This document shows positions 1 to 64,000 of a DNA stretch of 64,000 nucleotides, piece after piece. The first letter of the stretch is position 1; every line of letters begins with the position of its first letter. Made by a program: the position numbers and the translations under genes. The notes under the pieces were generated by a model, which was not told where the DNA came from, searched no databases, and was given only the letters and a program-made list of their open reading frames with translations. The stretch spans positions 124,001 through 188,000 of IMG/VR virus record IMGVR_UViG_3300033143_006101; one strand, written 5' to 3'.

Positions 1-23
1 TTTTTTATTAAGGAGGAAGTATT

Positions 24-365
24 ATGACAGAGATATTAGACAATGGTCTTGAGATAGAAAAGACTTTAGTTGTTAGTACAATTCATATAATGGAAGCTGA
101 CGATGCTTTTTTTACTCAACTTCAAATTGAGCCTTTTAAATTAACACCCCCACTCATTATAGATGATTTAACATATGGTTGGTATATTTATATACCTTCT
201 GATGAGAATGATTTTAATGAGACTTGTAAATCTATTCAAGAAGATACTAGCTTGAGTGATATCTTTTTGGACTTGTTTAAATTAACACGAGAACTTGACT
301 GTCGCTATCTCAAACTAGATAGGGATGGGCCTATCGCACCTGATCTTCCCCAGGGTGATTGGTAA
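24..365 (+). CDS. hypothetical phage protein (DUF5983-like C-terminus)
   Basis: ORF with AGGAGG RBS; motifs 'LVVSTIHI', 'YGWYI' and 'YLKLDRDGP..DLP..DW'. Confidence 0.5.
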   Translation: MTEILDNGLEIEKTLVVSTIHIMEADDAFFTQLQIEPFKLTPPLIIDDLTYGWYIYIPSDENDFNETCKSIQEDTSLSDIFLDLFKLTRELDCRYLKLDRDGPIAPDLPQGDW

Positions 366-423
366 ACAACATGAAAACTTAACCTACAACTGTGGATCCA
401 TAGCAGATGTAGGGTAATTTTTT

Positions 424-633
424 ATGAGGAGGTATTATATATTGACAGATGAGCAACAGAAAAAGTATCTAGAACAGGGTGGTATTCGTTGTCCTTATTG
501 TAATAGTGTAGACATTACAACCACACAACCTGTACAAACTGATATAGGTATTGCTTGGCAGAATATTTGTTGTAACGATTGTACAGAAGAATGGACAGAT
601 GAAAATACTCTTACTAATGTAAAACCAAGTTAG
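424..633 (+). CDS. small zinc-ribbon protein
   Basis: CPYC...CNDC; true start may be the TTG at ~442 after GAGGAGG. Confidence 0.6.
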   Translation: MRRYYILTDEQQKKYLEQGGIRCPYCNSVDITTTQPVQTDIGIAWQNICCNDCTEEWTDENTLTNVKPS

Positions 634-680
634 ATTGATGCTTGCCCTGAGGCAAGCATGAGTTTAATATAGGAGGTAAT

Positions 681-968
681 ATGAATCCATACGAAAAAGA
701 AGGGTATCTTAAACCGGTAATTCCGTATGTTCAAAGAAGTCCCGAAACAGAAAAACTGCATAAAGCAGAAGAGAATATGATAGAAGCTATATTTAAAACA
801 ACACAGGCATTTAGATCAATTTTTAAAACAAAAGGACTCTATCAACATATCTGGAAAGAAGCTTTACCAGAAGTATTAGTACAGGCTCTTGAAGGTTTTG
901 ATAGACCAGCAGCAGAACTTGCAGCTATAGCTTTTCTGGAAAAACAGGGTTATACTATTACAAAATAG
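681..968 (+). CDS. hypothetical protein
   Basis: ORF with AGGAGG RBS after intergenic hairpin. Confidence 0.7.
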   Translation: MNPYEKEGYLKPVIPYVQRSPETEKLHKAEENMIEAIFKTTQAFRSIFKTKGLYQHIWKEALPEVLVQALEGFDRPAAELAAIAFLEKQGYTITK

Positions 969-976
969 GAGGTGCT

Positions 977-1336
977 ATGAAAGTACCCAATAAGAAAAAG
1001 TTAAAGAAGTTAGATGTTTTCAGAGCAACAGATCAACCAGAGGAGTGTAGTCAATGTAGTAGCCGTACTGACTTTGAGAATATAAATGAAATCCAAGAGT
1101 ACCACGAGTGTCTTAATTGCGGTTTTGAATTTATACTTGATCATACAGAGGACTACTATCATGAGTTCTCCGTCACCTTTGACATAGAAAGTACAATGGA
1201 TCCTGACGACATTCCTTATGCAGAATTGATAAGGCTCTGCGGGGATTGGCAGACTACCTGGAGAAAAATCCAGATAGAAATGCTTTCAAATATGAAGATG
1301 GAGACCCTGACAAATAGTATATTCAATATGCGGTAA
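977..1336 (+). CDS. zinc-ribbon hypothetical protein, possible frameshift near 1231
   Basis: CSQC...CLNC; the alternative frame after 1231 reads KALRGLADYLEKNPDRNAFKYEDGDPDK*. Confidence 0.55.
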   Translation: MKVPNKKKLKKLDVFRATDQPEECSQCSSRTDFENINEIQEYHECLNCGFEFILDHTEDYYHEFSVTFDIESTMDPDDIPYAELIRLCGDWQTTWRKIQIEMLSNMKMETLTNSIFNMR

Positions 1337-1385
1337 TTCTATTAATACTTGAATTACTGCACATTTATTATATTAAGGAGGTAAC

Positions 1386-1865
1386 ATGAAATATACAGTA
1401 AAAGCAGTAAAATTTTCACCTGGACATGATAGTTGCTGTATGAATTGTAACCTATATCACGGCAAGAAAAAAATTGCAAGTGTATGGGATGATTCTTATG
1501 GTGGTGGCTATCAGTATACATGGGTATCTGACGAAGAAGAAAAAGAATTTTTAAATCATGTAAAAAGCCAGCCTCAATGGGAATCAGAATTTACTAAAGG
1601 TAAAAAGTTTAATATGACTAATGATATCTATATTCATAGATTAATTAAGCAAGTTGAAAAAGAAAAAGAGGAAAAGAAAAGAATTAAACTGTATGAAAAA
1701 GCAATAGTTGTAATGACTAAAGATGACGACAGCGATTATTCTTATTTTCGCATGCCGAAAGGTAAGACAGTTGCCATGATACCCAAAGAAGTATTACGTA
1801 ATTGGGTATCCGATATTGAGAGAGATTTAAAACCCGATGAATATATTGCTAACACAAACATTTAA
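1386..1865 (+). CDS. hypothetical protein
   Basis: ORF with AAGGAGG RBS. Confidence 0.7.
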   Translation: MKYTVKAVKFSPGHDSCCMNCNLYHGKKKIASVWDDSYGGGYQYTWVSDEEEKEFLNHVKSQPQWESEFTKGKKFNMTNDIYIHRLIKQVEKEKEEKKRIKLYEKAIVVMTKDDDSDYSYFRMPKGKTVAMIPKEVLRNWVSDIERDLKPDEYIANTNI

Positions 1866-1915
1866 CTAACACACCCAAGCTACATGCTTGGGTGTGTTAG
1901 TTAACAGGAGGTACT

Positions 1916-2452
1916 ATGGTAAAAGGAACTAAAACACTTCTCGCCAGAAGAGAAGGTAAAGATTATTTCTTTACATATCTTGTAGAAGATCAAGATGAAA
2001 ATAGTTTGTATGTTCGTGCTTATCCTATAGGCGGTGGACATGAGTTTAAAATTCCCCGCAAAGATATTGTATCTATGGATGCTGTTGTACCAAGAACAAT
2101 AAGAAAGAAGAAAGTAGGATTTGACGAATCTCAATGGGGAATATATGATGCATATGTATTCGATAACAATTATTGGAATGGTTGGTTGCAGCCATTTTTA
2201 GAAAGAGAAGCAGTTAAACAATTTGTTGATGAACAAAATAAATTGGATGAAGATTACACAGACCTTGCATACCGATTTGAAAACAATGTATTATATATTA
2301 ACTATAAAGAGTACGACCAGAGCGAAGAAATAGAAGCTACTACTATTGAGTATGAAGATAAGGAAATCAAAGTATGGGATGTTTCTTTAGGACTATGCTG
2401 GATTGAATGGACCGATGAAGAGTTAGAAAATGAAGGGGGAGAAGATGTATAA
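1916..2452 (+). CDS. hypothetical protein
   Basis: ORF with AGGAGG RBS; 'YWNGWLQP' motif. Confidence 0.7.
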   Translation: MVKGTKTLLARREGKDYFFTYLVEDQDENSLYVRAYPIGGGHEFKIPRKDIVSMDAVVPRTIRKKKVGFDESQWGIYDAYVFDNNYWNGWLQPFLEREAVKQFVDEQNKLDEDYTDLAYRFENNVLYINYKEYDQSEEIEATTIEYEDKEIKVWDVSLGLCWIEWTDEELENEGGEDV

Positions 2453-3209
2453 TTTCCTTGATTTATTCTCTGGTATAGGTGCATTCCCTCTCGGTGCTCA
2501 TTGGGCAGGCATAACTTGGAAGACACATTTCAATTCTGATATTGAATCATATGCTAATGAAATATATCAGAAACGATTTCCTGACAGTATTAATATAGGA
2601 GATATAAAGCAAGCAAACATCAGAGATCTTTTACGAATAACTGGAGATTGGGTTGTTGTTGGTGGCCCTCCCTGTCCTGCTTTTAGTGTAGCAGGAAAAG
2701 GAGGAGGATTTGACCAAGATGATTTATTCTTTGACATGTTCAAAGTATGTGAAAAGATACAACCCAAGATAATTTTAATTGAGAATGTAGAAGGATTTAC
2801 AAAGTGGAAGGAGGTATTACATAATGAGATCGAAGCTATTGGATACGAGTGGGCGGACGCCATCATTGATGCAAGGGATTTTGGAATCCCTCAAGCAAGA
2901 AGAAGGTACTTTGCAATCTGTATTCGACGAGGAAACTTGTCTGGTACACAACATATATGGAGGGTTCAAGGAGAAGAAAGTAAGAGTATTCATGGATTAC
3001 TCTCCAACTTTACGAACTCCGAAAGGCGGTGGACACCTACCATCAAAACTAAAGACGGATGGAGAGATGTCTTCGCTAACGCCAGAAGAGTGCGAGCAAA
3101 TACAAGGACTCCCCATAGGATGGACCGACTCAGATGCATAGGTAATTCAATACCACCTCAGATGACAGGTGTAATATTTCTATATTTAAAACTTAAAGGA
3201 TTTTTATAG
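2445..3209 (+). CDS. C5 cytosine DNA methyltransferase, alpha subunit (motifs I-VIII and X)
   Basis: DLFSGIG (I), GPPCPAFS (IV), ENVEG (VI), PQARRR (VIII), RLRCIGNSIPP (X); motif IX absent in this frame. Confidence 0.9.
   Translation: MYNFLDLFSGIGAFPLGAHWAGITWKTHFNSDIESYANEIYQKRFPDSINIGDIKQANIRDLLRITGDWVVVGGPPCPAFSVAGKGGGFDQDDLFFDMFKVCEKIQPKIILIENVEGFTKWKEVLHNEIEAIGYEWADAIIDARDFGIPQARRRYFAICIRRGNLSGTQHIWRVQGEESKSIHGLLSNFTNSERRWTPTIKTKDGWRDVFANARRVRANTRTPHRMDRLRCIGNSIPPQMTGVIFLYLKLKGFL
2824..3141 (+). CDS. C5 methyltransferase beta subunit, nested in alternative frame (motif IX)
   Basis: SPTLRT (TRD TL-like) and LTPEECEQIQGLPIGWTD (motif IX); own RBS AAGGAGG at ~2808. Confidence 0.75.
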   Translation: MRSKLLDTSGRTPSLMQGILESLKQEEGTLQSVFDEETCLVHNIYGGFKEKKVRVFMDYSPTLRTPKGGGHLPSKLKTDGEMSSLTPEECEQIQGLPIGWTDSDA

Positions 3210-3256
3210 AAATGCTCTAGCCCGTTTGGGTTAGAGTATCTTTATAAGGAGGTATT

Positions 3257-3484
3257 ATGAGTTCTAAAATAGACAAGGAGAGGACCCAAGAGAGGGTATC
3301 GAACCTTAGATTAAGTATTCTTGATCAAGCAACCATTATACAATTACCTAAAAAATATAAAGTGGAACTATATAAGCATTCCCCCATTGCTTTTATTACT
3401 AATAAGGAAAATGGGAAAAGAACGGTAGTTCCTGTAGTTTCATTAAAGGATGTTAAACGAGCACTGTTAGAATTAGATGTGTAA
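3257..3484 (+). CDS. hypothetical protein
   Basis: ORF with AAGGAGG RBS. Confidence 0.65.
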   Translation: MSSKIDKERTQERVSNLRLSILDQATIIQLPKKYKVELYKHSPIAFITNKENGKRTVVPVVSLKDVKRALLELDV

Positions 3485-3541
3485 AATTAGTGTTGGATCC
3501 ATAACAGGTCCAGCACCAATTTTATTAGGAGGTGTAACTAA

Positions 3542-4420
3542 ATGTTATTAACTAATAGTTACTTTTCAGGTGCGGGATTATTTGAGATAGGACTCCAGCA
3601 AGGAGGACTAGCACTCCAGCAAAGCTTTGAACTTGATGAGAAGTGCTGCAATACCCACAAGCATAATTTTAATCATGCAGTAGTACAATCAGATATTACA
3701 CAGAAGTTAGCATCAGAGGAGAAAGAGTGTGATGTAATGGTTGCAACTTATCCTTGTAATAAATATTCACCCATTGCTGATATACATGGGGCACGTACCG
3801 GAGACGATTTGTTTCTACATTTCTTCAGGCATATAGCTTTGAAGAAGCCTGAGATTTATGTTGTAGAGAATGTACCCGGGATGAAAAAGTTTCCAGTAGT
3901 TATGGAAGCAATGACTAAACTACCTGATTATTATGTATCAGTATTCTGCCCAGTTGAAACCGAAAATTGGTTACCACAACGCAGGAAGAGATTGATACTG
4001 ATTGGTTCAAGACAGCACTTTCAATGGAGAGAACCAGAACAAGAAAAGAGAATTAAGCTAAAGGATATCTTAGAAGAGAATCCAGAAGTTAATATAGTCA
4101 AAGCTATTGGACAGAGAATGTCCGGTAAATATAGGGACATGCCTATCATTAGTGATCCTAAGAAGGATGATATAGCTCCCACTTGTGTAGCTCATTACTC
4201 TAAAGATTTATCTACTCGTCTTGTGAAAGATGATAGATATGAGTATGGAGTAAGACCATACAGTGTACGTGAGTACGCGAGATTGCAAGGAGTTCCTGAT
4301 TGGTTTGAGTTTACTGGAACAGCAGTCCAGAACTACAAAATGATTGGCAATGGAGTTCCCGTACCTATAGGCGAATGGGTAGCCAGAGAGTTACTCAGAT
4401 ACAAAAAACATAAGATGTAA
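3542..4420 (+). CDS. C5 cytosine DNA methyltransferase (single chain)
   Basis: SYFSGAG, YPCNKYS, ENVPG, PQRRKR, SVREYARLQGVP, IGNGVP. Confidence 0.92.
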   Translation: MLLTNSYFSGAGLFEIGLQQGGLALQQSFELDEKCCNTHKHNFNHAVVQSDITQKLASEEKECDVMVATYPCNKYSPIADIHGARTGDDLFLHFFRHIALKKPEIYVVENVPGMKKFPVVMEAMTKLPDYYVSVFCPVETENWLPQRRKRLILIGSRQHFQWREPEQEKRIKLKDILEENPEVNIVKAIGQRMSGKYRDMPIISDPKKDDIAPTCVAHYSKDLSTRLVKDDRYEYGVRPYSVREYARLQGVPDWFEFTGTAVQNYKMIGNGVPVPIGEWVARELLRYKKHKM

Positions 4421-4474
4421 TTTTATAGGGCTCCAGGATTCCCGGAGCTTTACAAACATTATAAAGGAGGCAAC

Positions 4475-4687
4475 ATGAATTTTATAGAAGTAAAATCGTC
4501 TAACATAGCATCAATTGGACATGACCCAATGACAAAGAAGATGCAAATAATATTTACTAATAGTTCTGTGTATCAATATGATGATGTAACAAAAGATGTA
4601 TTTAATGCATTTGTTAATGCTCCTTCTGTTGGAAGATACTTTCATCAGAATATAAGAAATGCATACACGAACACAAAGATCTCTTAA
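4475..4687 (+). CDS. KTSC domain protein
   Basis: VKSSNIASIGHD...YQYDDV...APSVGRYFHQNIR. Confidence 0.9.
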   Translation: MNFIEVKSSNIASIGHDPMTKKMQIIFTNSSVYQYDDVTKDVFNAFVNAPSVGRYFHQNIRNAYTNTKIS

Positions 4688-4746
4688 AGTATTAGCTATG
4701 GATCCATAGTTAGATCCATAGTCATCACTCTAATTAAGGAGGAGCC

Positions 4747-4986
4747 ATGGATATTATAGGCCAGAAGATTAAAAATGTTCGACACATGACTAAAAAAGAA
4801 TATGAGTATAATGGCTGGGAACCAAATGGGTATGATCCACCAATGGTTATTGTGCTGGAGGATGGCACGTGCCTTTATCCCTCACAAGATTATGAGGGAA
4901 AAGGTCCAGGTGCTATCTTTGGACATAGCCCTAAAGAGAAAGACCCCGAGAAAAAATTCTTTGTCTTATATATAGACAAAAAATAA
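4747..4986 (+). CDS. hypothetical protein
   Basis: ORF with RBS; 'LYPSQDYEGKGPGAIF'. Confidence 0.7.
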   Translation: MDIIGQKIKNVRHMTKKEYEYNGWEPNGYDPPMVIVLEDGTCLYPSQDYEGKGPGAIFGHSPKEKDPEKKFFVLYIDKK

Positions 4987-5040
4987 GTTTTACGAGACTC
5001 TATTCAATAGGGCCTCGCAAGATTTAAATAGGAGGAAGGT

Positions 5041-5502
5041 ATGATACAATATTCTATAAATGAAGAAGTGTGTCCTCACTGTGGAAGTGAAGACATTGAT
5101 AGTATATCACACAAACAAACTGAAGAACATTTGCAGTATCATTATAAATGTAATCAGTGTGGTGAGAAATATCTAAACTTATATACAATTAACTATCACG
5201 GTACACTATATGATGCACCACTTACATATGATGATATAAAACCACCACTCGAATATGAAGATTGTGACTGGTGGTTCTCTATGGACTTACGTCATGCATA
5301 TCCTAATAAAGAATTAGAGTATGGAAATAATACTATCGGTGATATTATAAAGAAGAAACTAAACAGAACTAAACTCAAAGGTAAGTTTGAATTAGACACT
5401 GAATATTCTTGTCTCTATATCTACTTCAAAACACAAGAGGACGGAAATTATTTCATCGATTGGATGAATAAACAACACAGTAAAAAGAAACAAATTGTAT
5501 AA
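5041..5502 (+). CDS. zinc-ribbon hypothetical protein
   Basis: CPHC...CNQC. Confidence 0.65.
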   Translation: MIQYSINEEVCPHCGSEDIDSISHKQTEEHLQYHYKCNQCGEKYLNLYTINYHGTLYDAPLTYDDIKPPLEYEDCDWWFSMDLRHAYPNKELEYGNNTIGDIIKKKLNRTKLKGKFELDTEYSCLYIYFKTQEDGNYFIDWMNKQHSKKKQIV

Positions 5503-5553
5503 GTTTTACAGGAGCCAAAAGGTTCCTGCAAGATTTAAATAAGAGGTAATAAT

Positions 5554-6135
5554 ATGAATATTAATTGGTCACTATGGGAGGTACCCAAACAGAAACACAG
5601 TTCTGCTAACACTTCGATCAATAAAACTCGTGTACCCAAGTTGTTCAAGGTGATAAAAGATAAATTTGGATGGGGATACTTACAATGGAACTTTGATATT
5701 GGTTCTGGTAAGTATATTGATACCATACGGGACTATTTACGAGAACAGTCCACCCAACTTTACTATTATGACCCATTCACAATTGACTGGGAAGATAACA
5801 GAAGAAACCTTATCACCTGTGCTACCAAAGGCGGGGCACACACAGTCACTGTTAGTAACGTGTTGAATGTTATCAAGGAGAAGAGGAATCAAACCCGAGT
5901 AATACAACAAGCACATGTTATGTTAAGACCCGGACCTAGAATAACTTCTGATGGTCGTATGGTTCCTAGCACAGCTTACTTCTCCGTGTACTCTAAACAA
6001 GGATGTGGTGTTGGTGAAGAGACTAAACCTGACTGTTGGCAGTCTAACAAAACAATACACGAATATCTCCCAGAAGTAAAAAAGATCTTTGGTAACGTAG
6101 CGATCAAGTATGGTATAATTATAGCAACCAAGTAA
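5554..6135 (+). CDS. putative class I SAM-dependent methyltransferase-like protein
   Basis: FDIGSGKY (SAM motif I-like), YDPF, SNVLNVI. Confidence 0.6.
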   Translation: MNINWSLWEVPKQKHSSANTSINKTRVPKLFKVIKDKFGWGYLQWNFDIGSGKYIDTIRDYLREQSTQLYYYDPFTIDWEDNRRNLITCATKGGAHTVTVSNVLNVIKEKRNQTRVIQQAHVMLRPGPRITSDGRMVPSTAYFSVYSKQGCGVGEETKPDCWQSNKTIHEYLPEVKKIFGNVAIKYGIIIATK

Positions 6136-6187
6136 ACGTAAGCTAACTCTATATTAGAGTTGGCTCATTTTTATTTAGGAGGATCTT

Positions 6188-6370
6188 ATGATAACAAACA
6201 CTGAAGTCAAAACTATCACCCCGATCAGTTATAATATTTGTCCTCATTGTAACACGGTGCAATTTATATATATAATATCTTATATTAAAAACAAACAAAA
6301 AGGTATTGTAATAGGTTGTAAACAATGCATAAAAGATCGAACAGAGATAAACATTAAAAAACAGTCTTAA
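6188..6370 (+). CDS. small Cys-rich protein
   Basis: CPHC...GCKQC; AGGAGG RBS. Confidence 0.55.
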   Translation: MITNTEVKTITPISYNICPHCNTVQFIYIISYIKNKQKGIVIGCKQCIKDRTEINIKKQS

Positions 6371-6417
6371 GCCTGTTTAAAATAGACAGGCTTAATATTA
6401 TTTTAGGAGGTAATATT

Positions 6418-6615
6418 ATGTTAGCTATAGGAACAGTAACAAACGTAACAGCAACAGGATTAAATTCAGTAGAATTACAACGTAATGGAAAAATATTAGG
6501 AACATGGAATTGTGATGTGAACATTCCTTATCCACATCTATATAGATTTGAAGAACAAGATCAATTCTGTTACCCAGTAGATTTAAATACTATAGAACAA
6601 CAAATGGAGGACTAA
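6418..6615 (+). CDS. hypothetical protein
   Basis: ORF with AGGAGG RBS. Confidence 0.6.
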   Translation: MLAIGTVTNVTATGLNSVELQRNGKILGTWNCDVNIPYPHLYRFEEQDQFCYPVDLNTIEQQMED

Positions 6616-6616
6616 T

Positions 6617-6994
6617 ATGACTGAACTTACATTTACTAAAAGAGTCATAACCCAACTAGAACAATCTTATAGCAAAGAGATTAGTTTAATAAATTATGTT
6701 GAAGATAGGAATTGGGGAATGTTTACAAAAGCTGGTGATAAATCCATAACTAATAAAGCCTTGGGTTTGATTAAGAAATTGGAGAAGGCTAAAACAACAA
6801 CTCAAAAGTTTAATGCTCTTACAGCATTCTTACGCTCGTATCGTCGAATGGGCTCCACTAAAACAATGAGTGAAGCATCTGATACAGCTGTTAGAGAATG
6901 TGTAGGATCCTTCTTTGACAAAGTTTGTATTGCAGTTGGCATAGGCCAAAGCACTGCTGATGAAATTTGGGAAAGTCCTGAGAGTGGTTATTAA
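6617..6994 (+). CDS. hypothetical protein
   Basis: ORF with GGAGG RBS. Confidence 0.7.
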   Translation: MTELTFTKRVITQLEQSYSKEISLINYVEDRNWGMFTKAGDKSITNKALGLIKKLEKAKTTTQKFNALTAFLRSYRRMGSTKTMSEASDTAVRECVGSFFDKVCIAVGIGQSTADEIWESPESGY

Positions 6995-7047
6995 AATACC
7001 CTAGCCCCTTCCAGGGGTCTGGGCAATTTAATAAAGGAGATGATATT

Positions 7048-7072
7048 AAAAAACCCTTCCGTTAGGAAGGGT
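7048..7072 (-). terminator. intrinsic terminator
   Basis: acccttcc-taac-ggaagggt followed by T-run on minus strand. Confidence 0.75.
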
Positions 7073-7152
7073 CTACCCGTTTATCTCACAATCTCGGAAA
7101 CAGGAGGTTTCGGTTTGTAAGCGGGACAATATCACAAGAGAATTTTGAGTTA
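7048..7152 (-). ncRNA. candidate ~105-nt small RNA with anti-SD (CCUCCU) hairpin
   Basis: Flanked by a TTGACT-17-TATATT promoter and an intrinsic terminator; no ORF; hairpin gaaac-CUCCU-guuuc. Confidence 0.55.
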
Positions 7153-7159
7153 TATATAA

Positions 7160-7188
7160 AATATAATGGGACATAAGATAAAAGTCAA
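7160..7188 (-). promoter_or_regulatory. sigma70-type promoter
   Basis: TTGACT-17 bp-TATATT. Confidence 0.6.
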
Positions 7189-7241
7189 CAATTTTTTTCA
7201 TTTTGTATAAAAAAATAAGTAACTTTTTTGTGGTTTTTTTG

Positions 7242-7269
7242 TTGACAAATCGCTTATTTTTTTTATATT
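7242..7269 (+). promoter_or_regulatory. sigma70-type promoter (divergent from previous)
   Basis: TTGACA-16 bp-TATATT with AT-rich upstream region. Confidence 0.6.
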
Positions 7270-7352
7270 AATAGGTGACATATAAAAAGAATGGAGATGC
7301 TGGTCACAAACTAGCAACATTATATTAATTTAAATTTAATAGGAGGGTAATT

Positions 7353-7856
7353 ATGAGCAAATTACCTGAACCTACTATAGACACAGTTAAGTCTAGAGTA
7401 GAAACGAATCTGCTTAATGATGGGTTTTTGCATCCATATGCTATTCTATGCACATTTAAAGATAAAAATGTTGGAGTGGGAATAAGCACTCCTCATAATA
7501 CAGATACAAAAACAATTAATGTATCTAGATTATTGGTAGCTTTAGATCAAATTGAGACATATAAAGTATTATTGATACATGAAGCATGGAAATATATTAA
7601 ACCAGATAACATGGATGAAACAGAATTTGCAGAAACTATGAAAGACAAAGCGATGTGTGAATTCTTAGATAAGAGAGAAGGATATATGATAACTGAGGTA
7701 ACAAGAGACAGTGTTAAGACAGGCGTAAGAGAATATCATAAAACAGAATATGATACTATAGGTTTTGTGGGAGATTTACTAATCACTAATGATAATGAAA
7801 AAGCATCTCCTTATGGATATGAGCAGATCCAGGATAAATTAGTAACAAGAAATTAA
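7353..7856 (+). CDS. hypothetical protein
   Basis: ORF with AGGAGG RBS downstream of promoter. Confidence 0.7.
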   Translation: MSKLPEPTIDTVKSRVETNLLNDGFLHPYAILCTFKDKNVGVGISTPHNTDTKTINVSRLLVALDQIETYKVLLIHEAWKYIKPDNMDETEFAETMKDKAMCEFLDKREGYMITEVTRDSVKTGVREYHKTEYDTIGFVGDLLITNDNEKASPYGYEQIQDKLVTRN

Positions 7857-7918
7857 GTTACATGAACGGTTGGACGCAGGAGGGTTCGATTCCCTCCCGT
7901 TTGAATGGAGGTAAATAT

Positions 7919-9319
7919 ATGATTATAGGAAAAGGTTCAAAAAACATAACATTATTTACCCAAATGGCTAATCGCCATGGGATTGTTTCAGGAGCAACAG
8001 GAACTGGGAAAACAGTCTCACTGCAAGTAATTACAGAACAATTTAGCAAAGCTGGAGTACCAGTCTTCTTAGTTGATGTAAAAGGAGACTTGGCCGGTAT
8101 AGCTAAAAGGGGGCAACTACAAGATAAAGTTAAAGAAAGAGTACAAGAACTCGAGATGACAACATTTAAAACTGAGGCGTGCCCGGTTATATTCTGGGAC
8201 ATGTTTGGAGATAATGGTCATCCAATCAGAGCATCTATTTCTGATATGGGATCATTATTGCTAGGCAGACTGTTAAGTTTGAGCCCAACCCAAGTAGGAA
8301 CACTTACACAAATATTTAAAATAGCAGAAGATTATGATTTGCCTTTGATAAAGTTGAGAGATCTTCAATCAGTAGCACAATACGTTGAACTCTTTGCAAA
8401 GGATTTTGCAGAAGAATATGGAAAAATATCAACAGCAAGTATTGGTGCAATCTTAAGAGGATTGCTAGTACTGGAAACTGAAGAGGTTAATAAACTCTTT
8501 GGAGAACCCAAACTTAGGATACTTGATCTGATGAGAATGAAAGATGGTAGAGGAATAGTAAATATCCTCTCAGCAGAAAAACTTATTACTAAACCAAAAG
8601 TATATACGACCTTCTTACTGTGGTTGTTATCAGAATTGTATACTAAATTACCTGAAGTGGGAGACAGAGAAAAACCTCAATTAGTGTTCTTCTTTGATGA
8701 AGCACACCTTCTCTTTGAGGACGCACCTAAAGTACTACTTGAAAAAGTAGAACAAGTTATTAGACTGATAAGGTCTAAAGGTGTTGGTATATTCTTTGTT
8801 ACCCAAAGTCCAGCAGATATTCCTACGAATGTCTTAGGACAACTTGGTAATAGAGTACAGCATGCTCTAAGAGCTTATACTCCTAAAGATTCTAAAGCAG
8901 TAAGAATAATGGCACAGACATTTAGAAGTAATCCTAAAATAAATGTCGAGCAAGCTATTACTCAACTGAAAGTAGGAGAAGCTCTAGTATCATTATTAGA
9001 TGAAAATGGTACACCTGAAATTGTTGAACGAGTTTTGATGCATCCACCATCAAGTCAAATAGGTCCAATTAGTAATGAAGAAAGAGCACAACTAATGAAG
9101 TGCTCCCCTTTGCATGAAGTATATGAAAGAGAGATCAATGCTAAAGCAGCATATCACATTATTAAAAACATACGCGAAGAGCAAAAGAGAGAAACACAAT
9201 TAAAACCGAAAACCAGAAAAGGGAAGCAACCAGAAAATCTAATGGAAACAGTAATGAATACCTTTGCAAAATCAAACAGTTCATCACTAGGAAGTAAGAT
9301 CTTTAAGTTGTTAAAATGA
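7919..9319 (+). CDS. HerA/FtsK-like ATPase, DUF853 (YjgR-like)
   Basis: ANRHGIVSGATGTGKT, DVKGDL, FFDEAHLLF, RLIRSKGVG, LGNRVQHALRA; start at ATG after GGAGG. Confidence 0.92.
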   Translation: MIIGKGSKNITLFTQMANRHGIVSGATGTGKTVSLQVITEQFSKAGVPVFLVDVKGDLAGIAKRGQLQDKVKERVQELEMTTFKTEACPVIFWDMFGDNGHPIRASISDMGSLLLGRLLSLSPTQVGTLTQIFKIAEDYDLPLIKLRDLQSVAQYVELFAKDFAEEYGKISTASIGAILRGLLVLETEEVNKLFGEPKLRILDLMRMKDGRGIVNILSAEKLITKPKVYTTFLLWLLSELYTKLPEVGDREKPQLVFFFDEAHLLFEDAPKVLLEKVEQVIRLIRSKGVGIFFVTQSPADIPTNVLGQLGNRVQHALRAYTPKDSKAVRIMAQTFRSNPKINVEQAITQLKVGEALVSLLDENGTPEIVERVLMHPPSSQIGPISNEERAQLMKCSPLHEVYEREINAKAAYHIIKNIREEQKRETQLKPKTRKGKQPENLMETVMNTFAKSNSSSLGSKIFKLLK

Positions 9320-9320
9320 A

Positions 9321-9512
9321 ATGTCAAAGACAAAAAATAAGTTAAACAAATTTACATTTATATGCAAGAAATGTAATCTTAAAGTTTACATTCACACTGA
9401 TTATAAGAAAGAAGAAGTAAAACCTAAAGAGTGTTCCGCTTGTGGAGGGAAACGGTTTAAAGAGCCTAGAAAAAAACAAGCTGATGCCAGCCCCGAAGAG
9501 GGGCAGGCATGA
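9321..9512 (+). CDS. small zinc-ribbon protein
   Basis: CKKC...CSACGG. Confidence 0.55.
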   Translation: MSKTKNKLNKFTFICKKCNLKVYIHTDYKKEEVKPKECSACGGKRFKEPRKKQADASPEEGQA

Positions 9513-9533
9513 GTTTATTTTAAAGGAGGCAAA

Positions 9534-9653
9534 ATGAAAAAATGGATTAAAAAAGAAAACATCAACAAATTAGTTCAAAAATACAATGTTAGCTATAATT
9601 GTATTTATAGAATAAAAAAGGGGGAAAGATGGAAACACCTATTAAACCAATAA
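9534..9653 (+). pseudogene. 39-aa remnant resembling the C-terminal HTH of HNH homing endonucleases
   Basis: KYNVSYNCIYRIKKGERWKH resembles KYGVTYRNIYDIKNGKIWKH at the end of the HNH at 35891. Confidence 0.5.
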
Positions 9654-10234
9654 AAAAATATAATATTATTTACGCTGACTGTCCATGGAAATTTAATAAT
9701 AAGAATACTGGAGGTAGCATGACATCAGGTTCTGCTAATCAATACAATGTATTATCTGTAGAAGAATTATGTAAATTACCTATAGAAAAAATAATAGCTG
9801 ACGACTCTATCTTATTTTCTTGGTGGGTAGGAAGTATGGTAGAGGAAGCCATCACAGTAGCCAGAGCTTGGGGATTTAAACTTAAAACTATGTCTGGATT
9901 TACTTGGGTCAAGAAAACAAAGAACTGGAAAGACTGGTTCGGTATGGGATTCTGGACACGACAGGGAACAGAAAATATATTGATAGCTACCAGAGGACAG
10001 CCAGTACGACGAGCCGCTAATGTTCGACAAGTACAACCACTGGAATCATTTAATGAATCTGTTGAGGCTCGTAACAAAGGGCATTCAATCAAACCAGATT
10101 TATTTAGAGATAAAATTGTAGAACTATGCGGTGATTTACCCCGCATTGAATTATTTGCGAGGGAATCGAACCCTGGATGGGATGTCTGGGGTAAAGAAGT
10201 GCAATCTTCTATTGATTTTTCTAAGTTAATGTAG
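9629..10234 (+). CDS. MT-A70 family adenine methyltransferase
   Basis: IIYADCPW (DPPW variant), AWGF, FTWVK, GMGFWTR, HSIKP, RIELFAR, GWDVWG. Confidence 0.9.
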   Translation: METPIKPIKKYNIIYADCPWKFNNKNTGGSMTSGSANQYNVLSVEELCKLPIEKIIADDSILFSWWVGSMVEEAITVARAWGFKLKTMSGFTWVKKTKNWKDWFGMGFWTRQGTENILIATRGQPVRRAANVRQVQPLESFNESVEARNKGHSIKPDLFRDKIVELCGDLPRIELFARESNPGWDVWGKEVQSSIDFSKLM

Positions 10235-10285
10235 TATCCGTATGTTATTTTAGCTAAACCCCAAAATCATAGCTAAAAGCTGGAT

Positions 10286-10322
10286 CAGTCGGGTCCCGCA
10301 CACCGGACCCGGCTGTATTTTT
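10286..10322 (+). terminator. probable intrinsic terminator
   Basis: GC-rich stem cagtcgggtcc/ggacccggctg followed by T-rich tract. Confidence 0.6.
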
Positions 10323-10330
10323 AATTTACT

Positions 10331-10522
10331 ATGGAGGTTAGAATGGAAACCACAAAAATTCGAGTAGCAGTAAACAAAGACAAATATAATAGGTATAAAC
10401 AACTTGTTAAGGTGAAAAAAAATGAAGATATAACATTTTATAACATAGATCTTTTTGAAAAAGCTATGTCTGAAGAAATTGAACAGCTAAAACAACTTCC
10501 GGATAAAAGGAGGACAGTATGA
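10331..10522 (+). CDS. hypothetical protein
   Basis: ORF; probable start at METTK after GGAGG. Confidence 0.55.
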   Translation: MEVRMETTKIRVAVNKDKYNRYKQLVKVKKNEDITFYNIDLFEKAMSEEIEQLKQLPDKRRTV

Positions 10523-11064
10523 GTGAAGTACACATTGATCATACTAAACAAAGCTTGATAGAATCAATGCATCTTAAAGAAGAGGATTACAAGACAGTAA
10601 TGGACTGTATTGGTACATTACATGAAAGTAAACCTCTACCTGATATGATTACAGATTTAGAAAGTAAGAAAATAGAAAAAGTGAATTATTATGTGTCTAT
10701 TTATACATTTACTATGATGCAAACAGCAGCACAAAAATCATTCGCTAAATTCGCCACAAATGCAATCGATACGGAAAAGACAACTGACGAACAGGATATC
10801 AGGGATGCATTGTCAATATTATTAGGATTCGTACAGAATAACGATGTAACCTCAGACGTTACAAAGATTTCAATGTTATTGATTCCAATAATAGTAATGG
10901 CAGCAACAAAGATTATACCACTATCACTTTGTATAGAAACATTAGTACAAGCCCTTGAATTTAATAATATATCTTTAACAGATATATTCAAAGGCACTGC
11001 TGCATTAGGAGAGTTTATCGATCCAATCCTATTTAAAGGAGTAATGGAGCAGGGAGAACATTAA
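10519..11064 (+). CDS. hypothetical protein
   Basis: ORF with AGGAGG RBS. Confidence 0.65.
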   Translation: MSEVHIDHTKQSLIESMHLKEEDYKTVMDCIGTLHESKPLPDMITDLESKKIEKVNYYVSIYTFTMMQTAAQKSFAKFATNAIDTEKTTDEQDIRDALSILLGFVQNNDVTSDVTKISMLLIPIIVMAATKIIPLSLCIETLVQALEFNNISLTDIFKGTAALGEFIDPILFKGVMEQGEH

Positions 11065-11252
11065 CAGGAGGTTTTATGAGAATAGAATATCATAAACCAA
11101 ACACATATGAAAGGAGGAGGAGAGCGAACTTCTGGTTAAGTACAGGAAGTTTTCTTGCTTCAACCGCAGTTTCATATTTAGTATTATTAGTTGGTCTTGC
11201 TATTGCAACTATAACATTAGTTATAATTCTAGCTAACAAATAGGAGGTAAGC

Positions 11253-11486
11253 ATGAACAAAGAAAGAGACGAGTACATTAAAAATATTGGTTCATCTTAT
11301 AGACAAGACACAATTAACATGGCACAACAAGATAGTCAAAACGATTACTGGTATGAAGTTGGTACAACTGTACCTCATGTAACAGTTGGTGCTATCATAG
11401 GTAGCATCATTGGATTCTCATTAGTTATGTATTTTTTGGCATGGCCATTGTTTAAAGCATTCTTTGGCCCAGCTTTTGGATTCTAA
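11253..11486 (+). CDS. small membrane protein
   Basis: hydrophobic C-terminal helix; AGGAGG RBS. Confidence 0.6.
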   Translation: MNKERDEYIKNIGSSYRQDTINMAQQDSQNDYWYEVGTTVPHVTVGAIIGSIIGFSLVMYFLAWPLFKAFFGPAFGF

Positions 11487-11496
11487 GGAGGATAAC

Positions 11497-11805
11497 ATGA
11501 GCATAAAGAAACTTACTACCAACTTTGCTAGTTTTGCAACCAGAATTCTTGGTTTCAGTATGATATGGGTATTCTTCGCCAGGTTATTTAGAAGAACACC
11601 TAAACCAGTTAGTCAAGTAAATACAGAAGAAGAAAAGGATACATTATTTATAGAAATGAATAATTATTATAAGGTGCATGGTATGTATTGTCCCAATTGC
11701 GGGGCAAACGTACCAATAGCATCAATTTGTGGTAATTGTGGTAAACCAATACAACAAACTAAGCCCAAGAAACTTTTACCGGGCACAACAGTGAGAAGGT
11801 ATTGA
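11497..11805 (+). CDS. membrane-anchored zinc-ribbon protein
   Basis: N-terminal hydrophobic segment; CPNCG...CGNCG. Confidence 0.6.
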   Translation: MSIKKLTTNFASFATRILGFSMIWVFFARLFRRTPKPVSQVNTEEEKDTLFIEMNNYYKVHGMYCPNCGANVPIASICGNCGKPIQQTKPKKLLPGTTVRRY

Positions 11806-11849
11806 AAAAATACCTTCTCACTCAATTTTTTTGTTAAAGAATGCATGTT

Positions 11850-11923
11850 TTCTCCTATATATTATATATAGACTTAATTATATAATATAATATATAGACT
11901 TAATTATATAATATATAGGAGAA
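11850..11923. repeat. 26-bp tandem duplication overlapped by a 19-bp inverted repeat
   Basis: atatatagacttaattatataatata x2 (11864-11915); arms 11850-11868 and 11905-11923. Confidence 0.85.
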
Positions 11924-11925
11924 GT

Positions 11926-12309
11926 ATGATGAAAAAATGGATTTATTTAACTATTGGAATCTTATTTTTGATATCAGTAGGAGGCAACATAGTTTTTATT
12001 ATGGGCAAAGGGATACATGTACATAATAATTACCATCAAGAACAATATCAGAATCAAAGTCAAACACAACTTGTTATTTCTCTATTTGCTGAACGAGGTT
12101 ATATGAAACAAATAACTAAGCGAATAGAAAGAACTAAAGTAACTTCATTCTGTAAAACATTAACTGCTTTTGAATATATGTTTAAAGATTTCTTAGAAGA
12201 TACTGAAGACGATGATTTTGTATATATTTTGTATCCTAAAATAGTTACTAATCCTGATGTCATGGATCCAAAAAGTGATTATAAACCAATAAAAAGAATA
12301 CGAAGATAA
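11926..12309 (+). CDS. membrane/secreted hypothetical protein
   Basis: N-terminal signal or TM segment. Confidence 0.6.
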   Translation: MMKKWIYLTIGILFLISVGGNIVFIMGKGIHVHNNYHQEQYQNQSQTQLVISLFAERGYMKQITKRIERTKVTSFCKTLTAFEYMFKDFLEDTEDDDFVYILYPKIVTNPDVMDPKSDYKPIKRIRR

Positions 12310-12516
12310 TAGGAGGTGCTAGTTATGCCAACATGTTTGCCAATATTTTTCATAGGAATGCTTGTAGGATTGATTATAGGCTATGTGTTAAAGCACATAG
12401 AAGTAAGCAGAAAAAAGGCAAAGTTTTATGATGGCACTGGAAAGTCCATGCCTATGTAATTTACCTTAAAGTTCTTCCAGTAACAACTATCATTTAAGAA
12501 ATAGTGGGGTGTTGAT

Positions 12517-13119
12517 ATGATATTTACTATCGTTCTTAGATACGTTAGACTAAGTATGTTTTGGTTAACATTATTATACATACCCATGTTTAGTATTGCC
12601 GCAAACTATCCTGAGTATGAGTATGAACAATCTTATAAAATACTCAAAACACAATACCCATGGTTGACTTTACCTTTCTATTATAAGATATGTCTTATGG
12701 CACCATACTATAAATTAGACCCCGCACTCTGCTGCTCTTTAATTCATTCCGAATCTTACCACAGGATATATAGACCTATACTTAAACAAATGAAATGGGC
12801 TGTTTCTAAGTCAGGAGCTATGAGTTATTGGCAAGTGATGCCTGTTCATTACCCAAAAGATCCTAAAGCATTACTTCGTGATACCACTCTAAATTTTCAT
12901 AAAGGGATGGGCTATCTCAGAAAATGTATTTCCTTTTCAAAAGGAGATTTACGAGAATCTTTACGAAGATATAACCAAGGGATCCATGGTAGAAGAAATA
13001 AATATCTTGGATGGAATACTTATGTAAAACCAATTTTAAGGAGATACACATACTCATTATCGATGATAAATAAACCAAAACCAGAGTCAGGACCAGTAGT
13101 ATTTGCAGCAGTAAATTAA
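12517..13119 (+). CDS. lytic transglycosylase (SLT domain)
   Basis: LIHSES (catalytic Glu), SKSGAMSYWQVMP, LRRYNQG; N-terminal hydrophobic anchor. Confidence 0.85.
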   Translation: MIFTIVLRYVRLSMFWLTLLYIPMFSIAANYPEYEYEQSYKILKTQYPWLTLPFYYKICLMAPYYKLDPALCCSLIHSESYHRIYRPILKQMKWAVSKSGAMSYWQVMPVHYPKDPKALLRDTTLNFHKGMGYLRKCISFSKGDLRESLRRYNQGIHGRRNKYLGWNTYVKPILRRYTYSLSMINKPKPESGPVVFAAVN

Positions 13120-13173
13120 ATTTATGAGATGACCTATAAAAATTTTTAAAAATCTATTTATAGGTGATGCGTA

Positions 13174-13365
13174 ATGAAATGTTCTCGTTGTTTTGAGTTA
13201 AAAAGAAAAGTAAAAAGGTTAGAGGAAGACTTGGAAGAAACCATAAAAAAGTTAAATGGTTATATCCATATCAATAATTATAAAATATTAGAATTACGGG
13301 GAGCTAACTCCGAAATCAAATATTTACAAGATGTAATTAAAAGATTGGAAAAGAAGAAGAAATAA
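13174..13365 (+). CDS. small coiled-coil protein
   Basis: ORF track; heptad-rich. Confidence 0.45.
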   Translation: MKCSRCFELKRKVKRLEEDLEETIKKLNGYIHINNYKILELRGANSEIKYLQDVIKRLEKKKK

Positions 13366-16300
13366 TTACATCTTTCTTTTATTTAGATTAGGTAACACAT
13401 TCTTTCTAACAACTATCGTTTCTCCAAAGACACCTTCTCCACTTATAGACATACCACCGAGAGGAGCCTGCCCCCATATTGCACCATGAGGATTATGCTC
13501 TGCTTGTTGCATTACTTCATACGCAGAAGCAATAGATTTTATTGTAGGTAATGAAATTTTGTGCGGTAGAATATGCTGCCCATGTACAGTCTGTCGTATA
13601 TAATCTTCATAACAAAACCAACACACACGACATACAGCATCAGCATAGTCTTTAGAACCTTGTGGTGGGTGATCCAATCTCTTTCCTTTTATTAACGTCA
13701 ATTGTTTTAACTCATGTATCAATGTTTCATAATCAGGGCATTGCTTGGGCAATTCTATTTGCCCTTGATATATAAGTTGTTTTAAAACCTCATACATTTC
13801 TAAATTAGCCCCAACTTGTTCTACATAAATACCCTCAGAAAAAAGTCTTTGTATAGACTCTACACTACTCCATCTATCATATCCAACTTTCCCTACATTA
13901 AAATTATCACATATTAATTTAATAACTTCTTCTACATTACTAAAAGATACCGTTATTCTATTCTCTGGATCCGGAGCCCATCCAGTTATAAGATCTATTA
14001 CAACTTTTAATCTTACAGATTCTTTATCTACCCCATCCTTTTCTCCTACTTTAACAGGAGATTCTTCTATATGTCCCATAGCTAACGTAAAATGGTCACG
14101 TTTCTCGCCCTGGTCCACACAAACATAATATTTATTTATCTGATCCTGTGCTAAAGGCAGTGCTTTCTTACCTATATAAATCCTAAATACTATACCTTCA
14201 TCAGTCTGCAGTTGTTCTTCGATCATTTTCTCTGAGAAAAGAACTAATGCATCTCCTTCTGTTAGTACCTTATCTATTCTTTCAGGAAATTCAAAGAAAG
14301 GATTGATTGTTGCCGGAGGTATAGCTAAATAGTCACGTCGATATGTCTCGGGATTTTGTATTCTTTCACTTTCAAAGTCTTCTCCCTCAATAAAACCACT
14401 AGGATTAGCTTCTGTTTTAGGACTCAACTCAAAAGTAGTTGCATGCATACCATATAAATTAGGTACCTTTCTATCCATCTTTTCACGCATAGCACCTACT
14501 ACTACAGACTGTGCTCCTACGTAACAGGTACCAGACATGGCTAATAGTTGCATAGTATAATCGTCTTCAAACATGGGAGAGGAAATAACTACTATCTTAC
14601 TTACTTTCTTAAGGTTAGATACTGATCTAGATACAGTGGAATAAACCGCATTAGCAGAACGAGTCTGAGACTTGGCAGCAACAGCTCCTTCTACTACATC
14701 AAAACGACTAAGCTCATCCAATACTACACAATAACTTGTCTTACCAGCCAACGCAGAAGAGTTAGAGTGCAGGGATAACATAGCCAATCGTCTTTCCGGA
14801 AATTCCACAGCTTGTTTAAGCCTTTGGAATAGTGTATGCTTTCCCTCATTGGCTTCTCTCTCTTTTAAGTACGCGAAATACTTTACCCACCAATTCTTCT
14901 TATCAATAATACTTTCTATATGAGCAAATACAGTTTCTTTAGCCTGGATTTCAGAAGAGGCTATACATTGTCCAGTTAATCTTGATGGCTCTAAACCAAA
15001 TTCTACTGCCGGATCCGGGAACTGTAACATATACTGTGTCATATATGTCATAATTACAGCTGCAATATAAGAATTGTGTGTTACTGTACCATCAGCTAAA
15101 CAAAATAAATTATCTTTATCTACTCCAATCCCCGCATATTCTCCCTCACCAATCGATTCTACTTTAATAGAAGATAAATAATTTTCCCTATTGGACTGTT
15201 TCCCATTGTGTATATACTGTTTATATTTAATCTTGCAAGGTATCTCCCATACATCTCCATATATTGAGATTCTCCATGTAGTTCCCTCATAACCTTCAAC
15301 TTGACATGTTGTTTTCTTTTTCTGTATATGAGTTCTATATCCAAGTGTATCAGCTAATCTTTTCACATCATTAGCTAATTGTTCATTAGATAATGCTATA
15401 TCATAACCATGCCTATCAGCTCGATGATGCCCATCAGTATCTATAATTCCTGCCAATACCTCCAATCTAATTTCCTTACTATTTGAAATATAACATTGGG
15501 GAATATGTTTATTACTAACAAGACTTAATTTTTTAAACTCTTCCCACAAGGGGTTTAATAACCCAGAAGTTTTACATAAACGATAATTAGCAGATTTATT
15601 ATTTCTTTTATCTGATATGGAAAGCTTTAAGTTATTCTTAGCACAATAATCTTCTAACCACTGCACTATTTCAATATCCGCTGATGTAATAATGGGTTGT
15701 TTAGAAAAACCATCTCCAAGCCAAACTCCTATCAAATAAGGATCAATAGGAACAGGTTGTTCTGAAAAAGTAATTAATCCAGCTTTATATCCTCTAAAAA
15801 AATATTTCCACTTATCCGATTTCTTTAAATAATCTTTTATAGAAATATTAACAACATCAGGCTCATTCGGATATCTTCCATTTGGTTGTCGATTAGACCT
15901 ATCATCTCTAGCAGACTGAGTTTTTTTTAGTGAAAGAATATGATATTCGTTTACTGTATAATTATCTGCTTGAGATTGATGTATCTCAAACAATTCAGAT
16001 GCCCCCCGCGAAGTTTCTAACACAGTCCGTGAAATAGAATCTGGACCCATAACCAAATCACCTACTTTAATATCTTTAGCCTTTTTTAATGTCCCATCAA
16101 ACATTAAAATATTCTGGTCAATTTGGACACATTTACCTCCACGCATACCGGCACACAGAACACCCTGATCAAACTTATTCTTATCTCCTACTTTAGAAAA
16201 TAACTCCTCTAAAAACTTTCTTTGCAGAGCTCGTAGTTTAATCCCTAAATATTCTTTGGATTCAGCATACTCAATGATGTCAGCTGTATGCTTTACTGGG

Positions 16301-16407
16301 CATTTCACTATCTTTTTAGCAAAATAAGGAGTTTCTATAGTAGAATGTGCTGTGTCTTGTGGGATATAATTAGAATTTAATAATTTATCACCTAAACCCA
16401 TAATCAC
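13366..16407 (-). CDS. terL: terminase large subunit, intein-containing
   Basis: Walker A GMRGGK|S split by intein; Walker B VVLDE; C-terminal nuclease 'CVDQG...D', 'YDRW', 'DHPPQGSKDYADA'. Confidence 0.88.
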   Translation of the reverse strand: MIMGLGDKLLNSNYIPQDTAHSTIETPYFAKKIVKCPVKHTADIIEYAESKEYLGIKLRALQRKFLEELFSKVGDKNKFDQGVLCAGMRGGKCVQIDQNILMFDGTLKKAKDIKVGDLVMGPDSISRTVLETSRGASELFEIHQSQADNYTVNEYHILSLKKTQSARDDRSNRQPNGRYPNEPDVVNISIKDYLKKSDKWKYFFRGYKAGLITFSEQPVPIDPYLIGVWLGDGFSKQPIITSADIEIVQWLEDYCAKNNLKLSISDKRNNKSANYRLCKTSGLLNPLWEEFKKLSLVSNKHIPQCYISNSKEIRLEVLAGIIDTDGHHRADRHGYDIALSNEQLANDVKRLADTLGYRTHIQKKKTTCQVEGYEGTTWRISIYGDVWEIPCKIKYKQYIHNGKQSNRENYLSSIKVESIGEGEYAGIGVDKDNLFCLADGTVTHNSYIAAVIMTYMTQYMLQFPDPAVEFGLEPSRLTGQCIASSEIQAKETVFAHIESIIDKKNWWVKYFAYLKEREANEGKHTLFQRLKQAVEFPERRLAMLSLHSNSSALAGKTSYCVVLDELSRFDVVEGAVAAKSQTRSANAVYSTVSRSVSNLKKVSKIVVISSPMFEDDYTMQLLAMSGTCYVGAQSVVVGAMREKMDRKVPNLYGMHATTFELSPKTEANPSGFIEGEDFESERIQNPETYRRDYLAIPPATINPFFEFPERIDKVLTEGDALVLFSEKMIEEQLQTDEGIVFRIYIGKKALPLAQDQINKYYVCVDQGEKRDHFTLAMGHIEESPVKVGEKDGVDKESVRLKVVIDLITGWAPDPENRITVSFSNVEEVIKLICDNFNVGKVGYDRWSSVESIQRLFSEGIYVEQVGANLEMYEVLKQLIYQGQIELPKQCPDYETLIHELKQLTLIKGKRLDHPPQGSKDYADAVCRVCWFCYEDYIRQTVHGQHILPHKISLPTIKSIASAYEVMQQAEHNPHGAIWGQAPLGGMSISGEGVFGETIVVRKNVLPNLNKRKM
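15073..16131 (-). mobile_element. intein (353 aa) with LAGLIDADG homing endonuclease
   Basis: starts CVQIDQ, ends VTHN followed by Ser; 'GVWLGDG' and 'LAGIIDTDG' blocks. Confidence 0.95.
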
Positions 16408-16627
16408 CTCATATCATTTAGTATTTAAACAATAGGAGATAACGGATGAAATTTAAGGTGTTTTAATATCCACAGGGATACCTAATTCTACATCAAATTC
16501 CCCGGCCAGGAACTTCTCAGCAACCAAATTAAACAAATCTTGTATAGTTACATCATAATATTTTGCCCTATTAATTAATTTATAATGCACATGTGCAGGG
16601 AGCATTGCTTGTACATGTTTTAAATGT

Positions 16628-17383
16628 CTATTTTCTTCCATAATTATATGACACAACTCTCCCTGTACTTGATAGTACATATTCTGAGAACATATTCTCA
16701 TGAAAAAAATACTTCAATTCTTTTTTAATCTTGTTTATGATCTCATAAACTGCATGATATGTTATACCCAATTCTTTACTCAAAGCTGAACATGTAGTGG
16801 ACCCAAGAAATACCTTCAAGCAAACCTCTTTAACTGTAGAACTCCTTGAACTCTTCTCAGATCTCTCCAAGATATAATTGATATATTCATTTTCTAATAT
16901 CTTAGAATCATAATAATCATATACCTTATTTGTCTCATCTAAATCTGGATGAGATAAAGAAGTTTCAATTACCTTGATGTCTACTGGTAAAAAATTGTCT
17001 GACATTACTTTTTCTACCCAGACATACATATGTTGTGGGAGTAATAACTTCATGAAGTAAGAAAAAGATGCAATGTTTTTATCATATCTATATAATAATG
17101 TAAGAAACATTAAATAAGTTTCTTGTAATACATCATTAAATTCCATCCTTTTTTCTACAAAAGGATAATACTTTCCTGCAACTTTCTTTACATACGGTTC
17201 ATACACCTTGACTAAAAAAGCTATAGCATCTTTCGATGGTGTATCCGTTCCCTTCCTTCTTTGTGCGACACTAACCGCTTGCTGTATAATCTTGTATAAC
17301 CTACGTGTTTCTTCTACACTCCTGTTTCCAAAATTGCGACTCAAAACCAATGCTTCCTTATACTTTGATCTCATGAGTCGCAA
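16628..17383 (-). CDS. sigma-70-like RNA polymerase sigma factor
   Basis: region 2 'FNDVLQETYLMFL...YDKNIASFSYF'; C-terminal HTH 'LSKELGITYHAVY'. Confidence 0.75.
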   Translation of the reverse strand: MRLMRSKYKEALVLSRNFGNRSVEETRRLYKIIQQAVSVAQRRKGTDTPSKDAIAFLVKVYEPYVKKVAGKYYPFVEKRMEFNDVLQETYLMFLTLLYRYDKNIASFSYFMKLLLPQHMYVWVEKVMSDNFLPVDIKVIETSLSHPDLDETNKVYDYYDSKILENEYINYILERSEKSSRSSTVKEVCLKVFLGSTTCSALSKELGITYHAVYEIINKIKKELKYFFHENMFSEYVLSSTGRVVSYNYGRK

Positions 17384-17410
17384 CCTCCTTATAAAATTAT
17401 TAATTTTTTT

Positions 17411-18853
17411 TTACGGGGCATCCCCCATAACATAATTTTGTATAGTCTTCTCATAGAATTTTTTTCGATTTAACGCACTATATTTGAGTACATATTTAGG
17501 GGTATCCTCCATAACAAATGCTTTATTGTCTACGTAATCTCTTACTACAGGTACCGGCTTACCTTCAATGAATCGTCTGATCCTACCTACCTTTTGTTTT
17601 AATTTTGGTAAGTTAGAAGTTGGTGTTGTGATATGCAATGACGATAACCTGGGGTAATCCAATCCCTCTGCAGCTATTGAAGATGAAGCGACAACAACTT
17701 GCACAGATTCATCTTTTCTAATCTCTGTCCAATTGGTTTTCTTTCTTGTTGCTCCAATCAAAAGAACAGAGTTATAACCAAACTCTTGTAATCTTTTATG
17801 TAAATATTTGCTATGTGCTACCCTATCAGATAGAACTAAAGGTATATATCCAGCTTCAATATCTCGAGAAATATGTTCCAAGATAATACCATTGCGTTCT
17901 TCGTGTCCTGCTAATAAAGAAATAGCTGCAGTAATATCCAACACATCCTCACGCTGATGCCCTGTCCATCTGTTCCTTGTAGGTATCTCAAATGAAATAT
18001 TAGTGTCAATCATCTCATATTCAAAGGTAGTTATTCTGTGCTTCACTTCACTTGCTGTAATATCTAAAAGCATATCTCCTACGATATCTAATGTTAGTAT
18101 ATGATTACCGTCTTTTCGTTCTACAGTAGCTGTTACACCTACTCTATATTTTGATGATGAACGATGCATTACACCTAACCACATATTAGAACTGAACCTG
18201 TGACATTCATCCCCTATTATCAATCCGAATTGATTTAGTATATCACTCCCGGATTCTACCATATTATATAATGTATTGATTACAGCAGTACAAATATTCC
18301 CTTCTCTTTTCTCATCTCCGTCATATCTTCCTAAAACAAAGTTACCACCTAATCTATTTTCTATTTCTTCTTCCCACTGTCCTCTTAATTTATGTTCATG
18401 GACCACAATAAGTGTGGGTTGTTTAAGTTTAGCAATCAACCCAAGAATACTAATAGTTTTTCCACCACCAGTATCCATTTGGATCAAGCCACCCTCATTA
18501 TCTATTAACGTTTTAATTATCTTGTCTTGCTGAGGTTCAAGTGTAGTATTTTTTAAATGGCAATCTATTGTAAGAAGTTCTATTCTCTCATCGGCAATCC
18601 TAACAAGTAGATCATGTTCCTTATAGTAATCTAGGACTCGTTTTAATCCACCACGAGGAAGAAACAAGCATCTCATATTATCTAAATGAGATACACTATA
18701 ATGTATAAGAGTTTGGCTCGTCTTTTTTACAGACAACTTTAACCGTTTCTTTCTATAGTACTCGGGATTCTTATATGTAAAAAGGTCTACAAGGCCAGTT
18801 ATTTTTCTACCTAAAGTATCTATAGGGATATATATCTTATCTCGAACTATCAT
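17411..18853 (-). CDS. superfamily 2 DEAD/DEAH helicase (UvsW-like)
   Basis: TGGGKT, DECH, TAT, EGLD, QKVGRIRR. Confidence 0.92.
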   Translation of the reverse strand: MIVRDKIYIPIDTLGRKITGLVDLFTYKNPEYYRKKRLKLSVKKTSQTLIHYSVSHLDNMRCLFLPRGGLKRVLDYYKEHDLLVRIADERIELLTIDCHLKNTTLEPQQDKIIKTLIDNEGGLIQMDTGGGKTISILGLIAKLKQPTLIVVHEHKLRGQWEEEIENRLGGNFVLGRYDGDEKREGNICTAVINTLYNMVESGSDILNQFGLIIGDECHRFSSNMWLGVMHRSSSKYRVGVTATVERKDGNHILTLDIVGDMLLDITASEVKHRITTFEYEMIDTNISFEIPTRNRWTGHQREDVLDITAAISLLAGHEERNGIILEHISRDIEAGYIPLVLSDRVAHSKYLHKRLQEFGYNSVLLIGATRKKTNWTEIRKDESVQVVVASSSIAAEGLDYPRLSSLHITTPTSNLPKLKQKVGRIRRFIEGKPVPVVRDYVDNKAFVMEDTPKYVLKYSALNRKKFYEKTIQNYVMGDAP

Positions 18854-19101
18854 TCACTAACTCTAGCATACTTAAACATGATACGTGAATTAGAATCCTC
18901 ATTTAAAGGTGGTGATCCCTTTCCAGCCAGGTTATCCTTTGTAAACTGTATACATGTAAGGAGTATCTCTCCTTTAGATAGATACACCCCGAAACGATTA
19001 AACCATAAATCCCTAATAACATCCCGCAAACGTTTGAACTCAGCTATATCAGGTACGTAAATAGACATCCTGCTTCTTGAATAATCTTTAGACACAGTCA
19101 C
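18850..19101 (-). CDS. hypothetical protein
   Basis: ORF tightly coupled in operon. Confidence 0.5.
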   Translation of the reverse strand: MTVSKDYSRSRMSIYVPDIAEFKRLRDVIRDLWFNRFGVYLSKGEILLTCIQFTKDNLAGKGSPPLNEDSNSRIMFKYARVSE

Positions 19102-19741
19102 ATCTATACCCTCTTAGATCTTTCATTACAGACAGCTTCGTTAATCCTTCATTAAAATAATTATATACAGTTGTGTTATGTGTAGCTGAGGAAATGTTTA
19201 GTTGTAATTTAATGTCTTTTATTGTATAACCTTCTAACCACAACAGCATAATATTTCTCTGTAATGAACTAAGCTTTGCTATAGCTCCCTCAAGATCCAT
19301 CTGTAAGATAGTTCTATCCTCATCCCATATAGGTTTTGACATCCCCATATCTTCTGATATAACATTGTTCTCATCCATATCTGCCTGTATTCCATTAACA
19401 CAATTCCAATAATCATACATAGAGATGTCTTTACTTCTGGAAGTCTTTTTAGTATTTAAGGGATGCAGAATATGATTACTTATTTCCTTTCTAACATTGC
19501 GAAAGATAGCCATATTGAGTGGTTCATTGATACGCCTTCCACCAATCCCATTAGCTATCCCAATGTACACATGCTGTCGTACATCATCTTCTTCATAATC
19601 ACAGTTAGAATATTTTTTGCTGAGCTTTTGTACCCAACGCTCATACCTAGCAAAAATTCGGTTAAGTAGTTTGTTTTTAATAAAGTGGTTGGTTGTGCAT
19701 ATATATCTATTGCACAATAGATCTAATTCGTTCCCTATCAT
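19088..19741 (-). CDS. second sigma-70-like factor
   Basis: 'EEDDVRQHVYIG' region 2; 'LSSLQRNIMLLWLEGYTIKDI' region 4. Confidence 0.7.
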   Translation of the reverse strand: MIGNELDLLCNRYICTTNHFIKNKLLNRIFARYERWVQKLSKKYSNCDYEEDDVRQHVYIGIANGIGGRRINEPLNMAIFRNVRKEISNHILHPLNTKKTSRSKDISMYDYWNCVNGIQADMDENNVISEDMGMSKPIWDEDRTILQMDLEGAIAKLSSLQRNIMLLWLEGYTIKDIKLQLNISSATHNTTVYNYFNEGLTKLSVMKDLRGYRCDCV

Positions 19742-19801
19742 TTAATTGCCCCCAAAGTCTATAGCTAATTTTTATTTGTTTTGATACAAAACTATTGTTT
19801 A

Positions 19802-20881
19802 TTAAATGTTAAAGTCTTCTTCAAATACGCCGTCTTCTAACTCAGATAGATCTAAAATATCTTCTTTAGCTTTTTTTTCTACAAATCGTTTTTCGTCCCT
19901 TTTTAAATTATTGATTCTTGATTGTAGTACTCGTGGAAGTTTGAGCCCTGCATTAATCATAGTAACTCTAACAACATCATCTAACATAGGATCTGCAAAC
20001 ATTCCTAATCGTGATATTGCACTACCACATACTCTCTTTGTTATATCGAATATTTTCTTAGCTTCTTTAGTATATATTTTTTTCTTAGGTATATCTATGC
20101 CTATTAAGTAAGCTAAAGTAGACTTATATGTATATCCCTCAGCCAATGAAGGCTTGAATATTTTTTTAAGCAGGTCTTTATCTTCTGTTCTAAAATCAGC
20201 ATGATAAAAGTACATTGTTCTAATATCTACCATTCCATTACCATACTGCAGGACTCTCATAATCTCACCCTTATCTATGGATCCAATACCTGCCTGAGTA
20301 ACTTTCCCCTCACGCAATAATTCAAATGCAGATTTTACTTCTATTACTATATGATTATTAATCTCTTCCCACCAATCATTACCTATACCTTTACTTTGCA
20401 TGAGGTACTCATTATCTGCAAGCATAAACATGTTAATCTTTAAGTCTTTTAATTGTTTCAATGTTTTTAATGAATTATCTGCAGCAAGTATTCCTTGCAT
20501 TCGTGGAGGGAGAGTAGCAATACAACCAGTGGAAATCTTTTTTTTATTTAAATAATTTATAATGAGCGGAGCAGCACTACCTCCTGTTCCTCCTCCTAAC
20601 CCACAAATAACCAAGATTAATTTATTAGGATCTATATTAGCTTCTATAAAAGCTTCAAACTCTTTCCAATGTTTTTTTAATAAGCTTTTACCTTTAAGAG
20701 GAGAACCCCCGGTTCCACTAGTACCTAACAATAATAATTTTCTAGCATCAATAAAAGTTCCCCGAACATCTAACTCATCAGAATTTATATAATAAGTATC
20801 CACTCCTAATTTTGCAAATTTCAAGCCAATTCTAGTACCGCATTGACCACAACCAATAACTTGCAAAGCATTTTCTATCAT
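19802..20881 (-). CDS. tubulin/FtsZ-family GTPase (PhuZ/TubZ-like)
   Basis: GCGQCGTRI, GTGG, GLGGGTGGS signature, ADNE; acidic C-terminal tail. Confidence 0.9.
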   Translation of the reverse strand: MIENALQVIGCGQCGTRIGLKFAKLGVDTYYINSDELDVRGTFIDARKLLLLGTSGTGGSPLKGKSLLKKHWKEFEAFIEANIDPNKLILVICGLGGGTGGSAAPLIINYLNKKKISTGCIATLPPRMQGILAADNSLKTLKQLKDLKINMFMLADNEYLMQSKGIGNDWWEEINNHIVIEVKSAFELLREGKVTQAGIGSIDKGEIMRVLQYGNGMVDIRTMYFYHADFRTEDKDLLKKIFKPSLAEGYTYKSTLAYLIGIDIPKKKIYTKEAKKIFDITKRVCGSAISRLGMFADPMLDDVVRVTMINAGLKLPRVLQSRINNLKRDEKRFVEKKAKEDILDLSELEDGVFEEDFNI

Positions 20882-21285
20882 ACTCTTTCCTCCAACTCTA
20901 TTAGTTTTAGATAGTTAACTGTAAGATGATTACAAATCTCGGCATGCTTACAATCCTTACACTTGGCTATTTTGTGTGCATACGCAAGAGCTCTTTGCTT
21001 TTTATACTCTTGTAATATAGCAACAGTTTCCTTTGTAAGAACAAAACTATCCTTGAGCCTCTTCCCATCTACCACAACGGAAGAAGCATCATCAATGCCT
21101 ATTTCATCTATCAACACAGTATTTTTTGGAGTTAATACTTCACTGTCTTCAAACTCTACAACACGTTTGAGGACAGAGGGGATCATGTTGCCGAAACATG
21201 ATGGTAAGTTTAACATCTCCAATTCGCTTTTGACAAGCGAGTCTATCTGTGGTTCGATAGCGTCTATATTTATTTTTATTTTCAT
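20878..21285 (-). CDS. hypothetical protein with C-terminal Cys cluster
   Basis: CKDCKHAEICNH; coupled to tubulin gene. Confidence 0.55.
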   Translation of the reverse strand: MKIKINIDAIEPQIDSLVKSELEMLNLPSCFGNMIPSVLKRVVEFEDSEVLTPKNTVLIDEIGIDDASSVVVDGKRLKDSFVLTKETVAILQEYKKQRALAYAHKIAKCKDCKHAEICNHLTVNYLKLIELEERV

Positions 21286-21458
21286 TCATCTGTGTCATCT
21301 AAAGCCCTCATAAACACAATATCTTCTGCCTTATCATTTTCCAGATAATAATCAAGAATCCTACGAATAGCATCTGAAAATGTCAAATCCATTCTTTTAG
21401 CAATCTTTTTTATTTCTTTACTTTGTCTTACTGTTATATATAATTGCTTTCTTATCAT
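21282..21458 (-). CDS. ribbon-helix-helix (CopG-like) protein, 58 aa, not in ORF track
   Basis: hand translation MIRKQLYITVRQSKEIKKIAKRMDLTFSDAIRRILDYY. Confidence 0.7.
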   Translation of the reverse strand: MIRKQLYITVRQSKEIKKIAKRMDLTFSDAIRRILDYYLENDKAEDIVFMRALDDTDE

Positions 21459-21524
21459 AGCTATATAAAATTATTAATTTTATCCATGTAATACAGACCA
21501 GCATAATAAATTTAAAGTATAAAG

Positions 21525-22502
21525 TCAACTACTTTTTTGTAAATTATTCAACTGCCATAAGATATATCTCTCCTGAGATATAAAATCTAAAATGCTCTGC
21601 TCATTATTAATCACCATAAACAATTCCCTAACAGTACATTCAGCTGTATCCTTTTTACCTTCTGGCAAAGTACACACACCTACTTTAACACCAGCATTTA
21701 ACAAAGGTATAGCATCCTTTACTAATTGTAACCCCGGATTATCAGCATCAGGAACTATCACAACATGCTTATATTCTTTCAATTTTGCCAGTTGTAATGG
21801 GGTCAATAATTCCGAATGTATCCTATTAGATAAGGAAGCAACTACCTGCACCCCAGCCCTTCTTAAAAATATCATATCAAAGATGCCTTCTACTACATAA
21901 ATAGGCTTATCTATATCAGATGCCGTAGCTATTCCAACTAATATATCCTTTCTCGGGTACTTTCCGTACAGCTTTCTACTATTATAAGGACTTCTCATAA
22001 AGTAATTTCTTAATTTATTGCCCTGATAAATAGGAATTATAATCCATCCCACATATGGTTTCTCTTCTACTTCTCCCATTCCCCATTCGAGAATCTCAGA
22101 TGAATTAAACCCTCTCTTTTCAAGATAAGGATGAGACTCAATTAATCTATGCTGTGGTAGATGAACAATGATTCTTAATGAAGGCTGATCAGAGTTTCTT
22201 TTCTCGAATTTTTCCCTCATCAAATCATAACGTTCTGCTTCTTCCTCTTCAGTATCAGCCTGGGCATCAAAGTTACTCAAGTAATGTAGGGCCTCAACAC
22301 CACTGAGATTAAGAAAGTCATCAAGCATGGTAAAAATATTTCCACTTCTCTGACAAGAGAAGCAATGATAGTAACCTCCTTCCTTATTAATTGACATAGA
22401 AGGATGGTTCTCCTCATGAAACCAACAAGCAGTACGATAGTCATCTCCTACTTCATCATACACTATTCCTAATCGGGTTAATATCTTCGCCACATCTATC
22501 AT
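21525..22502 (-). CDS. dnaG: DNA primase
   Basis: CHC2 zinc finger CWFH...CFSC; TOPRIM VEGIFD, PDAD. Confidence 0.9.
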   Translation of the reverse strand: MIDVAKILTRLGIVYDEVGDDYRTACWFHEENHPSMSINKEGGYYHCFSCQRSGNIFTMLDDFLNLSGVEALHYLSNFDAQADTEEEEAERYDLMREKFEKRNSDQPSLRIIVHLPQHRLIESHPYLEKRGFNSSEILEWGMGEVEEKPYVGWIIIPIYQGNKLRNYFMRSPYNSRKLYGKYPRKDILVGIATASDIDKPIYVVEGIFDMIFLRRAGVQVVASLSNRIHSELLTPLQLAKLKEYKHVVIVPDADNPGLQLVKDAIPLLNAGVKVGVCTLPEGKKDTAECTVRELFMVINNEQSILDFISQERYILWQLNNLQKSS

Positions 22503-23938
22503 TGAAAACTATTACCCTCCACCTCAATCTTAGCCATATCAATCATATCTTGATACTCACTGTCAATAGGAGACAACCTTGTTGTGTTGGGATCAAAAAA
22601 GAAATTAACAATTTTATTTCCTAACCCCATTCGTTGTTTCAAGAATATAATCTCAGCCAAATTAACGTTAGGATCCACCTCCGCTTCACCATAAGCCAGT
22701 TCTCTTTTAAGTGCCTTCTCAGGATTATAATACGGTCTATGGATCCCTAATATTATGTCAGCTACCTCCTCCCAAGCCCCAGCATTCTTCAAATCAGACA
22801 TACGAGGACGACTAAACTTACGTTTAGTAACCTCCCTATTTATCTGTGCAACAGGAATAGTATGCACACCTAACTTCCTTGTCATAGTTTGAGTAATATT
22901 TAAATTCTGTTCATAACTTCTTGCAAAGTTATCACTTTGGAGCAAATCACTAATCTTGCCATACAGATCAATCACTAGTACAATATATTGCGTTTTTAAT
23001 TTATCCTGCAGAAGCATTGTTTGTTCATTGATAGTAGCTAATGTCTGAGTAGGTTTATCATTTAAAAGAATGTAAGGATTGTTACGTATCCTTTCAAGTT
23101 CCCATTCATAAACTTTCTTTTCCTCATCCGTAAACTTATCCCAATGAGCAGTAACTCTCGTTACAGCAATATTAGTATTGAATGCTATAAGTTTATTCAT
23201 TAGTGATCTATTCGGCATCTCTAATGCAAACTGAGCAGTGTATATTCCTCTATTAGAAAGGTTCTTCATCAGAGAAAGTGCAAATGAGCTTTTACCCATC
23301 CCAGGAAGACCACATATAATTGTAATTTGTCCTTCCTGCAACCCTTCTGTTAGTTTATCATCTAATTGTCTAAAACCCGTTGTCCTCTTCCCTTGCATCT
23401 TATCCCTTAATTCAATATAATCTGCCGTTACTTCTTCCATAGTCTGAAATTCTAATTGATATGTAGAATATCCTTTACCTATTACACTGTTTATAGCATT
23501 CACTCTTTCTTCTACTGCTGAGAGTGGTTGTGTTGGATCTAAAAGAGATTTGTACAAAGATTTAAATACGAGATCCATTACTTCTGATTTTACATTATCA
23601 AGCACAAGTTTTTCTATATGCTCATTAAAGTTTTGTTCTGGGACCTCCGCGAAATTGTTTATAATACCATCAATGAATTTATAATCAACTATCTTACGTA
23701 CAGGACAGAGTTTAGATTTTAAAAGCAAAGCATCATGATTCATTTCCATACCAGCTTCAGCACATGCTATCACAGCCCAACTTAAAGTTTGAAATTCAGG
23801 AGTCCTGAACTGTCTATAATCTATTCGTCGTAAGAAGATCTCTCTATTAGTTTTATTCTTAATAGCATTAATAACAATAATAGCTTCATTCTCCTCATCA
23901 ACAGGAATGTCTCCTATATCTTTTAATGGATTAGCCAT
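22499..23938 (-). CDS. dnaB: replicative DNA helicase
   Basis: GLPGMGKS, LEM, AQINR, RPRMSDLKNAGAWEEVAD, KQRMG. Confidence 0.93.
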   Translation of the reverse strand: MANPLKDIGDIPVDEENEAIIVINAIKNKTNREIFLRRIDYRQFRTPEFQTLSWAVIACAEAGMEMNHDALLLKSKLCPVRKIVDYKFIDGIINNFAEVPEQNFNEHIEKLVLDNVKSEVMDLVFKSLYKSLLDPTQPLSAVEERVNAINSVIGKGYSTYQLEFQTMEEVTADYIELRDKMQGKRTTGFRQLDDKLTEGLQEGQITIICGLPGMGKSSFALSLMKNLSNRGIYTAQFALEMPNRSLMNKLIAFNTNIAVTRVTAHWDKFTDEEKKVYEWELERIRNNPYILLNDKPTQTLATINEQTMLLQDKLKTQYIVLVIDLYGKISDLLQSDNFARSYEQNLNITQTMTRKLGVHTIPVAQINREVTKRKFSRPRMSDLKNAGAWEEVADIILGIHRPYYNPEKALKRELAYGEAEVDPNVNLAEIIFLKQRMGLGNKIVNFFFDPNTTRLSPIDSEYQDMIDMAKIEVEGNSFQ

Positions 23939-23939
23939 G

Positions 23940-24698
23940 CTATTTTTTCTTGCCTCTTAATTGTAGCGTAGATATATCACCTCTTAATTCTAATGACGAA
24001 AAAGAACGACGGAGTACTGTACCAGACCTATGAAATTCTTCTGGTATATTTATTATATTCTCTCTAGATGTCATTATAAATTTACTATCTTCTAACAATG
24101 CATTATCTATAAACTGAAATAAATGTACCTGGGTATACGGTCCACCTACAGTTACCGAATCTAAATCAAAAGCATCATCGATAATATAAAATTTATATCC
24201 TTTTAGTTTTTCAAGATATTCCTTATCATCAAAATCAGTAAAGGCATCTAAGAGAGTTTGCATTTTTAAAAACCGTACACTGAATTTCTTTTCAATTAAC
24301 TTAATACCTAAAGTTGCTGCCAGTGTAGTATGCCCAGAGTTATCATCTGATCCCCAAAGCCACAGTACATTGTTATCAGTAAAAAATTCTATAGGATCAT
24401 TCATGATGGTTGTGAGTACATCAACTTGAGATTGATTAAACTTTTTTACATCTGGAGGAAAAGGTATTTTAATATAATCATCAAAAGTATATTTACATAA
24501 TGATTTATGTATTCCTGCTTCAGTTAATTTATAATCTAAAGCAACCTCTTTGTCTTGTTTCTTTCTACACTCACATGGGAACCATACTTCTTCTTCATAT
24601 GAAGTAGCATTATCTCTTAATACAACTTTGTTTCCATCATCATCATACATTACTTTTTTCAGAAGGAATCCTTTATCCTCACATACATTACACTTCAG
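23940..24698 (-). CDS. DnaC/IstB-like helicase loader
   Basis: CNVC...CEC zinc motif; degenerate Walker A 'SGHTT'; Walker B IIDD; adjacent to dnaB. Confidence 0.7.
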   Translation of the reverse strand: MKCNVCEDKGFLLKKVMYDDDGNKVVLRDNATSYEEEVWFPCECRKKQDKEVALDYKLTEAGIHKSLCKYTFDDYIKIPFPPDVKKFNQSQVDVLTTIMNDPIEFFTDNNVLWLWGSDDNSGHTTLAATLGIKLIEKKFSVRFLKMQTLLDAFTDFDDKEYLEKLKGYKFYIIDDAFDLDSVTVGGPYTQVHLFQFIDNALLEDSKFIMTSRENIINIPEEFHRSGTVLRRSFSSLELRGDISTLQLRGKKK

Positions 24699-25218
24699 CA
24701 TCTTCCTCTCCCATACCCAAGAACTTCCCCTGCTGATCCACAAACGCTTTCCATTTTAATATATAATATTCTTTAATATTTAAATTCAATTTACAAATAA
24801 AAAGGCTGGACATAGTTTTTATATACAGATTTTCCAATTCCTTCATAGCAAATGTTTTACTTTTCTTATCTGTACCAAATACATCAAGAGCAATCTCATC
24901 TATAAGATGACAACAATCGCATGCTCTTAATACAGCATAGTTCTCATCCTTATGAGGTTCAAATCCAAAACGCAGTACAGGAATTTTATCTGTCTTAAGT
25001 GCTTGTCGCTCAAGCTTATCCAAGACTAAAAGAGAAATAGAATATTTATTTGCAGTAGTAAATTTATCTTCTACAAGAAAGTACTCCCCACTAGCATCCC
25101 CTTTCTGAAACCATAAGTTACCACTTCCTAAATGAGAACTACCGCCTACTTCCTTTCCTGCTTTATTCTCACGCTTTTTTGATGTCCTTTTTATTTTTCT
25201 TTTGTTCATCAGCTTCAC
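24688..25218 (-). CDS. PD-(D/E)XK nuclease, Holliday junction resolvase-like
   Basis: E...GSG...KGD...VEDK. Confidence 0.65.
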   Translation of the reverse strand: MKLMNKRKIKRTSKKRENKAGKEVGGSSHLGSGNLWFQKGDASGEYFLVEDKFTTANKYSISLLVLDKLERQALKTDKIPVLRFGFEPHKDENYAVLRACDCCHLIDEIALDVFGTDKKSKTFAMKELENLYIKTMSSLFICKLNLNIKEYYILKWKAFVDQQGKFLGMGEEDAEV

Positions 25219-25444
25219 CTACCTTTACACTTATATTAATTTCTAAAACAAATAAGTATACAACTATCTGGATTAACTTATTTTTTGGTTCAGATTTATC
25301 TAGTTTAAATATGTCTCTTCCTTCTATATGTATTCCTAAACCAAGGAAAGAAGGTTCATACTCAACTCCTATTCTTACCGCACCAATATGTTTTGTCCAA
25401 AGCTGATGAGACTCTCTTGTAGTTGCTAATTTTTCCTTTTTCAT
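25169..25444 (-). CDS. hypothetical protein
   Basis: ORF in operon. Confidence 0.5.
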   Translation of the reverse strand: MKKEKLATTRESHQLWTKHIGAVRIGVEYEPSFLGLGIHIEGRDIFKLDKSEPKNKLIQIVVYLFVLEINISVKVGEADEQKKNKKDIKKA

Positions 25445-26817
25445 TATGCTACTCCTTGCATATCACTATATAATTCCCCTACAAATTTAGGGTTCTCTCT
25501 AAAAAATGTATTAAGCTTTTCCTTACCCTGAAATTTTTCTCCTTTAACAACATACCATGTGCCAGCCTTCTGAATCTTCCCAGCATTTATTCCAAGTGCA
25601 ACTATTTCAGCTGTATGATCTATCTGCCCTGTCTGAAATGTACTACCATCTTTAAAATAATAATCTATTTCATGCAAGTCAGCTGGGGCTGCAAGTTTAC
25701 TCTTCTCGGTTCGTAATCGTATACGTTGTCCATGATAGGTAAGAGCAATTTCTTTCCCTGCACTCCCATCTTCCTTTAGATAAGTCAGCTTATGAAATTC
25801 TAAAGCTAATGAGATCAGATGGGCAACAGCATGTCCTCCAGAATATGTGGGGGCTGACTTAATAAACCCCAATGTACTACGAACTTGTGAGTTAATAAAC
25901 AGAGCTGGCCTAAAAGATTCTGACTCATCCTCTATATTCTCAGCGGCATAAGCACTACATACATACCTGACCATCAAAGCATTAGCCTTTGGTTCAGCAC
26001 CCATAGTAGCCTCATCTGACTCCCTATTCTTAACATATTTAGGAACAGCAGCCTGTAGACTATCCAATATAATAGCATCTATTTCCTTACTTTTTATAAT
26101 CTCCCTCATATATTCCGTGGCTTCCTCTGTATCAGTAGGATCACTAACAATGAGTTCTTTAGTAATAACTCCACATTTCATAAGATAATCTGGAGTACTC
26201 ATATGCTCTCGTTTATTCTCTGTTATTTTTACAGTTTTTAACCATGCCTCAGTACCCACCATCCAATCCTGTTGTTTTTTAGTTAATTTTTCTTTCTCTT
26301 GTAACTCTGCTAATGTAGTTGTCTTATCATTGTAATCTAATTCGTTAATCTTCTCTCCTGTCTGTGCATTAGTAAAACTTTGAACAGTAATTATCCTGGG
26401 TGTTTCTATCCCCAATGTTTTCTCAAAGTCTATCATACAAAATCTTCTAGGAACAAAGATATTGTCTTTACATTGACATACAGGAATTCTTAAAATGTCC
26501 CTGAGTACTACAGTCCATCTATCAGCATTGTCATCTACTGGAATATCTGGACGAATACCATGACACACTCTACATATCCTTTGGTTATACGCCATCATTT
26601 GATAGAGGGAAGCATTCTTTCCTGAAGACTTTGCTCCAAATAATAAATGGATCCTTCTGTAAACATATCCACCACCTATCATTGCATCTATAGAAAAAGA
26701 ACCAGAAAAGAATCTTTTCATTCTAAATGCTTTAGCTTTATCCAAAGTACTAAGTTTAGTGTTACCTCTATCTTTATTAATCTTCTGGATTATATTAGGT
26801 AATTCAAACTCTTTCAT
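25444..26817 (-). CDS. recA: RecA-family recombinase with insertions
   Basis: SGSFSIDAMIGGG, GAKSSGK, IILDS, INSQVR, SGGHA, IQKAGTWY, KFQGKE. Confidence 0.88.
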   Translation of the reverse strand: MKEFELPNIIQKINKDRGNTKLSTLDKAKAFRMKRFFSGSFSIDAMIGGGYVYRRIHLLFGAKSSGKNASLYQMMAYNQRICRVCHGIRPDIPVDDNADRWTVVLRDILRIPVCQCKDNIFVPRRFCMIDFEKTLGIETPRIITVQSFTNAQTGEKINELDYNDKTTTLAELQEKEKLTKKQQDWMVGTEAWLKTVKITENKREHMSTPDYLMKCGVITKELIVSDPTDTEEATEYMREIIKSKEIDAIILDSLQAAVPKYVKNRESDEATMGAEPKANALMVRYVCSAYAAENIEDESESFRPALFINSQVRSTLGFIKSAPTYSGGHAVAHLISLALEFHKLTYLKEDGSAGKEIALTYHGQRIRLRTEKSKLAAPADLHEIDYYFKDGSTFQTGQIDHTAEIVALGINAGKIQKAGTWYVVKGEKFQGKEKLNTFFRENPKFVGELYSDMQGVA

Positions 26818-27308
26818 TATACCTCCTTTATTCCAAGTAATAAAAGAATCACCTCTCTAGTACCTGGGTGTAATTGCATTTTTTTATTATTTGCTTTCCA
26901 CCATTTAACAGTATCCGGTGTATCTTGTGCTTTGCCTGCCCCTTTCCAATCGCACACCATTTCGATGATAGCATCAAGTTTCATTCTATATGCTTTATTC
27001 TTTCCTTCTGTAGCAAGGACCCAATGCTGCCAATGATGATCATTATATCGCGTATGTTTAAACCAAGCATACTCAAACGCTTCATTCCCCGTTTCTGTAG
27101 GCTTATAATATCCAGTTTTATCTCTTTTAGTTTTACTAGATCCGTCCTTATCATGAAAGAATTTTGCATATGCTATAAAACAACTAGGTAAAAACTTATC
27201 CCAATCATGAATGATCCCTCTCCAAATTAAACTTTCTTTAAAACATTCAATAGTCACATACCATTTGTGACGAACTATATACTTTAAGTAATTCCAATAT
27301 CTTTTCAT
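26817..27308 (-). CDS. DUF5662-like HD-fold protein
   Basis: HKWYV, HDWDK, H..YNDHHWQHW, EMVCDW. Confidence 0.75.
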   Translation of the reverse strand: MKRYWNYLKYIVRHKWYVTIECFKESLIWRGIIHDWDKFLPSCFIAYAKFFHDKDGSSKTKRDKTGYYKPTETGNEAFEYAWFKHTRYNDHHWQHWVLATEGKNKAYRMKLDAIIEMVCDWKGAGKAQDTPDTVKWWKANNKKMQLHPGTREVILLLLGIKEV

Positions 27309-27691
27309 ATTCTTCTTTCTCCTGATTCGTTTTCAAATAATCTTGATATACTATTACAATGACCACAACGTGGACATATACATCTTAATTCTAAACCAAC
27401 TTCGGCATCTATTATTTTAATTGGCATCACAGAACCATTAAGAATAGGATATACATGACCACAACCTGAACAGTTCATAACAGAACAATCGTTAGTTACC
27501 CATTCTTTATAATGATTAGGTAATGAGTATCCGAAATTAGGAACATAACAATGCCCTGCTACTGGCACAGAAGATACAGTATCAGTATAATCAACTAGTT
27601 GTGCTCCTTCTATTTTCCTACGTTCCTTTGCTTTCTGATCTACTTTTTTATTAATCCAAAGAGCACACACATCAGCAATTTTATCAAACAT
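27305..27691 (-). CDS. zinc-ribbon hypothetical protein
   Basis: CSGCG...CPRCG. Confidence 0.55.
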   Translation of the reverse strand: MFDKIADVCALWINKKVDQKAKERRKIEGAQLVDYTDTVSSVPVAGHCYVPNFGYSLPNHYKEWVTNDCSVMNCSGCGHVYPILNGSVMPIKIIDAEVGLELRCICPRCGHCNSISRLFENESGERRI

Positions 27692-28449
27692 TACAACTCC
27701 CCCTAAATGAATGGATAAAATTCATCATGAGTTCTTTTAATCGATTCCTTACTTTCTTTTAGATATCCTTTATGACTTCCAATATTGATAGAGAAACCCA
27801 TTTGAATACATATAATATCCAACGAAAAATTAACGTAGTCTGTGTTTATATGAACATCTGCTCCTAAGTTAAAGCTTTTCCTAATCGAAAACCATATCAA
27901 TACCTTATAGTAACTTGTAATATGAAGTACATCCTTTGTAATTCCAAAGACTTTAGAATAATATTTAAAATTATCTTTAGCTTGACTCATTACTAATCTC
28001 GTCTAAATCAAACTCAATATCATTTTTATCTTTATTCATTATAGCTTTACCACATACAACTTTATATCGTTGCAGTTTTATTATGGCGTTCTTATTTGTT
28101 TCAGCATCTTGTTCTATTATAGCTCTATTAATATATCCTAAATTACTGCCATCCTTTTCTTTAATTGCTAATTGTACTGACTGAATAACTTGCCCCTTCT
28201 CACAGTCACAATCCCTCTCCACACTTATGACACACATTATACATTATTAACTCTCGATCATATCCTTTACAATAAGCAACAATGTTTACTTCAGTAGGAT
28301 AAATTCCATAGTAGCAACAAGTGGTGTGTTTTCTGTTGCTGGACCAGTATCCATTTTAATACTTTTAATAAAACCTGTTGCGATCATATTACCATTCTTA
28401 TCTAATAAACGAATTCTTTCTTCTCCATTAATAATAGTTGATATTAGTT

Positions 28450-28812
28450 TCATTTTTCCCCTTCTTGTTCATCATCCCACATAAGAAAAAGCAAGCAGCA
28501 CATAGCATGAGCTAAATGATGCACCCCGGATTCTGGATCATCAACCTCCCCATCATACCAATCAATAATATGACGTACTGCTGCACTAAAATATCTCCTA
28601 TGCCTATTAGATACATACTTCCAATTATCTTTACTAGGATATTTATTTGCTCCATGCATAAGAACTTTAACAACTTCTTTAAATTGCTCCCATGGAACTA
28701 AATCCCAGCGTAATTTTTCCTGGTCATATTTAACTCCTACTTCTTTTTCTAGTTCCTTTCTTGTTAACAAATCCTCTGAAGCTAAATTTATTTCTTCTTT
28801 TTTATCCCCCAT
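28450..28812 (-). CDS. dATP/dGTP diphosphohydrolase domain protein (DUF5664)
   Basis: GVKYDQEKLRWDL, GANKY, NW, RH, DPESGVHHLAHA. Confidence 0.88.
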   Translation of the reverse strand: MGDKKEEINLASEDLLTRKELEKEVGVKYDQEKLRWDLVPWEQFKEVVKVLMHGANKYPSKDNWKYVSNRHRRYFSAAVRHIIDWYDGEVDDPESGVHHLAHAMCCLLFLMWDDEQEGEK

Positions 28813-28822
28813 CAGTTACCTC

Positions 28823-31402
28823 CTATTTTGTCCATTTATCCAAAACCTCCAAATCTGCCTTCAAACCTATTTCTATATCAGGTATATCTTCAATAAGACT
28901 TTTAACTAACTGAGCACCAACTATCCCAACTTCATGCTCAGGGCAATCAACTAAGATACAATCATGAACAACACCTACAATCTTTGCTAATTTATTCGTA
29001 CTATCTATCCATTTCTGTAATCTTATTAAACCAAAATTTGTAATGTCACTTGCGGTTGCTTGGATGGGCATATTTGTTGCTTGACGAAGAGCCCCTTCCC
29101 TAACTTTAGTATCAGTACTATACACCTTAGATAAATATCGACGACGACCATGTGCACTTTCTACATAACCATATTCTATAGCAAATCTTTCAACAGCCTT
29201 AAGCCACTGCTTTGCTCCACTATATAAATTAAACCAGCTGTCGATAAACTTCTGTGCTTTTGAGGTACTCTCATGTCTTTCAATAGATGTGTCCATAGGG
29301 TACCCAAGTTGTGTAGCTAAAGAAAATGCGGATAACCCGTACACAATTCCGAAGTTAATCGTTTTTGCTATTGTCCTAGCTTTCATATGCTTTTCATTAT
29401 TCTTATCAAATTGTTCATAAGAAATATGAAGAAGAGCATTACAAGCTGTTGCAGCATGAATATCATGATCAGCTTTAAATGCTTTAATCATTTCCACATC
29501 ACCAGAGAACATTGCCAATACTCTAAGCTCTGCCTGCCCTAAATCTGCAGCCAAAAGTTTATTACCAGGAGCAGGAATAATCATATTACGTATCCTATTA
29601 TCTCTTGGTACTGTTTGAAGCGGAGGATTAATACAGCTAAGTCTTCCAGTTGCAGTAGTATGTTGTAAGTAACCCGGGTATACTCTTTGAGTATTTGGAT
29701 CCATAAGATCCAAAAACCCATCTATATAAGTCGAGGTCTGTTTATTTATTTTCCTATACTCTAAGATATTTGCAAGTTCGGGATAGGTTTCGGCATAATA
29801 CTTTATTGCAGCTTCATTAAGAGAAGGATCTCCTTTAGGAGTTTTAAACTTATCACTTTTCGTAATCTTTAATTTATTAAAAACAAATTTTCTTAATTGT
29901 GGTGCAGAATTTATATCAAATTGCCCTCCATTTCTTGCATATATTAATTCCTCTATTTCTGCAGCTCTACTGTTATTCTCTTTTTTGACTTTCTCCATAT
30001 GAGCAACATCTATACGTATCCCATTTTCCTCTATACGAAGTAAAGTATTAGCTAAAGGCATTATCAGATGATAAAATAAATTATTATATGTTTTACCAAT
30101 CTCAGCAACCTGTTGTTGATAGATACGAAATGTTACATCAGAATCTAACGCAGAGTAATAAGGTACCGGTGGTAATCCACTCCTCTTTAACCTTGCCTGT
30201 TTCTTGTCTTCCACATACATTGCATAATTATCAAACTCAGTTCTTTCAATAGGTGCATCCTTTTTCTTCTTAGTCTTTTGTTTCTTTTGTGTAGCAACAA
30301 TACCTCCTTCACCCAGAATATCTTCATAACCACCAAGAGGAGTATGTGTCCAAGCCATGGTCTTTAGCTTATAAAGACCTATAACCTCTCTACCCTCATA
30401 ACTCATTGTTGTAGTGTGTTCAGCATACAGCGTATCAAAACCAAAATTATTAATAGTTAAACCAACTGCTCTTAAGAACTTCACATCAAACACACCATTA
30501 TGAAATACTTTAACAATACTTGGATGACTTAGTATTTGATTTAACAAATCAAAAAATGGAAGTATATCCTCCCATTTAATATGTACTCCTTTACCTGATT
30601 CAATACAAAAAGAAATGTGTGTGATTCTATTCTCCCTTGGATTCAATCCATCAGTTTCTATATCCATTGCTATTAAAGAAGAATCCAGTAACCGATTAAG
30701 ATATGCTTTAATTTCTATTGGATCAGACAGTGATACAGGAGTAGCTTCAAGCAATCTTGTCTTAGGTTCATATGCCAATTTCCTGGCCATTAATATATCT
30801 TCTTCAAACTGTTGATATATCAATGCATCTTGCCGATAGCCTAAATACATGGGGTGATAAGTTGTTACTATAGTACATTCTAATTCTGGATGATAGAATT
30901 GTTTACCGCGTGCAATGGTCATAGCTAAACCTAGACCAAGCATTTGATCCATAGCTGTTTTTCCTAACGTAAGTATTACTTTAGGTTTTATTTCATCGAT
31001 AAGTTTATAAGTAAAAGTACGACAGCATTTAATTTGGGTAGGAGTAGGTTTTTTATTTTTACCTTCTTTATCAGTAGGTCTGCATTTAACAGAATTAGTT
31101 ATAAAACAATCTATATTGTGTTGATTTAATTTATTTTGAAGGATACTACCAGCTTTCCCTATAAAAACATTCCCATCTTTATCTTCATTAGCTCCCGGGG
31201 CTTCACCAACAATTAATAAAGGTGCTTCTTTATTTCCACGCCCCTCAATATAGGGAGTCTTTACTCGTTTATATAACCCACATTTTTTACAGTATGCATT
31301 ACTAAACAACTCACTCAACATCTGTTCACGTACACTTAATCTAATACCTGTCGGAACAGATCTAACCGCCTTTATATCAATCATAATGCTCTCCAAAGTC
31401 AT
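28823..31402 (-). CDS. polA: family A DNA polymerase with N-terminal family-4 uracil-DNA glycosylase domain
   Basis: VGEAPGANED, NSVKCRP, TYHP (UDG4); DIETDG, FHNGVFD (exonuclease); TATGRLS, DLGQAELR, RTIAKTINFGIVYG, VHD (polymerase). Confidence 0.95.
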   Translation of the reverse strand: MTLESIMIDIKAVRSVPTGIRLSVREQMLSELFSNAYCKKCGLYKRVKTPYIEGRGNKEAPLLIVGEAPGANEDKDGNVFIGKAGSILQNKLNQHNIDCFITNSVKCRPTDKEGKNKKPTPTQIKCCRTFTYKLIDEIKPKVILTLGKTAMDQMLGLGLAMTIARGKQFYHPELECTIVTTYHPMYLGYRQDALIYQQFEEDILMARKLAYEPKTRLLEATPVSLSDPIEIKAYLNRLLDSSLIAMDIETDGLNPRENRITHISFCIESGKGVHIKWEDILPFFDLLNQILSHPSIVKVFHNGVFDVKFLRAVGLTINNFGFDTLYAEHTTTMSYEGREVIGLYKLKTMAWTHTPLGGYEDILGEGGIVATQKKQKTKKKKDAPIERTEFDNYAMYVEDKKQARLKRSGLPPVPYYSALDSDVTFRIYQQQVAEIGKTYNNLFYHLIMPLANTLLRIEENGIRIDVAHMEKVKKENNSRAAEIEELIYARNGGQFDINSAPQLRKFVFNKLKITKSDKFKTPKGDPSLNEAAIKYYAETYPELANILEYRKINKQTSTYIDGFLDLMDPNTQRVYPGYLQHTTATGRLSCINPPLQTVPRDNRIRNMIIPAPGNKLLAADLGQAELRVLAMFSGDVEMIKAFKADHDIHAATACNALLHISYEQFDKNNEKHMKARTIAKTINFGIVYGLSAFSLATQLGYPMDTSIERHESTSKAQKFIDSWFNLYSGAKQWLKAVERFAIEYGYVESAHGRRRYLSKVYSTDTKVREGALRQATNMPIQATASDITNFGLIRLQKWIDSTNKLAKIVGVVHDCILVDCPEHEVGIVGAQLVKSLIEDIPDIEIGLKADLEVLDKWTK

Positions 31403-31404
31403 AG

Positions 31405-31962
31405 TTATTTCAGAAGACTTTCTTCTTTTTTATCTTCTGTTTTCTTTATTTTATTTAATACTTCTAACTGATACTTCTTAACGTCTGCAACTCCATCATT
31501 TGAATTCGTCAATTGATAATAATCGCTTGCTATACGACTTAAAATATAAGCATCTGCCAGATCAGATGAATCAAACTCTTCTCCAAAGTTCTGAAAGCAT
31601 TTCAAGATCATCAGTTCCTTTTTAGCTTTCCAATTTCCAGTACAATATTTCTTCACTTGTGTCGGTGCTGAATAAATCCATTCCATTCCATTCTTAAATA
31701 AGCATAATTTATAAATCCCTGTTACTTCTCCTATATTAAAAAGGTGACCATCGGATACCCCAAACGCAGGGGATTCCATACAAGTAAATATAATTTTGTT
31801 GAAGAAGGGCTCTAGCACTTCCAAAAATAAATTCTCTAAGTGAAAAAGTCTTTCTGTTCCTTTTGCATCTACATAAAGACGTTCTTTTTTTATTAATTTA
31901 TAATTATCATCAATAATTACTATACCAGTCCCTGTTATACTTATATCACAACCTAAAAACAT
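31405..31962 (-). CDS. ruvC: RuvC-like Holliday junction resolvase
   Basis: LGCDISITGTG, E, PTQVKK..TG..KAKK, DLADA. Confidence 0.8.
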   Translation of the reverse strand: MFLGCDISITGTGIVIIDDNYKLIKKERLYVDAKGTERLFHLENLFLEVLEPFFNKIIFTCMESPAFGVSDGHLFNIGEVTGIYKLCLFKNGMEWIYSAPTQVKKYCTGNWKAKKELMILKCFQNFGEEFDSSDLADAYILSRIASDYYQLTNSNDGVADVKKYQLEVLNKIKKTEDKKEESLLK

Positions 31963-31965
31963 ATT

Positions 31966-32485
31966 TCAAACCTTTTTAAATTTTAAATTTGATCTTCTAT
32001 TATTAGCTTGTTCTTTACGAGTAGACCATTTACAATTTTCTTTACAATAATCACCATCATTATCAATTCTATCAAGTGTTAGTCCTATTTTATAATCTTT
32101 ACCCATATCATTATAAAAACCCTCGAATGTTTCCCATTTTAAATTGTATGTAATTCCCCTGCCCCCATAATATTTATAGTCTCTCCTTGTTTCATTATTA
32201 CAACGTCTTTTTATAGAATACCAAACTTGATATATTCTGTCCCTACTTTTACCATGTTTAGTTTTCGTTTTAATCACTATTTCTCGTCATAGACAACCAC
32301 AACTTTTAACATAACCCATTAATTAAACTATTCCTACTTACTATTTTTGTATTACCACAATCACACACACATAAATAATATTTAATTTTTTTATTTCTAT
32401 TTTCCGTTCTACTAAAATAATCTTTACGATATGTTAGTTCTTTTACGATCAATCTACCAAATTTTTTTCCAATTAATTTATCCAT
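31966..32485 (-). pseudogene. degenerate HNH homing endonuclease
   Basis: GKKFGRL, CVCDCG, then a frameshift and TGA around KSCGCL, then [18 protein letters not shown]. Confidence 0.8.
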
Positions 32486-32601
32486 GGTATATATTATTAA
32501 AAAAAACAATAAGTCTGGCTTTGGAAATAATTTTATATTTATCATTTACCTCCACCAGACCTGTCCCTATTAAAAAGAGATCTAATCCAACAAACATTCA
32601 C

Positions 32602-33846
32602 TTATCCTAATTTGTATGTCTTACCACAATGAGGACAAGTATCAAGTGTAACAAGAAACAATTTTCTACATGAAGGCTCATCACAAGCTTCTAACAGTTT
32701 CTTCTTACATGCGTCATTAGTACAATGTACACTGTCACTTGGTACATGTGCTTTACAGAAAGGACACACAATCATTTTCACCGTGTCAGCTGAACCTCGT
32801 GTTTTAACTGCTTGCTGTTCTGGAGGAGGAACCTGTTGTTCTGGTGGAGCCTGTTGTTCTGATGGTCCCGGTGGAGGAGTCGTATTGATCGGCTCCACTG
32901 GTGGTGCTTGTGTTTGTACCTCAGTTACTACAGTTTGAGTTTGAGCTGGTGGGATCCTACTTTGTGCAGGAGGAGGGGTTGTTTGTTGTGGATTTGGCCC
33001 TGGTCCCGGCTCCCCTTCCATGGATGCCTCAAGCTTAGCTTGCTCTTCCAATTGAGCCAGATATTTTGTACCTAAAACACCATCTATCCTTGCGATAGTC
33101 TGAGCCAAATATTTAAGTACATATCTTGCCGGAGATAGAGCACCTTCTCTCTTAAGAGTATAGACTTCATATGCTTTTTCCTCATCTGTAAGAGGCCCTA
33201 CAAATACATTAGGATTATTCTCGGCTTTCATGGCATTATACCTTGTACCTTTCTTGCCGGATCCAGTTTTCTTGTAATTGATATCATAATCCTGCAGATT
33301 TCCACAGTTATCTCTTACATCAAGAAGACTTTGTAAACCAGTAGAACCTATTTTCAAAAGTTTTGTGTGCTTATTAACCATACACCAATTCTGACCAGTC
33401 AAATTACCTTCTGTTTCCACCTCTCTATCAATACAATTGAATGCATACTGTCTGCGAGGCTTCCAATTGCCTGCATTTTCAGATTTATCCTCATTAAATG
33501 CTACCCGAAGTATAAGCTCAGGATCTTGCTGATCATAAACATAATACTTCTGCTTAAATTCATCAAGACGCGAGTCTAAAATACCACCACGATAGAAATT
33601 TGAGCGATCTCCTAATAGCTCAGCAAGGACACTCTTTCCCTCATGGTCATTCTCGATAATAAATGGTCTTTTCTCTTTATCATCACACATCATCCAAGAC
33701 TCAAAATATTCAACGGCACTGTCAGGATCTACAATCCGAATGATATTAGGTAAGTCTTGTTTAATCTTTTTCTCAACAGCATAATTACTGCTACGATTTT
33801 CTTCATCATCTTTAATATGCTGTCGATAACGATCTAGCACACTCAT
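32602..33846 (-). CDS. putative ssDNA-binding protein with Pro/Gln linker and double zinc ribbon
   Basis: position in replication cluster; 'YDINYKKTGSGKKGTRYNA' as in phage SSBs; CPFC/CTNDAC/CDEPSC/CPHC at C-terminus. Confidence 0.6.
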   Translation of the reverse strand: MSVLDRYRQHIKDDEENRSSNYAVEKKIKQDLPNIIRIVDPDSAVEYFESWMMCDDKEKRPFIIENDHEGKSVLAELLGDRSNFYRGGILDSRLDEFKQKYYVYDQQDPELILRVAFNEDKSENAGNWKPRRQYAFNCIDREVETEGNLTGQNWCMVNKHTKLLKIGSTGLQSLLDVRDNCGNLQDYDINYKKTGSGKKGTRYNAMKAENNPNVFVGPLTDEEKAYEVYTLKREGALSPARYVLKYLAQTIARIDGVLGTKYLAQLEEQAKLEASMEGEPGPGPNPQQTTPPPAQSRIPPAQTQTVVTEVQTQAPPVEPINTTPPPGPSEQQAPPEQQVPPPEQQAVKTRGSADTVKMIVCPFCKAHVPSDSVHCTNDACKKKLLEACDEPSCRKLFLVTLDTCPHCGKTYKLG

Positions 33847-34245
33847 CGTTAACCTCCTGTTAAATTAATTTTGGGTATATATTATATAAAGGCTAACGAC
33901 GAAAAATTTTACAGAAAAAGTTCAAAAAATTGAAAAAAATTGGAAGGTTATTGGTTGAGCAGGCTGTCTAAATACTGATGCAGTTCTATAGATTTCATAT
34001 CTGACTCATCTATCATTTCTTCTTTTACTTGTTCGAGAATAGTTTCAACTACAAACAAATTACCGTCACAAGCCCCTATAAGATTCTGATATAAGCATGC
34101 ATATTTTTGCAGGTCACTCTCTATATCTCCTTCAGCATCCTTTTTTATTTTATTTAAAGTAGCAATTACTGACCGTGTTAATTTATGTACATCTACAAGT
34201 ACCTCTTCTTTCATTACCACTCCTAGTCGATTTCTACTGTGCAAA

Positions 34246-34842
34246 TCACTTCTTCTTCCTTTTCCGCTTATCTCTCATGTATTCTTCTATTGTTTCCATA
34301 ATATCATTTAATTTAACAAACTCACTTAATAACCGAGAATCTCTTCTCTCCTCATGCTCGAATCTTCTTATTGTACCTATTGCATCTGCTGTTCTTCTTT
34401 TTTTGTACTTGTTTAACAGATCACCAAAACTACCCACACCAGAAGAACGCTCTAATCGAAATGCAAATGTTGATATAGATTTTAATATTAAGCAAGGGTT
34501 GACTCCTGCATTATACATGAAAGGAGGAGCCTCATCCCAAAGAACTTTATAATACAGATCAAATTCATCTATCACTGTACCTCCACCCAGAGCATCATGC
34601 ATTATATATTCACCGATTCTTTCCTTCTTTACTTTACCCAATAGTCGATCAATATTTTCTTGTAATACAGCAGGGTCTTGTAACTTATGCTCTTGATCAC
34701 CGTACATCTCCTTTAGTTTTCTCCGCTTTGGTAGGGATATCAGGTGAACCGGTTGAGCAGGTAAAACTGGTCTTCTAGATATCTCACGAACAAGTACTCC
34801 AGGTGCTTTGTGTAACATTGCCATTATATCCTCCTTAATCAC
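34246..34842 (-). CDS. hypothetical protein
   Basis: 198-aa ORF in operon. Confidence 0.55.
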   Translation of the reverse strand: MIKEDIMAMLHKAPGVLVREISRRPVLPAQPVHLISLPKRRKLKEMYGDQEHKLQDPAVLQENIDRLLGKVKKERIGEYIMHDALGGGTVIDEFDLYYKVLWDEAPPFMYNAGVNPCLILKSISTFAFRLERSSGVGSFGDLLNKYKKRRTADAIGTIRRFEHEERRDSRLLSEFVKLNDIMETIEEYMRDKRKRKKK

Positions 34843-35092
34843 TCTTAGATGATTCTACTTTAATACTAAAAGGACTTACCATTTTAATAATCATTCCCAT
34901 AAAACCTATCACAACAAATAAACATACTGTATCCCAAAAACCTATAGCTTGATACTTCTGAGGAAGAAAATCAAAGTATTCCTTTCCTATATCTAATACA
35001 GTCCAGAAAAACCAGAAAGGCACTGATACACTGCATTTAATTAAAAAATCAACAATCCAACCTACAATAGGTATAGCATTAATAGCACTCAT
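34835..35092 (-). CDS. membrane protein
   Basis: two hydrophobic segments; AGGAGG RBS. Confidence 0.6.
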   Translation of the reverse strand: MSAINAIPIVGWIVDFLIKCSVSVPFWFFWTVLDIGKEYFDFLPQKYQAIGFWDTVCLFVVIGFMGMIIKMVSPFSIKVESSKSD

Positions 35093-35286
35093 TGTTACTC
35101 CTCCTTTTTCATTTTATCTTTTAATTTATATATTTCTCTCATACATTCTAATATAGAAACAAGAGCCCCTATTATAATAACATCATACATTGCTGGAAAC
35201 TCACCTCTTGCAAACAATAATGATACAATAAAAGCAATCACCATATTAATAATCAAAACACCAATAGGTCTAAAAAGTCCACCATA

Positions 35287-35880
35287 CTACATTCTCCTTA
35301 TATGAAATCTATTAGTTATTATATAATTATTCTTCACTTGACTTTCAAAGTAATCATCAATGACCATAGTAGCAAAATTAACCATAAAATGTATGAAAGG
35401 AATTGCACTTCTTACTTCACAGATATCTTCTGCATCCGGATCCACACTTCCAGGTACAGTGTACTTCTCATCCCATGTTACTTCCCCTGACAATTCCGGA
35501 GAGAAGCCTATATGCAAGCAAGCAACATCTTTAGATAATTCAGCCACTAGACTTCTGGATTCTTTATTATCAAAACAATCCAATACTAACACATCCTTTT
35601 TATCAATACCATCTAAAATATCAATTATGTCCGTAAACTTTTCTATCTTCTTTTGAATGGGAGTATACTTCATCTTTCTCACAAACCTCGGGAACACTGC
35701 CTGCATAGCCATTGTCTTATACAATCCAATATGCTCTAAAAAATAGGGTTGAATAGGAATATTTCTGTCCTCTACCTCATCACAATCCACCCCAATATAC
35801 TCAAAATCTGAATACTTTTTAGCTAATTGAAGTAATAAATTCCCTCCCAATGCTCCTAACCCCATTACACATATTAACAT
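35287..35880 (-). CDS. ThiF/MoeB (E1-like) adenylyltransferase
   Basis: GLGALGG, DCDEVEDRNIPIQ, GLYK, DCFDNKESR, 'DICE' Cys. Confidence 0.88.
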   Translation of the reverse strand: MLICVMGLGALGGNLLLQLAKKYSDFEYIGVDCDEVEDRNIPIQPYFLEHIGLYKTMAMQAVFPRFVRKMKYTPIQKKIEKFTDIIDILDGIDKKDVLVLDCFDNKESRSLVAELSKDVACLHIGFSPELSGEVTWDEKYTVPGSVDPDAEDICEVRSAIPFIHFMVNFATMVIDDYFESQVKNNYIITNRFHIRRM

Positions 35881-35890
35881 TTTTTCCTCC

Positions 35891-36495
35891 TTAAATAGTT
35901 ACATGTTTCCAAATTTTACCATTTTTAATATCATAAATGTTTCTATAAGTAACACCATATTTTTTATATATTTGAGCAGGTTTACTACCATTACCCAATT
36001 CTTTTTTAATTTCCCGAACTTGTCTTTCAGTTAGTTTAGACACGCCTATGCGTTCGCCCTTAGCTTGCCTATTCCTTTTTACCATATCTTGTATATTATC
36101 ATAATACGTTCCTAATTCTAAATGTTCCGGATTTATACAATTTCTAATATCACATTTATGTCTTATAATTTTACCTTTAGGAATACTTCCTTTAAACTTT
36201 TCGTATATAAATCTATGAAGCATATATACAATAGTATCTAATTCAATATGAACGTACCCATCCGTACCTGCCTTGTGTGAAGTACAAACCCAATATTCAG
36301 ATAAACCGTCAACAAGTTGCTCCTTTTCCCATTCAATTTTCTTTTGTCCCCATACAACTTTCTCTTCATTTTTTTTAACAAACTTTCTATCGCATATTTC
36401 GAAACATTATAAATTTTTGCTATTTCAACATTGGAATGCAGATCAATCAGTTTACTAATTTCTTTAATCTCTTCCTCAGCCCACTTCTTTCTCAA
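35891..36495 (-). pseudogene. HNH homing endonuclease, frameshifted
   Basis: HRFIY...IRHKCDIRNCINPEHL; N-terminal part in a different frame. Confidence 0.75.
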
Positions 36496-36715
36496 TCTAT
36501 ATCTCCATCATCTTCTTTATGATTTTGTATATGAGTTTCTCCTCTTGTCTTTATAACTTCAAGTTTTTCTATCTTAAAAACAATATGCCATATTATCCAT
36601 CCAATCCATAACCTATAAATACCCTGAACAGTATCATAATCAGTCCAACAATTTACTTTAGAATAGGTAATTCTTATTTTATTAAACAATAAATCTATAG
36701 CTCTATCTAATCTAC

Positions 36716-37219
36716 TCATATCTCCACTTTTATAATTTCTCCTTCAGGAGATAGCTCAGCTTCAATAGGATCCTCAAAGTCAGCCATCATACCTTCATAT
36801 ACTCCTTGCCATGTCTCTCTACTCTGCCCTTTAGGATCATTCATTCTATTATCAACATTATTCTGAGTCTCAGTAAAATGAACTAATACTATCTTCATAT
36901 TCACACCACGATCTTGCCGAGCCATATCTACCAAATCTATCCAATCAAGTCTCTTCTTTCTAATAATATTCGTTTCATCTATAATAATATTAAAACCATA
37001 ATCGAATGCTGTTGTCACAATATCATAACAAGCTGATCGTATAAATGGTTCATACTTTTTATCAAAAACATACTTCCCTTTTATCATTGCTCTAAGAGAA
37101 TCTCTATTTACAATCACAACATTGTCCTCTTTAGCTTTTTCTTTAGCCCAGGTACTTTTTCCAGAACCTATTATACCACATAATATATAAACAGTTACAT
37201 CAGGTGTGTTTTCACTCAT
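36716..37219 (-). CDS. P-loop kinase (AAA_33, polynucleotide kinase-like)
   Basis: GIIGSGKST, NRDSLR, IIDETN. Confidence 0.8.
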   Translation of the reverse strand: MSENTPDVTVYILCGIIGSGKSTWAKEKAKEDNVVIVNRDSLRAMIKGKYVFDKKYEPFIRSACYDIVTTAFDYGFNIIIDETNIIRKKRLDWIDLVDMARQDRGVNMKIVLVHFTETQNNVDNRMNDPKGQSRETWQGVYEGMMADFEDPIEAELSPEGEIIKVEI

Positions 37220-37813
37220 CGAAGTTTGCCTCCTATTTTAATTATCTATTATCATCATCACAAGTGCTATAAAAGCAAAGCCCAGCCCTACAAAAGAAAG
37301 CCAACCAATATCTAATACCATAGATGCTATACTGCATGTAAGACTTATCCCAACTAAAACCCATCTGGTTGCTATATTATTTATTCTGCCCCAACTAATC
37401 ATTGAACTCTACCTCTTCCTCATTTTCCTTGTCTTTATGTATTACCCTAGAAGATCTATTAGATACATTTTTTCTCCATAATCACCCAGCTTATCTAATA
37501 CTTCCTTATCTGATGCCCCATCCTTAGCTTTTAATTCGGCCATCATAGTTCCATCTTTAAGAAAATAAGTATAACAATTTGAACAAAATTTATTTACAAA
37601 TTTACCAGCTATATCATACCCATCCCCATCTTTACGTTCTACAATATATCGATTTCTTTAGCTATAGTAGAAGCTTCTGTGACTAATCCCTCAGTTTTTT
37701 CGAGGGAATTATCTTCTTCTTTTCGATTAAGTGTGGGAAAGAAGAATTTTATAACAAATTTATATATTACCCACATTGCAAACACTATAAGAATTGCCCA
37801 AAGAACAAACATC

Positions 37814-38269
37814 TTATTCACCTCCATATGATAAATATTTTAAAAATAATAATTGATCACCAGTTAATCGTACTGGATATACCTTCTTTTCTAATAGTAA
37901 TTTCCCATGAGTATCACATCTAGTATTATCAAACCAATATCCAACCACATCATGTTTAACTGAAAATAAATCATCTTCATGAAACGTAATAATATTAAAG
38001 TAAATTACACATTCTAATGCAGTATGCCATCCTTGTACACAATTAAGATCTTTATCACTATATGTTGTCATCCCTGGGGGATGCACATGATAAAATTGTA
38101 AATCTTCCGGTATAAAATTCAGCCCTAATGTTTTAATAAAATTCCATGGACGAAAAAAATTAAACTCAACAGACCCAGCTTCTCCTATACTGTAATCTAT
38201 TATTCTATCATCATATGTAATTACTGCAGATTCAATCACTCCTATCATTCTCCTGTTAAATAACTCCAT
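37814..38269 (-). CDS. JAB/MPN+ (JAMM) metallopeptidase
   Basis: E...FYHVHPPGMTTYSDKD matches HxH-x7-SxxD. Confidence 0.75.
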   Translation of the reverse strand: MELFNRRMIGVIESAVITYDDRIIDYSIGEAGSVEFNFFRPWNFIKTLGLNFIPEDLQFYHVHPPGMTTYSDKDLNCVQGWHTALECVIYFNIITFHEDDLFSVKHDVVGYWFDNTRCDTHGKLLLEKKVYPVRLTGDQLLFLKYLSYGGE

Positions 38270-38694
38270 GCTTTCATATAACGACCAACACGTTCCATAT
38301 CCTTTTTTCGCATATCATGTCTGTTAATTATTCTACGTAGATCCATGTTATGTTCAAGATCTTTTATTTTCACCTTACGAGCAATGCTATGCTCTTTAAT
38401 AGCTGCTATCATATTAACATATCTTTCTTCTTTATCACTTCCACTATGGTTATTTTTATCTAACAATACTAATGCATCTCGTATCTCTTCTGTCAGACCA
38501 AAATTAGCAATTTGGGTAATAGTATAAGCAGTATCTTCAGTAACGTCATGTAATACTGCTACAATTCTCTCAGTATCAGTTTCCATTTGAGTCATAACAT
38601 ACAAAGGGTGTAAGATATATGGTCTGCCACTTAGATCTTTTTGTCCTACATGAGCTTCCATTGCTAATTGTATTGCCGACTCAAGCGTTATCAT
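38245..38694 (-). CDS. HD-domain hydrolase (RelA/SpoT hydrolase / Mesh1-like)
   Basis: AHVGQKD..GRPYILHP, AVLHDVTED, KVKIKDLEHN. Confidence 0.85.
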   Translation of the reverse strand: MITLESAIQLAMEAHVGQKDLSGRPYILHPLYVMTQMETDTERIVAVLHDVTEDTAYTITQIANFGLTEEIRDALVLLDKNNHSGSDKEERYVNMIAAIKEHSIARKVKIKDLEHNMDLRRIINRHDMRKKDMERVGRYMKAWSYLTGE

Positions 38695-38982
38695 TCTTTC
38701 TCTCCCAAATACAAGCCGATAAAGGTTTAAGTAATAAACCAATTCCTGATACTACTGATAGTTTAAAAAATTTCTTCCTGGATATTTTATTCATTATCAG
38801 GCCCCTCACATTCTTCAAGTATTTCCCACCAATCTTCTTCTGAAATCATTACATCTCCATACCAACCTTCTCCATTCCAAAGACCATTTGTTTGTAGTGC
38901 TACCATCCAATCAGATTGAGAACCTTTATAATCATCAGGTGGTATTGCTGGAAGATATTCTTTTTCCTTCTTAGTCATATTA

Positions 38983-39588
38983 TTACCTCGACATTTTATG
39001 TACTCTAATAGGTATTCGACTCAATGAATTTACTAAATCTTCATTCTTTATACGATAAGACATTGACAATTCCTTACTAACCTTTGCATACTCGGGGCTT
39101 TCTAACCAATCAACATATTTCATATCACCTCGAGTCTTATTACACTTTTTACAAGAAGTTATCAAATTCTTCTCTATTGAAGGACCTCCGTCTTTCCATA
39201 GTATTAAGTGATCTACTGTAAGAGGTACATCGTTCCGGCCACAGTATCGACAAGTATAATTATCTCTTCTATATACTGCCCAGGATACTCTTTGTTCTAT
39301 TTGTCTAGTTGTTTTTCGTAGTATAGCTTTACCTATTATTTTATTATCTCCCAATTCAGCCAAAACCTCTGTTTCCACGATATCCGTTTGCCGAAGAAAC
39401 TTTTTCCAGTCATCCTCATCCATCAAAAGAACCTTCATTTCATTACCGAGAGCCTCATCAAACTCGTCCGGAAAAAAACAAAGGTAGTCCCTACCATCTC
39501 CCGACCATATCGCACCCGAGATCTGTACTGTATTTCCTATATCCAATAAATTAATATCATCCAATTTCACAAAATCTTCATCTTGCAT
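38983..39588 (-). CDS. HNH endonuclease
   Basis: RDNYTCRYCG, TVDHL, GG, NLITSCKKCN. Confidence 0.85.
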   Translation of the reverse strand: MQDEDFVKLDDINLLDIGNTVQISGAIWSGDGRDYLCFFPDEFDEALGNEMKVLLMDEDDWKKFLRQTDIVETEVLAELGDNKIIGKAILRKTTRQIEQRVSWAVYRRDNYTCRYCGRNDVPLTVDHLILWKDGGPSIEKNLITSCKKCNKTRGDMKYVDWLESPEYAKVSKELSMSYRIKNEDLVNSLSRIPIRVHKMSR

Positions 39589-39937
39589 GATCTACCTCCA
39601 ACATTTTATATACTTTCTTTCCAGTTTTAGAATCAGGACATAATTCTAACACATCAACTTTTGATAAATCAAGACTTGGTGTATTAAATATCTCCAAGGT
39701 TCTTGCAAACACTTCATTTTTAAATTCTATATCCATATCACCCCAAGAAACACAGTGTACCGCCTGCAGAGTATTGTATATAGCAGAAGATGGGTGAATA
39801 TTTAAAATCTTACAGCAATTATCAATTGTACAGATACTAAAATGGGGTCCCTTAAACATATCTTTAAGACTAACCATGACAGCTTTTTTCTGAAAATCTA
39901 CAAGGGGCATTTTTGATGCATTATTAAATAATTCCAT
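39578..39937 (-). CDS. hypothetical protein
   Basis: ORF in operon. Confidence 0.55.
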   Translation of the reverse strand: MELFNNASKMPLVDFQKKAVMVSLKDMFKGPHFSICTIDNCCKILNIHPSSAIYNTLQAVHCVSWGDMDIEFKNEVFARTLEIFNTPSLDLSKVDVLELCPDSKTGKKVYKMLEVDHAR

Positions 39938-40189
39938 TGTACACCCACCCTAAATTCTTTTAAATCTCCACATTGCTCACATTCTAAAACAAATACTTCG
40001 CCTGTTTTATTTGTTTCTTTGGTCACCATATTCATAGATTCCAGCTTATAGCTTTCTGTTCTTTTCCATTTAGGATGTAAGCATGGAAGTACAGGTACTA
40101 ATCTTGCCAAACCACAATGCTTACAATATTGATATCCCTTTTCCACTCTATCATATTTATGAACACAAAGTTTACCTACTAACCAATTA

Positions 40190-40782
40190 ATCATAGCTAA
40201 AGATATCTCCAATTTTTACCATATTTTATAGAATATATAGTTTGAACCACTACATTATATTTTTTAGCTATTACACTACAACTAATTATTTTTAAATCTT
40301 TTTTAATTTGAATCACGTTTTTCTCTGTGAGTTTGACTAAAGGGTGTTTTTCTCCAATAGTATGCTTTTACTTCTTAAAATCTTATCATTAGCATTATCT
40401 TGATAAGTACCTGGATAGATATGATCTGGATTTATACATAATGAATTATCACATTTATGACAAATTATTTTATTTTGAGGAAATTTTCCAAATTTTTTCT
40501 CATAAAAATATTTTACTACTAAAAATTTTTTTCCATTCCTTTTTAAACGAGGATAGCCTCTAGTTAACGATTTTTTCTAGGAATTTTATAATAGTTTAAA
40601 GCACGTTCAATTGAACCAACACTCCTATTAAAATTTTTACTAATTTCTATATTGGTTAAATTTGTATGATTAACACAATATTTCAAATTTTCCAATTCTT
40701 GCCTAGTCCACTTCATCATCGTAATACCAGCCTTCTCTTTCTTTATTACGTCTTGTAATATATGTAACTCTTTCCCTCTCAT
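40190..40782 (-). pseudogene. degenerate HNH homing endonuclease fragments
   Basis: 'CHKCDNSLCINPDHIYPGTYQDN' readable near 40400-40470; broken frames. Confidence 0.65.
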
Positions 40783-41566
40783 ATTCTTTAGCGGTTAGCA
40801 CCATACTTGTTACATTAAATTTCCTATCTCCCCCACTTGTGCAAAACCCAGCTTCAATTGTTTGAAAAGTGGACGCATCCAAGACCGAATTATAAGTTCT
40901 CCCAGTCTCCTCCAATTGCCAATCAACAAACAATCTATTGCCAGTAATAGAATATTCCAAAACTTTACTACCTACATTTCCAAATGCTAAAGCTAATCTA
41001 CCAGGCAATGACTCTGCCCATTCTTTTACTTTCTTATCATATATAACTTTTTCATCTGCTTTACGAATTGCTTCTTTTTCTAGACTATGAAACAAGTAAA
41101 GAGTCTTGAGTTCAGGGGTCACTCCTTTCTTTTCTATGATGCTCCTATCATTATCAAATTCCGATTTTACATCATAGATAAAAGCATCCTCATAGTTTAC
41201 ACTATAGTAATATAAACAATTATCTTCCCAGAGGATTGCCTTAACAGCAGAAAATGTTGGAGCAGTATTAAAATGTAACACAGTCATCATATCAATGCCA
41301 AGTTTACGTTTACCTACATCAAAATTCTGGAAGATTAGATTATTATTATACGTATAACCTTTAATAGTTTTTGCTTTCGGAAATTCTATTTCCGGTGATA
41401 CTCCTTCAATACATCCACATTCATTACCATTAAGCTTAACTTTATACCAACCATAAATATGTGCATCACACATAGTATATTTCTTCCTGTTGTATTGAAA
41501 ACACCCATCTACAATAGGAACAATAACTTCTTTGGGTCCAACAAATTTATTAAAATCAATAGACAT
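40703..41566 (-). CDS. hypothetical protein, candidate E2-like/Cys carrier of the Ubl system
   Basis: C-terminal domain with 'IEAGFCTSGGDRKF'; function inferred from context only. Confidence 0.4.
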   Translation of the reverse strand: MSIDFNKFVGPKEVIVPIVDGCFQYNRKKYTMCDAHIYGWYKVKLNGNECGCIEGVSPEIEFPKAKTIKGYTYNNNLIFQNFDVGKRKLGIDMMTVLHFNTAPTFSAVKAILWEDNCLYYYSVNYEDAFIYDVKSEFDNDRSIIEKKGVTPELKTLYLFHSLEKEAIRKADEKVIYDKKVKEWAESLPGRLALAFGNVGSKVLEYSITGNRLFVDWQLEETGRTYNSVLDASTFQTIEAGFCTSGGDRKFNVTSMVLTAKEYERERVTYITRRNKEREGWYYDDEVD

Positions 41567-41963
41567 ACTCAGCTGGTTTCTCCGCTTTAGAAGGAACTTC
41601 TCTAGATATTCCTATAATCTCTTTTGATTCAAGTATATTACGATAGCAACTACATGCCTTTATTCTTAAACCTACTACTGTAAATTCATAAGTTTTACCC
41701 TTTTCTATATCAGAATATACATCACTACTATCACATTTCAATGCCCATATTTCATCTGTATTTTCTAATACTTCTTTATTTGTGAAAATGATATATTTAT
41801 CATCATCCCCATCTCGCTTAGTAACCTTATCCTTCACAGTAGCAACAACTGTATCCTGTGTTACTAAGTAGCATATAAGATCACCACATGCAAAAAGAAG
41901 AACAAGTACTATCCCGAGTATTATATGTGAACTATTATTATTCATCTTCTTTCTCCTTCTCAA
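41556..41963 (-). CDS. DUF1523-like membrane-anchored protein
   Basis: TM segment, then KYIIFT..EVLENTD...SSDVY...GKTY.F.V.G.R. Confidence 0.65.
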   Translation of the reverse strand: MRRRKKMNNNSSHIILGIVLVLLFACGDLICYLVTQDTVVATVKDKVTKRDGDDDKYIIFTNKEVLENTDEIWALKCDSSDVYSDIEKGKTYEFTVVGLRIKACSCYRNILESKEIIGISREVPSKAEKPAEYVY

Positions 41964-42402
41964 TTGTATGTTCTATCCCCAATTTTAAAATATCTCTTAC
42001 TTCCATAAGAAGCATACCTAACATATTCCTACCTCTACCATTACAAATACCCCAATAAGTATCATCCCAATTATTACCTTCTATTAATTCTAAATTATGA
42101 GTATCTAATAATCGTTCTTTTAGATCAGAATGCTGAGTAAATTTAAGTAAAAGACCTAAATACATTATACTATCTTTTACCTTTTCTCAATCTTCACGCA
42201 TTCTTACTTTTCTACCTAAACGTTTCGCACTTCCAGGTCCGGGTACTCGCCTTATCTCTTCATGATCAGCTTCGAATTTAGCTTTATGAGACTGAAAAAA
42301 ATGTTCATTAGTAGGATACATTTTACCATTATAAATCATTTCTGCTTTATAAAAATTAGACAGAAAATCATAAATACCTGAAAAATTATCGATATTTTCC
42401 AT
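41938..42402 (-). pseudogene. NADAR (YbiA-like) protein interrupted by in-frame TGA
   Basis: FLSNFY, EHFFQ..K, AKRLGR, RED*EKVKD (stop at conserved Trp, 42187-42189), KFTQH, LIEGN.W.D.YWG, GRNMLG. Confidence 0.85.
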
Positions 42403-42534
42403 TACCTCTTCTCCTGCTCTTAAGCTCTTGTAATACTTCATCTTTTAATTAATCATTCGATATAGTATTAAAATAATCTAGTAATAAGCATAACTCATAA
42501 TGTGCATAATGCTTTAAACACTCTATCTTATTTT

Positions 42535-42951
42535 CTATTTTCCTATCCCCACGTCCATCATTTCTCTCAATTGCCGAATCTGTTGACATCCGCACTCTCC
42601 TATCATTGCTATTGTTTTTTTCATATTTTTTTCGTTTAAAAAGAAATCTTCTAAATGCTCCAGCACATCTCTTATCCCTAATTCTTTAACAGTATCCTCA
42701 TGCACATAAGAAATAGGTCGCTTAAAAATACGACCCATTGCAATGTTTCTTCCCATTTCTTTATTATAATTCTTATCGGCAGGGTGAAGAACAGCTATAC
42801 CTACACGATAAGCCGAATCTATTTGTGCCATTACAATCGTAAATTTACGTCCACCATTCTTATGGCAGTGACGAATGTAAGGCGTTACTTCTAAATGATT
42901 ATTTTCATCATCTTGTGTATAACACAGTACTCCTCCAGCAAAAGTAACCAT
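42535..42951 (-). CDS. hypothetical phage protein
   Basis: 'GIAVLHPADKNYNKEMGRNIA' motif. Confidence 0.6.
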   Translation of the reverse strand: MVTFAGGVLCYTQDDENNHLEVTPYIRHCHKNGGRKFTIVMAQIDSAYRVGIAVLHPADKNYNKEMGRNIAMGRIFKRPISYVHEDTVKELGIRDVLEHLEDFFLNEKNMKKTIAMIGECGCQQIRQLREMMDVGIGK

Positions 42952-42964
42952 ATCATTCTCCTTA

Positions 42965-44617
42965 TTATTTTAATTTTATAGACTCATACCACCGTGGGAG
43001 TTCAAGAAGAGGAGTACCCATAATGTCATCAATTATAGACATTGCTCCCCTCATAGCATCCCGTACTGCTTGAGCTACTAAAGCACTTTCAGTTAATGTA
43101 TTAGGATCCACTCTACTAACAGGTATTCCTACAGCTTCGAGAGAATCAGATAGCCTTTCTCTACGAGTAGTAATTGTTCCTGGTGGAAACATTATTACCA
43201 CTGCAGCTTTAGGGCGACCAAGCCCCTTCTCATCACAGTTTTCAACTATTTGTCTGATAACACCAGTATTGTGATCTTCATCTGTAAGATAAATATCAAT
43301 TTCACAATTTAATTTACGAGCATCTTCATACCATGACAAACAATTTGTTCCATGACCACCACAATGAATACCATACAACCTTGCCATGAATGCATCCTTT
43401 TCAAATGTTTCAGGTAGATCTAACTCCCTCTTATCATCATCAAATAATCCCCAATGAAAATTCTCTTCTGGATTCTTAATGCATTCTGCTATAATAGAAC
43501 CACGTTCCTTAGCAAAGTTAATTGCATGCATCATAGAAGGGCTTGCATCTATATGAACAAACACTTTACCAAGATCACCTACAATTTCTTTTCTTTTGTC
43601 AGCACGAGCTTTCTTAAGTTCTTTACTAACATCTGCATCTACTTCAGTAGTAATTTTATCTACACGATCTAAAGCAGTCTTAGCAGTTTTAATCTTCTCT
43701 GTAAAGACTTCCATTATTTCCTTATCTTTAAGCAAACCTTCTTTATCAAAAAGTTCACGATAAATAACTGCTTGATCACCACTACATTGTTCAAGTACTG
43801 CAGCTGCAATAACTGGCGATATCTTTTTATTCAAAGCACCCAGTACACCCTGAGGTTTTAACTTCTCCTCACGGATCTTTTCTGCTATTGCAAGATCACT
43901 AAGCCCCTTGAAATTAAAGATTTCACTTTTCTCCGCAACTCTTCCGTCCTTTTGATCCCATCCAAACACAGCAACGGCTTCATCAGAAGGAGCTATATGC
44001 AAAGCCCTATACATATTCAACATAATCTTAGTAAAAGCTGCTTTTTTAATTCCTTCCAAAGCTTTTGGATTCTGTTCACGAAAACGAATATACTTCTTAC
44101 ATGCATTTTTAAGACTACGAGCGAAGTGTGTACCTTCTTTATACCTTGCACCAAGTGGCATCTTGAGATTTGCTATCGTAATCAAACGAGACACTAACTT
44201 TGGATCCATAGTTAATACAGCAGCCTGGGCAACTCTACGATAATTAGGTTTTTTATAATCACTGCCTTCTGAGAAAGGTGTACCATCTGCATCACTCAAA
44301 GAATTGATAAATGTAGATAGAACTTTTAAATCCTTTCCATCAGATTTAGTTATAGCCCAGCTGTTAAAATGAGCTAAAAAGACAGGATCTTGATCAGCAA
44401 GAGTTATAAAAGTATCAAGTATAGGTTGTAACCTTTGCTCTTGTACTTCAGGCACTTCTGTTATAGTCCCATCTGGATTACGCCGTTTTCTCATAATAGT
44501 CTGTCCATTCTGCAGGGTGTTCTTAGACCATACATGTGTACATCCACTGATAATTGTTTTATAAACATCTAAACGAGTTTCGTCGTTCAGATAAGCGAGT
44601 TGATTCTCTTGTGCCAT
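42965..44617 (-). CDS. Ro60/Rsr-like TROVE-vWA RNA-binding protein
   Basis: helical N-terminus with 'DPVFLAH', 'RSLKNA', 'RALHIAP'; C-terminal vWA MIDAS DASPS...T...TD; Y-RNA-like gene directly upstream. Confidence 0.7.
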   Translation of the reverse strand: MAQENQLAYLNDETRLDVYKTIISGCTHVWSKNTLQNGQTIMRKRRNPDGTITEVPEVQEQRLQPILDTFITLADQDPVFLAHFNSWAITKSDGKDLKVLSTFINSLSDADGTPFSEGSDYKKPNYRRVAQAAVLTMDPKLVSRLITIANLKMPLGARYKEGTHFARSLKNACKKYIRFREQNPKALEGIKKAAFTKIMLNMYRALHIAPSDEAVAVFGWDQKDGRVAEKSEIFNFKGLSDLAIAEKIREEKLKPQGVLGALNKKISPVIAAAVLEQCSGDQAVIYRELFDKEGLLKDKEIMEVFTEKIKTAKTALDRVDKITTEVDADVSKELKKARADKRKEIVGDLGKVFVHIDASPSMMHAINFAKERGSIIAECIKNPEENFHWGLFDDDKRELDLPETFEKDAFMARLYGIHCGGHGTNCLSWYEDARKLNCEIDIYLTDEDHNTGVIRQIVENCDEKGLGRPKAAVVIMFPPGTITTRRERLSDSLEAVGIPVSRVDPNTLTESALVAQAVRDAMRGAMSIIDDIMGTPLLELPRWYESIKLK

Positions 44618-44645
44618 AATAGTCTCCTCCCAAAATAATTTGTAA

Positions 44646-44780
44646 ATGGCAGTTCAAGTTGTAAAAATAGTTTTTTCAGTCCTCAAAACTGATGCTCTAC
44701 CCAACTGAGCTAATTACCGAATGGTTGGTAATGAGAGATTTGAACTCTCGGCTTGTATATTCTTACGATGGAACTGCCAT
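44646..44780 (-). ncRNA. Y RNA-like 1: bulged-C stem enclosing a circularly permuted tRNA (T arm, closed acceptor, D arm, anticodon arm)
   Basis: AUGGCAGUUC(C)A/UGAACUGCCAU; gagag-UUCAAAU-cucuc; auuacc-aaccauuc-gguaau; UAGCUCAGUUGGGUAGAGC; ucagu-uuugagg-acuga. Confidence 0.85.
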
Positions 44781-44787
44781 ATATAAA

Positions 44788-45078
44788 TCATCCTGCTTCA
44801 CTATTAGGTATTACATAGATATTGTGTCTATCTTCAGCTCTATGAATCTTATATATCCAACCAGTCCTATCATCCTTTATGTCTTTATCAAATACTTCAA
44901 CAAGCACCGGGCGAATTGTCTCAAGAATTTCTTCATCCGTAGAATCAAAAGAAAGCCCCAAATCACTAAGATCCCTTTGATAATCCTGTCTTTGAATAGG
45001 TACAATAAGCTTGTTACGAGCACCATCATCAAGAGGCGTAAGCTCTATTGTTGCAGGAACATTATTTTCAGTTGTCAT
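44788..45078 (-). CDS. putative ubiquitin-like (beta-grasp) protein
   Basis: 96 aa, beta-beta-alpha-beta-beta pattern, ends IYVIPNSEAG; near E1 and JAB genes. Confidence 0.55.
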   Translation of the reverse strand: MTTENNVPATIELTPLDDGARNKLIVPIQRQDYQRDLSDLGLSFDSTDEEILETIRPVLVEVFDKDIKDDRTGWIYKIHRAEDRHNIYVIPNSEAG

Positions 45079-45665
45079 AATATTACCTCCTTAAAATAAA
45101 TTTAGTATTCATCTTCTTCATCTTTCTTTTCTTTAGTTGTTACACCAGCTCGTCTATTTACTTCTTTTATCATTAAACTACCCCCAAGCCAATACTTTGT
45201 ATTCATTTCTTTATCCTGAAAAGAAACAAAACCTTCATTAAATTGTAAATTATCTGCATAAAATTTATCAGCTGTTGTAGCAGCATAAGGTGTAATTAAA
45301 TATCTATAAGAAAACTCTTTTAACTCTTCTTTTGCTTCATCAACAACAGGATCATTTTTTGATTCTCCATTATTATTAACAGTTTGAATAGTCTGTTTAC
45401 TACTTGCACCTGCCATATTTAATTTAGTCTCACACACCTTCAAATCGTTTTTATATCTAACAGCATCCGCATTATCTGAACTACAACTCTGTGCTCCACA
45501 AACACAACCTCCGCAACCATCAACTAAACAACCACTCACATAAAAAATTAATGAACAATAAAGAAAAGCTTTAGTATGATTTTTTTAAAATTCTTCCTTT
45601 ATACTCTTCCAAAGTATATCCCATTCAAAATCACCGTTGTATCCATCCCTACATCTAATCATAGC

Positions 45666-46703
45666 TTACTCCTTATCTTTTTTTTGAAATATTCCTTTTA
45701 TCTTATCCATTGTTTGTTGTATAATTAGCTTACCTAAAAATAATTTATTCAATAATCTAGTCGCTCTATCCTCTTCTACCATAAGATTTTTATAATTGCT
45801 ACGATTTGTACCCTCAAGTCGTTGATTCCTGTCTTTAGCATCCTTAATTATCTCCTTCATTAACTTGTTATCCATCTCAGGTATACGATCTAATTCATAT
45901 AAAGGATCTTCTGTCTTAACTACTTCTAGGAATTTATCAAGAGTCAAATCACAATGTTCATCAATCCAATCCATAATAAAATAGAGACGATCATGTAAAT
46001 ATTCTTGAACACCAAATAAAATTGGATCCTTTTCCTTAATTTTCTTCTTAGTTGTTTTTACTTCTTTCTCTAGTTTCTTTCCAGTAGCCTTTTCTTGTTC
46101 CTTTTCTTCTTTAGTTTGTACCTTACCTTTATGATCCCCATATAATATTAAATAAGTATCAAACAAATTTAATTGCTTAAAATTTTTCAATGCCTTCTGT
46201 ACTTTTGCAGGCAATACTCTCGGATAATCTTCAAGTTTATCCAACTTAACTTCAACATCACGAACATTATGCATGAATCTTTCAACTACAGCTCTATCAA
46301 TTATATATTCTATACCACAAGCTAAAATCTCTGATTCTCTAACAGTAACTGCTAATTGAAAAGCAAACTCCTCATACAATGCCTGTTGTCCACTAAACTT
46401 GGCTTGCATTACCAGTGCTTTTAACTTCTCTAGTCGTTCTTGGAGTCTGACTTGCTGAAGTTTTGTAAGTTTACTTTTTACAAATTTAAAATAAAATTTT
46501 AAAGGAGCTTTTCTACTCTTAGGATACCTGCCATTTCGAATAGCGTGTATTTCGGAATCGCTGGCACCGGATGAAGGGGCAAATGGTTCGTAAACATTAC
46601 TACCCCATTCAAGACCACTTGCCGTGTGTATTTCAATATTAATAGGTGATGTGTCTATAGTACCAAAAGTACTTATATTAGCAGTATTATATATTCTAGA
46701 CAT
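45666..46703 (-). CDS. hypothetical protein
   Basis: 345-aa ORF with AGGAGGAGG RBS; 'KDPILFG...RLYFIMDW'. Confidence 0.7.
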   Translation of the reverse strand: MSRIYNTANISTFGTIDTSPINIEIHTASGLEWGSNVYEPFAPSSGASDSEIHAIRNGRYPKSRKAPLKFYFKFVKSKLTKLQQVRLQERLEKLKALVMQAKFSGQQALYEEFAFQLAVTVRESEILACGIEYIIDRAVVERFMHNVRDVEVKLDKLEDYPRVLPAKVQKALKNFKQLNLFDTYLILYGDHKGKVQTKEEKEQEKATGKKLEKEVKTTKKKIKEKDPILFGVQEYLHDRLYFIMDWIDEHCDLTLDKFLEVVKTEDPLYELDRIPEMDNKLMKEIIKDAKDRNQRLEGTNRSNYKNLMVEEDRATRLLNKLFLGKLIIQQTMDKIKGIFQKKDKE

Positions 46704-46711
46704 GCCTCCTC

Positions 46712-47260
46712 CTATTGCATAACTGTTGTAATCAAAGACATAATAAGTTTAATTTTATCAGATTCTGACTTTTTAAGCTCATTTATCATAAAATCAATTT
46801 CTTCTTTTTCTGCAATTCGTAATAATTGTAATTTATTATCTATCTTTGAATTACCAACGCTACCATCATCAAGTATTACAATACCTTTACCATGTTTATT
46901 TTCATTAGTAGCATCTGTAATTAAACAAGGTATATTCAAATGAACTTTTATACCTGAACTAGAACTGGCTGTCTGTATTACTACAATACCTTGCTCAAAA
47001 GCTACACGAGCATCACTATCTTTTTTAGGTGGTATATTTAAATCCAAACCTTCATTCATTAATTCCCTAACCACATCTGAATAACACCCAAATTTATCAC
47101 TATAAATTATCTTTTGCATATTCCTTTCTTTCTTAGATAATTTACTTTTCTTAGGCTTATACGATCTTGGATATAAATTATTTTTCTTGCCCCAATTTAC
47201 AGTATTTTCATATAAAATATCTGCTAATGCTTTTTTTGTTGAATCTGCTGGTTTTATCAT
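46712..47260 (-). CDS. hypothetical protein
   Basis: ORF with AGGAGG RBS. Confidence 0.6.
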   Translation of the reverse strand: MIKPADSTKKALADILYENTVNWGKKNNLYPRSYKPKKSKLSKKERNMQKIIYSDKFGCYSDVVRELMNEGLDLNIPPKKDSDARVAFEQGIVVIQTASSSSGIKVHLNIPCLITDATNENKHGKGIVILDDGSVGNSKIDNKLQLLRIAEKEEIDFMINELKKSESDKIKLIMSLITTVMQ

Positions 47261-47945
47261 GGAAACTTCCTCCTTAATATTAAACATGTTATAATAATAA
47301 AAACAATTAATAACCCATAACCAATAAATGTATATAACATTGTTGGCTCAGCACTAGAAAATAAAATAAATACAATAGCTGCACCTAAAATAGAACCATA
47401 AAAAAACAATCCAATTATTTCAATTTTTCTCATAGCCATTATTGAAATCATCTTGTATCTCTCTTATTTCTTTACCTAATCCTTTCATGAAGGATCCACC
47501 ACCAGATTTAGAAATTGTAGTGCATCCTTTAGTAAGCATTGAAATTATTACAACATAGCATAATATAATTAAAATCATACCTGCTAATGCAAAACCCTAT
47601 AATTTTATTCATTTTTCTTCAATCTCCTCCACATGGTTCCATTTAACCAAAACAAGATCAAAAAATTTATCACGTTCTTCTTCTGTATGAAAAACACAGT
47701 CGATCAAATCACGAACACGACATATAGGTTTGCCCCTTTGCCTGATAGCAACATCATCACATGAAAACCATACCGCAGGGGGTTTTTCTTCCTTCGATAT
47801 GCTTGATGAGTCTAACCAAACGGAAACGCCTTTTAGAATTGATTCGGTATTAGGTAAGATCTTATCCAGATCTATAGCTCAATTAAGACATTCTACAATA
47901 TGCATCTCCAAGTAACCTCAAACTAATACAACTATTTATTTTTTA

Positions 47946-48087
47946 ACAGTAGTTCAAGTTGGTATATTTAAGCTGGATCAGTGGTAAGCCCGTATAACCC
48001 CAGGCCCCTGGGCTTTTAGTCCTTGCGAGACTACGTTGCTATAAACAACGCTTTTGTGCTTGTAAAATATACCTGTGGAACTACTGC
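47946..48087 (-). ncRNA. Y RNA-like 2: bulged-C stem enclosing a three-hairpin non-tRNA domain
   Basis: GCAGUAGUUC(C)A/UGAACUACUGU; ggUAUAUUU/AAAUAUAcc; UACAAGC motif. Confidence 0.75.
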
Positions 48088-48099
48088 AAATTTTCATTT

Positions 48100-48153
48100 C
48101 TAACTGTCCTAATAGGGAGGTCACGGAGGTCCTACAATAATTAGGACAGTTAG
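48100..48153 (-). ncRNA. hairpin RNA with 14-bp stem and two GACCUCC motifs in loop
   Basis: cuaacuguccuaau/auuaggacaguuag, located between Y2 and Y3. Confidence 0.45.
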
Positions 48154-48156
48154 AGT

Positions 48157-48232
48157 ATAGGGAGTCCAAGTTTATATTACACGTCAAGTAACCCGAAGAT
48201 AACTTGTAGGTAACATATATGAAACTCCCTAT
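48157..48232 (-). ncRNA. Y RNA-like 3: minimal 76-nt form
   Basis: AUAGGGAGUUU(C)A/UGGACUCCCUAU; UACAAG motif; AACUU 3' internal loop; abuts tRNA-Met 3' end. Confidence 0.7.
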
Positions 48233-48308
48233 TTGCAGGAGAGAGATTCGAACTCCCGTATGACCTTGGTTATGAGCCAAGCGACCTAGCCAGCTGGTCT
48301 ATCCTGCA
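48233..48308 (-). tRNA. tRNA with CAT anticodon (Met, or Ile2)
   Basis: TGCAGGA/TCCTGCA acceptor, cttgg-CTCATAA-ccaag, GTTCGAATC T-loop; CCA not encoded. Confidence 0.88.
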
Positions 48309-48596
48309 TTATTCCTTATTCCTTTTCTTCTTCCTTTTCTCTGCTTCTGAATCTGGCATTGCATCATGACATTTCTTACAATATACATCACACTTCTTAA
48401 TCTCTCTCAAAAATCTGTCAGGTGCCCAAGACCATATTCTATGATCTACTTTTTTACCAGGTTCTCTATGGTGAAGAGAAAGATTTTTTGTTGTGCCACA
48501 TCCTTTGCACTTCTTACCTTTATAAAACCTTTCCCTTCTTTTACGTAACCATTCTTTTTGATAGCTTTTTAAATCTTCCTTGTCTTTGTAGGGCAT
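48309..48596 (-). CDS. small HNH endonuclease
   Basis: CKGCG..NLSLHH...KCDVYCKKCH; inserted within the RNA cluster. Confidence 0.8.
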   Translation of the reverse strand: MPYKDKEDLKSYQKEWLRKRRERFYKGKKCKGCGTTKNLSLHHREPGKKVDHRIWSWAPDRFLREIKKCDVYCKKCHDAMPDSEAEKRKKKRNKE

Positions 48597-48603
48597 TAGT
48601 TTA

Positions 48604-48804
48604 TTAAGTCACACGAACCGCTACTGCTCGTGGTCCTTTATCTCCTTGCTCAGTATCAAATTCCACTGCATCTCCTTCATTTAATGTTTTAAATCCAGTA
48701 CCTTCAATACTACTATGATGTACAAAAATATCATTTCCATCATCATCTGTAATAAAACCAAAACCTTTTTTCTCGTTAAACCATTTTACTTTACCTTGCG
48801 ACAT
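48604..48804 (-). CDS. cspA: cold-shock domain protein
   Basis: [34 protein letters not shown]. Confidence 0.95.
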
Positions 48805-48853
48805 ATTTTTACCTCTATTGCTTAAATTCAACCCGTTGAATCCAACTGGTTAT

Positions 48854-48989
48854 TCGGGGAAGAAGGAGTTGAACCTTCGACATTCAGTTTCCAAATGCTT
48901 GTAAGATAATATTATGGGAACCTAAAAGGTTCAAGTTATACCATCTAGAAAACAACACACTGAGACTCTACCTACTGAGCTATTCCCCG
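48854..48989 (-). ncRNA. Y RNA-like 4: tRNA-Pro-like body with 63-nt Y module inserted in the anticodon loop
   Basis: CGGGGAA/UUCCCCG-A acceptor, D and T arms intact; insert 48896-48958 contains AACUUGAACC-uuuu-aGGUUCC and UACAAGC; UUUGGAA precedes the 3' anticodon strand. Confidence 0.8.
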
Positions 48990-48997
48990 TTTATTTT

Positions 48998-49128
48998 AAA
49001 GGAGTTCAAGTAATAGTTGCAATTAGTTTGCAAGTGAAAGATTTGAACTTTCGACCTAAAGTTTAATAGACTTTTGCTCTACCAACTGAGCTAATTTGCT
49101 TGTAAGCAACTATATAGGAAACTCCTTT
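48998..49128 (-). ncRNA. Y RNA-like 5: Y stem enclosing a complete unpermuted tRNA-like cloverleaf (49028-49100, anticodon ATT)
   Basis: AAAGGAGUUUCC/UGAACUCCUUU; auaguugc/gcaacuau; UAGCUCAGUUGGUAGAGC; aaagu-CUAUUAA-acuuu; gaaag-UUCAAAU-cuuuc. Confidence 0.8.
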
Positions 49129-49154
49129 AATTTTCCTTAAAAATATAAAATTAA

Positions 49155-49289
49155 TTATCCATTAACTTTACACATACTTTTCGCTACAAGTTCTCTTATT
49201 AATTCAGAAATACTTTTTGCTTCTTCAAATGCCTTTTTCCGAAGAAAAGCATGTTGTTCATCTTCAAATATAATAGTTGTTTGTTTCAT
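49155..49289 (-). CDS. ribbon-helix-helix protein, 44 aa, not in ORF track
   Basis: hand translation MKQTTIIFEDEQHAFLRKKAFEEAKSISELIRELVAKSMCKVNG. Confidence 0.7.
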   Translation of the reverse strand: MKQTTIIFEDEQHAFLRKKAFEEAKSISELIRELVAKSMCKVNG

Positions 49290-49356
49290 CTTAGCAACCC
49301 CAAATCTCTTCATCTTTTCGTCTATAGCTAATTATTTATATATATGATTATACAAC

Positions 49357-49385
49357 AATATAATCAAGATACATAATATTGTCAA
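49357..49385 (-). promoter_or_regulatory. sigma70-type promoter heading the RHH / Y RNA / cspA unit
   Basis: TTGACA-17 bp-TATATT. Confidence 0.75.
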
Positions 49386-49415
49386 CAATTTTTTTAAAAA
49401 AATTACTAAAAGTGA

Positions 49416-49457
49416 TCCTGGGTAGTATATATATATATATATATATACTACCCAGGA
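49416..49457. repeat. perfect 42-bp palindrome with (TA)11 core
   Basis: tcctgggtag-(ta)11-ctacccagga. Confidence 0.9.
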
Positions 49458-49465
49458 CAACATTT

Positions 49466-50622
49466 TTACTTGCGGTACAGCGTCAGTTGAATCACTTCGT
49501 CTTTGAATTCTACAGCTTCACCGCGTAACAGTTTGCCATTCTTACCTTCTTCTTGAACTTCCCTAATCTCAATGATTTTAAAAGGAAGTTTTTGAGTCTC
49601 TCCGAAGATCACTTTCTCTTCAAATTTACAACCTAACTCCTTACCTATGAGTTTTTTTTTATCATCTCAGGTTTAAATTCAAAGATATTAGCCTCTTCTT
49701 TCTTTAGATAACTACTACCTTCTTTGGCAACTACATCTTCCTTTACTGCATTCCAAGAAGCAGGGAGATCATACACATCTACTCCCCTTATTTTATTCTC
49801 ATGAAGAAAAATAGCACCAACCTGATTCTCGATTGGTGGGATCTTCTTCATTACTTCTTTGATAAAAGCAGTCATGTCATCTAAAGCATCCACTAAGTCA
49901 TCAGACGCAGGAATATCCTCTATGTTCTCATCTGATGACTTGGATATTCTATTACGCCCTATTGGTGGTAGTCCAGATGGTCCACATGAACCAGCTACCC
50001 CAACAGGAGCAGCGTCCACCTCATCTGAACTTGAATCCTCTGAAGAATCACATAATGTAGGCAATACTTCATTGTCCATATCACTTATATTACATGAAAA
50101 AGATCTTCGAACAGGATTATGCTTATAAGACTTGATACGATCACCTCTACCAGTCTGTGCAAGATAGACTGCATTGTGATTGCTAACAGAATCCCAAGTA
50201 CTTCCTTGGCTAGAGAGATCTACGTCGAAGGGTGCTCGTCCACTATATTTCATCTCTGCCCCTTTTTGAGTCGGTTTAGATTGATGCACACAGTGAACAT
50301 TAATGCGAGTACTCTTACCAGGCATGATAAGGTAACTATGAATAGCAACCCGTTCCTGGGCTTTACCTCTGAAGAGTTCACCTCTACTAATAAATACAGG
50401 CGTGCCCTCATTGTTCTGAACATAAAGATAGTTTACCTGTCCGGTATCTTCTACCTTAATATCCTATGCCTCAGCAAACGTAATGTATTTACGTTTCTTT
50501 TTTGACTTCCTTGTTATTGGCACGATAACGTTTAGTGATTCCTCACTCATTCTCCAAGCCTCGCCCAAGACGAATCCATTCTTCTCGCTTGAAACGGACT
50601 TGATAAATTGTTGTATTGATAT
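49466..50622 (-). pseudogene. ARPP-1/DUF6569-like protein, disrupted
   Basis: 'YITFAEA*DIKVEDTGQVNYL..N....VFI..GELFRGKAQER...INVHCV'; in-frame TAG at 50464-50466, frameshift in A9 run at ~49655, ATA at the expected start. Confidence 0.6.
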
Positions 50623-50656
50623 GGCAGTACCTCCTATATTTAAATTAACCACAAAG

Positions 50657-51091
50657 TTAATGTGATCGCCTAAAGTTAACTCTCTGTGCTTGAGTACCTC
50701 CTTTAATAATATAATTTTTAGTTGGTATAAATTTTTTAAAATAGATAATTTCTATAGAACGAGCTTCCAATTCGCTCACCTTATTTTGTAATTGTTGTAT
50801 CTTAGCCTCATAAGGAACTATGACTTCATCAATGTATTGGTCTGCTCTAAATTTATCTTGTTGCTTATATTCAATATAAGTAAGCATTGAAAAAACACCA
50901 TAGCCTATCAAAGTCAAAATCACTAACATAGTTAAAAAGATAGTAGTATCAATACTGATACTGAATTTTCTTATCCAATAGAATAAAGAAATATTGGATG
51001 ATCTTCCAAATGAAAAATTAAACCAAGATCCCTTAACCGGAGCGGAGGGCCTTATCATTTGATGCAATCGAGTATTCATGTATGCTTTCAT
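50657..51091 (-). CDS. membrane-anchored coiled-coil protein
   Basis: one TM segment followed by heptad region. Confidence 0.5.
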   Translation of the reverse strand: MKAYMNTRLHQMIRPSAPVKGSWFNFSFGRSSNISLFYWIRKFSISIDTTIFLTMLVILTLIGYGVFSMLTYIEYKQQDKFRADQYIDEVIVPYEAKIQQLQNKVSELEARSIEIIYFKKFIPTKNYIIKGGTQAQRVNFRRSH

Positions 51092-51111
51092 AAATTTAAA
51101 TGATAGTAAAC

Positions 51112-51441
51112 TTATTTAAATTTTGAAGCCAGCATCATTGCTACATTAGCTATATCAACACATTCCTTATGTGCTTTTTCAGCTTCTATCTCATCCACTT
51201 CAGCCTCTTCTGCTACATACCATTGTAATATTTTACTTACCTCTCCCACTTCCTCAATTAATTTAAAAAACAAATATTCTATACTACAATCTTCCCATCC
51301 ACCTTTATGATCGTTTGCTTTTAACACCTCTTCCATTTCAACTGAAAATTTTTGCACTTCTTTCCGTACTCTTGCAACTTCAAGTACAAAATCTATTTCC
51401 TTTTGTGACAGTATACCTTTGTCTTCTTGTGTTGATCCCAT
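51112..51441 (-). CDS. MazG-like nucleotide pyrophosphohydrolase domain protein
   Basis: KLIEEVGEV...KECVDIAN. Confidence 0.7.
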   Translation of the reverse strand: MGSTQEDKGILSQKEIDFVLEVARVRKEVQKFSVEMEEVLKANDHKGGWEDCSIEYLFFKLIEEVGEVSKILQWYVAEEAEVDEIEAEKAHKECVDIANVAMMLASKFK

Positions 51442-51450
51442 AACACACTC

Positions 51451-52035
51451 CTATATTCCTTTTTGAACCGCTATTTGACGATAGGTCAACATAGCATGCA
51501 ATTTGTATGAGTAACTATCTAAACTACCGCATACTCTTTTTACTAAACCAAGCTTAAACCCTTCCTCTCTTAGCTTGGCTTTGTATGATTCATACTCATC
51601 AGTAAAAGCGGTTATAATTAATTTCTCCTTTGCTGTTTCAGTTCTGTTTATCTTCTTAGTACGAGCAACCCCATCCTTACCCATGATCTCTTCAGTAGCT
51701 ACATCAACTCTAACATATTTCTCTGCCTTCCATCTCTCAAATTCATCTTCAAGTTGCTGCACTACCCTTTGTTGGGATTCGAATACTACACCGTACATGA
51801 ATATCCGTCTCGAGATATGATTTATCTCTTTTAAGATCATTTCAATATCAGTAGTGTCATCTATCTCTAACATATTAGAATCAAAATAAATTTTTATTTC
51901 ATCAAAGGTTTCGTATGTCTGGCCTTCTTTAAAATGCTTGAACATCTCACCAAACTTACCAAATACTTCTTCCATTGTATTAGTTTCTATTGGTGCTTGT
52001 CGTGTTTGTATATTATTATCCATTTTTTCTCCCAT
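51451..52035 (-). CDS. helical protein, possibly UvsY-like recombination mediator
   Basis: long coiled coil with 'RTETAKEK' turn. Confidence 0.4.
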   Translation of the reverse strand: MGEKMDNNIQTRQAPIETNTMEEVFGKFGEMFKHFKEGQTYETFDEIKIYFDSNMLEIDDTTDIEMILKEINHISRRIFMYGVVFESQQRVVQQLEDEFERWKAEKYVRVDVATEEIMGKDGVARTKKINRTETAKEKLIITAFTDEYESYKAKLREEGFKLGLVKRVCGSLDSYSYKLHAMLTYRQIAVQKGI

Positions 52036-52259
52036 TTTATTTATAACTTAAATTTTTTGTTCTTAACCAAGCAATAGCTTCAACTCTTCCATCAAAACCT
52101 TTTGACTTCCAAATTTTAGGATCTCTCCCTGCTTCTACCATATGAAATTTCCAACGATAGCCTTTATTAAACTTTTCTAACTCTACTTCACCAAACTGCT
52201 CTAACTCTATACCTATAATATTCCTCTTATTTATTAAATGAGTACCATTATCTTCCAAA

Positions 52260-53168
52260 TCAAGAAACACAGGCTATCTCCTCCTCTACATCAAAACTAC
52301 TTCTATACATTTTCATGTCAGTTAAATCCAAATATTTTGAAAATGCTTCCGGATCGTAGAGAGAAACATTACAAAAATTATCTTCTGTTAGATAAGGATG
52401 AAAACCAGCTCCAAATGCAATTTTACTAATATCGCTTATCTCTGTTTTTAGTATCTTAAAAAGTTTATCAAATGCCAGGTCTTTACATACCGCCCTGCCC
52501 TGAGCTATATAAGGTAACAATACATAATACTCCGGAGTATCTCCATAAGTATTATAAACATTTAAAAAATATTCAATACTAGATTCATCAGAAATAATTA
52601 AATGGAAATTAGTATGTATTTTAGCATTCTGCAATAATGTAAATGCATTATTCCAATACTCTTCAAGATGAGGATGACAACTTATCGCTACCCCACCACA
52701 ATATAGTGATGTATAGTTCAATAAATGATCAAGTAGTGCAATAGGCCATTTAGCAAACAAACCATTGGTAGTATAATTAGGTGTTATATTAAGTTTATAA
52801 AATGCCATTAAGATTTTATTAAAATCAGGATGCATTGTTGGTTCCCCACCACCTATAGCTACCTGGAAAGGTCTTTGATTTTCATCCATCGAACCAAAAA
52901 ACTCATTTATCTTTTCCAAAGCATTTTCTGCATGCTTTCCATTCTTGTATGAACTTTGATAACACCAGGAGCAGCCACCTTCACACATATTTGTTATCTT
53001 TACATCATAAAACTCTGGATAAGGCAATTCACTTATATCTTGCTTTGGATCCATAGCTAATCTTAATGTTTTACCATTAAAGTACACCGCTTTGTAATTA
53101 CATTCTGAGAAATGCCGGGTCCTAATCATAGCATCTGTTCCTCCCATAAAATTGTCTTTTATCATCAT
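52260..53168 (-). CDS. radical SAM protein
   Basis: CEGGCSWC (CxxxCxxC), GGGEPTMHP, YTTNG. Confidence 0.92.
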   Translation of the reverse strand: MMIKDNFMGGTDAMIRTRHFSECNYKAVYFNGKTLRLAMDPKQDISELPYPEFYDVKITNMCEGGCSWCYQSSYKNGKHAENALEKINEFFGSMDENQRPFQVAIGGGEPTMHPDFNKILMAFYKLNITPNYTTNGLFAKWPIALLDHLLNYTSLYCGGVAISCHPHLEEYWNNAFTLLQNAKIHTNFHLIISDESSIEYFLNVYNTYGDTPEYYVLLPYIAQGRAVCKDLAFDKLFKILKTEISDISKIAFGAGFHPYLTEDNFCNVSLYDPEAFSKYLDLTDMKMYRSSFDVEEEIACVS

Positions 53169-53457
53169 CCCAAATGAAACCTCTGTGCATTAAAAATATG
53201 CTCAATCCATTCTTGAATCATCCAAATATATGATTAACCTCTTTTTTATTCTTCACTAAATAAGGCTCCCCAAACATTTCACTAAAATCATGCGATTCCC
53301 CTGTATGTTTATCATACAAAGCAATAAGTTCTAATAACATCTCGTTAATTATTTCTACAGATTTAGTCGTATCACACACAAATATTTGAGATGAAGAATT
53401 AGTAATTACATCTACCATAGAACGTACCGGAATTAAAAAAAGTTGTTTAGCCATCTC
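53164..53457 (-). pseudogene. ITNSS-motif paralogue 3, apparently internally deleted or frameshifted
   Basis: RSMVDVITNSSSQIF; a likely C-terminus WMIQEWIEHIFNAQRFHLG* lies in another frame. Confidence 0.5.
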
Positions 53458-53926
53458 TTGTTCCATCCTGTTCAAAAATATCTTTGAACACTCTACACAA
53501 ACTTAATGTTTCTATATCTGTATTATCTTTTGGTTTAATAATAAGGTCCTCATTTCTCGGAAAATTAAGATAATTTGTAGCATACCGTTCCTGCTGATCT
53601 TTACTCATTGCACGAAAGATTTCAATAGCCTTAGCATATTGATTATCCCAATCTTCCCTAGTTTCATTAGGCATGCTGTTTAATTCTTCAAACTCTTCAC
53701 TTTCTAACATATCTTCAGCTATTGATTCCAATGCATCCTCTGTATAATCAATAGTAAATTCAAATAAATCCTCAGCTTTTTTATCACTGCCTGCTACAGA
53801 TAAAATATAATCAATCATCTCTTTCGCAACAGCAATTGATTTGTCTCCATTTGTCCAAGTGTAAATAACCGTTGATGAATTAGTAATTACATCAACCATA
53901 GAATGTACTGCTATTCTTAATTCCAT
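53447..53926 (-). CDS. ITNSS-motif paralogue 2
   Basis: HSMVDVITNSSTVIY. Confidence 0.75.
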   Translation of the reverse strand: MELRIAVHSMVDVITNSSTVIYTWTNGDKSIAVAKEMIDYILSVAGSDKKAEDLFEFTIDYTEDALESIAEDMLESEEFEELNSMPNETREDWDNQYAKAIEIFRAMSKDQQERYATNYLNFPRNEDLIIKPKDNTDIETLSLCRVFKDIFEQDGTRDG

Positions 53927-53934
53927 ATATCCTC

Positions 53935-54489
53935 CTATTGATATCCTTCTTTAACATCAAAAATATTCTGAAGTCTCTCGGAAAGATAGATACATTCCTC
54001 AGACCCATTTATGGGAGTAATAACTAATTCTGCGTCTATATTTCCATATGTATCCTTATATTTCTTGTGATCTTCATTACTTCCCATACACACTTCCTTA
54101 TATTTTTCATCGGCCTTTTTTTCTATTTGCTCACTCATTGCTTCTGTAAGTTTTTCAATAACCTTCTCCTCCAGCTCATTCTCACTAAAGAGAGCATTGC
54201 TTGCCTTAGCCTCTTTCATCATCTTAGCAAACTCATCCGGGAACTCCTGTGCAATATTATTACAAATTTCTTCTGTATACATTTCTAAAAAGGTATATTC
54301 ATCTCCAGGAATGATACTAAACCTGAATAGTTCATCGGCAGTTTTATCCATACATGCCATTTTCAAAATAGTATTAATAAGCTCTTTTGCCATTTCAATA
54401 GTATTTTCATGAGGCTGCACATAAATAACTGTTGATGAGTTAGTAATTGTGTCTACAAACGAGTGAATAGGTACTTTAATCTTTTTCAT
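53935..54489 (-). CDS. ITNSS-motif paralogue 1
   Basis: HSFVDTITNSSTVIY. Confidence 0.75.
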   Translation of the reverse strand: MKKIKVPIHSFVDTITNSSTVIYVQPHENTIEMAKELINTILKMACMDKTADELFRFSIIPGDEYTFLEMYTEEICNNIAQEFPDEFAKMMKEAKASNALFSENELEEKVIEKLTEAMSEQIEKKADEKYKEVCMGSNEDHKKYKDTYGNIDAELVITPINGSEECIYLSERLQNIFDVKEGYQ

Positions 54490-54749
54490 TTTAATCCTCC
54501 AAATTCTTGTAAATATAATGATCTAATATACTCCTGTATTAATAGGGATCTCTTCTTCTTGAAATGCTTTTCTAATTTCTTAAGCCTTTCAATATCCTCA
54601 GGCTTTAATGATACCGTTACCGGCCTAGCCTTGTTCTCAGAATTTATTCGATATCTTCCCATAAATACCCCTACTTTCTATAAAGGGTATTTATAAAAAA
54701 TTTTACACTTTTTTTGTAAAAAAATTGGTAAATAACATATATAAGTAGT

Positions 54750-55316
54750 ATGGAATGGTATTTAATATCTACTAAATCTAGCTTGCTAAGAGTGAGTATG
54801 CTCTTGCAGGAACTAAATATAGGACAACCTATGGATCCACTGCTATATCTTCGACTGGGGTATAAAAACCTATCTACACAAGATAAAGAAACCTACTATC
54901 TATTAAAAAACATTAGTGACTTAAATAAAGAACCCATTTGCCAAGCAAATATTGATTATCTTGCCACAGCATTAAGCACTTCTGAGTCAACACAATATTA
55001 TCGACTTAAAAACCTGCAAAGATCAAAGTTAATAAAAATTCTAAAAGATAATACCTTCTATATTATTGATCCACCATACCCGGATTCCACATTCGTATCC
55101 ACCGTCATTCAGCTATTAAAAAGGAAGAGACTCGGAACTACTATACATTTGTATAAGACATGCAACAACCCTATCCTAAGAATGCAGTACCTTTTAGAGA
55201 TTAAAAAAATGCAACAAAGAGGAGTACATCATTACCATTTAAATAAAATCCTACCAGAAAACAATGAACTAATTACGCCATTAACATCATTTAATATCAT
55301 GAAAAATTTATCGTAA
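54750..55316 (+). CDS. putative winged-HTH DNA-binding protein
   Basis: 'YLATALSTSESTQYYRLKNLQRSKLI'. Confidence 0.55.
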   Translation: MEWYLISTKSSLLRVSMLLQELNIGQPMDPLLYLRLGYKNLSTQDKETYYLLKNISDLNKEPICQANIDYLATALSTSESTQYYRLKNLQRSKLIKILKDNTFYIIDPPYPDSTFVSTVIQLLKRKRLGTTIHLYKTCNNPILRMQYLLEIKKMQQRGVHHYHLNKILPENNELITPLTSFNIMKNLS

Positions 55317-55408
55317 ACTCCTTAAAAAATGACCAGTTTTCTCTACCATTTAAATTACGCCAAATAACATATTCCTTTATAAATCAATACGCAATTGCAG
55401 GAGGATCA

Positions 55409-56968
55409 ATGAACAAGCAAGATCTAAGGCAAGAGTTAATAGATGAATTTATAAAGATAGAAAAACAATTTAATAAGGAGAGTCCTGGTAGAAAAATCAC
55501 AAGAGATTACTTTAGACAACATACTAAATATCAAGAGAAGAGTTGGACTCACCTTTTTGGAAGCTTTAAAAGTTTTAAACAACTAGCTTCAACGCAAAAG
55601 GAAGTCACTAGAGAATCCATCCGAATTAAAAAGAATGATAGAAGAAAAGGTACAAAACGAAAATATTTTGTCACGTCAGCAATCTCAGGTGCAGAACTTG
55701 ACCAAGATTTTTTTCTTAGTGCTTTAAATTATTGTAAATTAACTAATACACGATTAGTTATACTTCCAATGCGGGGAGTAAAAGTATCAGATGCAGGATA
55801 TGCTGAAGAGTTACTTGAAAATGCAGACTACTTTGCAACTGAATATATTTTCAACAGTAATTTAGTAGCTAAAGATTTTCTTATCAATCCCCAAATGATG
55901 AATCCTCTAACTGGGTTGGATCGTTTTGGACAAAAGCACTATTCTCTTATAATTGCATCCCCAAAACAATTTATGAGGGTGGTACCTGTTAGTCACGAAA
56001 GTTATCCGCACACTATTCACAGTACTGGAAGCATAACAATACCAACATATGCGTCTACACGAGTTGGTAGACTAGCAGAACAAGATCATTGCCGTGGCGG
56101 TTTAATAGTAGAAATAGAAAATGATAAAATATTTCATATTAGACAAATCCAAGCAGATAAAAACGGTAACTTTTATGATCTAGGAACTTATTATACTAGA
56201 AAAGAATCCGAAGCAAGCAGAGTATCCGCAATTGTATTGGGAGACATGCATATAGGATTCGAATGCCCAACAGCTGTCAAAGCTTGGATGGAATGTATTA
56301 AAAAAACTAACCCCAAGTATATCATAATGCATGATATCTTCAATGCCCACAGTATTTCACACCATCATATTAATAATATAGAAAGACAAGTAAATAGAAA
56401 AAAAGAATTGAATACTTTAAAAAAGGAATTGAATGTTGTTGGTGAAACATTAAAAAAGTGGAGTGAAACATTTCCTGATAAGGAAATAATTGTGGTAAGA
56501 AGTAATCATGATGAAGCATTGGATAGATACTTATTCGAATGCAGGTATAAAGATGATTGGATCAACCATAGGCTGGCCCTTAGATTAGCAGCATGGTTAA
56601 TTAATGAAAAAAATCCATTAGAAGAATACATTACAACAATGTTTAATATTAAAAACATAAGATGGTTAAGAAGAGACAAGGATTATAAATTACATAATGT
56701 AATAATCAGTGCTCATGGGGATAAAAAGGCTTATGGAGCAGCAACAAATAATGTTCTAAATGCCGAATCATCCTATGGTAACGCTATCATAGCTCATTCC
56801 CATTCCCCTCAAGTTTATAGAAACGTATGGAGAGTAGGTACAACAACTGAGCTGATATTAGACTATAATAAAGGAGCCCCTTCTAACTGGCTCCATGCAA
56901 GCTGTCTATTATACAAAAGCCAACAAAGACAAATGATTACAGCAATAGAAGGCAATTGGAAAATATAA
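55409..56968 (+). CDS. calcineurin-like metallophosphoesterase domain protein
   Basis: GDMH, HDIF, SNHD, HGD, HSH. Confidence 0.8.
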   Translation: MNKQDLRQELIDEFIKIEKQFNKESPGRKITRDYFRQHTKYQEKSWTHLFGSFKSFKQLASTQKEVTRESIRIKKNDRRKGTKRKYFVTSAISGAELDQDFFLSALNYCKLTNTRLVILPMRGVKVSDAGYAEELLENADYFATEYIFNSNLVAKDFLINPQMMNPLTGLDRFGQKHYSLIIASPKQFMRVVPVSHESYPHTIHSTGSITIPTYASTRVGRLAEQDHCRGGLIVEIENDKIFHIRQIQADKNGNFYDLGTYYTRKESEASRVSAIVLGDMHIGFECPTAVKAWMECIKKTNPKYIIMHDIFNAHSISHHHINNIERQVNRKKELNTLKKELNVVGETLKKWSETFPDKEIIVVRSNHDEALDRYLFECRYKDDWINHRLALRLAAWLINEKNPLEEYITTMFNIKNIRWLRRDKDYKLHNVIISAHGDKKAYGAATNNVLNAESSYGNAIIAHSHSPQVYRNVWRVGTTTELILDYNKGAPSNWLHASCLLYKSQQRQMITAIEGNWKI

Positions 56969-56975
56969 ATTTTAA

Positions 56976-57004
56976 TTGACAGATATATTAATTTATATTA
57001 TATT
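56976..57004 (+). promoter_or_regulatory. sigma70-type promoter
   Basis: TTGACA-17 bp-TATATT. Confidence 0.65.
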
Positions 57005-57010
57005 GACCTA

Positions 57011-57086
57011 TCTATCATATATTTGACACTCCAAGTTGAATTATATGCCTATTTTGACTGAATCCCTTCTCCGGAAGGGATTTTTT
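57011..57086 (+). ncRNA. candidate ~75-nt small RNA
   Basis: between promoter and terminator; hairpin with ACUCCAA loop; no ORF. Confidence 0.45.
57061..57086 (+). terminator. intrinsic terminator
   Basis: aatcccttc-tccg-gaagggatt followed by T-run. Confidence 0.8.
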
Positions 57087-57108
57087 CGTTTGTAACATAA
57101 AAAAAAAG

Positions 57109-57138
57109 TTGACATTATACAGCTATCCAATGTATATT
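57109..57138 (+). promoter_or_regulatory. sigma70-type promoter for the PP2C-NadE-PncB-kinase unit
   Basis: TTGACA-18 bp-TATATT. Confidence 0.6.
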
Positions 57139-57193
57139 GCTTATATAGACAAAACATATAAAAATTGAAGTTATACTGAGGAGATGCTGTAAG

Positions 57194-58036
57194 ATGGAAC
57201 AATTTAAAATCGCTGGTGGTAGTGTTGCCGGACGTGATCATATTATTTCTAACAAACCCAACCAAGACGCATATGATTGGATAGAGGATGATGAATTCAT
57301 TATAGCAACTGTCTCTGATGGTTGTGGAGGAAGCCCACATAGTGAAATAGGAGCTAAATTAGGAGTTAAATTATTTAATAGTTACGTTTTAGAACATATT
57401 AAAGATATAACACAAGATGATATGCGAGTATTTATACTCAACTATCATCGCACACTAGAAATAGCTACAATATTACTCAATAAAAAAATAAACAGGCTTG
57501 CCGTAGATACTGCTCACGATATGGGATATAAGAAAACACTTAATGACTATTTCCTATTTACAATAGTCAACACAATTATTACAAAAAAGAATGCTGGCGT
57601 AGCTGTTATAGGAGATGGTATCTTTCAATTCAATGAGAGATTAACAGTAGTAGAATCCAAAGACAATACCCCAGATTATCCTATATACAGCTTATTGGGA
57701 AAACCGTTTACAATTACACACGCTACAGCAAAAGGAGATCATATTAATGATCCTTGGGATTTTCTTCTTATAGGATCCGATGGCTGTAATGATTTAATAC
57801 AAGCTGCAGACAAAACATTACCAGGTAAAAAAGGAAAAGTAGGAGAACTACGACAATTTTACGATAATGATAAATTTTATAAAAACCCTGATATGGTTCG
57901 TCGTAGGCTTGCCCAAATAAATAAGACAACGCAGAGAATTGATTGGGATAACAAAAAGATAAACACAGAACACGGGCATCTTAAAGATGATACCACTCTT
58001 ATTTGTATAAAAACAAATTATGAAAAAGGAGAGTAA
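57194..58036 (+). CDS. PP2C-family protein phosphatase
   Basis: GSVAGRDH...NQDA, VSDGCGG..HSEIGA, IGDG, GSDG, DDTT. Confidence 0.9.
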   Translation: MEQFKIAGGSVAGRDHIISNKPNQDAYDWIEDDEFIIATVSDGCGGSPHSEIGAKLGVKLFNSYVLEHIKDITQDDMRVFILNYHRTLEIATILLNKKINRLAVDTAHDMGYKKTLNDYFLFTIVNTIITKKNAGVAVIGDGIFQFNERLTVVESKDNTPDYPIYSLLGKPFTITHATAKGDHINDPWDFLLIGSDGCNDLIQAADKTLPGKKGKVGELRQFYDNDKFYKNPDMVRRRLAQINKTTQRIDWDNKKINTEHGHLKDDTTLICIKTNYEKGE

Positions 58037-58037
58037 T

Positions 58038-58340
58038 ATGATAGAACAAGAATTAATAAAAGCGTTATCTGAAAAGATATTGAAAAACATTCTATCAGAC
58101 GAAGATTTTATTACAAAAAATACTAACGCATTAAAATTAAAAGTAAAGAAAGCAATAGAAAGAGTATCTGTAGAACAACTAACAGATACTTTAGAACATT
58201 TGTTAGCAAGAGAACTAAACGATGTATCTATTTGTGATATTTGGGAAGACATGAATGGAGGAGATGCATTAAATGATGCACTCTATGATTTTTTCAAAAG
58301 AATAGATTTCACTTTAAAACCAAAAAAGAAAAAAAGATAG
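58038..58340 (+). CDS. hypothetical protein
   Basis: ORF with AGGAG RBS. Confidence 0.55.
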   Translation: MIEQELIKALSEKILKNILSDEDFITKNTNALKLKVKKAIERVSVEQLTDTLEHLLARELNDVSICDIWEDMNGGDALNDALYDFFKRIDFTLKPKKKKR

Positions 58341-58348
58341 GAAGTGAT

Positions 58349-58597
58349 ATGAGCTTAATCTTAAACTGTTGTGAATGTGAGAAAGAAATTTCCAGAGGAA
58401 CAGTCGGAACACTTCCTTTAGAAAAGAAAGATATGAATGATGATTATTTCTTTTTAGGTAAAGGAATTGGATACACAGGGCTTTGGTCTAATTCTAATAT
58501 GGAAGTTGATGAAAAATACCGCCAACCTGTCATATGTGGTACTTGTATAAAAGAAAAACTTCCAGAAGTAGCAAAAACTTTTTACAAGGAGGATTAA
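58349..58597 (+). CDS. small Cys-rich protein
   Basis: CCEC...ICGTC. Confidence 0.55.
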   Translation: MSLILNCCECEKEISRGTVGTLPLEKKDMNDDYFFLGKGIGYTGLWSNSNMEVDEKYRQPVICGTCIKEKLPEVAKTFYKED

Positions 58598-58598
58598 G

Positions 58599-58847
58599 AT
58601 GCAGTCAGACATGAGACATTTAGTAGACTTAGAAGGTAAAACAGAGAAAGAGAAAAACAGAATGAAGAATAGAGGTTACGAAAAAATTCCTAAAGACTTA
58701 CAAGCAGAGGCTACAAAACAATTAAAAGATAAAAAAGAAATAATTGTTAAAGACGATGGTAGTGCATTATCGGAACATGCGAAGAAAGAACGTAAGAGAA
58801 GATTAGAAAAAGCGAGAAAGAGACGTAAAAAAAGGAAGAAAAGATGA
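58599..58847 (+). CDS. small basic protein
   Basis: Lys/Arg-rich C-terminus; AGGAGG RBS. Confidence 0.55.
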   Translation: MQSDMRHLVDLEGKTEKEKNRMKNRGYEKIPKDLQAEATKQLKDKKEIIVKDDGSALSEHAKKERKRRLEKARKRRKKRKKR

Positions 58848-58860
58848 AATAGGAGGCAAT

Positions 58861-59535
58861 ATGAACTTAAGTGAATATAAAGAACATTTTATCAATAAAG
58901 AATTAGTACCTGTCACAGGATTATGTGGCAGAATTATTCGTGGCACTAAACCAGAAGATTTTGAGACATTGACAGATGATCCAGATCGTAAATTAGTTAT
59001 GCTTATGGGCCCAGATGGTCTCGAGAAACTTCTAGGTAAAGATGCGTATAATATGCTTATAGAAATAGGATATGAAAAAGATTATATCCAACGTAAACTG
59101 GATGAAGGCAATCAATTCAAACTTGTTGTCTTTGAAGAAGGTGGAGAAGCAGATATTGCTGAATGGTTTAATGTTATACGCATAGTTGGTAAAACATATC
59201 CTAAAATTTCTAGTAAGCTACAAAAACAATTGTACGAATTAAAAGCTACCCCATTTAAACAAATAGAAAATCAAGTTGGATATGATTTTAGTGAAATAGA
59301 TAAGTTAGGAAAACAGGATGCTCGATTTATGACCTATGAACGCTATGAAAAGAGCCATGGTACGTTAGAACAAGCTAGGGCATTTTTATATTTCACAGTA
59401 CATCTAAGAGAACTCTTTTCAGGTGATGGTTATACATACACTGCAGATGGAGACAAGGGTTTAATGGAATATATTTGTCCCAATAAAAAACTCAGTGAGC
59501 TTGGAGCTCACGAAGTAATTAATATTAATTTTTAG
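58861..59535 (+). CDS. hypothetical protein
   Basis: 224-aa ORF with AGGAGG RBS; 'LFSGDGYT...G..EY'. Confidence 0.7.
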   Translation: MNLSEYKEHFINKELVPVTGLCGRIIRGTKPEDFETLTDDPDRKLVMLMGPDGLEKLLGKDAYNMLIEIGYEKDYIQRKLDEGNQFKLVVFEEGGEADIAEWFNVIRIVGKTYPKISSKLQKQLYELKATPFKQIENQVGYDFSEIDKLGKQDARFMTYERYEKSHGTLEQARAFLYFTVHLRELFSGDGYTYTADGDKGLMEYICPNKKLSELGAHEVININF

Positions 59536-59544
59536 GGAGGACAG

Positions 59545-60378
59545 ATGATATTACACTGCGATAAAACGGTTACACACACCATCAAAAGACTTCGAGAATT
59601 TACGGACATAGCAGTTATTGGCCTAAGTGGCGGGGCCGACTCTACTGTAGTTGCAAGCCTTTGTGTACAAGCACTAGGAGAAAAAAACGTATACGGTATA
59701 CACATGCCGTATAGTGAAACAGATAGAAATGAACACAACTCTATGTCTTTAAATATAGGAAAATATCTCGACATCAACAACATCACCCATGATATCTATA
59801 AAGCAGTAGATGAATGTGAAAAACAAGCACAGTTTCAATTAGGAAAACGTTTTCACGAAGACTTAACCACTCGACAATGGAACCTTCTTTTAGGCAATGT
59901 GAAAGCTCGAGAAAGGATGCAAGTACTTTACACCTACAATGAGCTAGTTGCACATGCTACAGGAAAAAAATGTAGAGTCATAGGAACAGGAAACCTCTCA
60001 GAGGATTTTATCGGGTACGCTACTAAATATGGGGATTTGGGTGTGGACATCAATCCAATAGGTGACTTGTTTAAAAGCGAAGTGTATCAATTGTTAGATT
60101 ACTTCAAAGATCTCGGAGTAATTAAAGAAGAGCACATCAATCGAATACCTTCAGCCAATTTGTGGGAAAGGCAAACGGACGAAGAAGAGATTGGAATGAC
60201 ATACGATGAAATGGAACCTATTATTCATGATCTAATGCAACCACATGGTCTTGGTCGGCCAGTAGACAAAGAGATATACAATAAAGTAAAAAAATTATAT
60301 TACAGCAATCTTCATAAAACAGAACCAATACCTGTAATTAATTTAACACAATTTACTGATAGGGTGGTATCAAGATGA
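59545..60378 (+). CDS. nadE: NH3-dependent NAD+ synthetase
   Basis: GLSGGADS, NVKARERM, GTGNLSE, GYATKYGD, NPIGDLFKSEV, PSANLW..QTDE. Confidence 0.95.
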   Translation: MILHCDKTVTHTIKRLREFTDIAVIGLSGGADSTVVASLCVQALGEKNVYGIHMPYSETDRNEHNSMSLNIGKYLDINNITHDIYKAVDECEKQAQFQLGKRFHEDLTTRQWNLLLGNVKARERMQVLYTYNELVAHATGKKCRVIGTGNLSEDFIGYATKYGDLGVDINPIGDLFKSEVYQLLDYFKDLGVIKEEHINRIPSANLWERQTDEEEIGMTYDEMEPIIHDLMQPHGLGRPVDKEIYNKVKKLYYSNLHKTEPIPVINLTQFTDRVVSR

Positions 60379-61031
60379 TAATCTACTGTACTTTAAATAA
60401 AATTACAGGAAGAATCTATATAGGCAAAGATACAAAAAATGACCCTAACTACTTAGGCTCCGGTAAAATATTAAAACACGCAATCAAAAAATATGGAGCA
60501 CACAACTTCTCGAAACATATTTTAGAACACTGTTCCTCTAAAAAAGAATTAGAAAAAAAAGAGAGAATTTGGATAACTGGCTTAAACACAACTAACCGTG
60601 TCATAGGATATAATATAACAAAAGGAGGAACAGGAGAAGATACTTTTACCAATAACCCTAACAAAGAAAAAATAAGAAAACAAAAATCCAAAAAACTAAA
60701 AGGTCGTCCTTCCCCAAAAAAGGGAACAACAATAAAAACAGAAACAAAACAAAAGATAAGTAAAAACAATGGACGATACTGGAAAGGGAAGCACCTCTCT
60801 ATACAAACAAAAAACAAACTTAGAGAAAAAAATAAAAAACAAGACATGTCTTACCAACATGTTAAATATACTTTATTATCACCAGATAATAAAATTATAA
60901 TTACAACCAAAGGCTTATCCCATTTTTTAAAAGAACATAACATTCCCAAAACCTGTTTTTATAGATTGGTAAAAAACCCTGCTAAAAAATATAAAGGATG
61001 GAAAATTTTATGCAACACTACAGTTTCTTAG
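60375..61031 (+). mobile_element. free-standing GIY-YIG homing endonuclease with NUMOD3 repeats
   Basis: IIY...IYIG, YLGSG, GYNI..GG; basic repeats; inserted between nadE and pncB. Confidence 0.85.
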
Positions 61032-62173
61032 ATACTGATTACTATAAATTTACACAAGGACAATTCGTCTTTAATCAATTTCCTAATATGAAAACGAAAC
61101 ATGTATTTTTTAATAGGAGTAAAAACATAGACTTACGTCCGTATAAACAAGAAATAGAAGAAGCTATTTTACAATTTTGTGATACGACCATCACTCCCGA
61201 CGAACTTTCCTTTTTAAAATCACAAAAAATATTTAAAACGAATTACTTAGAATTTCTCAAATTATTAAAACTGAACCCTATATTTTTAAAAATATGGAAC
61301 GATGACACTTTACATATAGAAATAGAAGGACCATTCTTCATTACTATTTATTTTGAAAAAATATTATCTATTATAAGCGAAGTTTATTCTAAAAAAACAC
61401 TACTTTACCCCGACTTTAAAGATGCTTACAAAACTTTAGATAAAAAAATAAAAATACTTAATGACAAACCATATGGAGTTAGATTTGCTGATTTTGGAAC
61501 AAGAAGAAGATACAGCTATGCTTGGCATAGAAAAGTCATAGAATACTTTCATACCAAATTAAATAATCATCAAATGATTGGCACGTCCAATGTCTTATTT
61601 GCAAAAGATTATAACATTAGACCTATTGGCACCCAGGCTCATGAAATATACATGATGGGACAACAAAGTAGTGTTAAACTAGCAGATAGCCAAAAACATA
61701 TATTACAAAAATGGGTAGACGAATATCGCGGAGACCTTGGGATCGCACTAACAGACACTATTAATCTAAACGCATTCTTGAAAGACTTTGATAATTATTT
61801 TGCTAAGCTGTACGACGGTGTACGACACGATAGTGGGGACCCCTTTCTATTCGGTAGAAAAATAATTGAACATTACCAAAAATTGGGAATAGACCCTAGA
61901 ACAAAAACAATTGTTTTTTCTGACGGTTTAAACTTTGACCTTGTGATGAAACTATTTGAAGAATTCAGTGACCAAATAAAAGTATCTTTTGGCATAGGCA
62001 CAAACCTTACTCATGATTTTTCAGACATAGGCCCTCTTAGTATAGTAATCAAAATGCAACAATGTAATGGACAACCTGTCGCTAAGATATCCGATTCACC
62101 TGGAAAAATAATGTGCCAAGACGAGCAGTATCTTAATTATTTAAAAAGAGTATTCGAAGTAACAGCTGACTAA
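60998..62173 (+). CDS. pncB: nicotinate phosphoribosyltransferase
   Basis: LDTDYYKFT, DFGTRRR, GTSN, GTQAHE, LTDT, GVRHDSGDP, FSDGL, FGIGT, KISDSPGK. Confidence 0.95.
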   Translation: MENFMQHYSFLDTDYYKFTQGQFVFNQFPNMKTKHVFFNRSKNIDLRPYKQEIEEAILQFCDTTITPDELSFLKSQKIFKTNYLEFLKLLKLNPIFLKIWNDDTLHIEIEGPFFITIYFEKILSIISEVYSKKTLLYPDFKDAYKTLDKKIKILNDKPYGVRFADFGTRRRYSYAWHRKVIEYFHTKLNNHQMIGTSNVLFAKDYNIRPIGTQAHEIYMMGQQSSVKLADSQKHILQKWVDEYRGDLGIALTDTINLNAFLKDFDNYFAKLYDGVRHDSGDPFLFGRKIIEHYQKLGIDPRTKTIVFSDGLNFDLVMKLFEEFSDQIKVSFGIGTNLTHDFSDIGPLSIVIKMQQCNGQPVAKISDSPGKIMCQDEQYLNYLKRVFEVTAD

Positions 62174-62190
62174 TACACTGGAGATCAACT

Positions 62191-62457
62191 ATGCTAAATT
62201 CTTTACAAAAATATTTAATAAACCACAACAGTAAAGAGCTACAAGACTTCAAGTATCCCTTCATGCCTCAATGTATTATTCATGTTAGTATTACCATAAC
62301 AAAACATTCCTTCTCCGATAAATTTTATTGGTATGGAAGAGTAGACTTTGAAAACGGCAATACTAAAGGTAAACAGCGATTTGGCGATAGTGATGATTTT
62401 GAATCTTTAGTACATGAAATGAATGAATTTATAAAAAGCCTAGAAGGACAAAAATGA
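62191..62457 (+). CDS. hypothetical protein
   Basis: ORF with GGAG RBS. Confidence 0.55.
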   Translation: MLNSLQKYLINHNSKELQDFKYPFMPQCIIHVSITITKHSFSDKFYWYGRVDFENGNTKGKQRFGDSDDFESLVHEMNEFIKSLEGQK

Positions 62458-62777
62458 AAGAGAACAGAATAACAATAGATTTTATGCATAATGACGAAAG
62501 TTATTCTGCATGCTATAAAGCAGATTTTTACGCAGATAAATATATAGACCATCGTCTTCAAAAAGTATTGAAATGTAACGACACAATTGTAGGCTCTATG
62601 ATTAAAGATAGAAACTTAATGAAAACCTTTTCGATTGCAGGTGATGGTATAGAAGAACACCCCCCACAATACGGATTCCCCCACATCACAGGAGCTATGG
62701 AATATATAGCAGAACTTGATTTATTATTACCCCATTGGCTTATAAAACCCAGGAGAAAAGATGAGAATCTCGATTAA
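62454..62777 (+). CDS. hypothetical protein
   Basis: ORF in operon. Confidence 0.5.
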   Translation: MKENRITIDFMHNDESYSACYKADFYADKYIDHRLQKVLKCNDTIVGSMIKDRNLMKTFSIAGDGIEEHPPQYGFPHITGAMEYIAELDLLLPHWLIKPRRKDENLD

Positions 62778-64000
62778 AGGACAACAACACAACCTCACTC
62801 CCTCAAAGATCATAGGACAAGGAGGAGAAGCTGTCATATATAAAATAGATCAGAATACTGTTGCAAAAATATTCAAAGATAGTAATCACCCCGACTTCAT
62901 TACTAAAGAAGAGAAAGATGCAGTTAAATTTAGACTAAAAGAGCACCAGAAAAAACTCCTTGAATTTCCCCAGGGGCTACCGTCAAATGTAATTGCACCA
63001 AAAGACATTATACAGGATAATAATAAAGTAATCGGGTATACAATGCAATTAGTATCCGCAGCTGAAGTATTGAAAAAGTACAGTGAAAAACAATTCCGAC
63101 AAATGGGCATAAATAACAGTACTGTAATAGATATTTTTTGGATGCTCAGAAATATTGTAACTAAAGTACATGAAAAAGATATAGTCATAGGCGACTTTAA
63201 TGATTTAAATATTATGGTTGTAAATACTAGTTCATATTTAATAGATACTGATAGCTTTCAATATGGGAAATGGTTATGCCGAGTATATACAACCAGATTT
63301 GTGGATCCATTAAATTGTAATGGAGAGATGATATTATCAAAACCACATAATAAAAATTCTGATTGGTATGCGTTCAATATTTTATTATTTCAATCATTAT
63401 TATTAGTAGATCCTTATGGAGGCGTGTTCAAACCAAAAGATAAAAGCCAAAACATACCTCATAACAAAAGACCTTTATATAGAATTACAGTATTCAACAA
63501 TGAAGTTAAATATCCTAAACCAGCAACACCGTATAGCATATTACAAGATGATCTATTACATCATTTCCAACAAGTATTTGAAAAAGATATTAGAACACCG
63601 TTTCCGGAAAAACTTTTAGAAATGGAATGGAAAAAATGTAAGAAATGTGATTTAATGCATGCTAGATCACAATGCCCTATTTGTATAGGCATAGTACCAG
63701 CACCAATAATAAAAGAGGCTATTCAAGTAAGAGGAAAAGTGACTGCTACAAAGAAATTTACAACAAAAGGTATTATCGTATTTGCTCAGGTATTAAATAA
63801 TAAATTATATTGGTTATTTACTAAAAAAGATGACAGTACCCCCATCTTATTTTTAGGTGTAGATAAAACAGAATCTGAATTACAAAAAGTAGTCCTAAGA
63901 CCCGGTAAAAGATTCAGAATATATAATAATTGTTATGTAGAAGGGCAAACTACAAAACTTTATTATAATGCAACTAAAACCAGGCACCCAGGACAGCAAA
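62761..64000 (+). CDS. Ser/Thr protein kinase (runs off window end; not in ORF track)
   Basis: hand translation MRISIKG...IGQGGEAVIY, VAKIF, IVIGDFNDLNI, LIDTDSFQ, DWYAF; then CKKC...CPIC zinc ribbon. Confidence 0.88.
   Translation, partial: MRISIKGQQHNLTPSKIIGQGGEAVIYKIDQNTVAKIFKDSNHPDFITKEEKDAVKFRLKEHQKKLLEFPQGLPSNVIAPKDIIQDNNKVIGYTMQLVSAAEVLKKYSEKQFRQMGINNSTVIDIFWMLRNIVTKVHEKDIVIGDFNDLNIMVVNTSSYLIDTDSFQYGKWLCRVYTTRFVDPLNCNGEMILSKPHNKNSDWYAFNILLFQSLLLVDPYGGVFKPKDKSQNIPHNKRPLYRITVFNNEVKYPKPATPYSILQDDLLHHFQQVFEKDIRTPFPEKLLEMEWKKCKKCDLMHARSQCPICIGIVPAPIIKEAIQVRGKVTATKKFTTKGIIVFAQVLNNKLYWLFTKKDDSTPILFLGVDKTESELQKVVLRPGKRFRIYNNCYVEGQTTKLYYNATKTRHPGQQ

What the first reader, a model, noticed from the sequence alone, without database searches (positions are those of the whole stretch)
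42965..49385. Phage Ro60-like protein with five Y RNAs that attach one conserved helix to tRNA bodies in different topologies
Seen: five minus-strand non-coding elements (44646-44780, 47946-48087, 48157-48232, 48854-48989, 48998-49128) share one module. It has an outer helix 5'-GUU(C/U)C with an unpaired C, facing ACUUG(A/G)AC-3', a second 8-9 bp helix, then UACAAG. The helices differ in sequence between copies but keep their pairing. Known: Ro60/Rsr binds Y RNA at a bulged-C terminal helix, and bacterial YrlA RNAs lie next to rsr and mimic tRNA. Inference: the 550-aa TROVE-vWA-like protein binds all five RNAs as interchangeable adaptors or decoys, each with a different cargo: permuted tRNA, intact tRNA, tRNA carrying the module inside it, a non-tRNA domain, or a minimal hairpin. 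I do not know of a described locus with this set of permutations.
Basis: partly seen in the sequence, partly recalled or inferred. Interest (0 to 1): 0.95.

Follow-up and report, generated by a model that had tools for sequence, protein, structure and literature searches.

The report
Phage Ro60-like protein with tRNA-grafted Y RNAs
A giant uncultivated phage encodes a very divergent relative of the Ro60 RNA-binding ring protein, next to five small RNAs that attach one conserved Ro-type stem to tRNA bodies in different ways; dozens of related phages share this arrangement and it has not been described.

Summary
All five minus-strand elements share the module: an outer helix ending GUUY, a C-led internal loop facing (A)ACUU-G, a 9-bp second helix, then UUACAAGC. 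A covariance model built from related phages finds exactly these five sites in the 64-kb window and nothing else.

The 550-aa protein has no Pfam TROVE hit. Its family profile matches solved Ro60 (E = 1.2e-6), and its AlphaFold model's twelve best PDB matches are all Ro60.

In 80 related loci the model finds 128 matches, 126 on the protein's strand, in arrays of up to about eight per locus. A 21-sequence alignment gives 39 base pairs, 36 with compensatory changes.

The same cargo classes recur: tRNA inside the module, circularly permuted tRNA, module hairpin inside a tRNA, non-tRNA cargo, and minimal hairpin.

Two further proteins are syntenic. One, a small protein, is fused to the Ro-like protein in seven loci. 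The locus sits in phage tRNA islands.

These RNAs fail the YrlA membership tests: Rfam score 29 versus 69, and no GNCGAA motif. I file this as a new variant of the Ro60/Y RNA system. Binding and function remain untested.

The parts
42965..44617 (-). Ro60-like protein, 550 aa: TROVE-like helical ring plus a C-terminal vWA domain with a MIDAS motif
   Evidence: No Pfam, NCBIfam or PHROG hit of its own. The family profile hits PDB Ro60 9nen_A at E = 1.2e-6. 12 of 40 homologs hit Pfam vWA_Ro60. The AF2 model has pLDDT 85. Foldseek's top 12 matches are all Ro60/TROVE, E 1e-8 to 2e-6, TM 0.4-0.5. D357, S359 and S361 are invariant.
44643..44783 (-). E1: module plus a circularly permuted, complete tRNA-like body (T arm, acceptor hairpin with ACCA in its loop, D arm, anticodon arm). 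The module joins at the variable-loop position. E1 ends 26 nt before the Ro-like start codon.
   Evidence: Fold. Weak YrlA hit, 29.1 bits, E = 0.0028. Aragorn finds a tRNA only in the doubled cargo. Member of alignment A5, consensus structure with 39 pairs. R1 score 123.9 bits.
44788..45078 (-). Conserved small partner protein, 96 aa
   Evidence: 40-48% identical to the ORFs just upstream of the Ro-like gene in L002 and L021. Found upstream on the same strand in 55 of 90 loci, and fused in frame to the Ro-like protein in L028, L034, L039, L042, L044, L045 and L067. No family or PDB match.
47943..48090 (-). E2: module plus a 91-nt non-tRNA cargo
   Evidence: Fold, z = -4.6. Descriptor score 25. 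R1 score 52.5 bits, E = 1.2e-9. No tRNA or T-loop motif.
48155..48234 (-). E3: minimal module closed by a short hairpin. It starts directly after tRNA-Met.
   Evidence: Fold, z = -4.4. R1 score 37.5 bits, E = 2e-6.
48233..48308 (-). Ordinary tRNA-Met (CAU) abutting E3, probably co-transcribed with it
   Evidence: Aragorn. Rfam tRNA 55.7 bits.
48854..48989 (-). E4: tRNA-like body with an open acceptor stem. The anticodon stem continues into the module, which is closed as a hairpin (about 48896-48946). This is a circular permutation of the YrlA design.
   Evidence: Rfam tRNA 49 bits with a 68-nt insert in the anticodon loop. Fold. Descriptor hairpin hit.
48995..49131 (-). E5: the module formed by the leader and trailer of a complete tRNA-like body (anticodon AUU, acceptor stem 5/7 paired)
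   Evidence: Rfam tRNA 61.3 bits. Fold. R1 score 59.3 bits, E = 4e-11. Leader and acceptor layout.
40703..41566 (-). Conserved 287-aa partner protein of unknown fold
   Evidence: 44% identical to the gene directly downstream of the Ro-like gene in L002. Present downstream in 46 of 90 loci. AF2 pLDDT 90.8. No PDB fold match with E below 6e-3, TM <= 0.17. No Pfam or PDB sequence match.
49357..49385 (-). Promoter-like site (TTGACA-17-TATATT) that could drive the RNA array. A palindromic terminator hairpin lies just upstream at 49415-49458.
   Evidence: Consensus scan, 11 of 12 matches. This is a consensus match only.

Best explanation
This is a phage version of the Ro60/Y RNA ribonucleoprotein system, with a very divergent Ro60-like protein and an expanded set of Y-type RNAs.

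The conserved module is the most likely docking site for the Ro-like ring. It consists of an outer helix ending GUUY:GRAC, an unpaired C, (A)ACUU opposite, helix 2, and then UUACAAGC.

The variable part is usually a tRNA-shaped body. It joins the module through its acceptor ends, its variable region or its anticodon stem, in either circular permutation. In this way the ring presents tRNA look-alikes to tRNA-binding factors.

The system sits in the phage tRNA island and works together with a small partner protein (sometimes fused to the ring) and a 287-aa protein.

Shown: the fold-level relation to Ro60, the RNA structures, their conservation and covariation, and the synteny.

Inferred: protein-RNA binding, processing from a common transcript, and the adaptor or decoy role. 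My preferred downstream role is tethering or baiting tRNA-directed enzymes during infection, for example nucleases, repair enzymes or modification enzymes. This last step is the weakest.
For: Protein:
- Family profile against PDB Ro60, E = 1.2e-6.
- The Foldseek top 12 are all Ro60, including phage phiLo Ro60.
- MIDAS residues are invariant.

RNA:
- The five window elements fold into the module.
- R1 hits only those five in 64 kb.
- R1 gives 128 hits at E <= 1e-3 in 80 related loci, 126 on the Ro strand.
- The MAFFT alignment of 21 class-B RNAs gives 39 pairs, 36 with compensatory changes.
- 94.7% of cells are canonical pairs against 60% after shuffling; the covariation score is 0.90 against 0.25.

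Resemblance to known Ro sites:
- The 3' AACUUG is also in the Rfam YrlA consensus internal loop.
- The 5' GUYC-C resembles the GGUCCGA contacted by Xenopus Ro60 (PMC4201824).

Placement and linkage:
- In at least 11 loci a Y-type RNA ends 18-33 nt before the Ro-like start codon.
- The small partner is fused to the ring in 7 loci.
- tRNA density is 32 per 100 kb against 0.38 in control viral loci.

Mimicry rather than decoding:
- In L021 the chimeras duplicate anticodons already present in a complete 26-tRNA set.
- Several carry A34 anticodons that real decoders lack.
- The anticodon loops still keep the Y-U-NNN-R-A shape.
Against: - There is no expression, processing or binding data.
- Pfam TROVE is not detected in any family member, including distant ones.
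- TM-scores to Ro60 are only about 0.5.
- The 5' motif of bacterial YrlA (GNCGAA) and the CGAA motif of phiLo Yrl RNAs are absent, so the docking mode cannot simply be transferred.
- None of the usual Ro partners (RtcB, RtcA, PNPase) was seen within 10 kb in the two neighbourhoods inspected.
- The two conserved partner proteins have no recognisable fold or family, so the effector step is unknown.
Confidence: 0.7

Rival explanations
1. tRNA-maturation handle. Class A and C elements are real phage tRNAs made as precursors. The paired leader and trailer (or the inserted arm) is a handle for quality control, storage or ordered processing, and the Ro-like protein acts as a pre-tRNA chaperone. RNase P would cut right after the conserved UACAA and release the tRNA.
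For: In class A the leader ends UACAA and the tRNA starts at the G of UACAAGC. Several class A bodies carry an encoded CCA (L009, L014/L016, L046, L073), and most have ordinary anticodons (Met CAU, Leu, Asp, Gly, Ile, Lys, Arg). Rfam tRNA scores are 49-66 bits. M. smegmatis YrlA is cut by RNase P and receives CCA (PMC4201824). Ro60 is known to bind misfolded small RNAs.
Against: L021 already has a full ordinary tRNA set, and the chimeras duplicate Arg-ACG and Lys-UUU with different stems. E5 has an AUU anticodon and a 5/7 acceptor stem. The L087 members keep only a 3-bp acceptor stump. Classes B, D and E (closed acceptor, non-tRNA, minimal) cannot be decoders, yet they carry the same module. 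The 26 ordinary tRNAs in the same island have no module.
Confidence: 0.15
2. The module is recognised by something other than the Ro-like ring, for example the small partner protein, the 287-aa protein or a host factor such as RNase III. Alternatively it is a purely structural stabilising stalk. In either case the link to the Ro-like gene is only one of shared operon.
For: Both partner proteins are as tightly syntenic as the RNAs. The module lacks the GNCGAA/CGAA motifs used by known bacterial and phiLo Y RNAs. Long paired leader-trailer stalks are classic RNase III substrates (general knowledge).
Against: The small partner is fused to the ring in seven loci, so it belongs to the same particle. 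The invariant internal loop and UUACAAGC are not needed for a simple stalk. The capped hairpin form inside tRNAs, and the minimal form, have nothing to process. The module's two-stranded GUYC-C / ACUUGRAC layout matches the known Ro site type.
Confidence: 0.12
3. Chance similarity, or decaying tRNA pseudogenes with no shared function.
For: The region is A+T-rich and lies in a tRNA island where tRNA remnants are expected.
Against: Descriptor hits at score >=20 number 82 against about 3 expected. There is no comparable hit in 1.06 Mb of control DNA. 36 of 39 pairs show compensatory change. Strand bias is 126 of 128.
Confidence: 0.01

Closest known systems
Bacterial Rsr (Ro60) with YrlA/YrlB Y RNAs (S. 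Typhimurium, M. smegmatis; Rfam RF02553; PMC4201824; bioRxiv 10.1101/312249)
   Same: - A Ro60-type protein with several small RNAs on the same strand next to it.
- One RNA is a circularly permuted tRNA mimic with T arm, closed acceptor hairpin and D arm.
- The protein-binding stem has an asymmetric internal loop containing AACUUG on the 3' side.
- The RNAs are probably cut from a common transcript.
[quoted passage not shown]
   Different: - The protein is not detectable as TROVE by sequence.
- The RNAs score 29 bits against a threshold of 69, or do not score at all.
- The GNCGAAN0-1G motif is absent and a new invariant UUACAAGC is present.
- The permuted members keep a full anticodon arm, and the module leaves from the variable-loop position, not from the anticodon stem.
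- There are up to about eight RNAs per locus.
- Additional topologies occur: tRNA inside the module, and module hairpin inside the tRNA.
- No RtcB/RtcA was seen in the neighbourhoods inspected; two other conserved proteins take that place.
Thermus phage phiLo Ro60 with Yrl1 and Yrl2 (PMC12135203; PDB 9KOP, 9L5Y)
   Same: A phage-encoded Ro60 ring with vWA domain and phage-encoded Y-like RNAs upstream of the gene. It is among the top Foldseek matches.
   Different: phiLo has two stem-bulge-stem RNAs defined by a CGAA motif and no tRNA bodies are described. Here there are five or more RNAs, tRNA grafts, a different motif, and a protein only 13-15% identical in the structural alignment.
Metazoan and Deinococcus Y RNAs (Ro-binding helix with bulged C)
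   Same: A two-stranded site: 5' G-U/G-Y-C followed by an unpaired C, facing 3' ACUUG-R-A-C. The terminal helix is formed by the RNA's 5' and 3' ends.
   Different: There is no Rfam Y_RNA hit at E <= 10. An internal loop replaces the short continuation of the helix. The cargo is tRNA-like. In some members the 'terminal' helix is capped and internal.
Class II tRNAs with long variable arms, and circularly permuted tRNA or tmRNA genes
   Same: In class C (L002, L021, L087, L007) the module occupies the place of a long variable arm on an otherwise standard cloverleaf. Class B is the circular permutation of that design.
   Different: The arm is 45-70 nt long and carries a protein-site-like internal loop. 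No splicing or permutation-repair machinery is evident.

Membership tests
Ro60 / TROVE protein family | TROVE domain recognisable by sequence (Pfam PF05731) | tested here: not met
   The query has no Pfam hit. TROVE is not among the families hit by its 40 homologs, nor by 10 distant relatives, which show only vWA.
Ro60 / TROVE protein family | C-terminal vWA domain with a MIDAS motif, of the Ro60 subtype | tested here: met
   DxSxS (D357, S359, S361), T424 and D446 are invariant. Pfam vWA_Ro60 hits 12 of 40 homologs, best E = 1.5e-5. The profile aligns to Ro60 residues 276-499, E = 1.2e-6.
Ro60 / TROVE protein family | Overall fold like solved Ro60 (helical-repeat ring closed by the vWA domain) | tested here: met
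   Foldseek's top 12 PDB hits are all Ro60/TROVE, with 517-606 aligned columns, E 1e-8 to 2e-6 and probability 1.0. TM is only 0.38-0.51. The next hits are vWA-only at E about 1e-3. Ring closure itself was not inspected.
Ro60 / TROVE protein family | Binds Y RNA on the outer surface and RNA 3' ends in the central hole | not testable with these tools
   Needs biochemistry or a complex structure.
YrlA (Rfam RF02553) | Reaches the Rfam gathering score (69 bits) | tested here: not met
   E1 scores 29.1 bits, E = 0.0028, with its 3' half misaligned. The other elements do not hit. There is no YrlA hit at E <= 0.05 in L002, L003, L021 or L046.
YrlA (Rfam RF02553) | 5' motif GNCGAAN0-1G (PMC4201824) | tested here: not met
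   The 5' strands read GUUC-CAUC, GUUC-CACA, GUUU-CAUA, GUUC-CCAU and GUUU-CCUA. No CGAA is present.
YrlA (Rfam RF02553) | Permuted tRNA-like domain: T arm, closed acceptor hairpin, D arm | tested here: met
   Met for E1 and 20 relatives. Not applicable to E2 and E3. E4 and E5 have open acceptor stems.
YrlA (Rfam RF02553) | The Ro-binding stem continues from the anticodon stem, with no anticodon loop (10.1101/312249) | tested here: not met
   Class B keeps a 5-bp anticodon stem with a 7-nt loop, and the module leaves between the anticodon arm and the T arm. Only E4 has the stem-from-anticodon design, and there in permuted form.
YrlA (Rfam RF02553) | Encoded next to, and on the same strand as, the Ro60 gene | tested here: met
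   Window: all five lie within 4.5 kb upstream on the same strand. Relatives: 126 of 128 model hits are on the Ro strand.
Metazoan-type Y RNA (Rfam RF00019) | Match to the Rfam model | tested here: not met
   No Y_RNA hit at E <= 10 in 44400-49500.
tRNA (Rfam RF00005) | Cloverleaf above the gathering score | tested here: met
   E5 61.3 bits, E4 49.0 bits (with a 68-nt insert), tRNA-Met 55.7 bits. E1 reaches this only as a permuted form.
tRNA (Rfam RF00005) | Functions as a decoder (aminoacylated, natural anticodon) | tested here: inconclusive
   E5 has anticodon AUU and two acceptor mismatches. The chimeras in L021 duplicate ordinary tRNAs. Aminoacylation cannot be tested here.

The most novel reading that the evidence does not exclude
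These phages run a 'tRNA display' system. One Ro-like ring, with its fused or separate small partner and the 287-aa protein, carries a panel of tRNA look-alikes with authentic anticodon loops (Lys, Asn, Leu, Ser, Arg, Met and others). The panel either baits and neutralises host tRNA-cleaving defence nucleases or shields and repairs the phage's own tRNA pool. The three attachment points and both circular permutations would be ways of exposing different faces of the tRNA. The family would also be a living record of how Y RNAs arose from tandem tRNA genes.
Probability: 0.25. Interest if true: 0.92.

Novelty: new variant of a known kind. Interest (0 to 1): 0.78.

Why it matters
What the tRNA-like half of bacterial Y RNAs is for remains an open question. 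This family offers a natural experiment. The same docking stem is grafted onto tRNA bodies at the acceptor end, the variable region or the anticodon stem, in both circular permutations. The anticodon loops are intact and varied, and the RNAs sit beside complete ordinary tRNA sets.

This makes testable which face of the tRNA matters and which partners are recruited.

The finding also adds:
- A large Ro60-like protein clade that sequence models miss: 477 clusters at 50% identity, essentially confined to uncultivated large phages.
- Two new conserved partner proteins, one of them with no recognisable fold.
- Support for the proposal that YrlA arose from dimeric pre-tRNAs. The model's core also matches junctions of ordinary tandem tRNAs, and several acceptor loops still read NCCA.

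If the RNAs act against tRNA-targeting defences, this would be a new kind of phage counter-defence.

Tried and rejected
- **Near-identity DNA search against GenBank phages:** no match.
- **tblastn against GenBank phages:** only two weak hits at 22-24% identity. No cultured relative is known.
- **Reverse look-up of the module in IMG/VR:** A 22-base pattern recovered only the window's own contig plus one coding-region chance match.
- **Species-genome scan:** one 2-kb MAG fragment only.
- **The 287-aa partner:** no Pfam, PDB-sequence or PDB-fold match despite a confident model.
- **The small partner:** no match.
- **Module-only alignment from short-cargo elements (A9):** too ragged to model. I used the class-B alignment instead.
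- **BFVD fold search:** failed with 'no such model'.
- **Two Wolin-lab reviews:** not held in the library.
- **Intron reading for E4:** rejected. Removing the module leaves 26 nt rather than a 7-nt loop, and no splicing motif is present.
- **Simple RNase III processing stalk:** rejected. It does not explain the capped and minimal forms or the invariant loop motifs.
- **RNA-repair operon context (RtcB, RtcA, PNPase):** not found within 10 kb in the two neighbourhoods inspected.

Full report
**Where this is.** The window is part of IMGVR_UViG_3300033143_006101, a 252,876-bp uncultivated phage contig. The surrounding genes are typical of a jumbo phage replication region: family A DNA polymerase fused to UDG, DnaB, a RecA-like protein, a tubulin/FtsZ-like protein, HerA, and an intein-bearing ORF.

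**The observation.** On the minus strand, five non-coding stretches each fold on their own into the same layout:
- an outer helix
- a 4-5-nt internal loop on each side
- a second helix of 8-10 bp (9 bp in four of the five)
- then the cargo

Folding energies are 3.5 to 5.4 standard deviations better than shuffles. Reading the sequence, the 5' strands are GUUC-CAUC, GUUC-CACA, GUUU-CAUA, GUUC-CCAU and GUUU-CCUA. The 3' strands are (A)ACUU-GAAC or -GGAC. UACAAG follows helix 2 in all five.

ACTTGRAC occurs 8 times in the window against 3.6 expected, and 5 of those are these elements.

**Is it more than chance?** I wrote a structural descriptor. It requires:
- a 3' anchor ACUUG whose G pairs with a pyrimidine that is followed by C
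- an outer helix of at least 6 bp
- a 3-6-nt 5' loop
- a helix 2 of at least 6 bp
- it adds a score bonus when ACAAG follows helix 2

I ran it on the window and on 90 loci that encode relatives of the 550-aa protein.
- At score >=19 there are 99 hits against about 8 expected from shuffles. Outside the window, 86 lie on the protein's strand and 8 on the other.
- In 1.06 Mb of unrelated viral DNA there is no hit above score 21 and no Ro-like gene, against 60 hits at score >=22 in the Ro-type loci.

Among 64 distinct modules:
- The four pairs next to the loop are nearly fixed: C-G 60/64, U-A 45 or C-G 16, U-A 56, G-C 44.
- Positions 5-10 of the outer helix, and all of helix 2, use all four Watson-Crick pair types.
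- The 5' loop starts with C (CAUA, CACA, CCCA).
- The 3' loop is (A)ACUU.
- UUACAAGC follows helix 2 in most.

An alignment not fitted to any structure (MAFFT, 21 permuted-tRNA members from 16 loci, A5) was folded by RNAalifold. It gives 39 pairs: outer helix 10, helix 2 9, T arm 5, acceptor hairpin 7, D arm 3, anticodon arm 5. Of these, 36 show compensatory changes. 94.7% of cells are canonical pairs, against 60% after shuffling partners and 33-48% after sliding them. The covariation score is 0.90 against 0.25.

A covariance model built from that alignment (R1) gives five hits at E <= 1 in the 64-kb window, one at each of the five elements, the E4 one being a weak partial hit. In 80 related loci it finds 128 hits at E <= 1e-3, 126 of them on the Ro strand.

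**The protein.** The 550-aa ORF has no Pfam, NCBIfam, PHROG or direct PDB match. It has many unannotated metagenomic homologs. Further evidence:
- A profile of 40 homologs hits solved Ro60 (9nen_A) at E = 1.2e-6 across the end of the helical domain and the vWA domain.
- 12 of 40 homologs hit Pfam vWA_Ro60.
- The MIDAS residues are invariant.
- The AlphaFold model has pLDDT 85.
- Its twelve best PDB matches are all Ro60/TROVE structures, aligned over nearly full length (E 1e-8 to 2e-6). They include Ro60 of Thermus phage phiLo. vWA-only proteins follow at E about 1e-3.
- TM-scores are only about 0.5, and no family member, near or distant, hits Pfam TROVE.

I therefore call it a Ro60-like protein at fold level, not a sequence-level member. 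The family has 477 clusters at 50% identity at E <= 1e-3. It is nearly absent from 185,579 species genomes and has only two distant matches, at 22-24% identity, in deposited phage records.

**Cargo classes.** Using Aragorn on the cargo, on the doubled cargo and on the module-deleted sequence, together with Rfam and direct reading, five classes recur across contigs:

- **A. tRNA inside the module.** The leader ends UACAA and the tRNA starts at the G of UACAAGC. Several carry an encoded CCA. Window element E5.
- **B. Permuted tRNA.** The order is T arm, acceptor hairpin, D arm, then a complete anticodon arm. The module leaves from the variable-loop position. Window element E1.
- **C. Module as a capped hairpin inside an open-acceptor tRNA.** In L002, L021, L087 and L007 it takes the place of a long variable arm. 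In window element E4 it continues the anticodon stem.
- **D. Non-tRNA cargo.** Window element E2.
- **E. Minimal hairpin.** Window element E3.

Class B is the circular permutation of class C (variable-arm type). E4 is the circular permutation of the known YrlA design. About 8 of 21 class-B acceptor loops read NCCA directly after the 3' acceptor strand.

**Context.**
- Arrays hold up to about eight such RNAs: L046 at 111-1624, L034 at 6388-7647, L087 at 4685-6481.
- In at least 11 loci, including the window, one RNA ends 18-33 nt before the Ro-like start codon.
- A small protein (96 aa in the window) lies upstream in 55 of 90 loci and is fused in frame to the ring in seven.
- A 287-aa protein lies downstream in 46 of 90 loci. 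Its confident model has no PDB match.
- The loci sit in tRNA islands, with 32 tRNA calls per 100 kb against 0.38 in control viral loci.
- In L021, 26 ordinary tRNAs covering all amino acids precede the array. The chimeras repeat Arg-ACG and Lys-UUU with the same anticodon loops but different stems.
- In the window, a near-consensus promoter behind a strong terminator precedes E5.
- tRNA-Met abuts E3.
- A block of ORFs that includes a transposase-like gene splits the array between E1 and E2.

**How it most likely works.** Known Ro60 proteins bind Y RNAs through a conserved stem and use the other half of the RNA to reach partner proteins. Bacterial YrlA RNAs are permuted tRNA mimics encoded beside rsr. 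M. smegmatis YrlA is cut by RNase P and receives CCA. Each studied species has at least two Y RNAs, sometimes co-transcribed with a tRNA (PMC4201824; 10.1101/312249). Phage phiLo Ro60 binds two phage RNAs and the host PNPase (PMC12135203).

By analogy, I propose three steps:
- The ring docks on the shared module.
- The RNAs are cut from common transcripts.
- The tRNA-shaped bodies present authentic-looking elbows and anticodon loops to tRNA-binding factors.

The fusion of the small partner to the ring argues for one particle. Binding and the downstream role are inferred, not shown.

**Comparison and novelty.** The system works like Ro60/Y RNA, but it fails the YrlA membership tests: Rfam 29 bits against 69, no GNCGAA motif, and the module is not a continuation of the anticodon stem. 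It also has no Rfam Y_RNA hit.

The two-stranded site (GUYC-C / ACUUGRAC) looks closer to the metazoan and Deinococcus type. The AACUUG in the 3' loop is shared with the YrlA consensus.

Full-text searches found phage Ro60 and Y-like RNAs (mycobacteriophages, CcrColossus, phage G, phiLo, a few jumbo phages). They found nothing on arrays of tRNA-grafted Y RNAs or on this protein clade.

**Verdict.** This is a new variant of a known kind. It is well supported as a real, conserved RNA-protein system. Its function is open.

Noticed in passing
window 45102-47578: A block of ORFs (145, 345, 191, 64 and 52 aa) splits the RNA array between E1 and E2. The 345-aa ORF matches a PHROG transposase family (E = 1e-23). 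The block is absent from the contiguous arrays of L002 and L021, so it looks like an insertion.
   Followed up: partly
window 48309-48831 and 49155-49313: A cold-shock-domain protein (Pfam CSD, E = 3e-28) and an HNH endonuclease sit between the RNA genes. A 52-aa Arc-like repressor ORF follows the near-consensus promoter at 49385-49357. A 20-bp-stem (AT)n palindrome at 49415-49458 looks like a two-way terminator.
   Followed up: partly
window 19802-20881, 28823-31402, 13366-16407: A tubulin/FtsZ-like gene, a family A DNA polymerase fused to a uracil-DNA glycosylase domain, and a 1013-aa ORF interrupted by an intein with a LAGLIDADG endonuclease. These are typical large-phage features.
   Followed up: no
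L021 2006-4503, L034 9302-11417 and other tRNA arrays: The core of the RNA model (positions 41-117: T arm, acceptor, D arm) also matches the junctions between ordinary neighbouring tRNA genes. This fits the published idea that YrlA-type RNAs arose from dimeric pre-tRNAs.
   Followed up: partly
L028, L034, L039, L042, L044, L045, L067: The small upstream partner protein is fused in frame to the Ro-like protein (603-651 aa). In the fused loci I looked at (L034, L042, L044, L045), the Y-type RNAs lie downstream of the gene instead of between the two ORFs.
   Followed up: partly
L087 (contig Ga0209692_10000011): One relative, with a dense array of at least seven module-bearing RNAs mixed with ordinary tRNAs, lies on a 949-kb contig. 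Whether this is a very large phage or a cellular or mis-assembled contig was not checked.
   Followed up: no
window 49645-50325 and 52260-53168: An ARPP-1 domain protein (E = 8e-8) and a radical SAM protein lie just upstream of the array. Radical SAM genes also recur near the Ro-like gene in L214.
   Followed up: no
window 44618-44642: The ribosome-binding site of the Ro-like gene (GGGAGGAG) lies only about 12-20 nt after the 3' end of E1. Ring binding to E1 in the unprocessed transcript could therefore feed back on the ring's own translation. This is speculation only.
   Followed up: no
L024 6375-6508 and L007 2040-2190: Two module-bearing tRNA-like bodies have the anticodon UUA, which would read the UAA stop codon. 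Whether these phages use an altered genetic code was not examined.
   Followed up: no

What the first reader, a model, noticed from the sequence alone, without database searches (positions are those of the whole stretch)
44646..44780. Y1: circularly permuted tRNA opened at the variable loop, keeping its anticodon arm and an internal ACCA
Seen: the 5'-3' order is Y stem, T arm, acceptor 3' strand, loop containing ACCA, acceptor 5' strand (CGGUAAU), D arm, anticodon arm (ucagu-UUUGAGG-acuga), Y stem. It fills the gap between the Ubl stop and the Ro-like RBS. Known: canonical YrlA replaces the anticodon arm with the Ro-binding stem. Here that stem instead occupies the variable-arm position, so all four arms remain. 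Inference: a non-chargeable full tRNA mimic that could decoy anticodon nucleases, or be cut in the ACCA loop to expose a CCA end.
Basis: partly seen in the sequence, partly recalled or inferred. Interest (0 to 1): 0.8.

Follow-up and report, generated by a model that had tools for sequence, protein, structure and literature searches.

The report
Phage Y RNA with whole tRNA
A jumbo-phage gene for a small structured RNA joins a Ro-protein-type docking stem to a complete but circularly rearranged tRNA look-alike; it belongs to an undescribed family of at least 33 such RNAs found near a divergent Ro60-like gene, and this extends the known YrlA type of tRNA mimic, though its function is untested.

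Summary
On the minus strand, 44780-44646 folds (z = -5.4) into a 10-bp basal stem, an internal loop, a 9-bp second stem and a five-way junction. The junction carries, in order, a T arm, an acceptor stem closed by a loop containing ACCA, a D arm and a 5-bp/7-nt anticodon-type hairpin.

At least 33 distinct homologues share this order, and all six helices covary. tRNA position 15 covaries with the base just before the T stem in 20 of 21 cases. That places the basal stem in the variable region, not at the anticodon stem as in YrlA.

The downstream 550-aa protein has no Pfam hit, but its model matches Ro60/TROVE structures over its full length.

The RNA misses the Rfam YrlA threshold (29 vs 69 bits) and lacks the YrlA GNCGAA motif. 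It has its own invariant signature: a C after the 5' strand, ACUY before the 3' strand, and UACAAGC.

About a third of family members, this one included, carry N73-CCA in exact register, a 7-position acceptor stem (here 6 pairs plus C1.A72) and U at -1. This resembles an RNase P/3'-end processing site. Others are capped by UUCG or GNRA loops.

Most likely it is a Y-type RNA partner of the phage Ro-like protein. The decoy and chargeable-tRNA readings remain untested. It is a new variant of a known kind.

The parts
44771..44780 (-). Basal (Y-type) stem, 5' strand AUGGCAGUUC
   Evidence: Pairs with 44646-44655. The helix is 95.4% paired with compensatory changes in 10/10 pairs.
44767..44770 (-). 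Internal loop, 5' side, CAUC; its first C is invariant in the family
   Evidence: C in 66/66 distinct scaffold copies.
44758..44766 (-). Stem 2, 5' strand
   Evidence: Pairs with 44661-44669. The helix is 94.2% paired with 8/8 pairs compensatory.
44750..44757 (-). Linker UACAAGC plus C. UACAAGC is a near-invariant family motif; the last C acts as tRNA position 48.
   Evidence: The motif is present in 65-66 of 66 scaffolds. The base before the T stem covaries with position 15 in 20/21.
44733..44749 (-). T arm, GAGAG-UUCAAAU-CUCUC
   Evidence: The helix is 99.2% paired. The T loop reads UUCRANU in 32/33.
44726..44732 (-). Acceptor stem, 3' strand AUUACCA (positions 66-72)
   Evidence: Six pairs plus C1.A72. 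In the family, 37 of 44 modules have 7/7 pairs.
44720..44725 (-). Acceptor loop ACCAUU: discriminator A73, C74-C75-A76, then UU with U at -1
   Evidence: NCCA in this register occurs in 12 of 44 acceptor modules (11 of 42 distinct loops by the register), against 0.6 expected from shuffles. U at -1 in 14/15.
44713..44719 (-). Acceptor stem, 5' strand CGGUAAU (positions 1-7)
44693..44712 (-). U8-A9, D arm GCUC-AGUUGGGUA-GAGC, A26
   Evidence: Matches the tRNA model. GG is in the D loop in 33/33 and A14 in 21/21.
44676..44692 (-). Anticodon-type arm UCAGU-UUUGAGG-ACUGA (U33, triplet UGA, G37)
   Evidence: 98.4% paired, 5/5 pairs compensatory. The loop is 7 nt in 31/33.
44670..44675 (-). Linker AAAAAC between the anticodon-type arm and stem 2
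   Evidence: Its length varies from 3 to 24 nt in the family.
44661..44669 (-). Stem 2, 3' strand
44656..44660 (-). Internal loop, 3' side, AACUU (family signature A-C-U-Y)
   Evidence: A in 55, C in 64, U in 64 and U/C in 63 of 66. The same AACUUG stands in the Rfam YrlA consensus.
44646..44655 (-). Basal stem, 3' strand GAACUGCCAU
42965..44617 (-). Gene of the 550-aa Ro60-like protein (TROVE-type ring plus vWA domain with a DxSxS MIDAS motif), the presumed protein partner
   Evidence: AF2 model has pLDDT 83.5. The 12 best Foldseek matches are all Ro60/TROVE, E from 1e-8 to 8e-6. The family profile hits human RO60 at 4e-7. D357/S359/S361 are invariant.
44788..45078 (-). Gene of a 96-aa protein ending ...IPNSEAG. 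It is conserved upstream of the Ro-like gene and fused to it in some phages.
   Evidence: tblastn finds it in 38 distinct sequences from 39 loci. It forms one ORF with the Ro-like gene in L028, L034, L039, L042, L044/45, L067 and L081. The model is beta-beta-alpha-beta-beta; the best PDB match is a Ubl domain at E = 0.4, which is not significant.

Best explanation
Y1 is a real gene for a structured non-coding RNA of the Y-RNA kind, made of two modules. Module 1 is a docking handle: a 10-bp stem formed by the 5' and 3' ends, an internal loop with an invariant C on one side and ACUY on the other, a second 8-9-bp stem, and an invariant single-stranded UACAAGC. By inference, this handle binds the Ro60-like ring protein encoded immediately downstream. 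Module 2 is a complete tRNA body in circularly permuted order (T arm, acceptor stem closed by a loop, D arm, anticodon arm) that folds into the tRNA L-shape. The handle leaves the body at the variable region, as the long variable arm of a class II tRNA does, so both the elbow and the anticodon end stay exposed. By analogy with YrlA, the tRNA body is the effector end: it brings a tRNA-binding protein to the Ro-like ring, or occupies that protein. In the subclass to which Y1 belongs, the acceptor loop carries the marks of a tRNA end-processing site: a 7-position acceptor stem (7 pairs in most members, 6 pairs plus C1.A72 in Y1), N73-CCA in exact register, and U at -1. It may therefore be nicked by RNase P and trimmed to a two-piece RNA with a free CCA end, as was shown for M. 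smegmatis YrlA. Shown here: the fold, its conservation, the tertiary 15:48 pair, the Ro60 fold of the neighbouring protein, and the gene linkage. Inferred: binding to the Ro-like protein, cleavage, and the identity of the effector.
For: Fold and significance. An independent consensus fold with compensatory changes in 32/34 pairs. All six helices covary in 26 sequences (92.2% paired against 58.9% shuffled; slid controls 34-47%). Thirty-three distinct complete members have GG in the D loop in 33/33, a UUCRANU T loop in 32/33 and a 7-nt anticodon-type loop in 31/33. R15:Y48 covaries in 20/21, with 0 of 5000 shuffles reaching that. When un-permuted in silico, 23/26 are called tRNAs by ARAGORN. In native order none is called, apart from one odd overlapping 99-nt call in L095. 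The partner protein has a Ro60 fold. Linkage: a type-P RNA lies within about 45 nt upstream of the Ro-like start codon in the window and 9 other loci (a tenth, L002, has a mini-scaffold there). Twenty-five of 69 Ro-like loci have scaffold RNAs within about 2.5 kb. All 3 verified viral contigs with the RNA also encode the protein. Where the small upstream ORF is fused to the Ro-like gene, the RNAs lie downstream instead. Handle motif conservation. AACUUG is shared with the Rfam YrlA consensus, and there is a sub-threshold YrlA hit at E = 4e-4. Processing marks. Precedent for RNase P cleavage plus CCA completion of a Y RNA with a 7-bp acceptor stem: PMC4201824 and bioRxiv 10.1101/312249. Phage Ro60 binding phage-encoded Y-like RNAs: PMC12135203.
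Against: No binding, expression or cleavage data exist for this RNA. No sequencing run was listed for the window. In the one metatranscriptome laid on a relative, no contig covered the permuted RNA. The handle lacks the GNCGAAN0-1G motif of bacterial Y RNAs, and the protein is too divergent for Pfam TROVE, so Ro-type recognition is an extrapolation. Forty-four of 69 Ro-like loci, mostly the more distant relatives, show no such RNA in their flanks. The loop between A76 and C1 is only 2 nt here, which may be too tight for RNase P. The positionally equivalent RNAs in the L021-L026/L069 group are capped by short loops without CCA, so a free end cannot be the family's common requirement. The same handle also flanks ordinary, probably functional tRNAs, which points to a role in tRNA handling that the YrlA analogy does not explain.
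Confidence: 0.6

Rival explanations
1. Decoy for tRNA-targeting host defences. The complete anticodon arm presents a bait to anticodon nucleases or other tRNA-cleaving defence enzymes. The Ro-like ring either sequesters the enzyme or feeds the damaged RNA to repair or decay.
For: The anticodon-type hairpin is kept under selection (98.4% paired, 7-nt loop in 31/33, U33 in 25/31, purine 37 in 29/31), while the triplet is free to vary: 21 different triplets in 31 loops, and several different ones within one array. The setting is a phage, and Ro/TROVE proteins in jumbo phages are discussed as part of RNA-repair systems (PMC7824862).
Against: No nuclease, ligase or RtcB gene was found next to the locus. 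The nearest candidates are a P-loop kinase, an HD protein and a NADAR protein several kb away. The triplets show no clear enrichment for the classic targets. Six of 31 loops lack U33. There is no experimental link.
Confidence: 0.2
2. The handle is a built-in tag by which the Ro-like protein chaperones, quality-controls or helps process the phage's own tRNA transcripts. Y1 and the other permuted copies would then be regulators or competitors derived from tandem tRNA junctions, not effectors in their own right.
For: The same handle flanks at least 17 normal-order tRNAs called by ARAGORN, including window 48998-49128. It also occurs as a capped hairpin in place of the anticodon loop of a normal-ended tRNA at 48852-48991. 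In the distant relative Rctr197k the Ro-like gene directly follows 34 tRNA genes. Junctions of adjacent tRNAs score about 32 bits against the core of the model, as the dimeric-tRNA origin model predicts (bioRxiv 10.1101/312249). A cold-shock-domain gene lies inside the RNA cluster. Animal Ro60 binds misfolded precursor RNAs (PMC12135203 introduction).
Against: The permuted copies are themselves under strong structural selection, including the acceptor helix formed within one unit (7/7 pairs in 37/44). One of them occupies the conserved site directly upstream of the Ro-like gene. This is not what is expected of by-products.
Confidence: 0.2
3. A true permuted tRNA gene. After cleavage at the acceptor loop, the two pieces stay paired through the long stem and act as a chargeable, decoding tRNA with anticodon UGA, like a two-piece permuted tmRNA.
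For: All tRNA arms and core contacts are present, and ACCA is encoded in register with U at -1. ARAGORN accepts the un-permuted form as tRNA-Ser(UGA). Arrays of up to 10 handle-bearing RNAs (4 of them complete permuted copies, each with a different triplet) resemble a tRNA set.
Against: Six of 31 family loops have A at position 34 (triplets AUA, ACA, AUG, AUU, AGG) and six lack U33, which is unlike decoding tRNAs. Sixteen of 44 acceptor stems are capped by 3-5-nt loops without CCA. Linkers of 6-8 nt or more and a roughly 20-bp stem at the variable position would have to fit the ribosome. Y1 has a C1.A72 mismatch and A73. The test for descent from tRNA-Ser was inconclusive.
Confidence: 0.08
4. 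A cis-acting leader of the Ro-like mRNA. The structure, bound by the Ro-like protein or cut by a double-strand-specific RNase, sets translation or stability of the downstream gene.
For: The 3' end of the stem lies 14 nt from the Shine-Dalgarno sequence. No promoter-like or terminator-like site separates it from its neighbours. The basal helix can extend by about 11 more pairs reaching towards the ribosome-binding site, and the L021 group has a comparable extra outer helix.
Against: Homologous RNAs occur downstream of the gene, in arrays, and 60 kb away on the same genome. That fits trans-acting RNAs. A regulatory hairpin does not need a full tRNA core with a covarying Levitt pair.
Confidence: 0.1
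5. A decayed relic of a tandem tRNA duplication, or a chance fold, with no function.
For: tRNA-tRNA junctions resemble its core.
Against: Compensatory changes occur in 36 of 38 pairs across sequences that share only about 60% identity. The handle motifs are invariant. Synteny is conserved.
Confidence: 0.02

Closest known systems
YrlA (Rfam RF02553; Chen et al. 2014, PMC4201824; S. Typhimurium structure, bioRxiv 10.1101/312249)
   Same: Encoded next to a Ro60-type gene. The 5' and 3' ends form a long stem. The permuted order is T arm, closed acceptor stem-loop, D arm. The tRNA elbow and Levitt pair are conserved. AACUUG stands on the 3' side of the basal stem.
   Different: In YrlA the Ro stem continues from the anticodon stem, and there is no anticodon loop. 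Here the anticodon arm is a separate 5-bp/7-nt hairpin and the stem leaves from the variable region. There is no GNCGAAN0-1G motif; instead an invariant C, ACUY and UACAAGC. The score is 29 bits against a threshold of 69. The partner protein is a far more divergent TROVE relative.
M. smegmatis YrlA (PMC4201824)
   Same: A 7-position acceptor stem (a full 7 bp in M. smegmatis and most members of this family). There, the loop is opened by RNase P and the 3' end is completed to CCA, leaving two halves bound to Rsr. The NCCA subclass here has the same prerequisites.
   Different: Here the CCA is already encoded, the anticodon arm is present, and cleavage is untested.
D. radiodurans Yrn1 (PMC4201824)
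   Same: A Y RNA that can be drawn with an anticodon-type arm.
   Different: In Yrn1 the arm between the T and D elements takes the anticodon position. Its loop has 6 nt, the D arm is doubtful and there is no variable arm. Here the cloverleaf is complete.
Circularly permuted tRNA genes of Cyanidioschyzon and some archaea (as summarised in bioRxiv 10.1101/312249), and two-piece permuted tmRNA genes (from my own knowledge)
   Same: The 3' half lies before the 5' half. The acceptor ends are joined by an intervening stretch that begins after the CCA.
   Different: Those are matured into working tRNA or tmRNA. The algal and archaeal ones need a bulge-helix-bulge cut and ligation, for which there is no sign here. 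The break there is not in the variable region, and no Ro-type handle is involved.
Class II tRNAs (Ser, Leu, Tyr) with a long variable arm
   Same: Five helices around the core, with the extra helix leaving between the anticodon stem and position 48. Several members have a 3-bp D stem, and the triplet UGA occurs 5 times.
   Different: The extra helix here is about 20 bp, is joined through linkers of 6-8 nt or more, and holds the RNA's own ends. Similarity to E. coli tRNA-Ser(UGA) was not distinctive.
Thermus phage phiLo Ro60 with Yrl1/Yrl2 (PMC12135203)
   Same: A phage Ro60 homologue with Y-like RNAs encoded just upstream, shown to bind them. Its structure (9kop) is the best structural match of the protein here.
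   Different: The phiLo RNAs are described as stem-bulge-stem RNAs with a CGAA motif. The terms 'tRNA-like', 'anticodon' and 'YrlA' do not occur in that paper.

Membership tests
YrlA (RF02553) | Encoded beside a Ro60/Rsr gene | tested here: met
   The RNA ends 29 nt before the start of a protein whose model matches Ro60/TROVE structures.
YrlA (RF02553) | Reaches the Rfam gathering score | tested here: not met
   29.1 bits against 69. The alignment stops at 44673 and uses half of the anticodon-type hairpin as the closing strand, with unpaired positions.
YrlA (RF02553) | Permuted order: T arm, closed acceptor stem-loop, D arm | tested here: met
YrlA (RF02553) | The Ro-binding stem continues from the anticodon stem; there is no anticodon loop (bioRxiv 10.1101/312249) | tested here: not met
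   A separate covarying hairpin with a 7-nt loop is present. The stem joins at the variable region.
YrlA (RF02553) | GNCGAAN0-1G motif in the basal stem (PMC4201824) | tested here: not met
   The 5' strand reads ...GUUC CAUC. The family invariants are C, ACUY and UACAAGC.
YrlA (RF02553) | tRNA core nucleotides and Levitt pair | tested here: met
   GG in the D loop in 33/33, T loop in 32/33. A14 in 21/21 and R15:Y48 in 20/21.
YrlA (RF02553) | Bound by Ro/Rsr; carries tRNA-type modifications | not testable with these tools
   Needs immunoprecipitation and modification mapping.
tRNA (RF00005), working tRNA | Contiguous cloverleaf found by tRNA finders | tested here: not met
   ARAGORN finds none here. 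Rfam gives two half matches of 23.2 and 17.5 bits, below the threshold of 29. Only the un-permuted construct is accepted.
tRNA (RF00005), working tRNA | Four arms, 7-position acceptor stem, 7-nt loop with U33 and purine 37 | tested here: met
   The acceptor has 6 pairs plus a C1.A72 mismatch.
tRNA (RF00005), working tRNA | Free 3' CCA end and aminoacylation | not testable with these tools
   ACCA is internal in the gene. Processing is unknown.
tRNA (RF00005), working tRNA | Anticodons typical of decoding tRNAs across the family | tested here: inconclusive
   Six of 31 loops have A34 and six of 31 lack U33, but most loops are tRNA-like.
Permuted tRNA genes (algal/archaeal type) | Ends held in a bulge-helix-bulge motif for cutting and ligation | tested here: not met
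   The stem has one symmetric internal loop (4 x 5 nt) and no staggered 3-nt bulges. The phage's replication genes are of bacterial type.
Permuted tRNA genes (algal/archaeal type) | 3' half before 5' half, acceptor ends joined by a spacer | tested here: met
Ro60/TROVE proteins (the partner) | HEAT-repeat ring plus vWA fold | tested here: met
   Foldseek ranks 1-12 are all Ro60/TROVE, aligned over 512-606 columns, TM about 0.45-0.54.
Ro60/TROVE proteins (the partner) | Pfam TROVE (PF05731) match | tested here: not met
   No Pfam or PHROG family for the single sequence. The family profile hits human RO60 at 4e-7, mainly in the vWA part.
Ro60/TROVE proteins (the partner) | MIDAS motif DxSxS in the vWA domain | tested here: met
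   D357, S359 and S361 are invariant in 38 sequences.

The most novel reading that the evidence does not exclude
These phages own a modular 'Y-handle' system. One protein-docking scaffold is grafted onto tRNA bodies at three different places: the variable region (Y1), the acceptor end, and the anticodon loop. The NCCA-bearing permuted copies are opened by RNase P into two-piece, CCA-ended tRNA-like molecules, possibly aminoacylated, that ride on a Ro-like ring. This would be an RNP linking Ro to tRNA surveillance or translation, or serving as a programmable panel of baits against anticodon-specific host nucleases.
Probability: 0.2. Interest if true: 0.9.

Novelty: new variant of a known kind. 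Interest (0 to 1): 0.72.

Why it matters
Y RNAs with a tRNA-like module are known, but their effector is not. The known ones lack the anticodon arm and, as a rule, a free CCA end.

A family that keeps every tRNA arm, shows two clear acceptor-end designs (capped, or NCCA plus spacer) and varies its anticodon triplet gives sharp, testable handles on what the tRNA module is for.

It also provides natural intermediates for the proposal that YrlA-type RNAs arose from tandem tRNA transcripts.

It reveals a large Ro60-like protein family that domain databases miss: 186 homologues passed E <= 0.001 among the 8,000 candidates scored.

It shows that standard tRNA and Rfam scans overlook these genes in large phage genomes.

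Tried and rejected
- Pfam, PHROGs and a single-sequence PDB search on the 550-aa protein gave nothing. Only the family profile and the predicted fold identified it.
- blastn of the locus against GenBank phages found no match. tblastn found one distant relative, Rctr197k at 24% identity, with no handle RNA.
- Descent of the tRNA body from tRNA-Ser was tested. E. coli serT was the best match for the L021 D-plus-anticodon segment by only one point over unrelated phage tRNAs. The window's D arm is closest to the phage's own handle-flanked tRNA. The result is inconclusive.
- Is the encoded CCA a mere relic? Normal-order tRNA genes in these loci sometimes encode CCA and sometimes do not; none of the three in the window does. 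This is not decisive.
- Expression: no run was listed for the window. Contigs of a metatranscriptome cover a handle-flanked tRNA of L017 at about ten times the depth of coding parts, but not the permuted RNA. Contigs cannot show ends.
- Two pattern scans of the viral collection were run. All pattern-only hits outside three Ro-like-encoding contigs were chance matches, with no model hit, no tRNA and no Ro-like gene.
- The weak model hit at 48775-48926 was rejected as a unit, because its 3' part lies in a cold-shock-protein gene.
- 'Ubl' for the 96-aa protein is plausible from its beta-grasp-like topology, but no match was significant.
- Pairing of UACAAGC with the ACUUG strand was considered and dropped, because the L021 group has ACUCG without compensation.

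Full report
**What is there.** The finding lies on the minus strand.
- a 10-nt strand, then CAUC;
- a 9-nt strand, then UACAAGCC;
- a T arm with loop UUCAAAU;
- AUUACCA, the loop ACCAUU, then CGGUAAU;
- UA, then a D arm with loop AGUUGGGUA;
- a hairpin UCAGU-UUUGAGG-ACUGA, then AAAAAC;
- the partner of the 9-nt strand, AACUU, and the partner of the 10-nt strand.

It occupies the 170-nt gap between the stop of a 96-aa ORF (44790-44788) and the start of a 550-aa ORF (44617), whose GGGAGGAG lies 14 nt after the RNA. The minimum-energy fold is exactly this five-way junction, with z = -5.44 and no shuffle folding as well.

Standard tools miss it. ARAGORN calls nothing here and Rfam at gathering scores calls nothing. 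With relaxed thresholds the best hits are YrlA at 29.1 bits (threshold 69) and two half-tRNA matches of 23.2 and 17.5 bits.

**The neighbour is a Ro60-type protein.** The 550-aa protein has no Pfam, PHROG or direct PDB match. It does have many homologues (186 with E <= 0.001 among the 8,000 candidates scored), all unnamed. A profile of 38 of them hits human RO60 at 4e-7 and shows an invariant DxSxS motif. The AlphaFold model (pLDDT 83.5) has Ro60/TROVE structures as its 12 best Foldseek matches over nearly its full length: Thermus phage phiLo Ro60, Xenopus and human Ro60, and Deinococcus Rsr. The window is part of a 252,876-bp viral contig with bacterial-type replication genes and a tubulin homologue.

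**Homologues.** Protein-guided retrieval gave 93 loci. Ten RNAs of the same build, upstream of the Ro-like gene, were aligned with MAFFT. RNAalifold then recovered both basal stems, the T arm, the acceptor stem and the anticodon-type hairpin, with compensatory changes in 32 of 34 pairs.

A covariance model built from this alignment found 125 matches at E <= 1, often several per locus. A second model gave 70 matches at E <= 1e-6.

On the 26 best, 92.2% of cells pair (58.9% shuffled; 34-47% when partners are slid), and 36 of 38 pairs show changes on both sides. The anticodon-type hairpin is 98.4% paired with all five pairs compensated. That alignment is fitted to the model, but one search was not.

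Thirty-three distinct RNAs have the complete permuted build:
- D loop with GG in 33/33;
- T loop UUCRANU in 32/33;
- anticodon-type loop of 7 nt in 31/33;
- U33 in 25/31 and purine 37 in 29/31;
- 21 different triplets, with UGA five times.

When the arms are put back into tRNA order in silico, with the long stem replaced by five of its own linker bases, ARAGORN of 26 as tRNAs. In native order it calls none, apart from one odd 99-nt overlap.

**Where the stem joins.** In the 21 members with an unambiguous D-arm register, A14 is invariant. Base 15 pairs in the Levitt manner with the base immediately before the T stem: G:C 11 times and A:U 9 times, so 20 of 21. No shuffle out of 5000 reached this. 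That base is therefore position 48, and everything between the anticodon stem and it (linker, stem 2, basal stem, UACAAGC) is an insertion in the variable region.

In YrlA the stem continues from the anticodon stem and there is no anticodon loop (consensus; bioRxiv 10.1101/312249). In Deinococcus Yrn1 the arrangement differs again (PMC4201824). This is therefore a third topology.

**The handle.** Across 66 distinct copies:
- the base after the 5' strand is C in 66/66;
- the four bases before the 3' strand are A-C-U-Y (55, 64, 64 and 63 of 66);
- the closing pair is C-G;
- UACAAGC is essentially invariant.

AACUUG also stands in the Rfam YrlA consensus. From memory, a bulged C and CUUG mark the Ro site of animal Y RNAs. 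The bacterial GNCGAA motif is absent.

**The acceptor end.** With a 7-position register, 37 of 44 distinct modules have 7/7 pairs, and the modules fall into classes. Sixteen are capped by loops of 3-5 nt, among them UUCG, GCAA and GCAG. Twelve carry N73-CCA in exact register, followed by 0-75 nt of mostly A/U-rich spacer. Four carry N73-CC. By the register, NCCA at positions 73-76 occurs in 11 of 42 distinct loops; shuffling gives 0.6 on average and never more than 5. The base before position 1 is U in 14 of 15.

A seven-pair stem was named as the reason why M. smegmatis YrlA, alone among those tested, is cut by RNase P and receives CCA in vivo (PMC4201824). That 3' RCCA and U at -1 favour bacterial RNase P is from my own knowledge. 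Y1 is in the NCCA class but has only UU as spacer and a C1.A72 mismatch. Cleavage of this particular copy is therefore uncertain; I put it at about 0.35-0.4.

**Linkage.** A permuted RNA lies within about 45 nt upstream of the Ro-like start in the window and nine other loci; a tenth, L002, has a mini-scaffold there. Twenty-five of 69 Ro-like loci have handle RNAs in their flanks, mostly those whose protein is at least 47% identical to the window's.

The 96-aa ORF is conserved upstream in 39 loci and is fused to the Ro-like protein in eight of them. In at least five of those eight the RNAs lie downstream instead.

In the viral collection only three contigs hold a verified permuted RNA, and all three encode the protein, once 60 kb away.

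**Interpretation.** I conclude that Y1 is a Y-type RNA whose handle docks on the Ro-like protein and whose effector end is a complete tRNA mimic (confidence 0.6). Binding, expression and cleavage are inferred, not shown.

The decoy idea fits the free-running triplets but has no direct support. A decoding role is unlikely, given the A34 triplets, the loops without U33 and the capped members.

A serious alternative is that the handle serves the handling of phage tRNAs. The same handle encloses normal-order tRNAs and, as a capped hairpin, replaces the anticodon loop of a normal-ended tRNA. A distant Ro-like gene also follows a 34-tRNA array. Junctions of neighbouring tRNAs resemble the core of the model, as the dimeric-tRNA origin model for YrlA predicts.

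**Novelty.** Six searches of the paper library and the five papers whose text was searched describe no Y RNA with a retained anticodon arm or a stem at the variable position. Rfam 15 has no family for it. No cultured phage carries it. It is a new variant of a known kind.

Noticed in passing
window 48998-49128 (-): The same handle (basal stem, CCUAUA / UUACUU internal loop, stem 2, UACAAGC) encloses a normal-order tRNA, called tRNA-Asn(AUU) by ARAGORN at 49028-49100. UACAAGC overlaps its acceptor 5' strand. At least 17 such handle-flanked tRNAs occur in related loci.
   Followed up: partly
window 48852-48991 (-): Rfam's 'tRNA with a 68-nt insertion' is a tRNA with normal ends. Its anticodon loop is replaced by the handle as a hairpin capped by UUU, in inverted connectivity. 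This is the YrlA topology permuted back to tRNA order (fold z = -3.2).
   Followed up: partly
window 48158-48231 (-) and 47946-48087 (-): Two more handle copies. One is a 74-nt mini version with only a short hairpin inside, starting 2 nt after tRNA-Met (48233-48308). The other has a non-tRNA insert. L002 has a similar mini version directly upstream of its Ro-like gene.
   Followed up: partly
window 48604-48831 (-), 49155-49313 (-), 49357-49385 (-): A cold-shock-domain protein gene (Pfam CSD, 3e-28) sits inside the RNA cluster. A small RHH-like ORF and an 11/12 sigma-70-like promoter lie just upstream of the cluster.
   Followed up: partly
window 44788-45078 (-) and 35287-35880 (-): The 96-aa protein ends in a conserved P-x-S-x-A-G, often followed by 1-4 residues. 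It has a beta-beta-alpha-beta-beta model and is fused to the Ro-like protein in eight of the fetched loci. A ThiF-family (E1-like) ORF lies 9 kb away. Whether the small protein is a ubiquitin-like partner of the vWA/MIDAS domain is open.
   Followed up: partly
L046 115-1620; L034 4211-5464: These are tandem arrays of up to ten handle-bearing RNAs of mixed type (permuted, normal-order, other), each with a different anticodon-type loop. In L034 they are followed by six plain tRNA genes that encode CCA.
   Followed up: partly
L020 1509-1774; L079 2170-2399: These are permuted members with very long acceptor 'loops' (129 and 79 nt). The L079 loop contains a second UACAAGC. The nature of the inserts is unknown.
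   Followed up: no
L107 (KX853510.1, Virus Rctr197k) 1827-7689: A 24%-identical Ro-like ORF, annotated only as a misc_feature, directly follows an array of 34 tRNA genes. No handle is present.
   Followed up: partly
L017 1100-1342: In an activated-sludge metatranscriptome, a contig over the handle-flanked tRNA has word depth 23.5, against 2-4 for coding parts of the same phage. This is a hint of high RNA abundance, not proof of transcription.
   Followed up: no
window 13366-16407 (-), 19802-20881 (-), 36716-37219 (-), 42187-42441 (-): A 1013-aa ORF with Hint and LAGLIDADG domains (intein-like), a tubulin/FtsZ-family gene, a P-loop kinase of the AAA_33/KTI12 type, and a short NADAR-domain ORF.
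   Followed up: no

What the first reader, a model, noticed from the sequence alone, without database searches (positions are those of the whole stretch)
47946..48232. Y2 and Y3: same module with a non-tRNA multi-hairpin domain, and a minimal version abutting tRNA-Met
Seen: Y2 encloses three short hairpins closed by AAGC/GCUU and has no T- or D-loop consensus. Y3 carries only a caagu/acuug hairpin and begins at the nucleotide after the tRNA-Met discriminator. Inference: tRNA 3'-end processing would create the Y3 5' end, so the polycistronic transcript is punctuated by tRNA processing. Y2 may recruit a different effector.
Basis: partly seen in the sequence, partly recalled or inferred. Interest (0 to 1): 0.6.

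Follow-up and report, generated by a model that had tools for sequence, protein, structure and literature searches.

The report
Phage Y-RNA-like small RNAs beside tRNA
Y2 and Y3 are two small structured RNAs in a jumbo phage that share their closing stem with at least six other RNAs of the same phage, one of them a tRNA-mimicking Y RNA next to a very divergent Ro60-like gene. They are most likely extra Y RNAs for that protein: a known kind of system in an unusually modular form.

Summary
All features lie on the minus strand.

- **Y3** (48232..48157) starts at the base after the discriminator of tRNA-Met (48308..48233). It is a long bulged stem capped by a CAAGU/ACUUG helix with a UUCG loop.
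- **Y2** (48087..47946) has the same terminal stem around three hairpins. It has no T- or D-loop and gives no tRNA hit.

The shared module is: outer helix, then a 5' Y-C-A / 3' AACUUG internal loop, then an 8-9 bp helix, then UACAAGC. It occurs 8 times in this 253-kb phage, against 0 in 100 simulated genomes. About 30 further copies lie in eight related phage contigs, with compensatory changes at every stem position.

One copy in the window (44780..44646) is a YrlA-type tRNA-like Y RNA. It sits directly upstream of a 550-aa ORF that no Pfam model recognises, yet the ORF's predicted fold matches Ro60 over its full length. A profile of its family hits only human Ro60 among PDB sequences.

Y2 and Y3 are best read as non-tRNA Y RNA paralogues, like YrlB and Yrn2. 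They would be co-transcribed with tRNAs and probably released by tRNA processing. Modules start within 2 nt of a preceding tRNA-like 3' end in four related contigs as well.

Binding, RNA ends and effector choice remain untested, because no RNA data could be found.

The parts
48157..48232 (-). Y3: minimal Y-like RNA. It has a 10-11 bp outer helix, an internal loop (5' UCAUA / 3' AACUUG), an 8-9 bp inner helix, then CUACAAGU and an apical CAAGU/ACUUG helix with a UUCG loop.
   Evidence: Fold z = -4.4. Module parse. Starts at the base after the tRNA-Met discriminator.
47946..48087 (-). Y2: the same terminal module (outer GCAGUAGUU/AACUACUGU, loop CCACA/AACUUG, inner GGUAUAUU/AAUAUACC, UUACAAGC). 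It encloses an 89-nt domain of three hairpins closed by AAGC/GCUU.
   Evidence: Folds. No T-loop and no Rfam or tRNA hit. The interior has no sequence relative in the genome or in the related loci.
48099..48154 (-). Spacer hairpin between Y3 and Y2: a 15-bp perfect stem with a 25-nt loop that holds GACCUCC twice. It is not a copy of the module.
   Evidence: Fold z = -4.5. No relatives found.
48233..48308 (-). tRNA-Met(CAU), with no encoded CCA. Its discriminator A48233 directly precedes Y3, and its 5' end directly follows the stop codon of the HNH ORF.
   Evidence: ARAGORN. Rfam tRNA hit of 55.7 bits.
48997..49129 (-). Y1: the same module closed around a complete cloverleaf tRNA-like domain (ARAGORN 'Asn AUU', 49100..49028).
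48854..48989 (-). tRNA-like RNA whose anticodon loop is replaced by a 68-nt insert. The insert carries the module in hairpin (circularly permuted) form, at 48946..48897.
   Evidence: Rfam tRNA hit of 49 bits with a 68-nt insert. Fold z = -3.5. Alignment A2.
44646..44780 (-). YrlA-type Y RNA with the same terminal module, enclosing a T-arm, a closed acceptor-like stem, a D-arm and an anticodon-like arm. It lies 28 nt upstream of the Ro60-like ORF.
   Evidence: Rfam YrlA RF02553 scores 29.1 bits (gathering score 69), E = 3e-5 to 9e-5, over the full model length. Sequence.
42965..44617 (-). Ro60-like protein of 550 aa: a helical ring domain plus a vWA domain with the MIDAS motif D357-x-S359-x-S361. 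It is the presumed partner of the module.
   Evidence: No Pfam or PHROG hit and no TROVE hit in the genome. The AF2 model (pLDDT 84) has Ro60 structures as its top 13 PDB matches, over the full length, with E 1e-8 to 4e-6. The family profile hits only human Ro60, E = 2.9e-6. Five of 40 relatives hit PF25045 vWA_Ro60 below threshold.
49357..49385 (-). Promoter-like site (TTGACA-17-TATATT, 11 of 12 matches) upstream of the RNA array, preceded by a terminator-like palindrome at 49458..49415.
   Evidence: This is a consensus match only.

Best explanation
Y2 and Y3 are non-tRNA members of a phage family of Y-RNA-like small RNAs.

Each is closed by the same bipartite stem. I infer this stem is the docking site for the phage's own divergent Ro60-like ring protein (ORF 42965..44617).

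The variable apical part would set what else the RNP contacts, or whether the RNA merely occupies or gates the protein. That part is three hairpins in Y2 and one UUCG hairpin in Y3.

The RNAs lie in a tightly packed minus-strand array: RHH ORF, Y1, a permuted tRNA-like Y RNA, csp, HNH, tRNA-Met, Y3, hairpin, Y2. The array is probably transcribed from the promoter-like site near 49370. Individual RNAs would be cut out by the tRNA-processing enzymes. An RNase Z-type cut after the tRNA-Met discriminator would leave Y3 with its 5' end at 48232.

**Shown:** the structures, the family, the covariation, the Ro60 fold of the neighbouring protein, and the YrlA-like RNA with the same stem.

**Inferred:** protein binding, co-transcription, cleavage sites and effector choice.

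**My estimates:** real structured RNAs of one family, about 0.9. Bound by the Ro60-like protein, about 0.6. Y3 5' end made by tRNA 3' processing, about 0.5.
For: 1. **Module statistics.** Seven strict hits in the genome against 0 in 100 simulated genomes.

2. **Covariation.** Measured in 37 curated copies from 9 phage contigs.
   - Every stem position shows 4 or more pair types.
   - True partners pair at 7.65 of 8 inner positions, against 3.68 for cross-partners.
   - Outer positions 7-10 were not used for detection. They pair at 2.81 against 1.74 of 4.
   - RNAalifold on 17 hairpin-form copies finds compensatory changes in 13 of 13 pairs.
   - There are 33 G-U pairs against 2 A-C mismatches in the inner helix, which fixes the strand.

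3. **Link to a recognisable Y RNA.** The same stem closes a YrlA-type RNA just upstream of the Ro60-like ORF, here and in relatives L042, L039 and L044. The Rfam YrlA consensus has the same ACUUG on the 3' strand next to its terminal helix.

4. **The partner is Ro60-like.**

5. **Non-tRNA versions recur near the Ro60-like gene.** Examples are L029 1468-1561, 1708-1812 and 2111-2196, L030 7727-7819 and 7834-7957, and L046 7537-7607.

6. **Abutment recurs.** The spacer from the preceding discriminator is 0 nt for Y3, -1 in L029, 1 in L042, -1 in L044 and 2 in L031.

7. **Precedent.** Bacteria carry two or more Y RNAs, one tRNA-like and one a long hairpin, processed from one precursor, with RNase P cleavage in M. 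smegmatis (PMC4201824). Thermus phage phiLo has Ro60 plus two upstream Yrls (PMC12135203).
Against: - No RNA or binding data exist. No sequencing run was listed.
- Y2 and Y3 give no Rfam hit. The conserved 5'-strand motif of known Y RNAs (GNCGAA / GGUCCGA) is absent; the phage has GUU-Y-C-A instead.
- Y2 and Y3 lie 3.3 kb from the Ro60-like gene. A transposase-like ORF and other ORFs lie between them.
- Three further copies sit 70 kb away in the main tRNA cluster.
- Six more distant Ro60-like loci showed no module in their flanks (L032, L034-L038).
- Y2's interior is not conserved in any relative, so its specific role has no comparative support.
Confidence: 0.55

Rival explanations
1. Y3 is not released. 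It stays as a structured 3' trailer on pre-tRNA-Met. This would be a third topology of tRNA-Y chimera, beside 'stem around tRNA' (Y1) and 'stem inside tRNA' (48989..48854). It would bring the Ro60-like protein, and any nuclease the protein tethers, to the tRNA for trimming, quality control or protection.
For: Zero-nt spacing between tRNA-Met and Y3. The phage and its relatives repeatedly fuse the module to tRNA bodies in other topologies. The same abutment occurs in L029 and L044.
Against: A CCA-less tRNA must lose its trailer to be charged. Free-standing modules with no tRNA upstream also exist: Y2, L046 7537-7607 and L029 2111-2196.
Confidence: 0.15
2. The module is a Ro-independent processing or stability element of phage tRNA operons, for example a site for RNase III, RNase E or another phage factor. 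Y2 and Y3 would then be by-products, or stable spacers like the small stable RNAs of the T4 tRNA cluster.
For: Three copies lie in the main tRNA cluster, far from the Ro60-like gene. The elements are packed between tRNAs. The known Ro-binding 5' motif is missing.
Against: All eleven related loci found to carry the module were fetched through the Ro60-like gene, and in most of them it lies within about 2 kb of that gene. None of 114 unrelated viral loci had a true copy or the gene. The architecture and the ACUUG motif match the YrlA terminal stem. Single-stranded motifs such as UACAAGC and the loop C are conserved more strictly than a mere cleavage hairpin would need.
Confidence: 0.15
3. The repeats act at the DNA level, as a miniature mobile element or as homing or recombination sites linked to the nearby HNH and transposase-like genes, and not as RNA.
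For: An HNH ORF (48596..48309) and a transposase-like ORF (46703..45666) are nearby. The copies are dispersed.
Against: Stem sequences differ completely between copies while pairing is kept. G-U pairs outnumber A-C mismatches 33 to 2, so one strand is read as RNA. The copies are embedded in tRNA-like folds.
Confidence: 0.03

Closest known systems
Bacterial Y RNAs YrlA / YrlB and Yrn1 / Yrn2 with Rsr (Ro60); Rfam RF02553; Chen et al. 2014, PMC4201824
   Same: Several Y RNAs are encoded by one Ro60 locus: one tRNA-like, and others long hairpins without a full tRNA domain. In both cases the 5' and 3' ends form a stem interrupted by an internal loop, with ACUUG on the 3' strand beside the terminal helix (Rfam consensus). 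[quoted passage not shown]
   Different: The 5'-strand GNCGAA motif is absent. A strictly conserved UACAAGC follows the inner helix. Rfam scores are below threshold (29 against 69 bits for the YrlA-like copy, nothing for Y2 or Y3). The partner protein is not recognised by the TROVE HMM. The module also occurs inside and around otherwise complete tRNA folds.
Thermus phage phiLo Ro60 with Yrl1 / Yrl2 (PMC12135203); Ro60 and YrlA in mycobacteriophages, CcrColossus and Bacillus phage G (PMC4201824, PMC7824862)
   Same: A phage-encoded Ro60 with two or more Y-like RNAs nearby. phiLo Ro60 structures are among the top structural matches of the 550-aa protein (9kop and 9l5y).
   Different: Those RNAs carry the CGAA motif and lie directly upstream of the gene. 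Here there are at least 8 RNAs in four architectures, tRNAs are interleaved, and sequence identity to any solved Ro60 is about 14%.
Metazoan Y RNAs / Ro60
   Same: A terminal helix with an unpaired pyrimidine. The 3' strand contains CUUGA(C), as recalled from human Y RNA sequences; this comes from memory and was not tested here. The variable apical module is thought to choose partners.
   Different: There is no La-type U tail, the 5'-strand sequence differs, and the RNAs sit in a tRNA operon.
Small stable RNAs (species 1 and 2) in the phage T4 tRNA gene cluster (own knowledge, not checked here)
   Same: Non-tRNA structured RNAs co-transcribed with CCA-less phage tRNAs and released by host tRNA-processing enzymes.
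   Different: They are not known to share a stem module or to be linked to a Ro60 protein.

Membership tests
Y RNA (Ro60-associated ncRNA, broad sense) | The 5' and 3' ends pair into a long stem interrupted by an internal loop or bulge | tested here: met
   Folds. Covariation in both helices.
Y RNA (Ro60-associated ncRNA, broad sense) | Encoded next to a Ro60 orthologue | tested here: met
   Y2 and Y3 lie 3.3-3.6 kb upstream of the Ro60-like ORF on the same strand. Class-mates lie within 0.1-2 kb of it in L029, L030, L039, L042, L044 and L046.
Y RNA (Ro60-associated ncRNA, broad sense) | Physically bound and stabilised by Ro60 | not testable with these tools
   No RNA-protein prediction tool or RNA data were available. 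No sequencing runs were listed.
Y RNA (Ro60-associated ncRNA, broad sense) | Conserved 5'-strand motif GNCGAAN0-1G (bacteria) or GGUCCGA (animals) | tested here: not met
   The 5' strand reads GUU-(C/U)-C-A-Y in 35 of 35 curated copies. Motif definition from PMC4201824.
YrlA (Rfam RF02553) | Score at or above the gathering threshold, with a tRNA-like T-arm, acceptor and D-arm core | tested here: not met
   Y2 and Y3 give no hit even at E<=10 and have no T-loop. Only the copy at 44780..44646 scores, at 29.1 of 69 bits.
tRNA | Cloverleaf recognised by ARAGORN or Rfam RF00005 | tested here: not met
   No tRNA call inside 47946..48232.
Ro60 / TROVE protein (for the presumed partner) | TROVE Pfam domain PF05731 | tested here: not met
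   No hit in the protein or anywhere in the genome, while the controls did hit.
Ro60 / TROVE protein (for the presumed partner) | Ring of helical repeats plus a C-terminal vWA domain with MIDAS; full-length structural match to Ro60 | tested here: met
   Foldseek's top 13 matches are all Ro60, spanning 510-611 aligned columns at TM about 0.5. The D-x-S-x-S motif is invariant. The family profile hits human Ro60 at E = 2.9e-6.
Intrinsic terminator | GC-rich hairpin followed by a U run | tested here: not met
   No U tract follows Y3, the spacer hairpin or Y2. The only minus-strand terminator-like call within 47946..48308 (48241..48225) is the tRNA-Met/Y3 junction; the plus-strand calls at 47999..48012 and 48034..48050 are the reverse complements of Y2's hairpins.

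The most novel reading that the evidence does not exclude
The stem is a portable Ro-docking handle that this group of uncultured jumbo phages grafts onto RNAs in at least four topologies:
- around a whole tRNA (Y1);
- in place of the anticodon loop or in the variable arm of a tRNA;
- on a YrlA-type core;
- free or appended to a tRNA 3' end (Y2 and Y3).

Together with a Ro60 protein too divergent for current HMMs, this would be a phage system that escorts, protects or quality-controls phage tRNAs. One possible role is defence against host tRNA-cleaving systems. Y2 and Y3 would act as regulators or adaptors.
Probability: 0.25. Interest if true: 0.8.

Novelty: new variant of a known kind. Interest (0 to 1): 0.55.

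Why it matters
Ro60 and Y RNAs are conserved from bacteria to humans, yet what the variable parts of Y RNAs do is still largely open.

This phage group offers a natural series of RNAs that keep one docking stem and swap everything else, including full tRNAs. It gives a direct handle on how Y-RNA modules specify partners.

It also uncovers a large family of jumbo-phage Ro60-like proteins, with at least 186 clusters in metagenomes, that current domain models miss. It further suggests that phage tRNA operons carry Ro-linked regulatory RNAs.

For annotation, it explains several 'tRNAs with inserts' and odd tRNA calls such as Asn-AUU as Y-RNA chimeras rather than decoding tRNAs.

Tried and rejected
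- **Rfam.** Searches at gathering threshold and at E<=10 over the window, the region and the 297-nt stretch found only tRNAs. A meaningless plus-strand suhB match scored E = 5.9.
- **GenBank phages, DNA.** BLASTN of 47900-49150 found only csp and tRNA similarity, and nothing for Y2 or Y3.
- **IMG/VR pattern scans.** The strict hairpin-form pattern gave 20 hits, of which one was real; that contig (L021, the same contig as L029) also carries the Ro60-like gene.
- **Neighbouring 191-aa ORF** as a synteny anchor: no relatives.
- **Sequencing runs.** None was listed, so read laying was not used and no transcript ends could be checked.
- **RNA-repair and processing partners in the phage genome.** No RtcB, CCA-adding enzyme or RNase PH/PNPase domain was found. 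One MBL-fold protein scores as Apyc1-like with only weak N-terminal RNase Z similarity, so it cannot be assigned as the processing enzyme.
- **Covariance model of the open (5'/3') form.** It was not built. MAFFT put the variable loop lengths out of register, so scripted parsing was used instead.
- **Relatives of the 550-aa protein in GenBank phages.** Only 22-24% identity, in two uncultured records.
- **Closest relative P0003.** Its contig could not be read because the sample file was too large.

Full report
**Setting**

The window is bases 124001-188000 of a complete 252,876-bp phage record with terminal repeats and 33% G+C. It encodes jumbo-phage functions: a tubulin-like protein, DnaB, RecA, family A polymerase, HerA and 25 tRNAs. 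Everything in the finding lies on the minus strand.

**Checking the observation**

ARAGORN and Rfam agree on tRNA-Met(CAU) at 48308..48233, with the discriminator at 48233 and no encoded CCA.

The next base, A48232, opens a helix that closes at U48157. This is Y3, 76 nt, with:
- a 10-11 bp outer helix;
- an internal loop (5' UCAUA, 3' AACUUG);
- an 8-9 bp A/U-rich inner helix;
- an apical CAAGU/ACUUG helix capped by C(UUCG)G.

Its fold has z = -4.4.

Y2 is 48087..47946. It has a 9-bp outer helix, the loop CCACA/AACUUG, the inner helix GGUAUAUU/AAUAUACC, then UUACAAGC. AAGC/GCUU closes three small hairpins. There is no T-loop, and no tRNA or other Rfam hit even at E<=10 in a 297-nt search.

A separate 15-bp hairpin (48154..48099) lies between the two. 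The 293-nt stretch folds as three independent domains, with z = -6.9.

**The module is a family, not a coincidence**

The phage genome has eight copies.
- Five lie in the window:
  - Y1 (49129..48997), closed around a full cloverleaf;
  - a tRNA-like RNA (48989..48854) whose anticodon loop is replaced by the module in hairpin form;
  - Y3;
  - Y2;
  - a copy at 44780..44646.
- Three more lie inside tRNA-like genes at 240.7-241.4 kb.

A strict signature gives 7 hits in the real genome and none in 100 simulated genomes.

Homologues of the neighbouring 550-aa protein led to further phage contigs. Eight of these carry clusters of the same module within the scripted motif definition: L029, L030, L031, L033, L039, L042, L044 and L046. 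L045 carries variants with altered 3' cores.

Pairing was measured across 37 curated copies:
- Every helix position shows four or more pair types.
- True partners pair far better than cross-partners: 7.65 against 3.68 of 8 in the inner helix, and 5.68 against 2.99 of 7 at outer positions 4-10.
- Outer positions 7-10 were not used for detection. They also pair better, at 2.81 against 1.74 of 4.

RNAalifold on 17 hairpin-form copies finds compensatory changes in all 13 predicted pairs. The first loop base pairs with the last base of CUUG/CUUA: C-G in 26 copies, U-A in 6 and U-G in 3. G-U pairs outnumber A-C mismatches 33 to 2, which fixes the transcribed strand.

**What the module belongs to**

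The copy at 44780..44646 is a YrlA-type Y RNA. In order it has the stem, a T-arm, a closed acceptor-like hairpin, a D-arm, an anticodon-like arm and the stem again. Rfam YrlA aligns over its full length at 29 bits, below the gathering score of 69. The YrlA consensus printed there also carries ACUUG on the 3' strand beside its terminal helix.

This RNA ends 28 nt before a 550-aa ORF. No Pfam, PHROG or PDB sequence search recognises the ORF, and the TROVE HMM finds nothing in the genome. Three further results point to Ro60:
- **Fold.** An AlphaFold model built from 40 homologues has pLDDT 84. Its 13 best PDB matches are all Ro60 proteins: Xenopus, human, Deinococcus Rsr and Thermus phage phiLo. 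They match over the full length with E 1e-8 to 4e-6.
- **Profile.** The family profile hits only human Ro60 among all PDB sequences, at E = 2.9e-6.
- **Domain.** Five of 40 relatives touch the Ro60 vWA model, and the MIDAS D-x-S-x-S motif is invariant.

The protein is therefore a highly divergent Ro60. It belongs to a family of at least 186 clusters seen only in metagenomes.

**Where Y2 and Y3 fit**

In the relatives the module closes four kinds of RNA:
1. whole tRNAs (Y1 type);
2. YrlA-type cores;
3. hairpin-form inserts in tRNA-like genes;
4. short non-tRNA interiors of 15-69 nt: L046 7537-7607, L029 1468-1561, 1708-1812 and 2111-2196, L030 7727-7819 and 7834-7957.

Y3 (21-nt interior) and Y2 (89-nt interior) belong to the fourth class. 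Interiors of this class are not conserved in sequence.

This mirrors bacteria, where each Ro60 locus has a tRNA-like Y RNA plus a hairpin-type Y RNA (YrlB, Yrn2). Those RNAs are processed from one precursor and are thought to widen the range of partners (PMC4201824).

**Processing**

The array is tightly packed. The HNH stop codon is followed at once by tRNA-Met, then Y3 with no spacer, then the hairpin after 2 nt, then Y2 after 11 nt. A promoter-like site lies upstream at 49385..49357.

Wherever a tRNA-like T-arm precedes an open-form module in relatives, the module starts -1 to +4 nt from the predicted discriminator. The values are -1 in L029, 1 in L042, -1 in L044, and 2 and 4 in L031.

That recurrence supports the idea that tRNA 3' processing defines the Y 5' end. 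For CCA-less tRNAs this would be an RNase Z-type cut, which is established knowledge for such tRNAs. It remains an inference, because no sequencing run could be listed.

The phage encodes no RtcB, CCA-adding enzyme or PNPase-type domain. Its only MBL-fold protein looks Apyc1-like. Host enzymes are therefore presumably used.

**Comparison and novelty**

Phage Ro60 with Y RNAs is known in mycobacteriophages, CcrColossus, phage G and phiLo. The following points are different here:
- the absence of the GNCGAA motif;
- the strictly conserved UACAAGC;
- the number and modularity of the RNAs;
- their fusion with tRNA bodies in several topologies;
- the divergence of the protein.

I file Y2 and Y3 as a new variant of a known kind. 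They work like Y RNAs, but they fail the sequence-motif and Rfam membership tests, and binding is untested.

Noticed in passing
window 48854..48989 (-): A tRNA-like gene (Rfam tRNA 49 bits) whose anticodon loop is replaced by a 68-nt insert carrying the Y stem as a closed hairpin. In topology it is a circularly permuted YrlA: open acceptor end, closed Ro stem.
   Followed up: partly
G000 240715-241360 (+) = L001 4715-5360: Three adjacent tRNA-like genes in the main tRNA cluster carry the hairpin-form module in the variable region. One keeps a Ser-like UGA anticodon loop (Rfam tRNA 53 bits, L001 5076-5218). ARAGORN misses all three.
   Followed up: partly
window 48997..49129 (-), with L039 6460-6593, L042 6662-6794, L046 7628-7759 and L029 1324-1457: Y1-type RNAs enclose a complete cloverleaf. 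Their anticodons differ between phages (Asn-AUU, Met-CAU, Cys-GCA, Lys-CUU, Arg-ACG), so these 'tRNA' calls are probably not decoding tRNAs.
   Followed up: partly
window 48099..48154 (-): A 15-bp perfect hairpin whose 25-nt loop holds GACCUCC twice, resembling an anti-Shine-Dalgarno sequence. One copy, GACCUCCCUAU, nearly repeats the Y3 3' strand GACUCCCUAU, so it could pair with the Y3 5' strand instead. No relatives were found.
   Followed up: partly
all module copies: The two most conserved single-stranded motifs, ACUUG (3' loop strand) and (U)ACAAG(C), are complementary over CUUG/CAAG. No explanation was found; possibilities include an alternative conformer, pairing in trans, or two separate protein contacts.
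   Followed up: no
window 44788..45078 (-): A 96-aa ORF ending in ...NIYVIPNS.AG is conserved immediately upstream of the YrlA-like RNA or the Ro60-like gene in L029, L036, L037, L039, L042, L044 and L045. It has no family hit and may be a partner of the system.
   Followed up: no
window 49645..50325 (-): A 226-aa protein with an ARPP-1 domain (PF20208). An ARPP-1 protein also lies just upstream of the Ro60-like gene on the contig of the closest relative, P0003.
   Followed up: no
window 45666..46703 (-): A transposase-like ORF (phrog_10081) lies with neighbouring small ORFs between the RNA array and the 96-aa ORF / YrlA / Ro60-like unit. In relatives these two parts are contiguous, which suggests an insertion here.
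   Followed up: no
G000 232637-233518 (+) = L161 1369-2250: A 293-aa metallo-beta-lactamase-fold protein scores as anti-Pycsar Apyc1 (69 bits, above the cut-off). It has only N-terminal similarity to RNase Z models. It lies about 4 kb upstream of the main tRNA cluster.
   Followed up: partly
window 13366..16407 (-), 28823..31402 (-) and 25444..26817 (-): Three unusual replication genes: an ORF carrying an intein (Hint plus LAGLIDADG), a family A DNA polymerase fused to a uracil-DNA-glycosylase-like domain, and a RecA with a long N-terminal extension.
   Followed up: no
window 49415..49458: A 20-bp palindrome with a long (TA)n core acts as a terminator-like hairpin on both strands, just upstream of the promoter-like site of the RNA array.
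   Followed up: no
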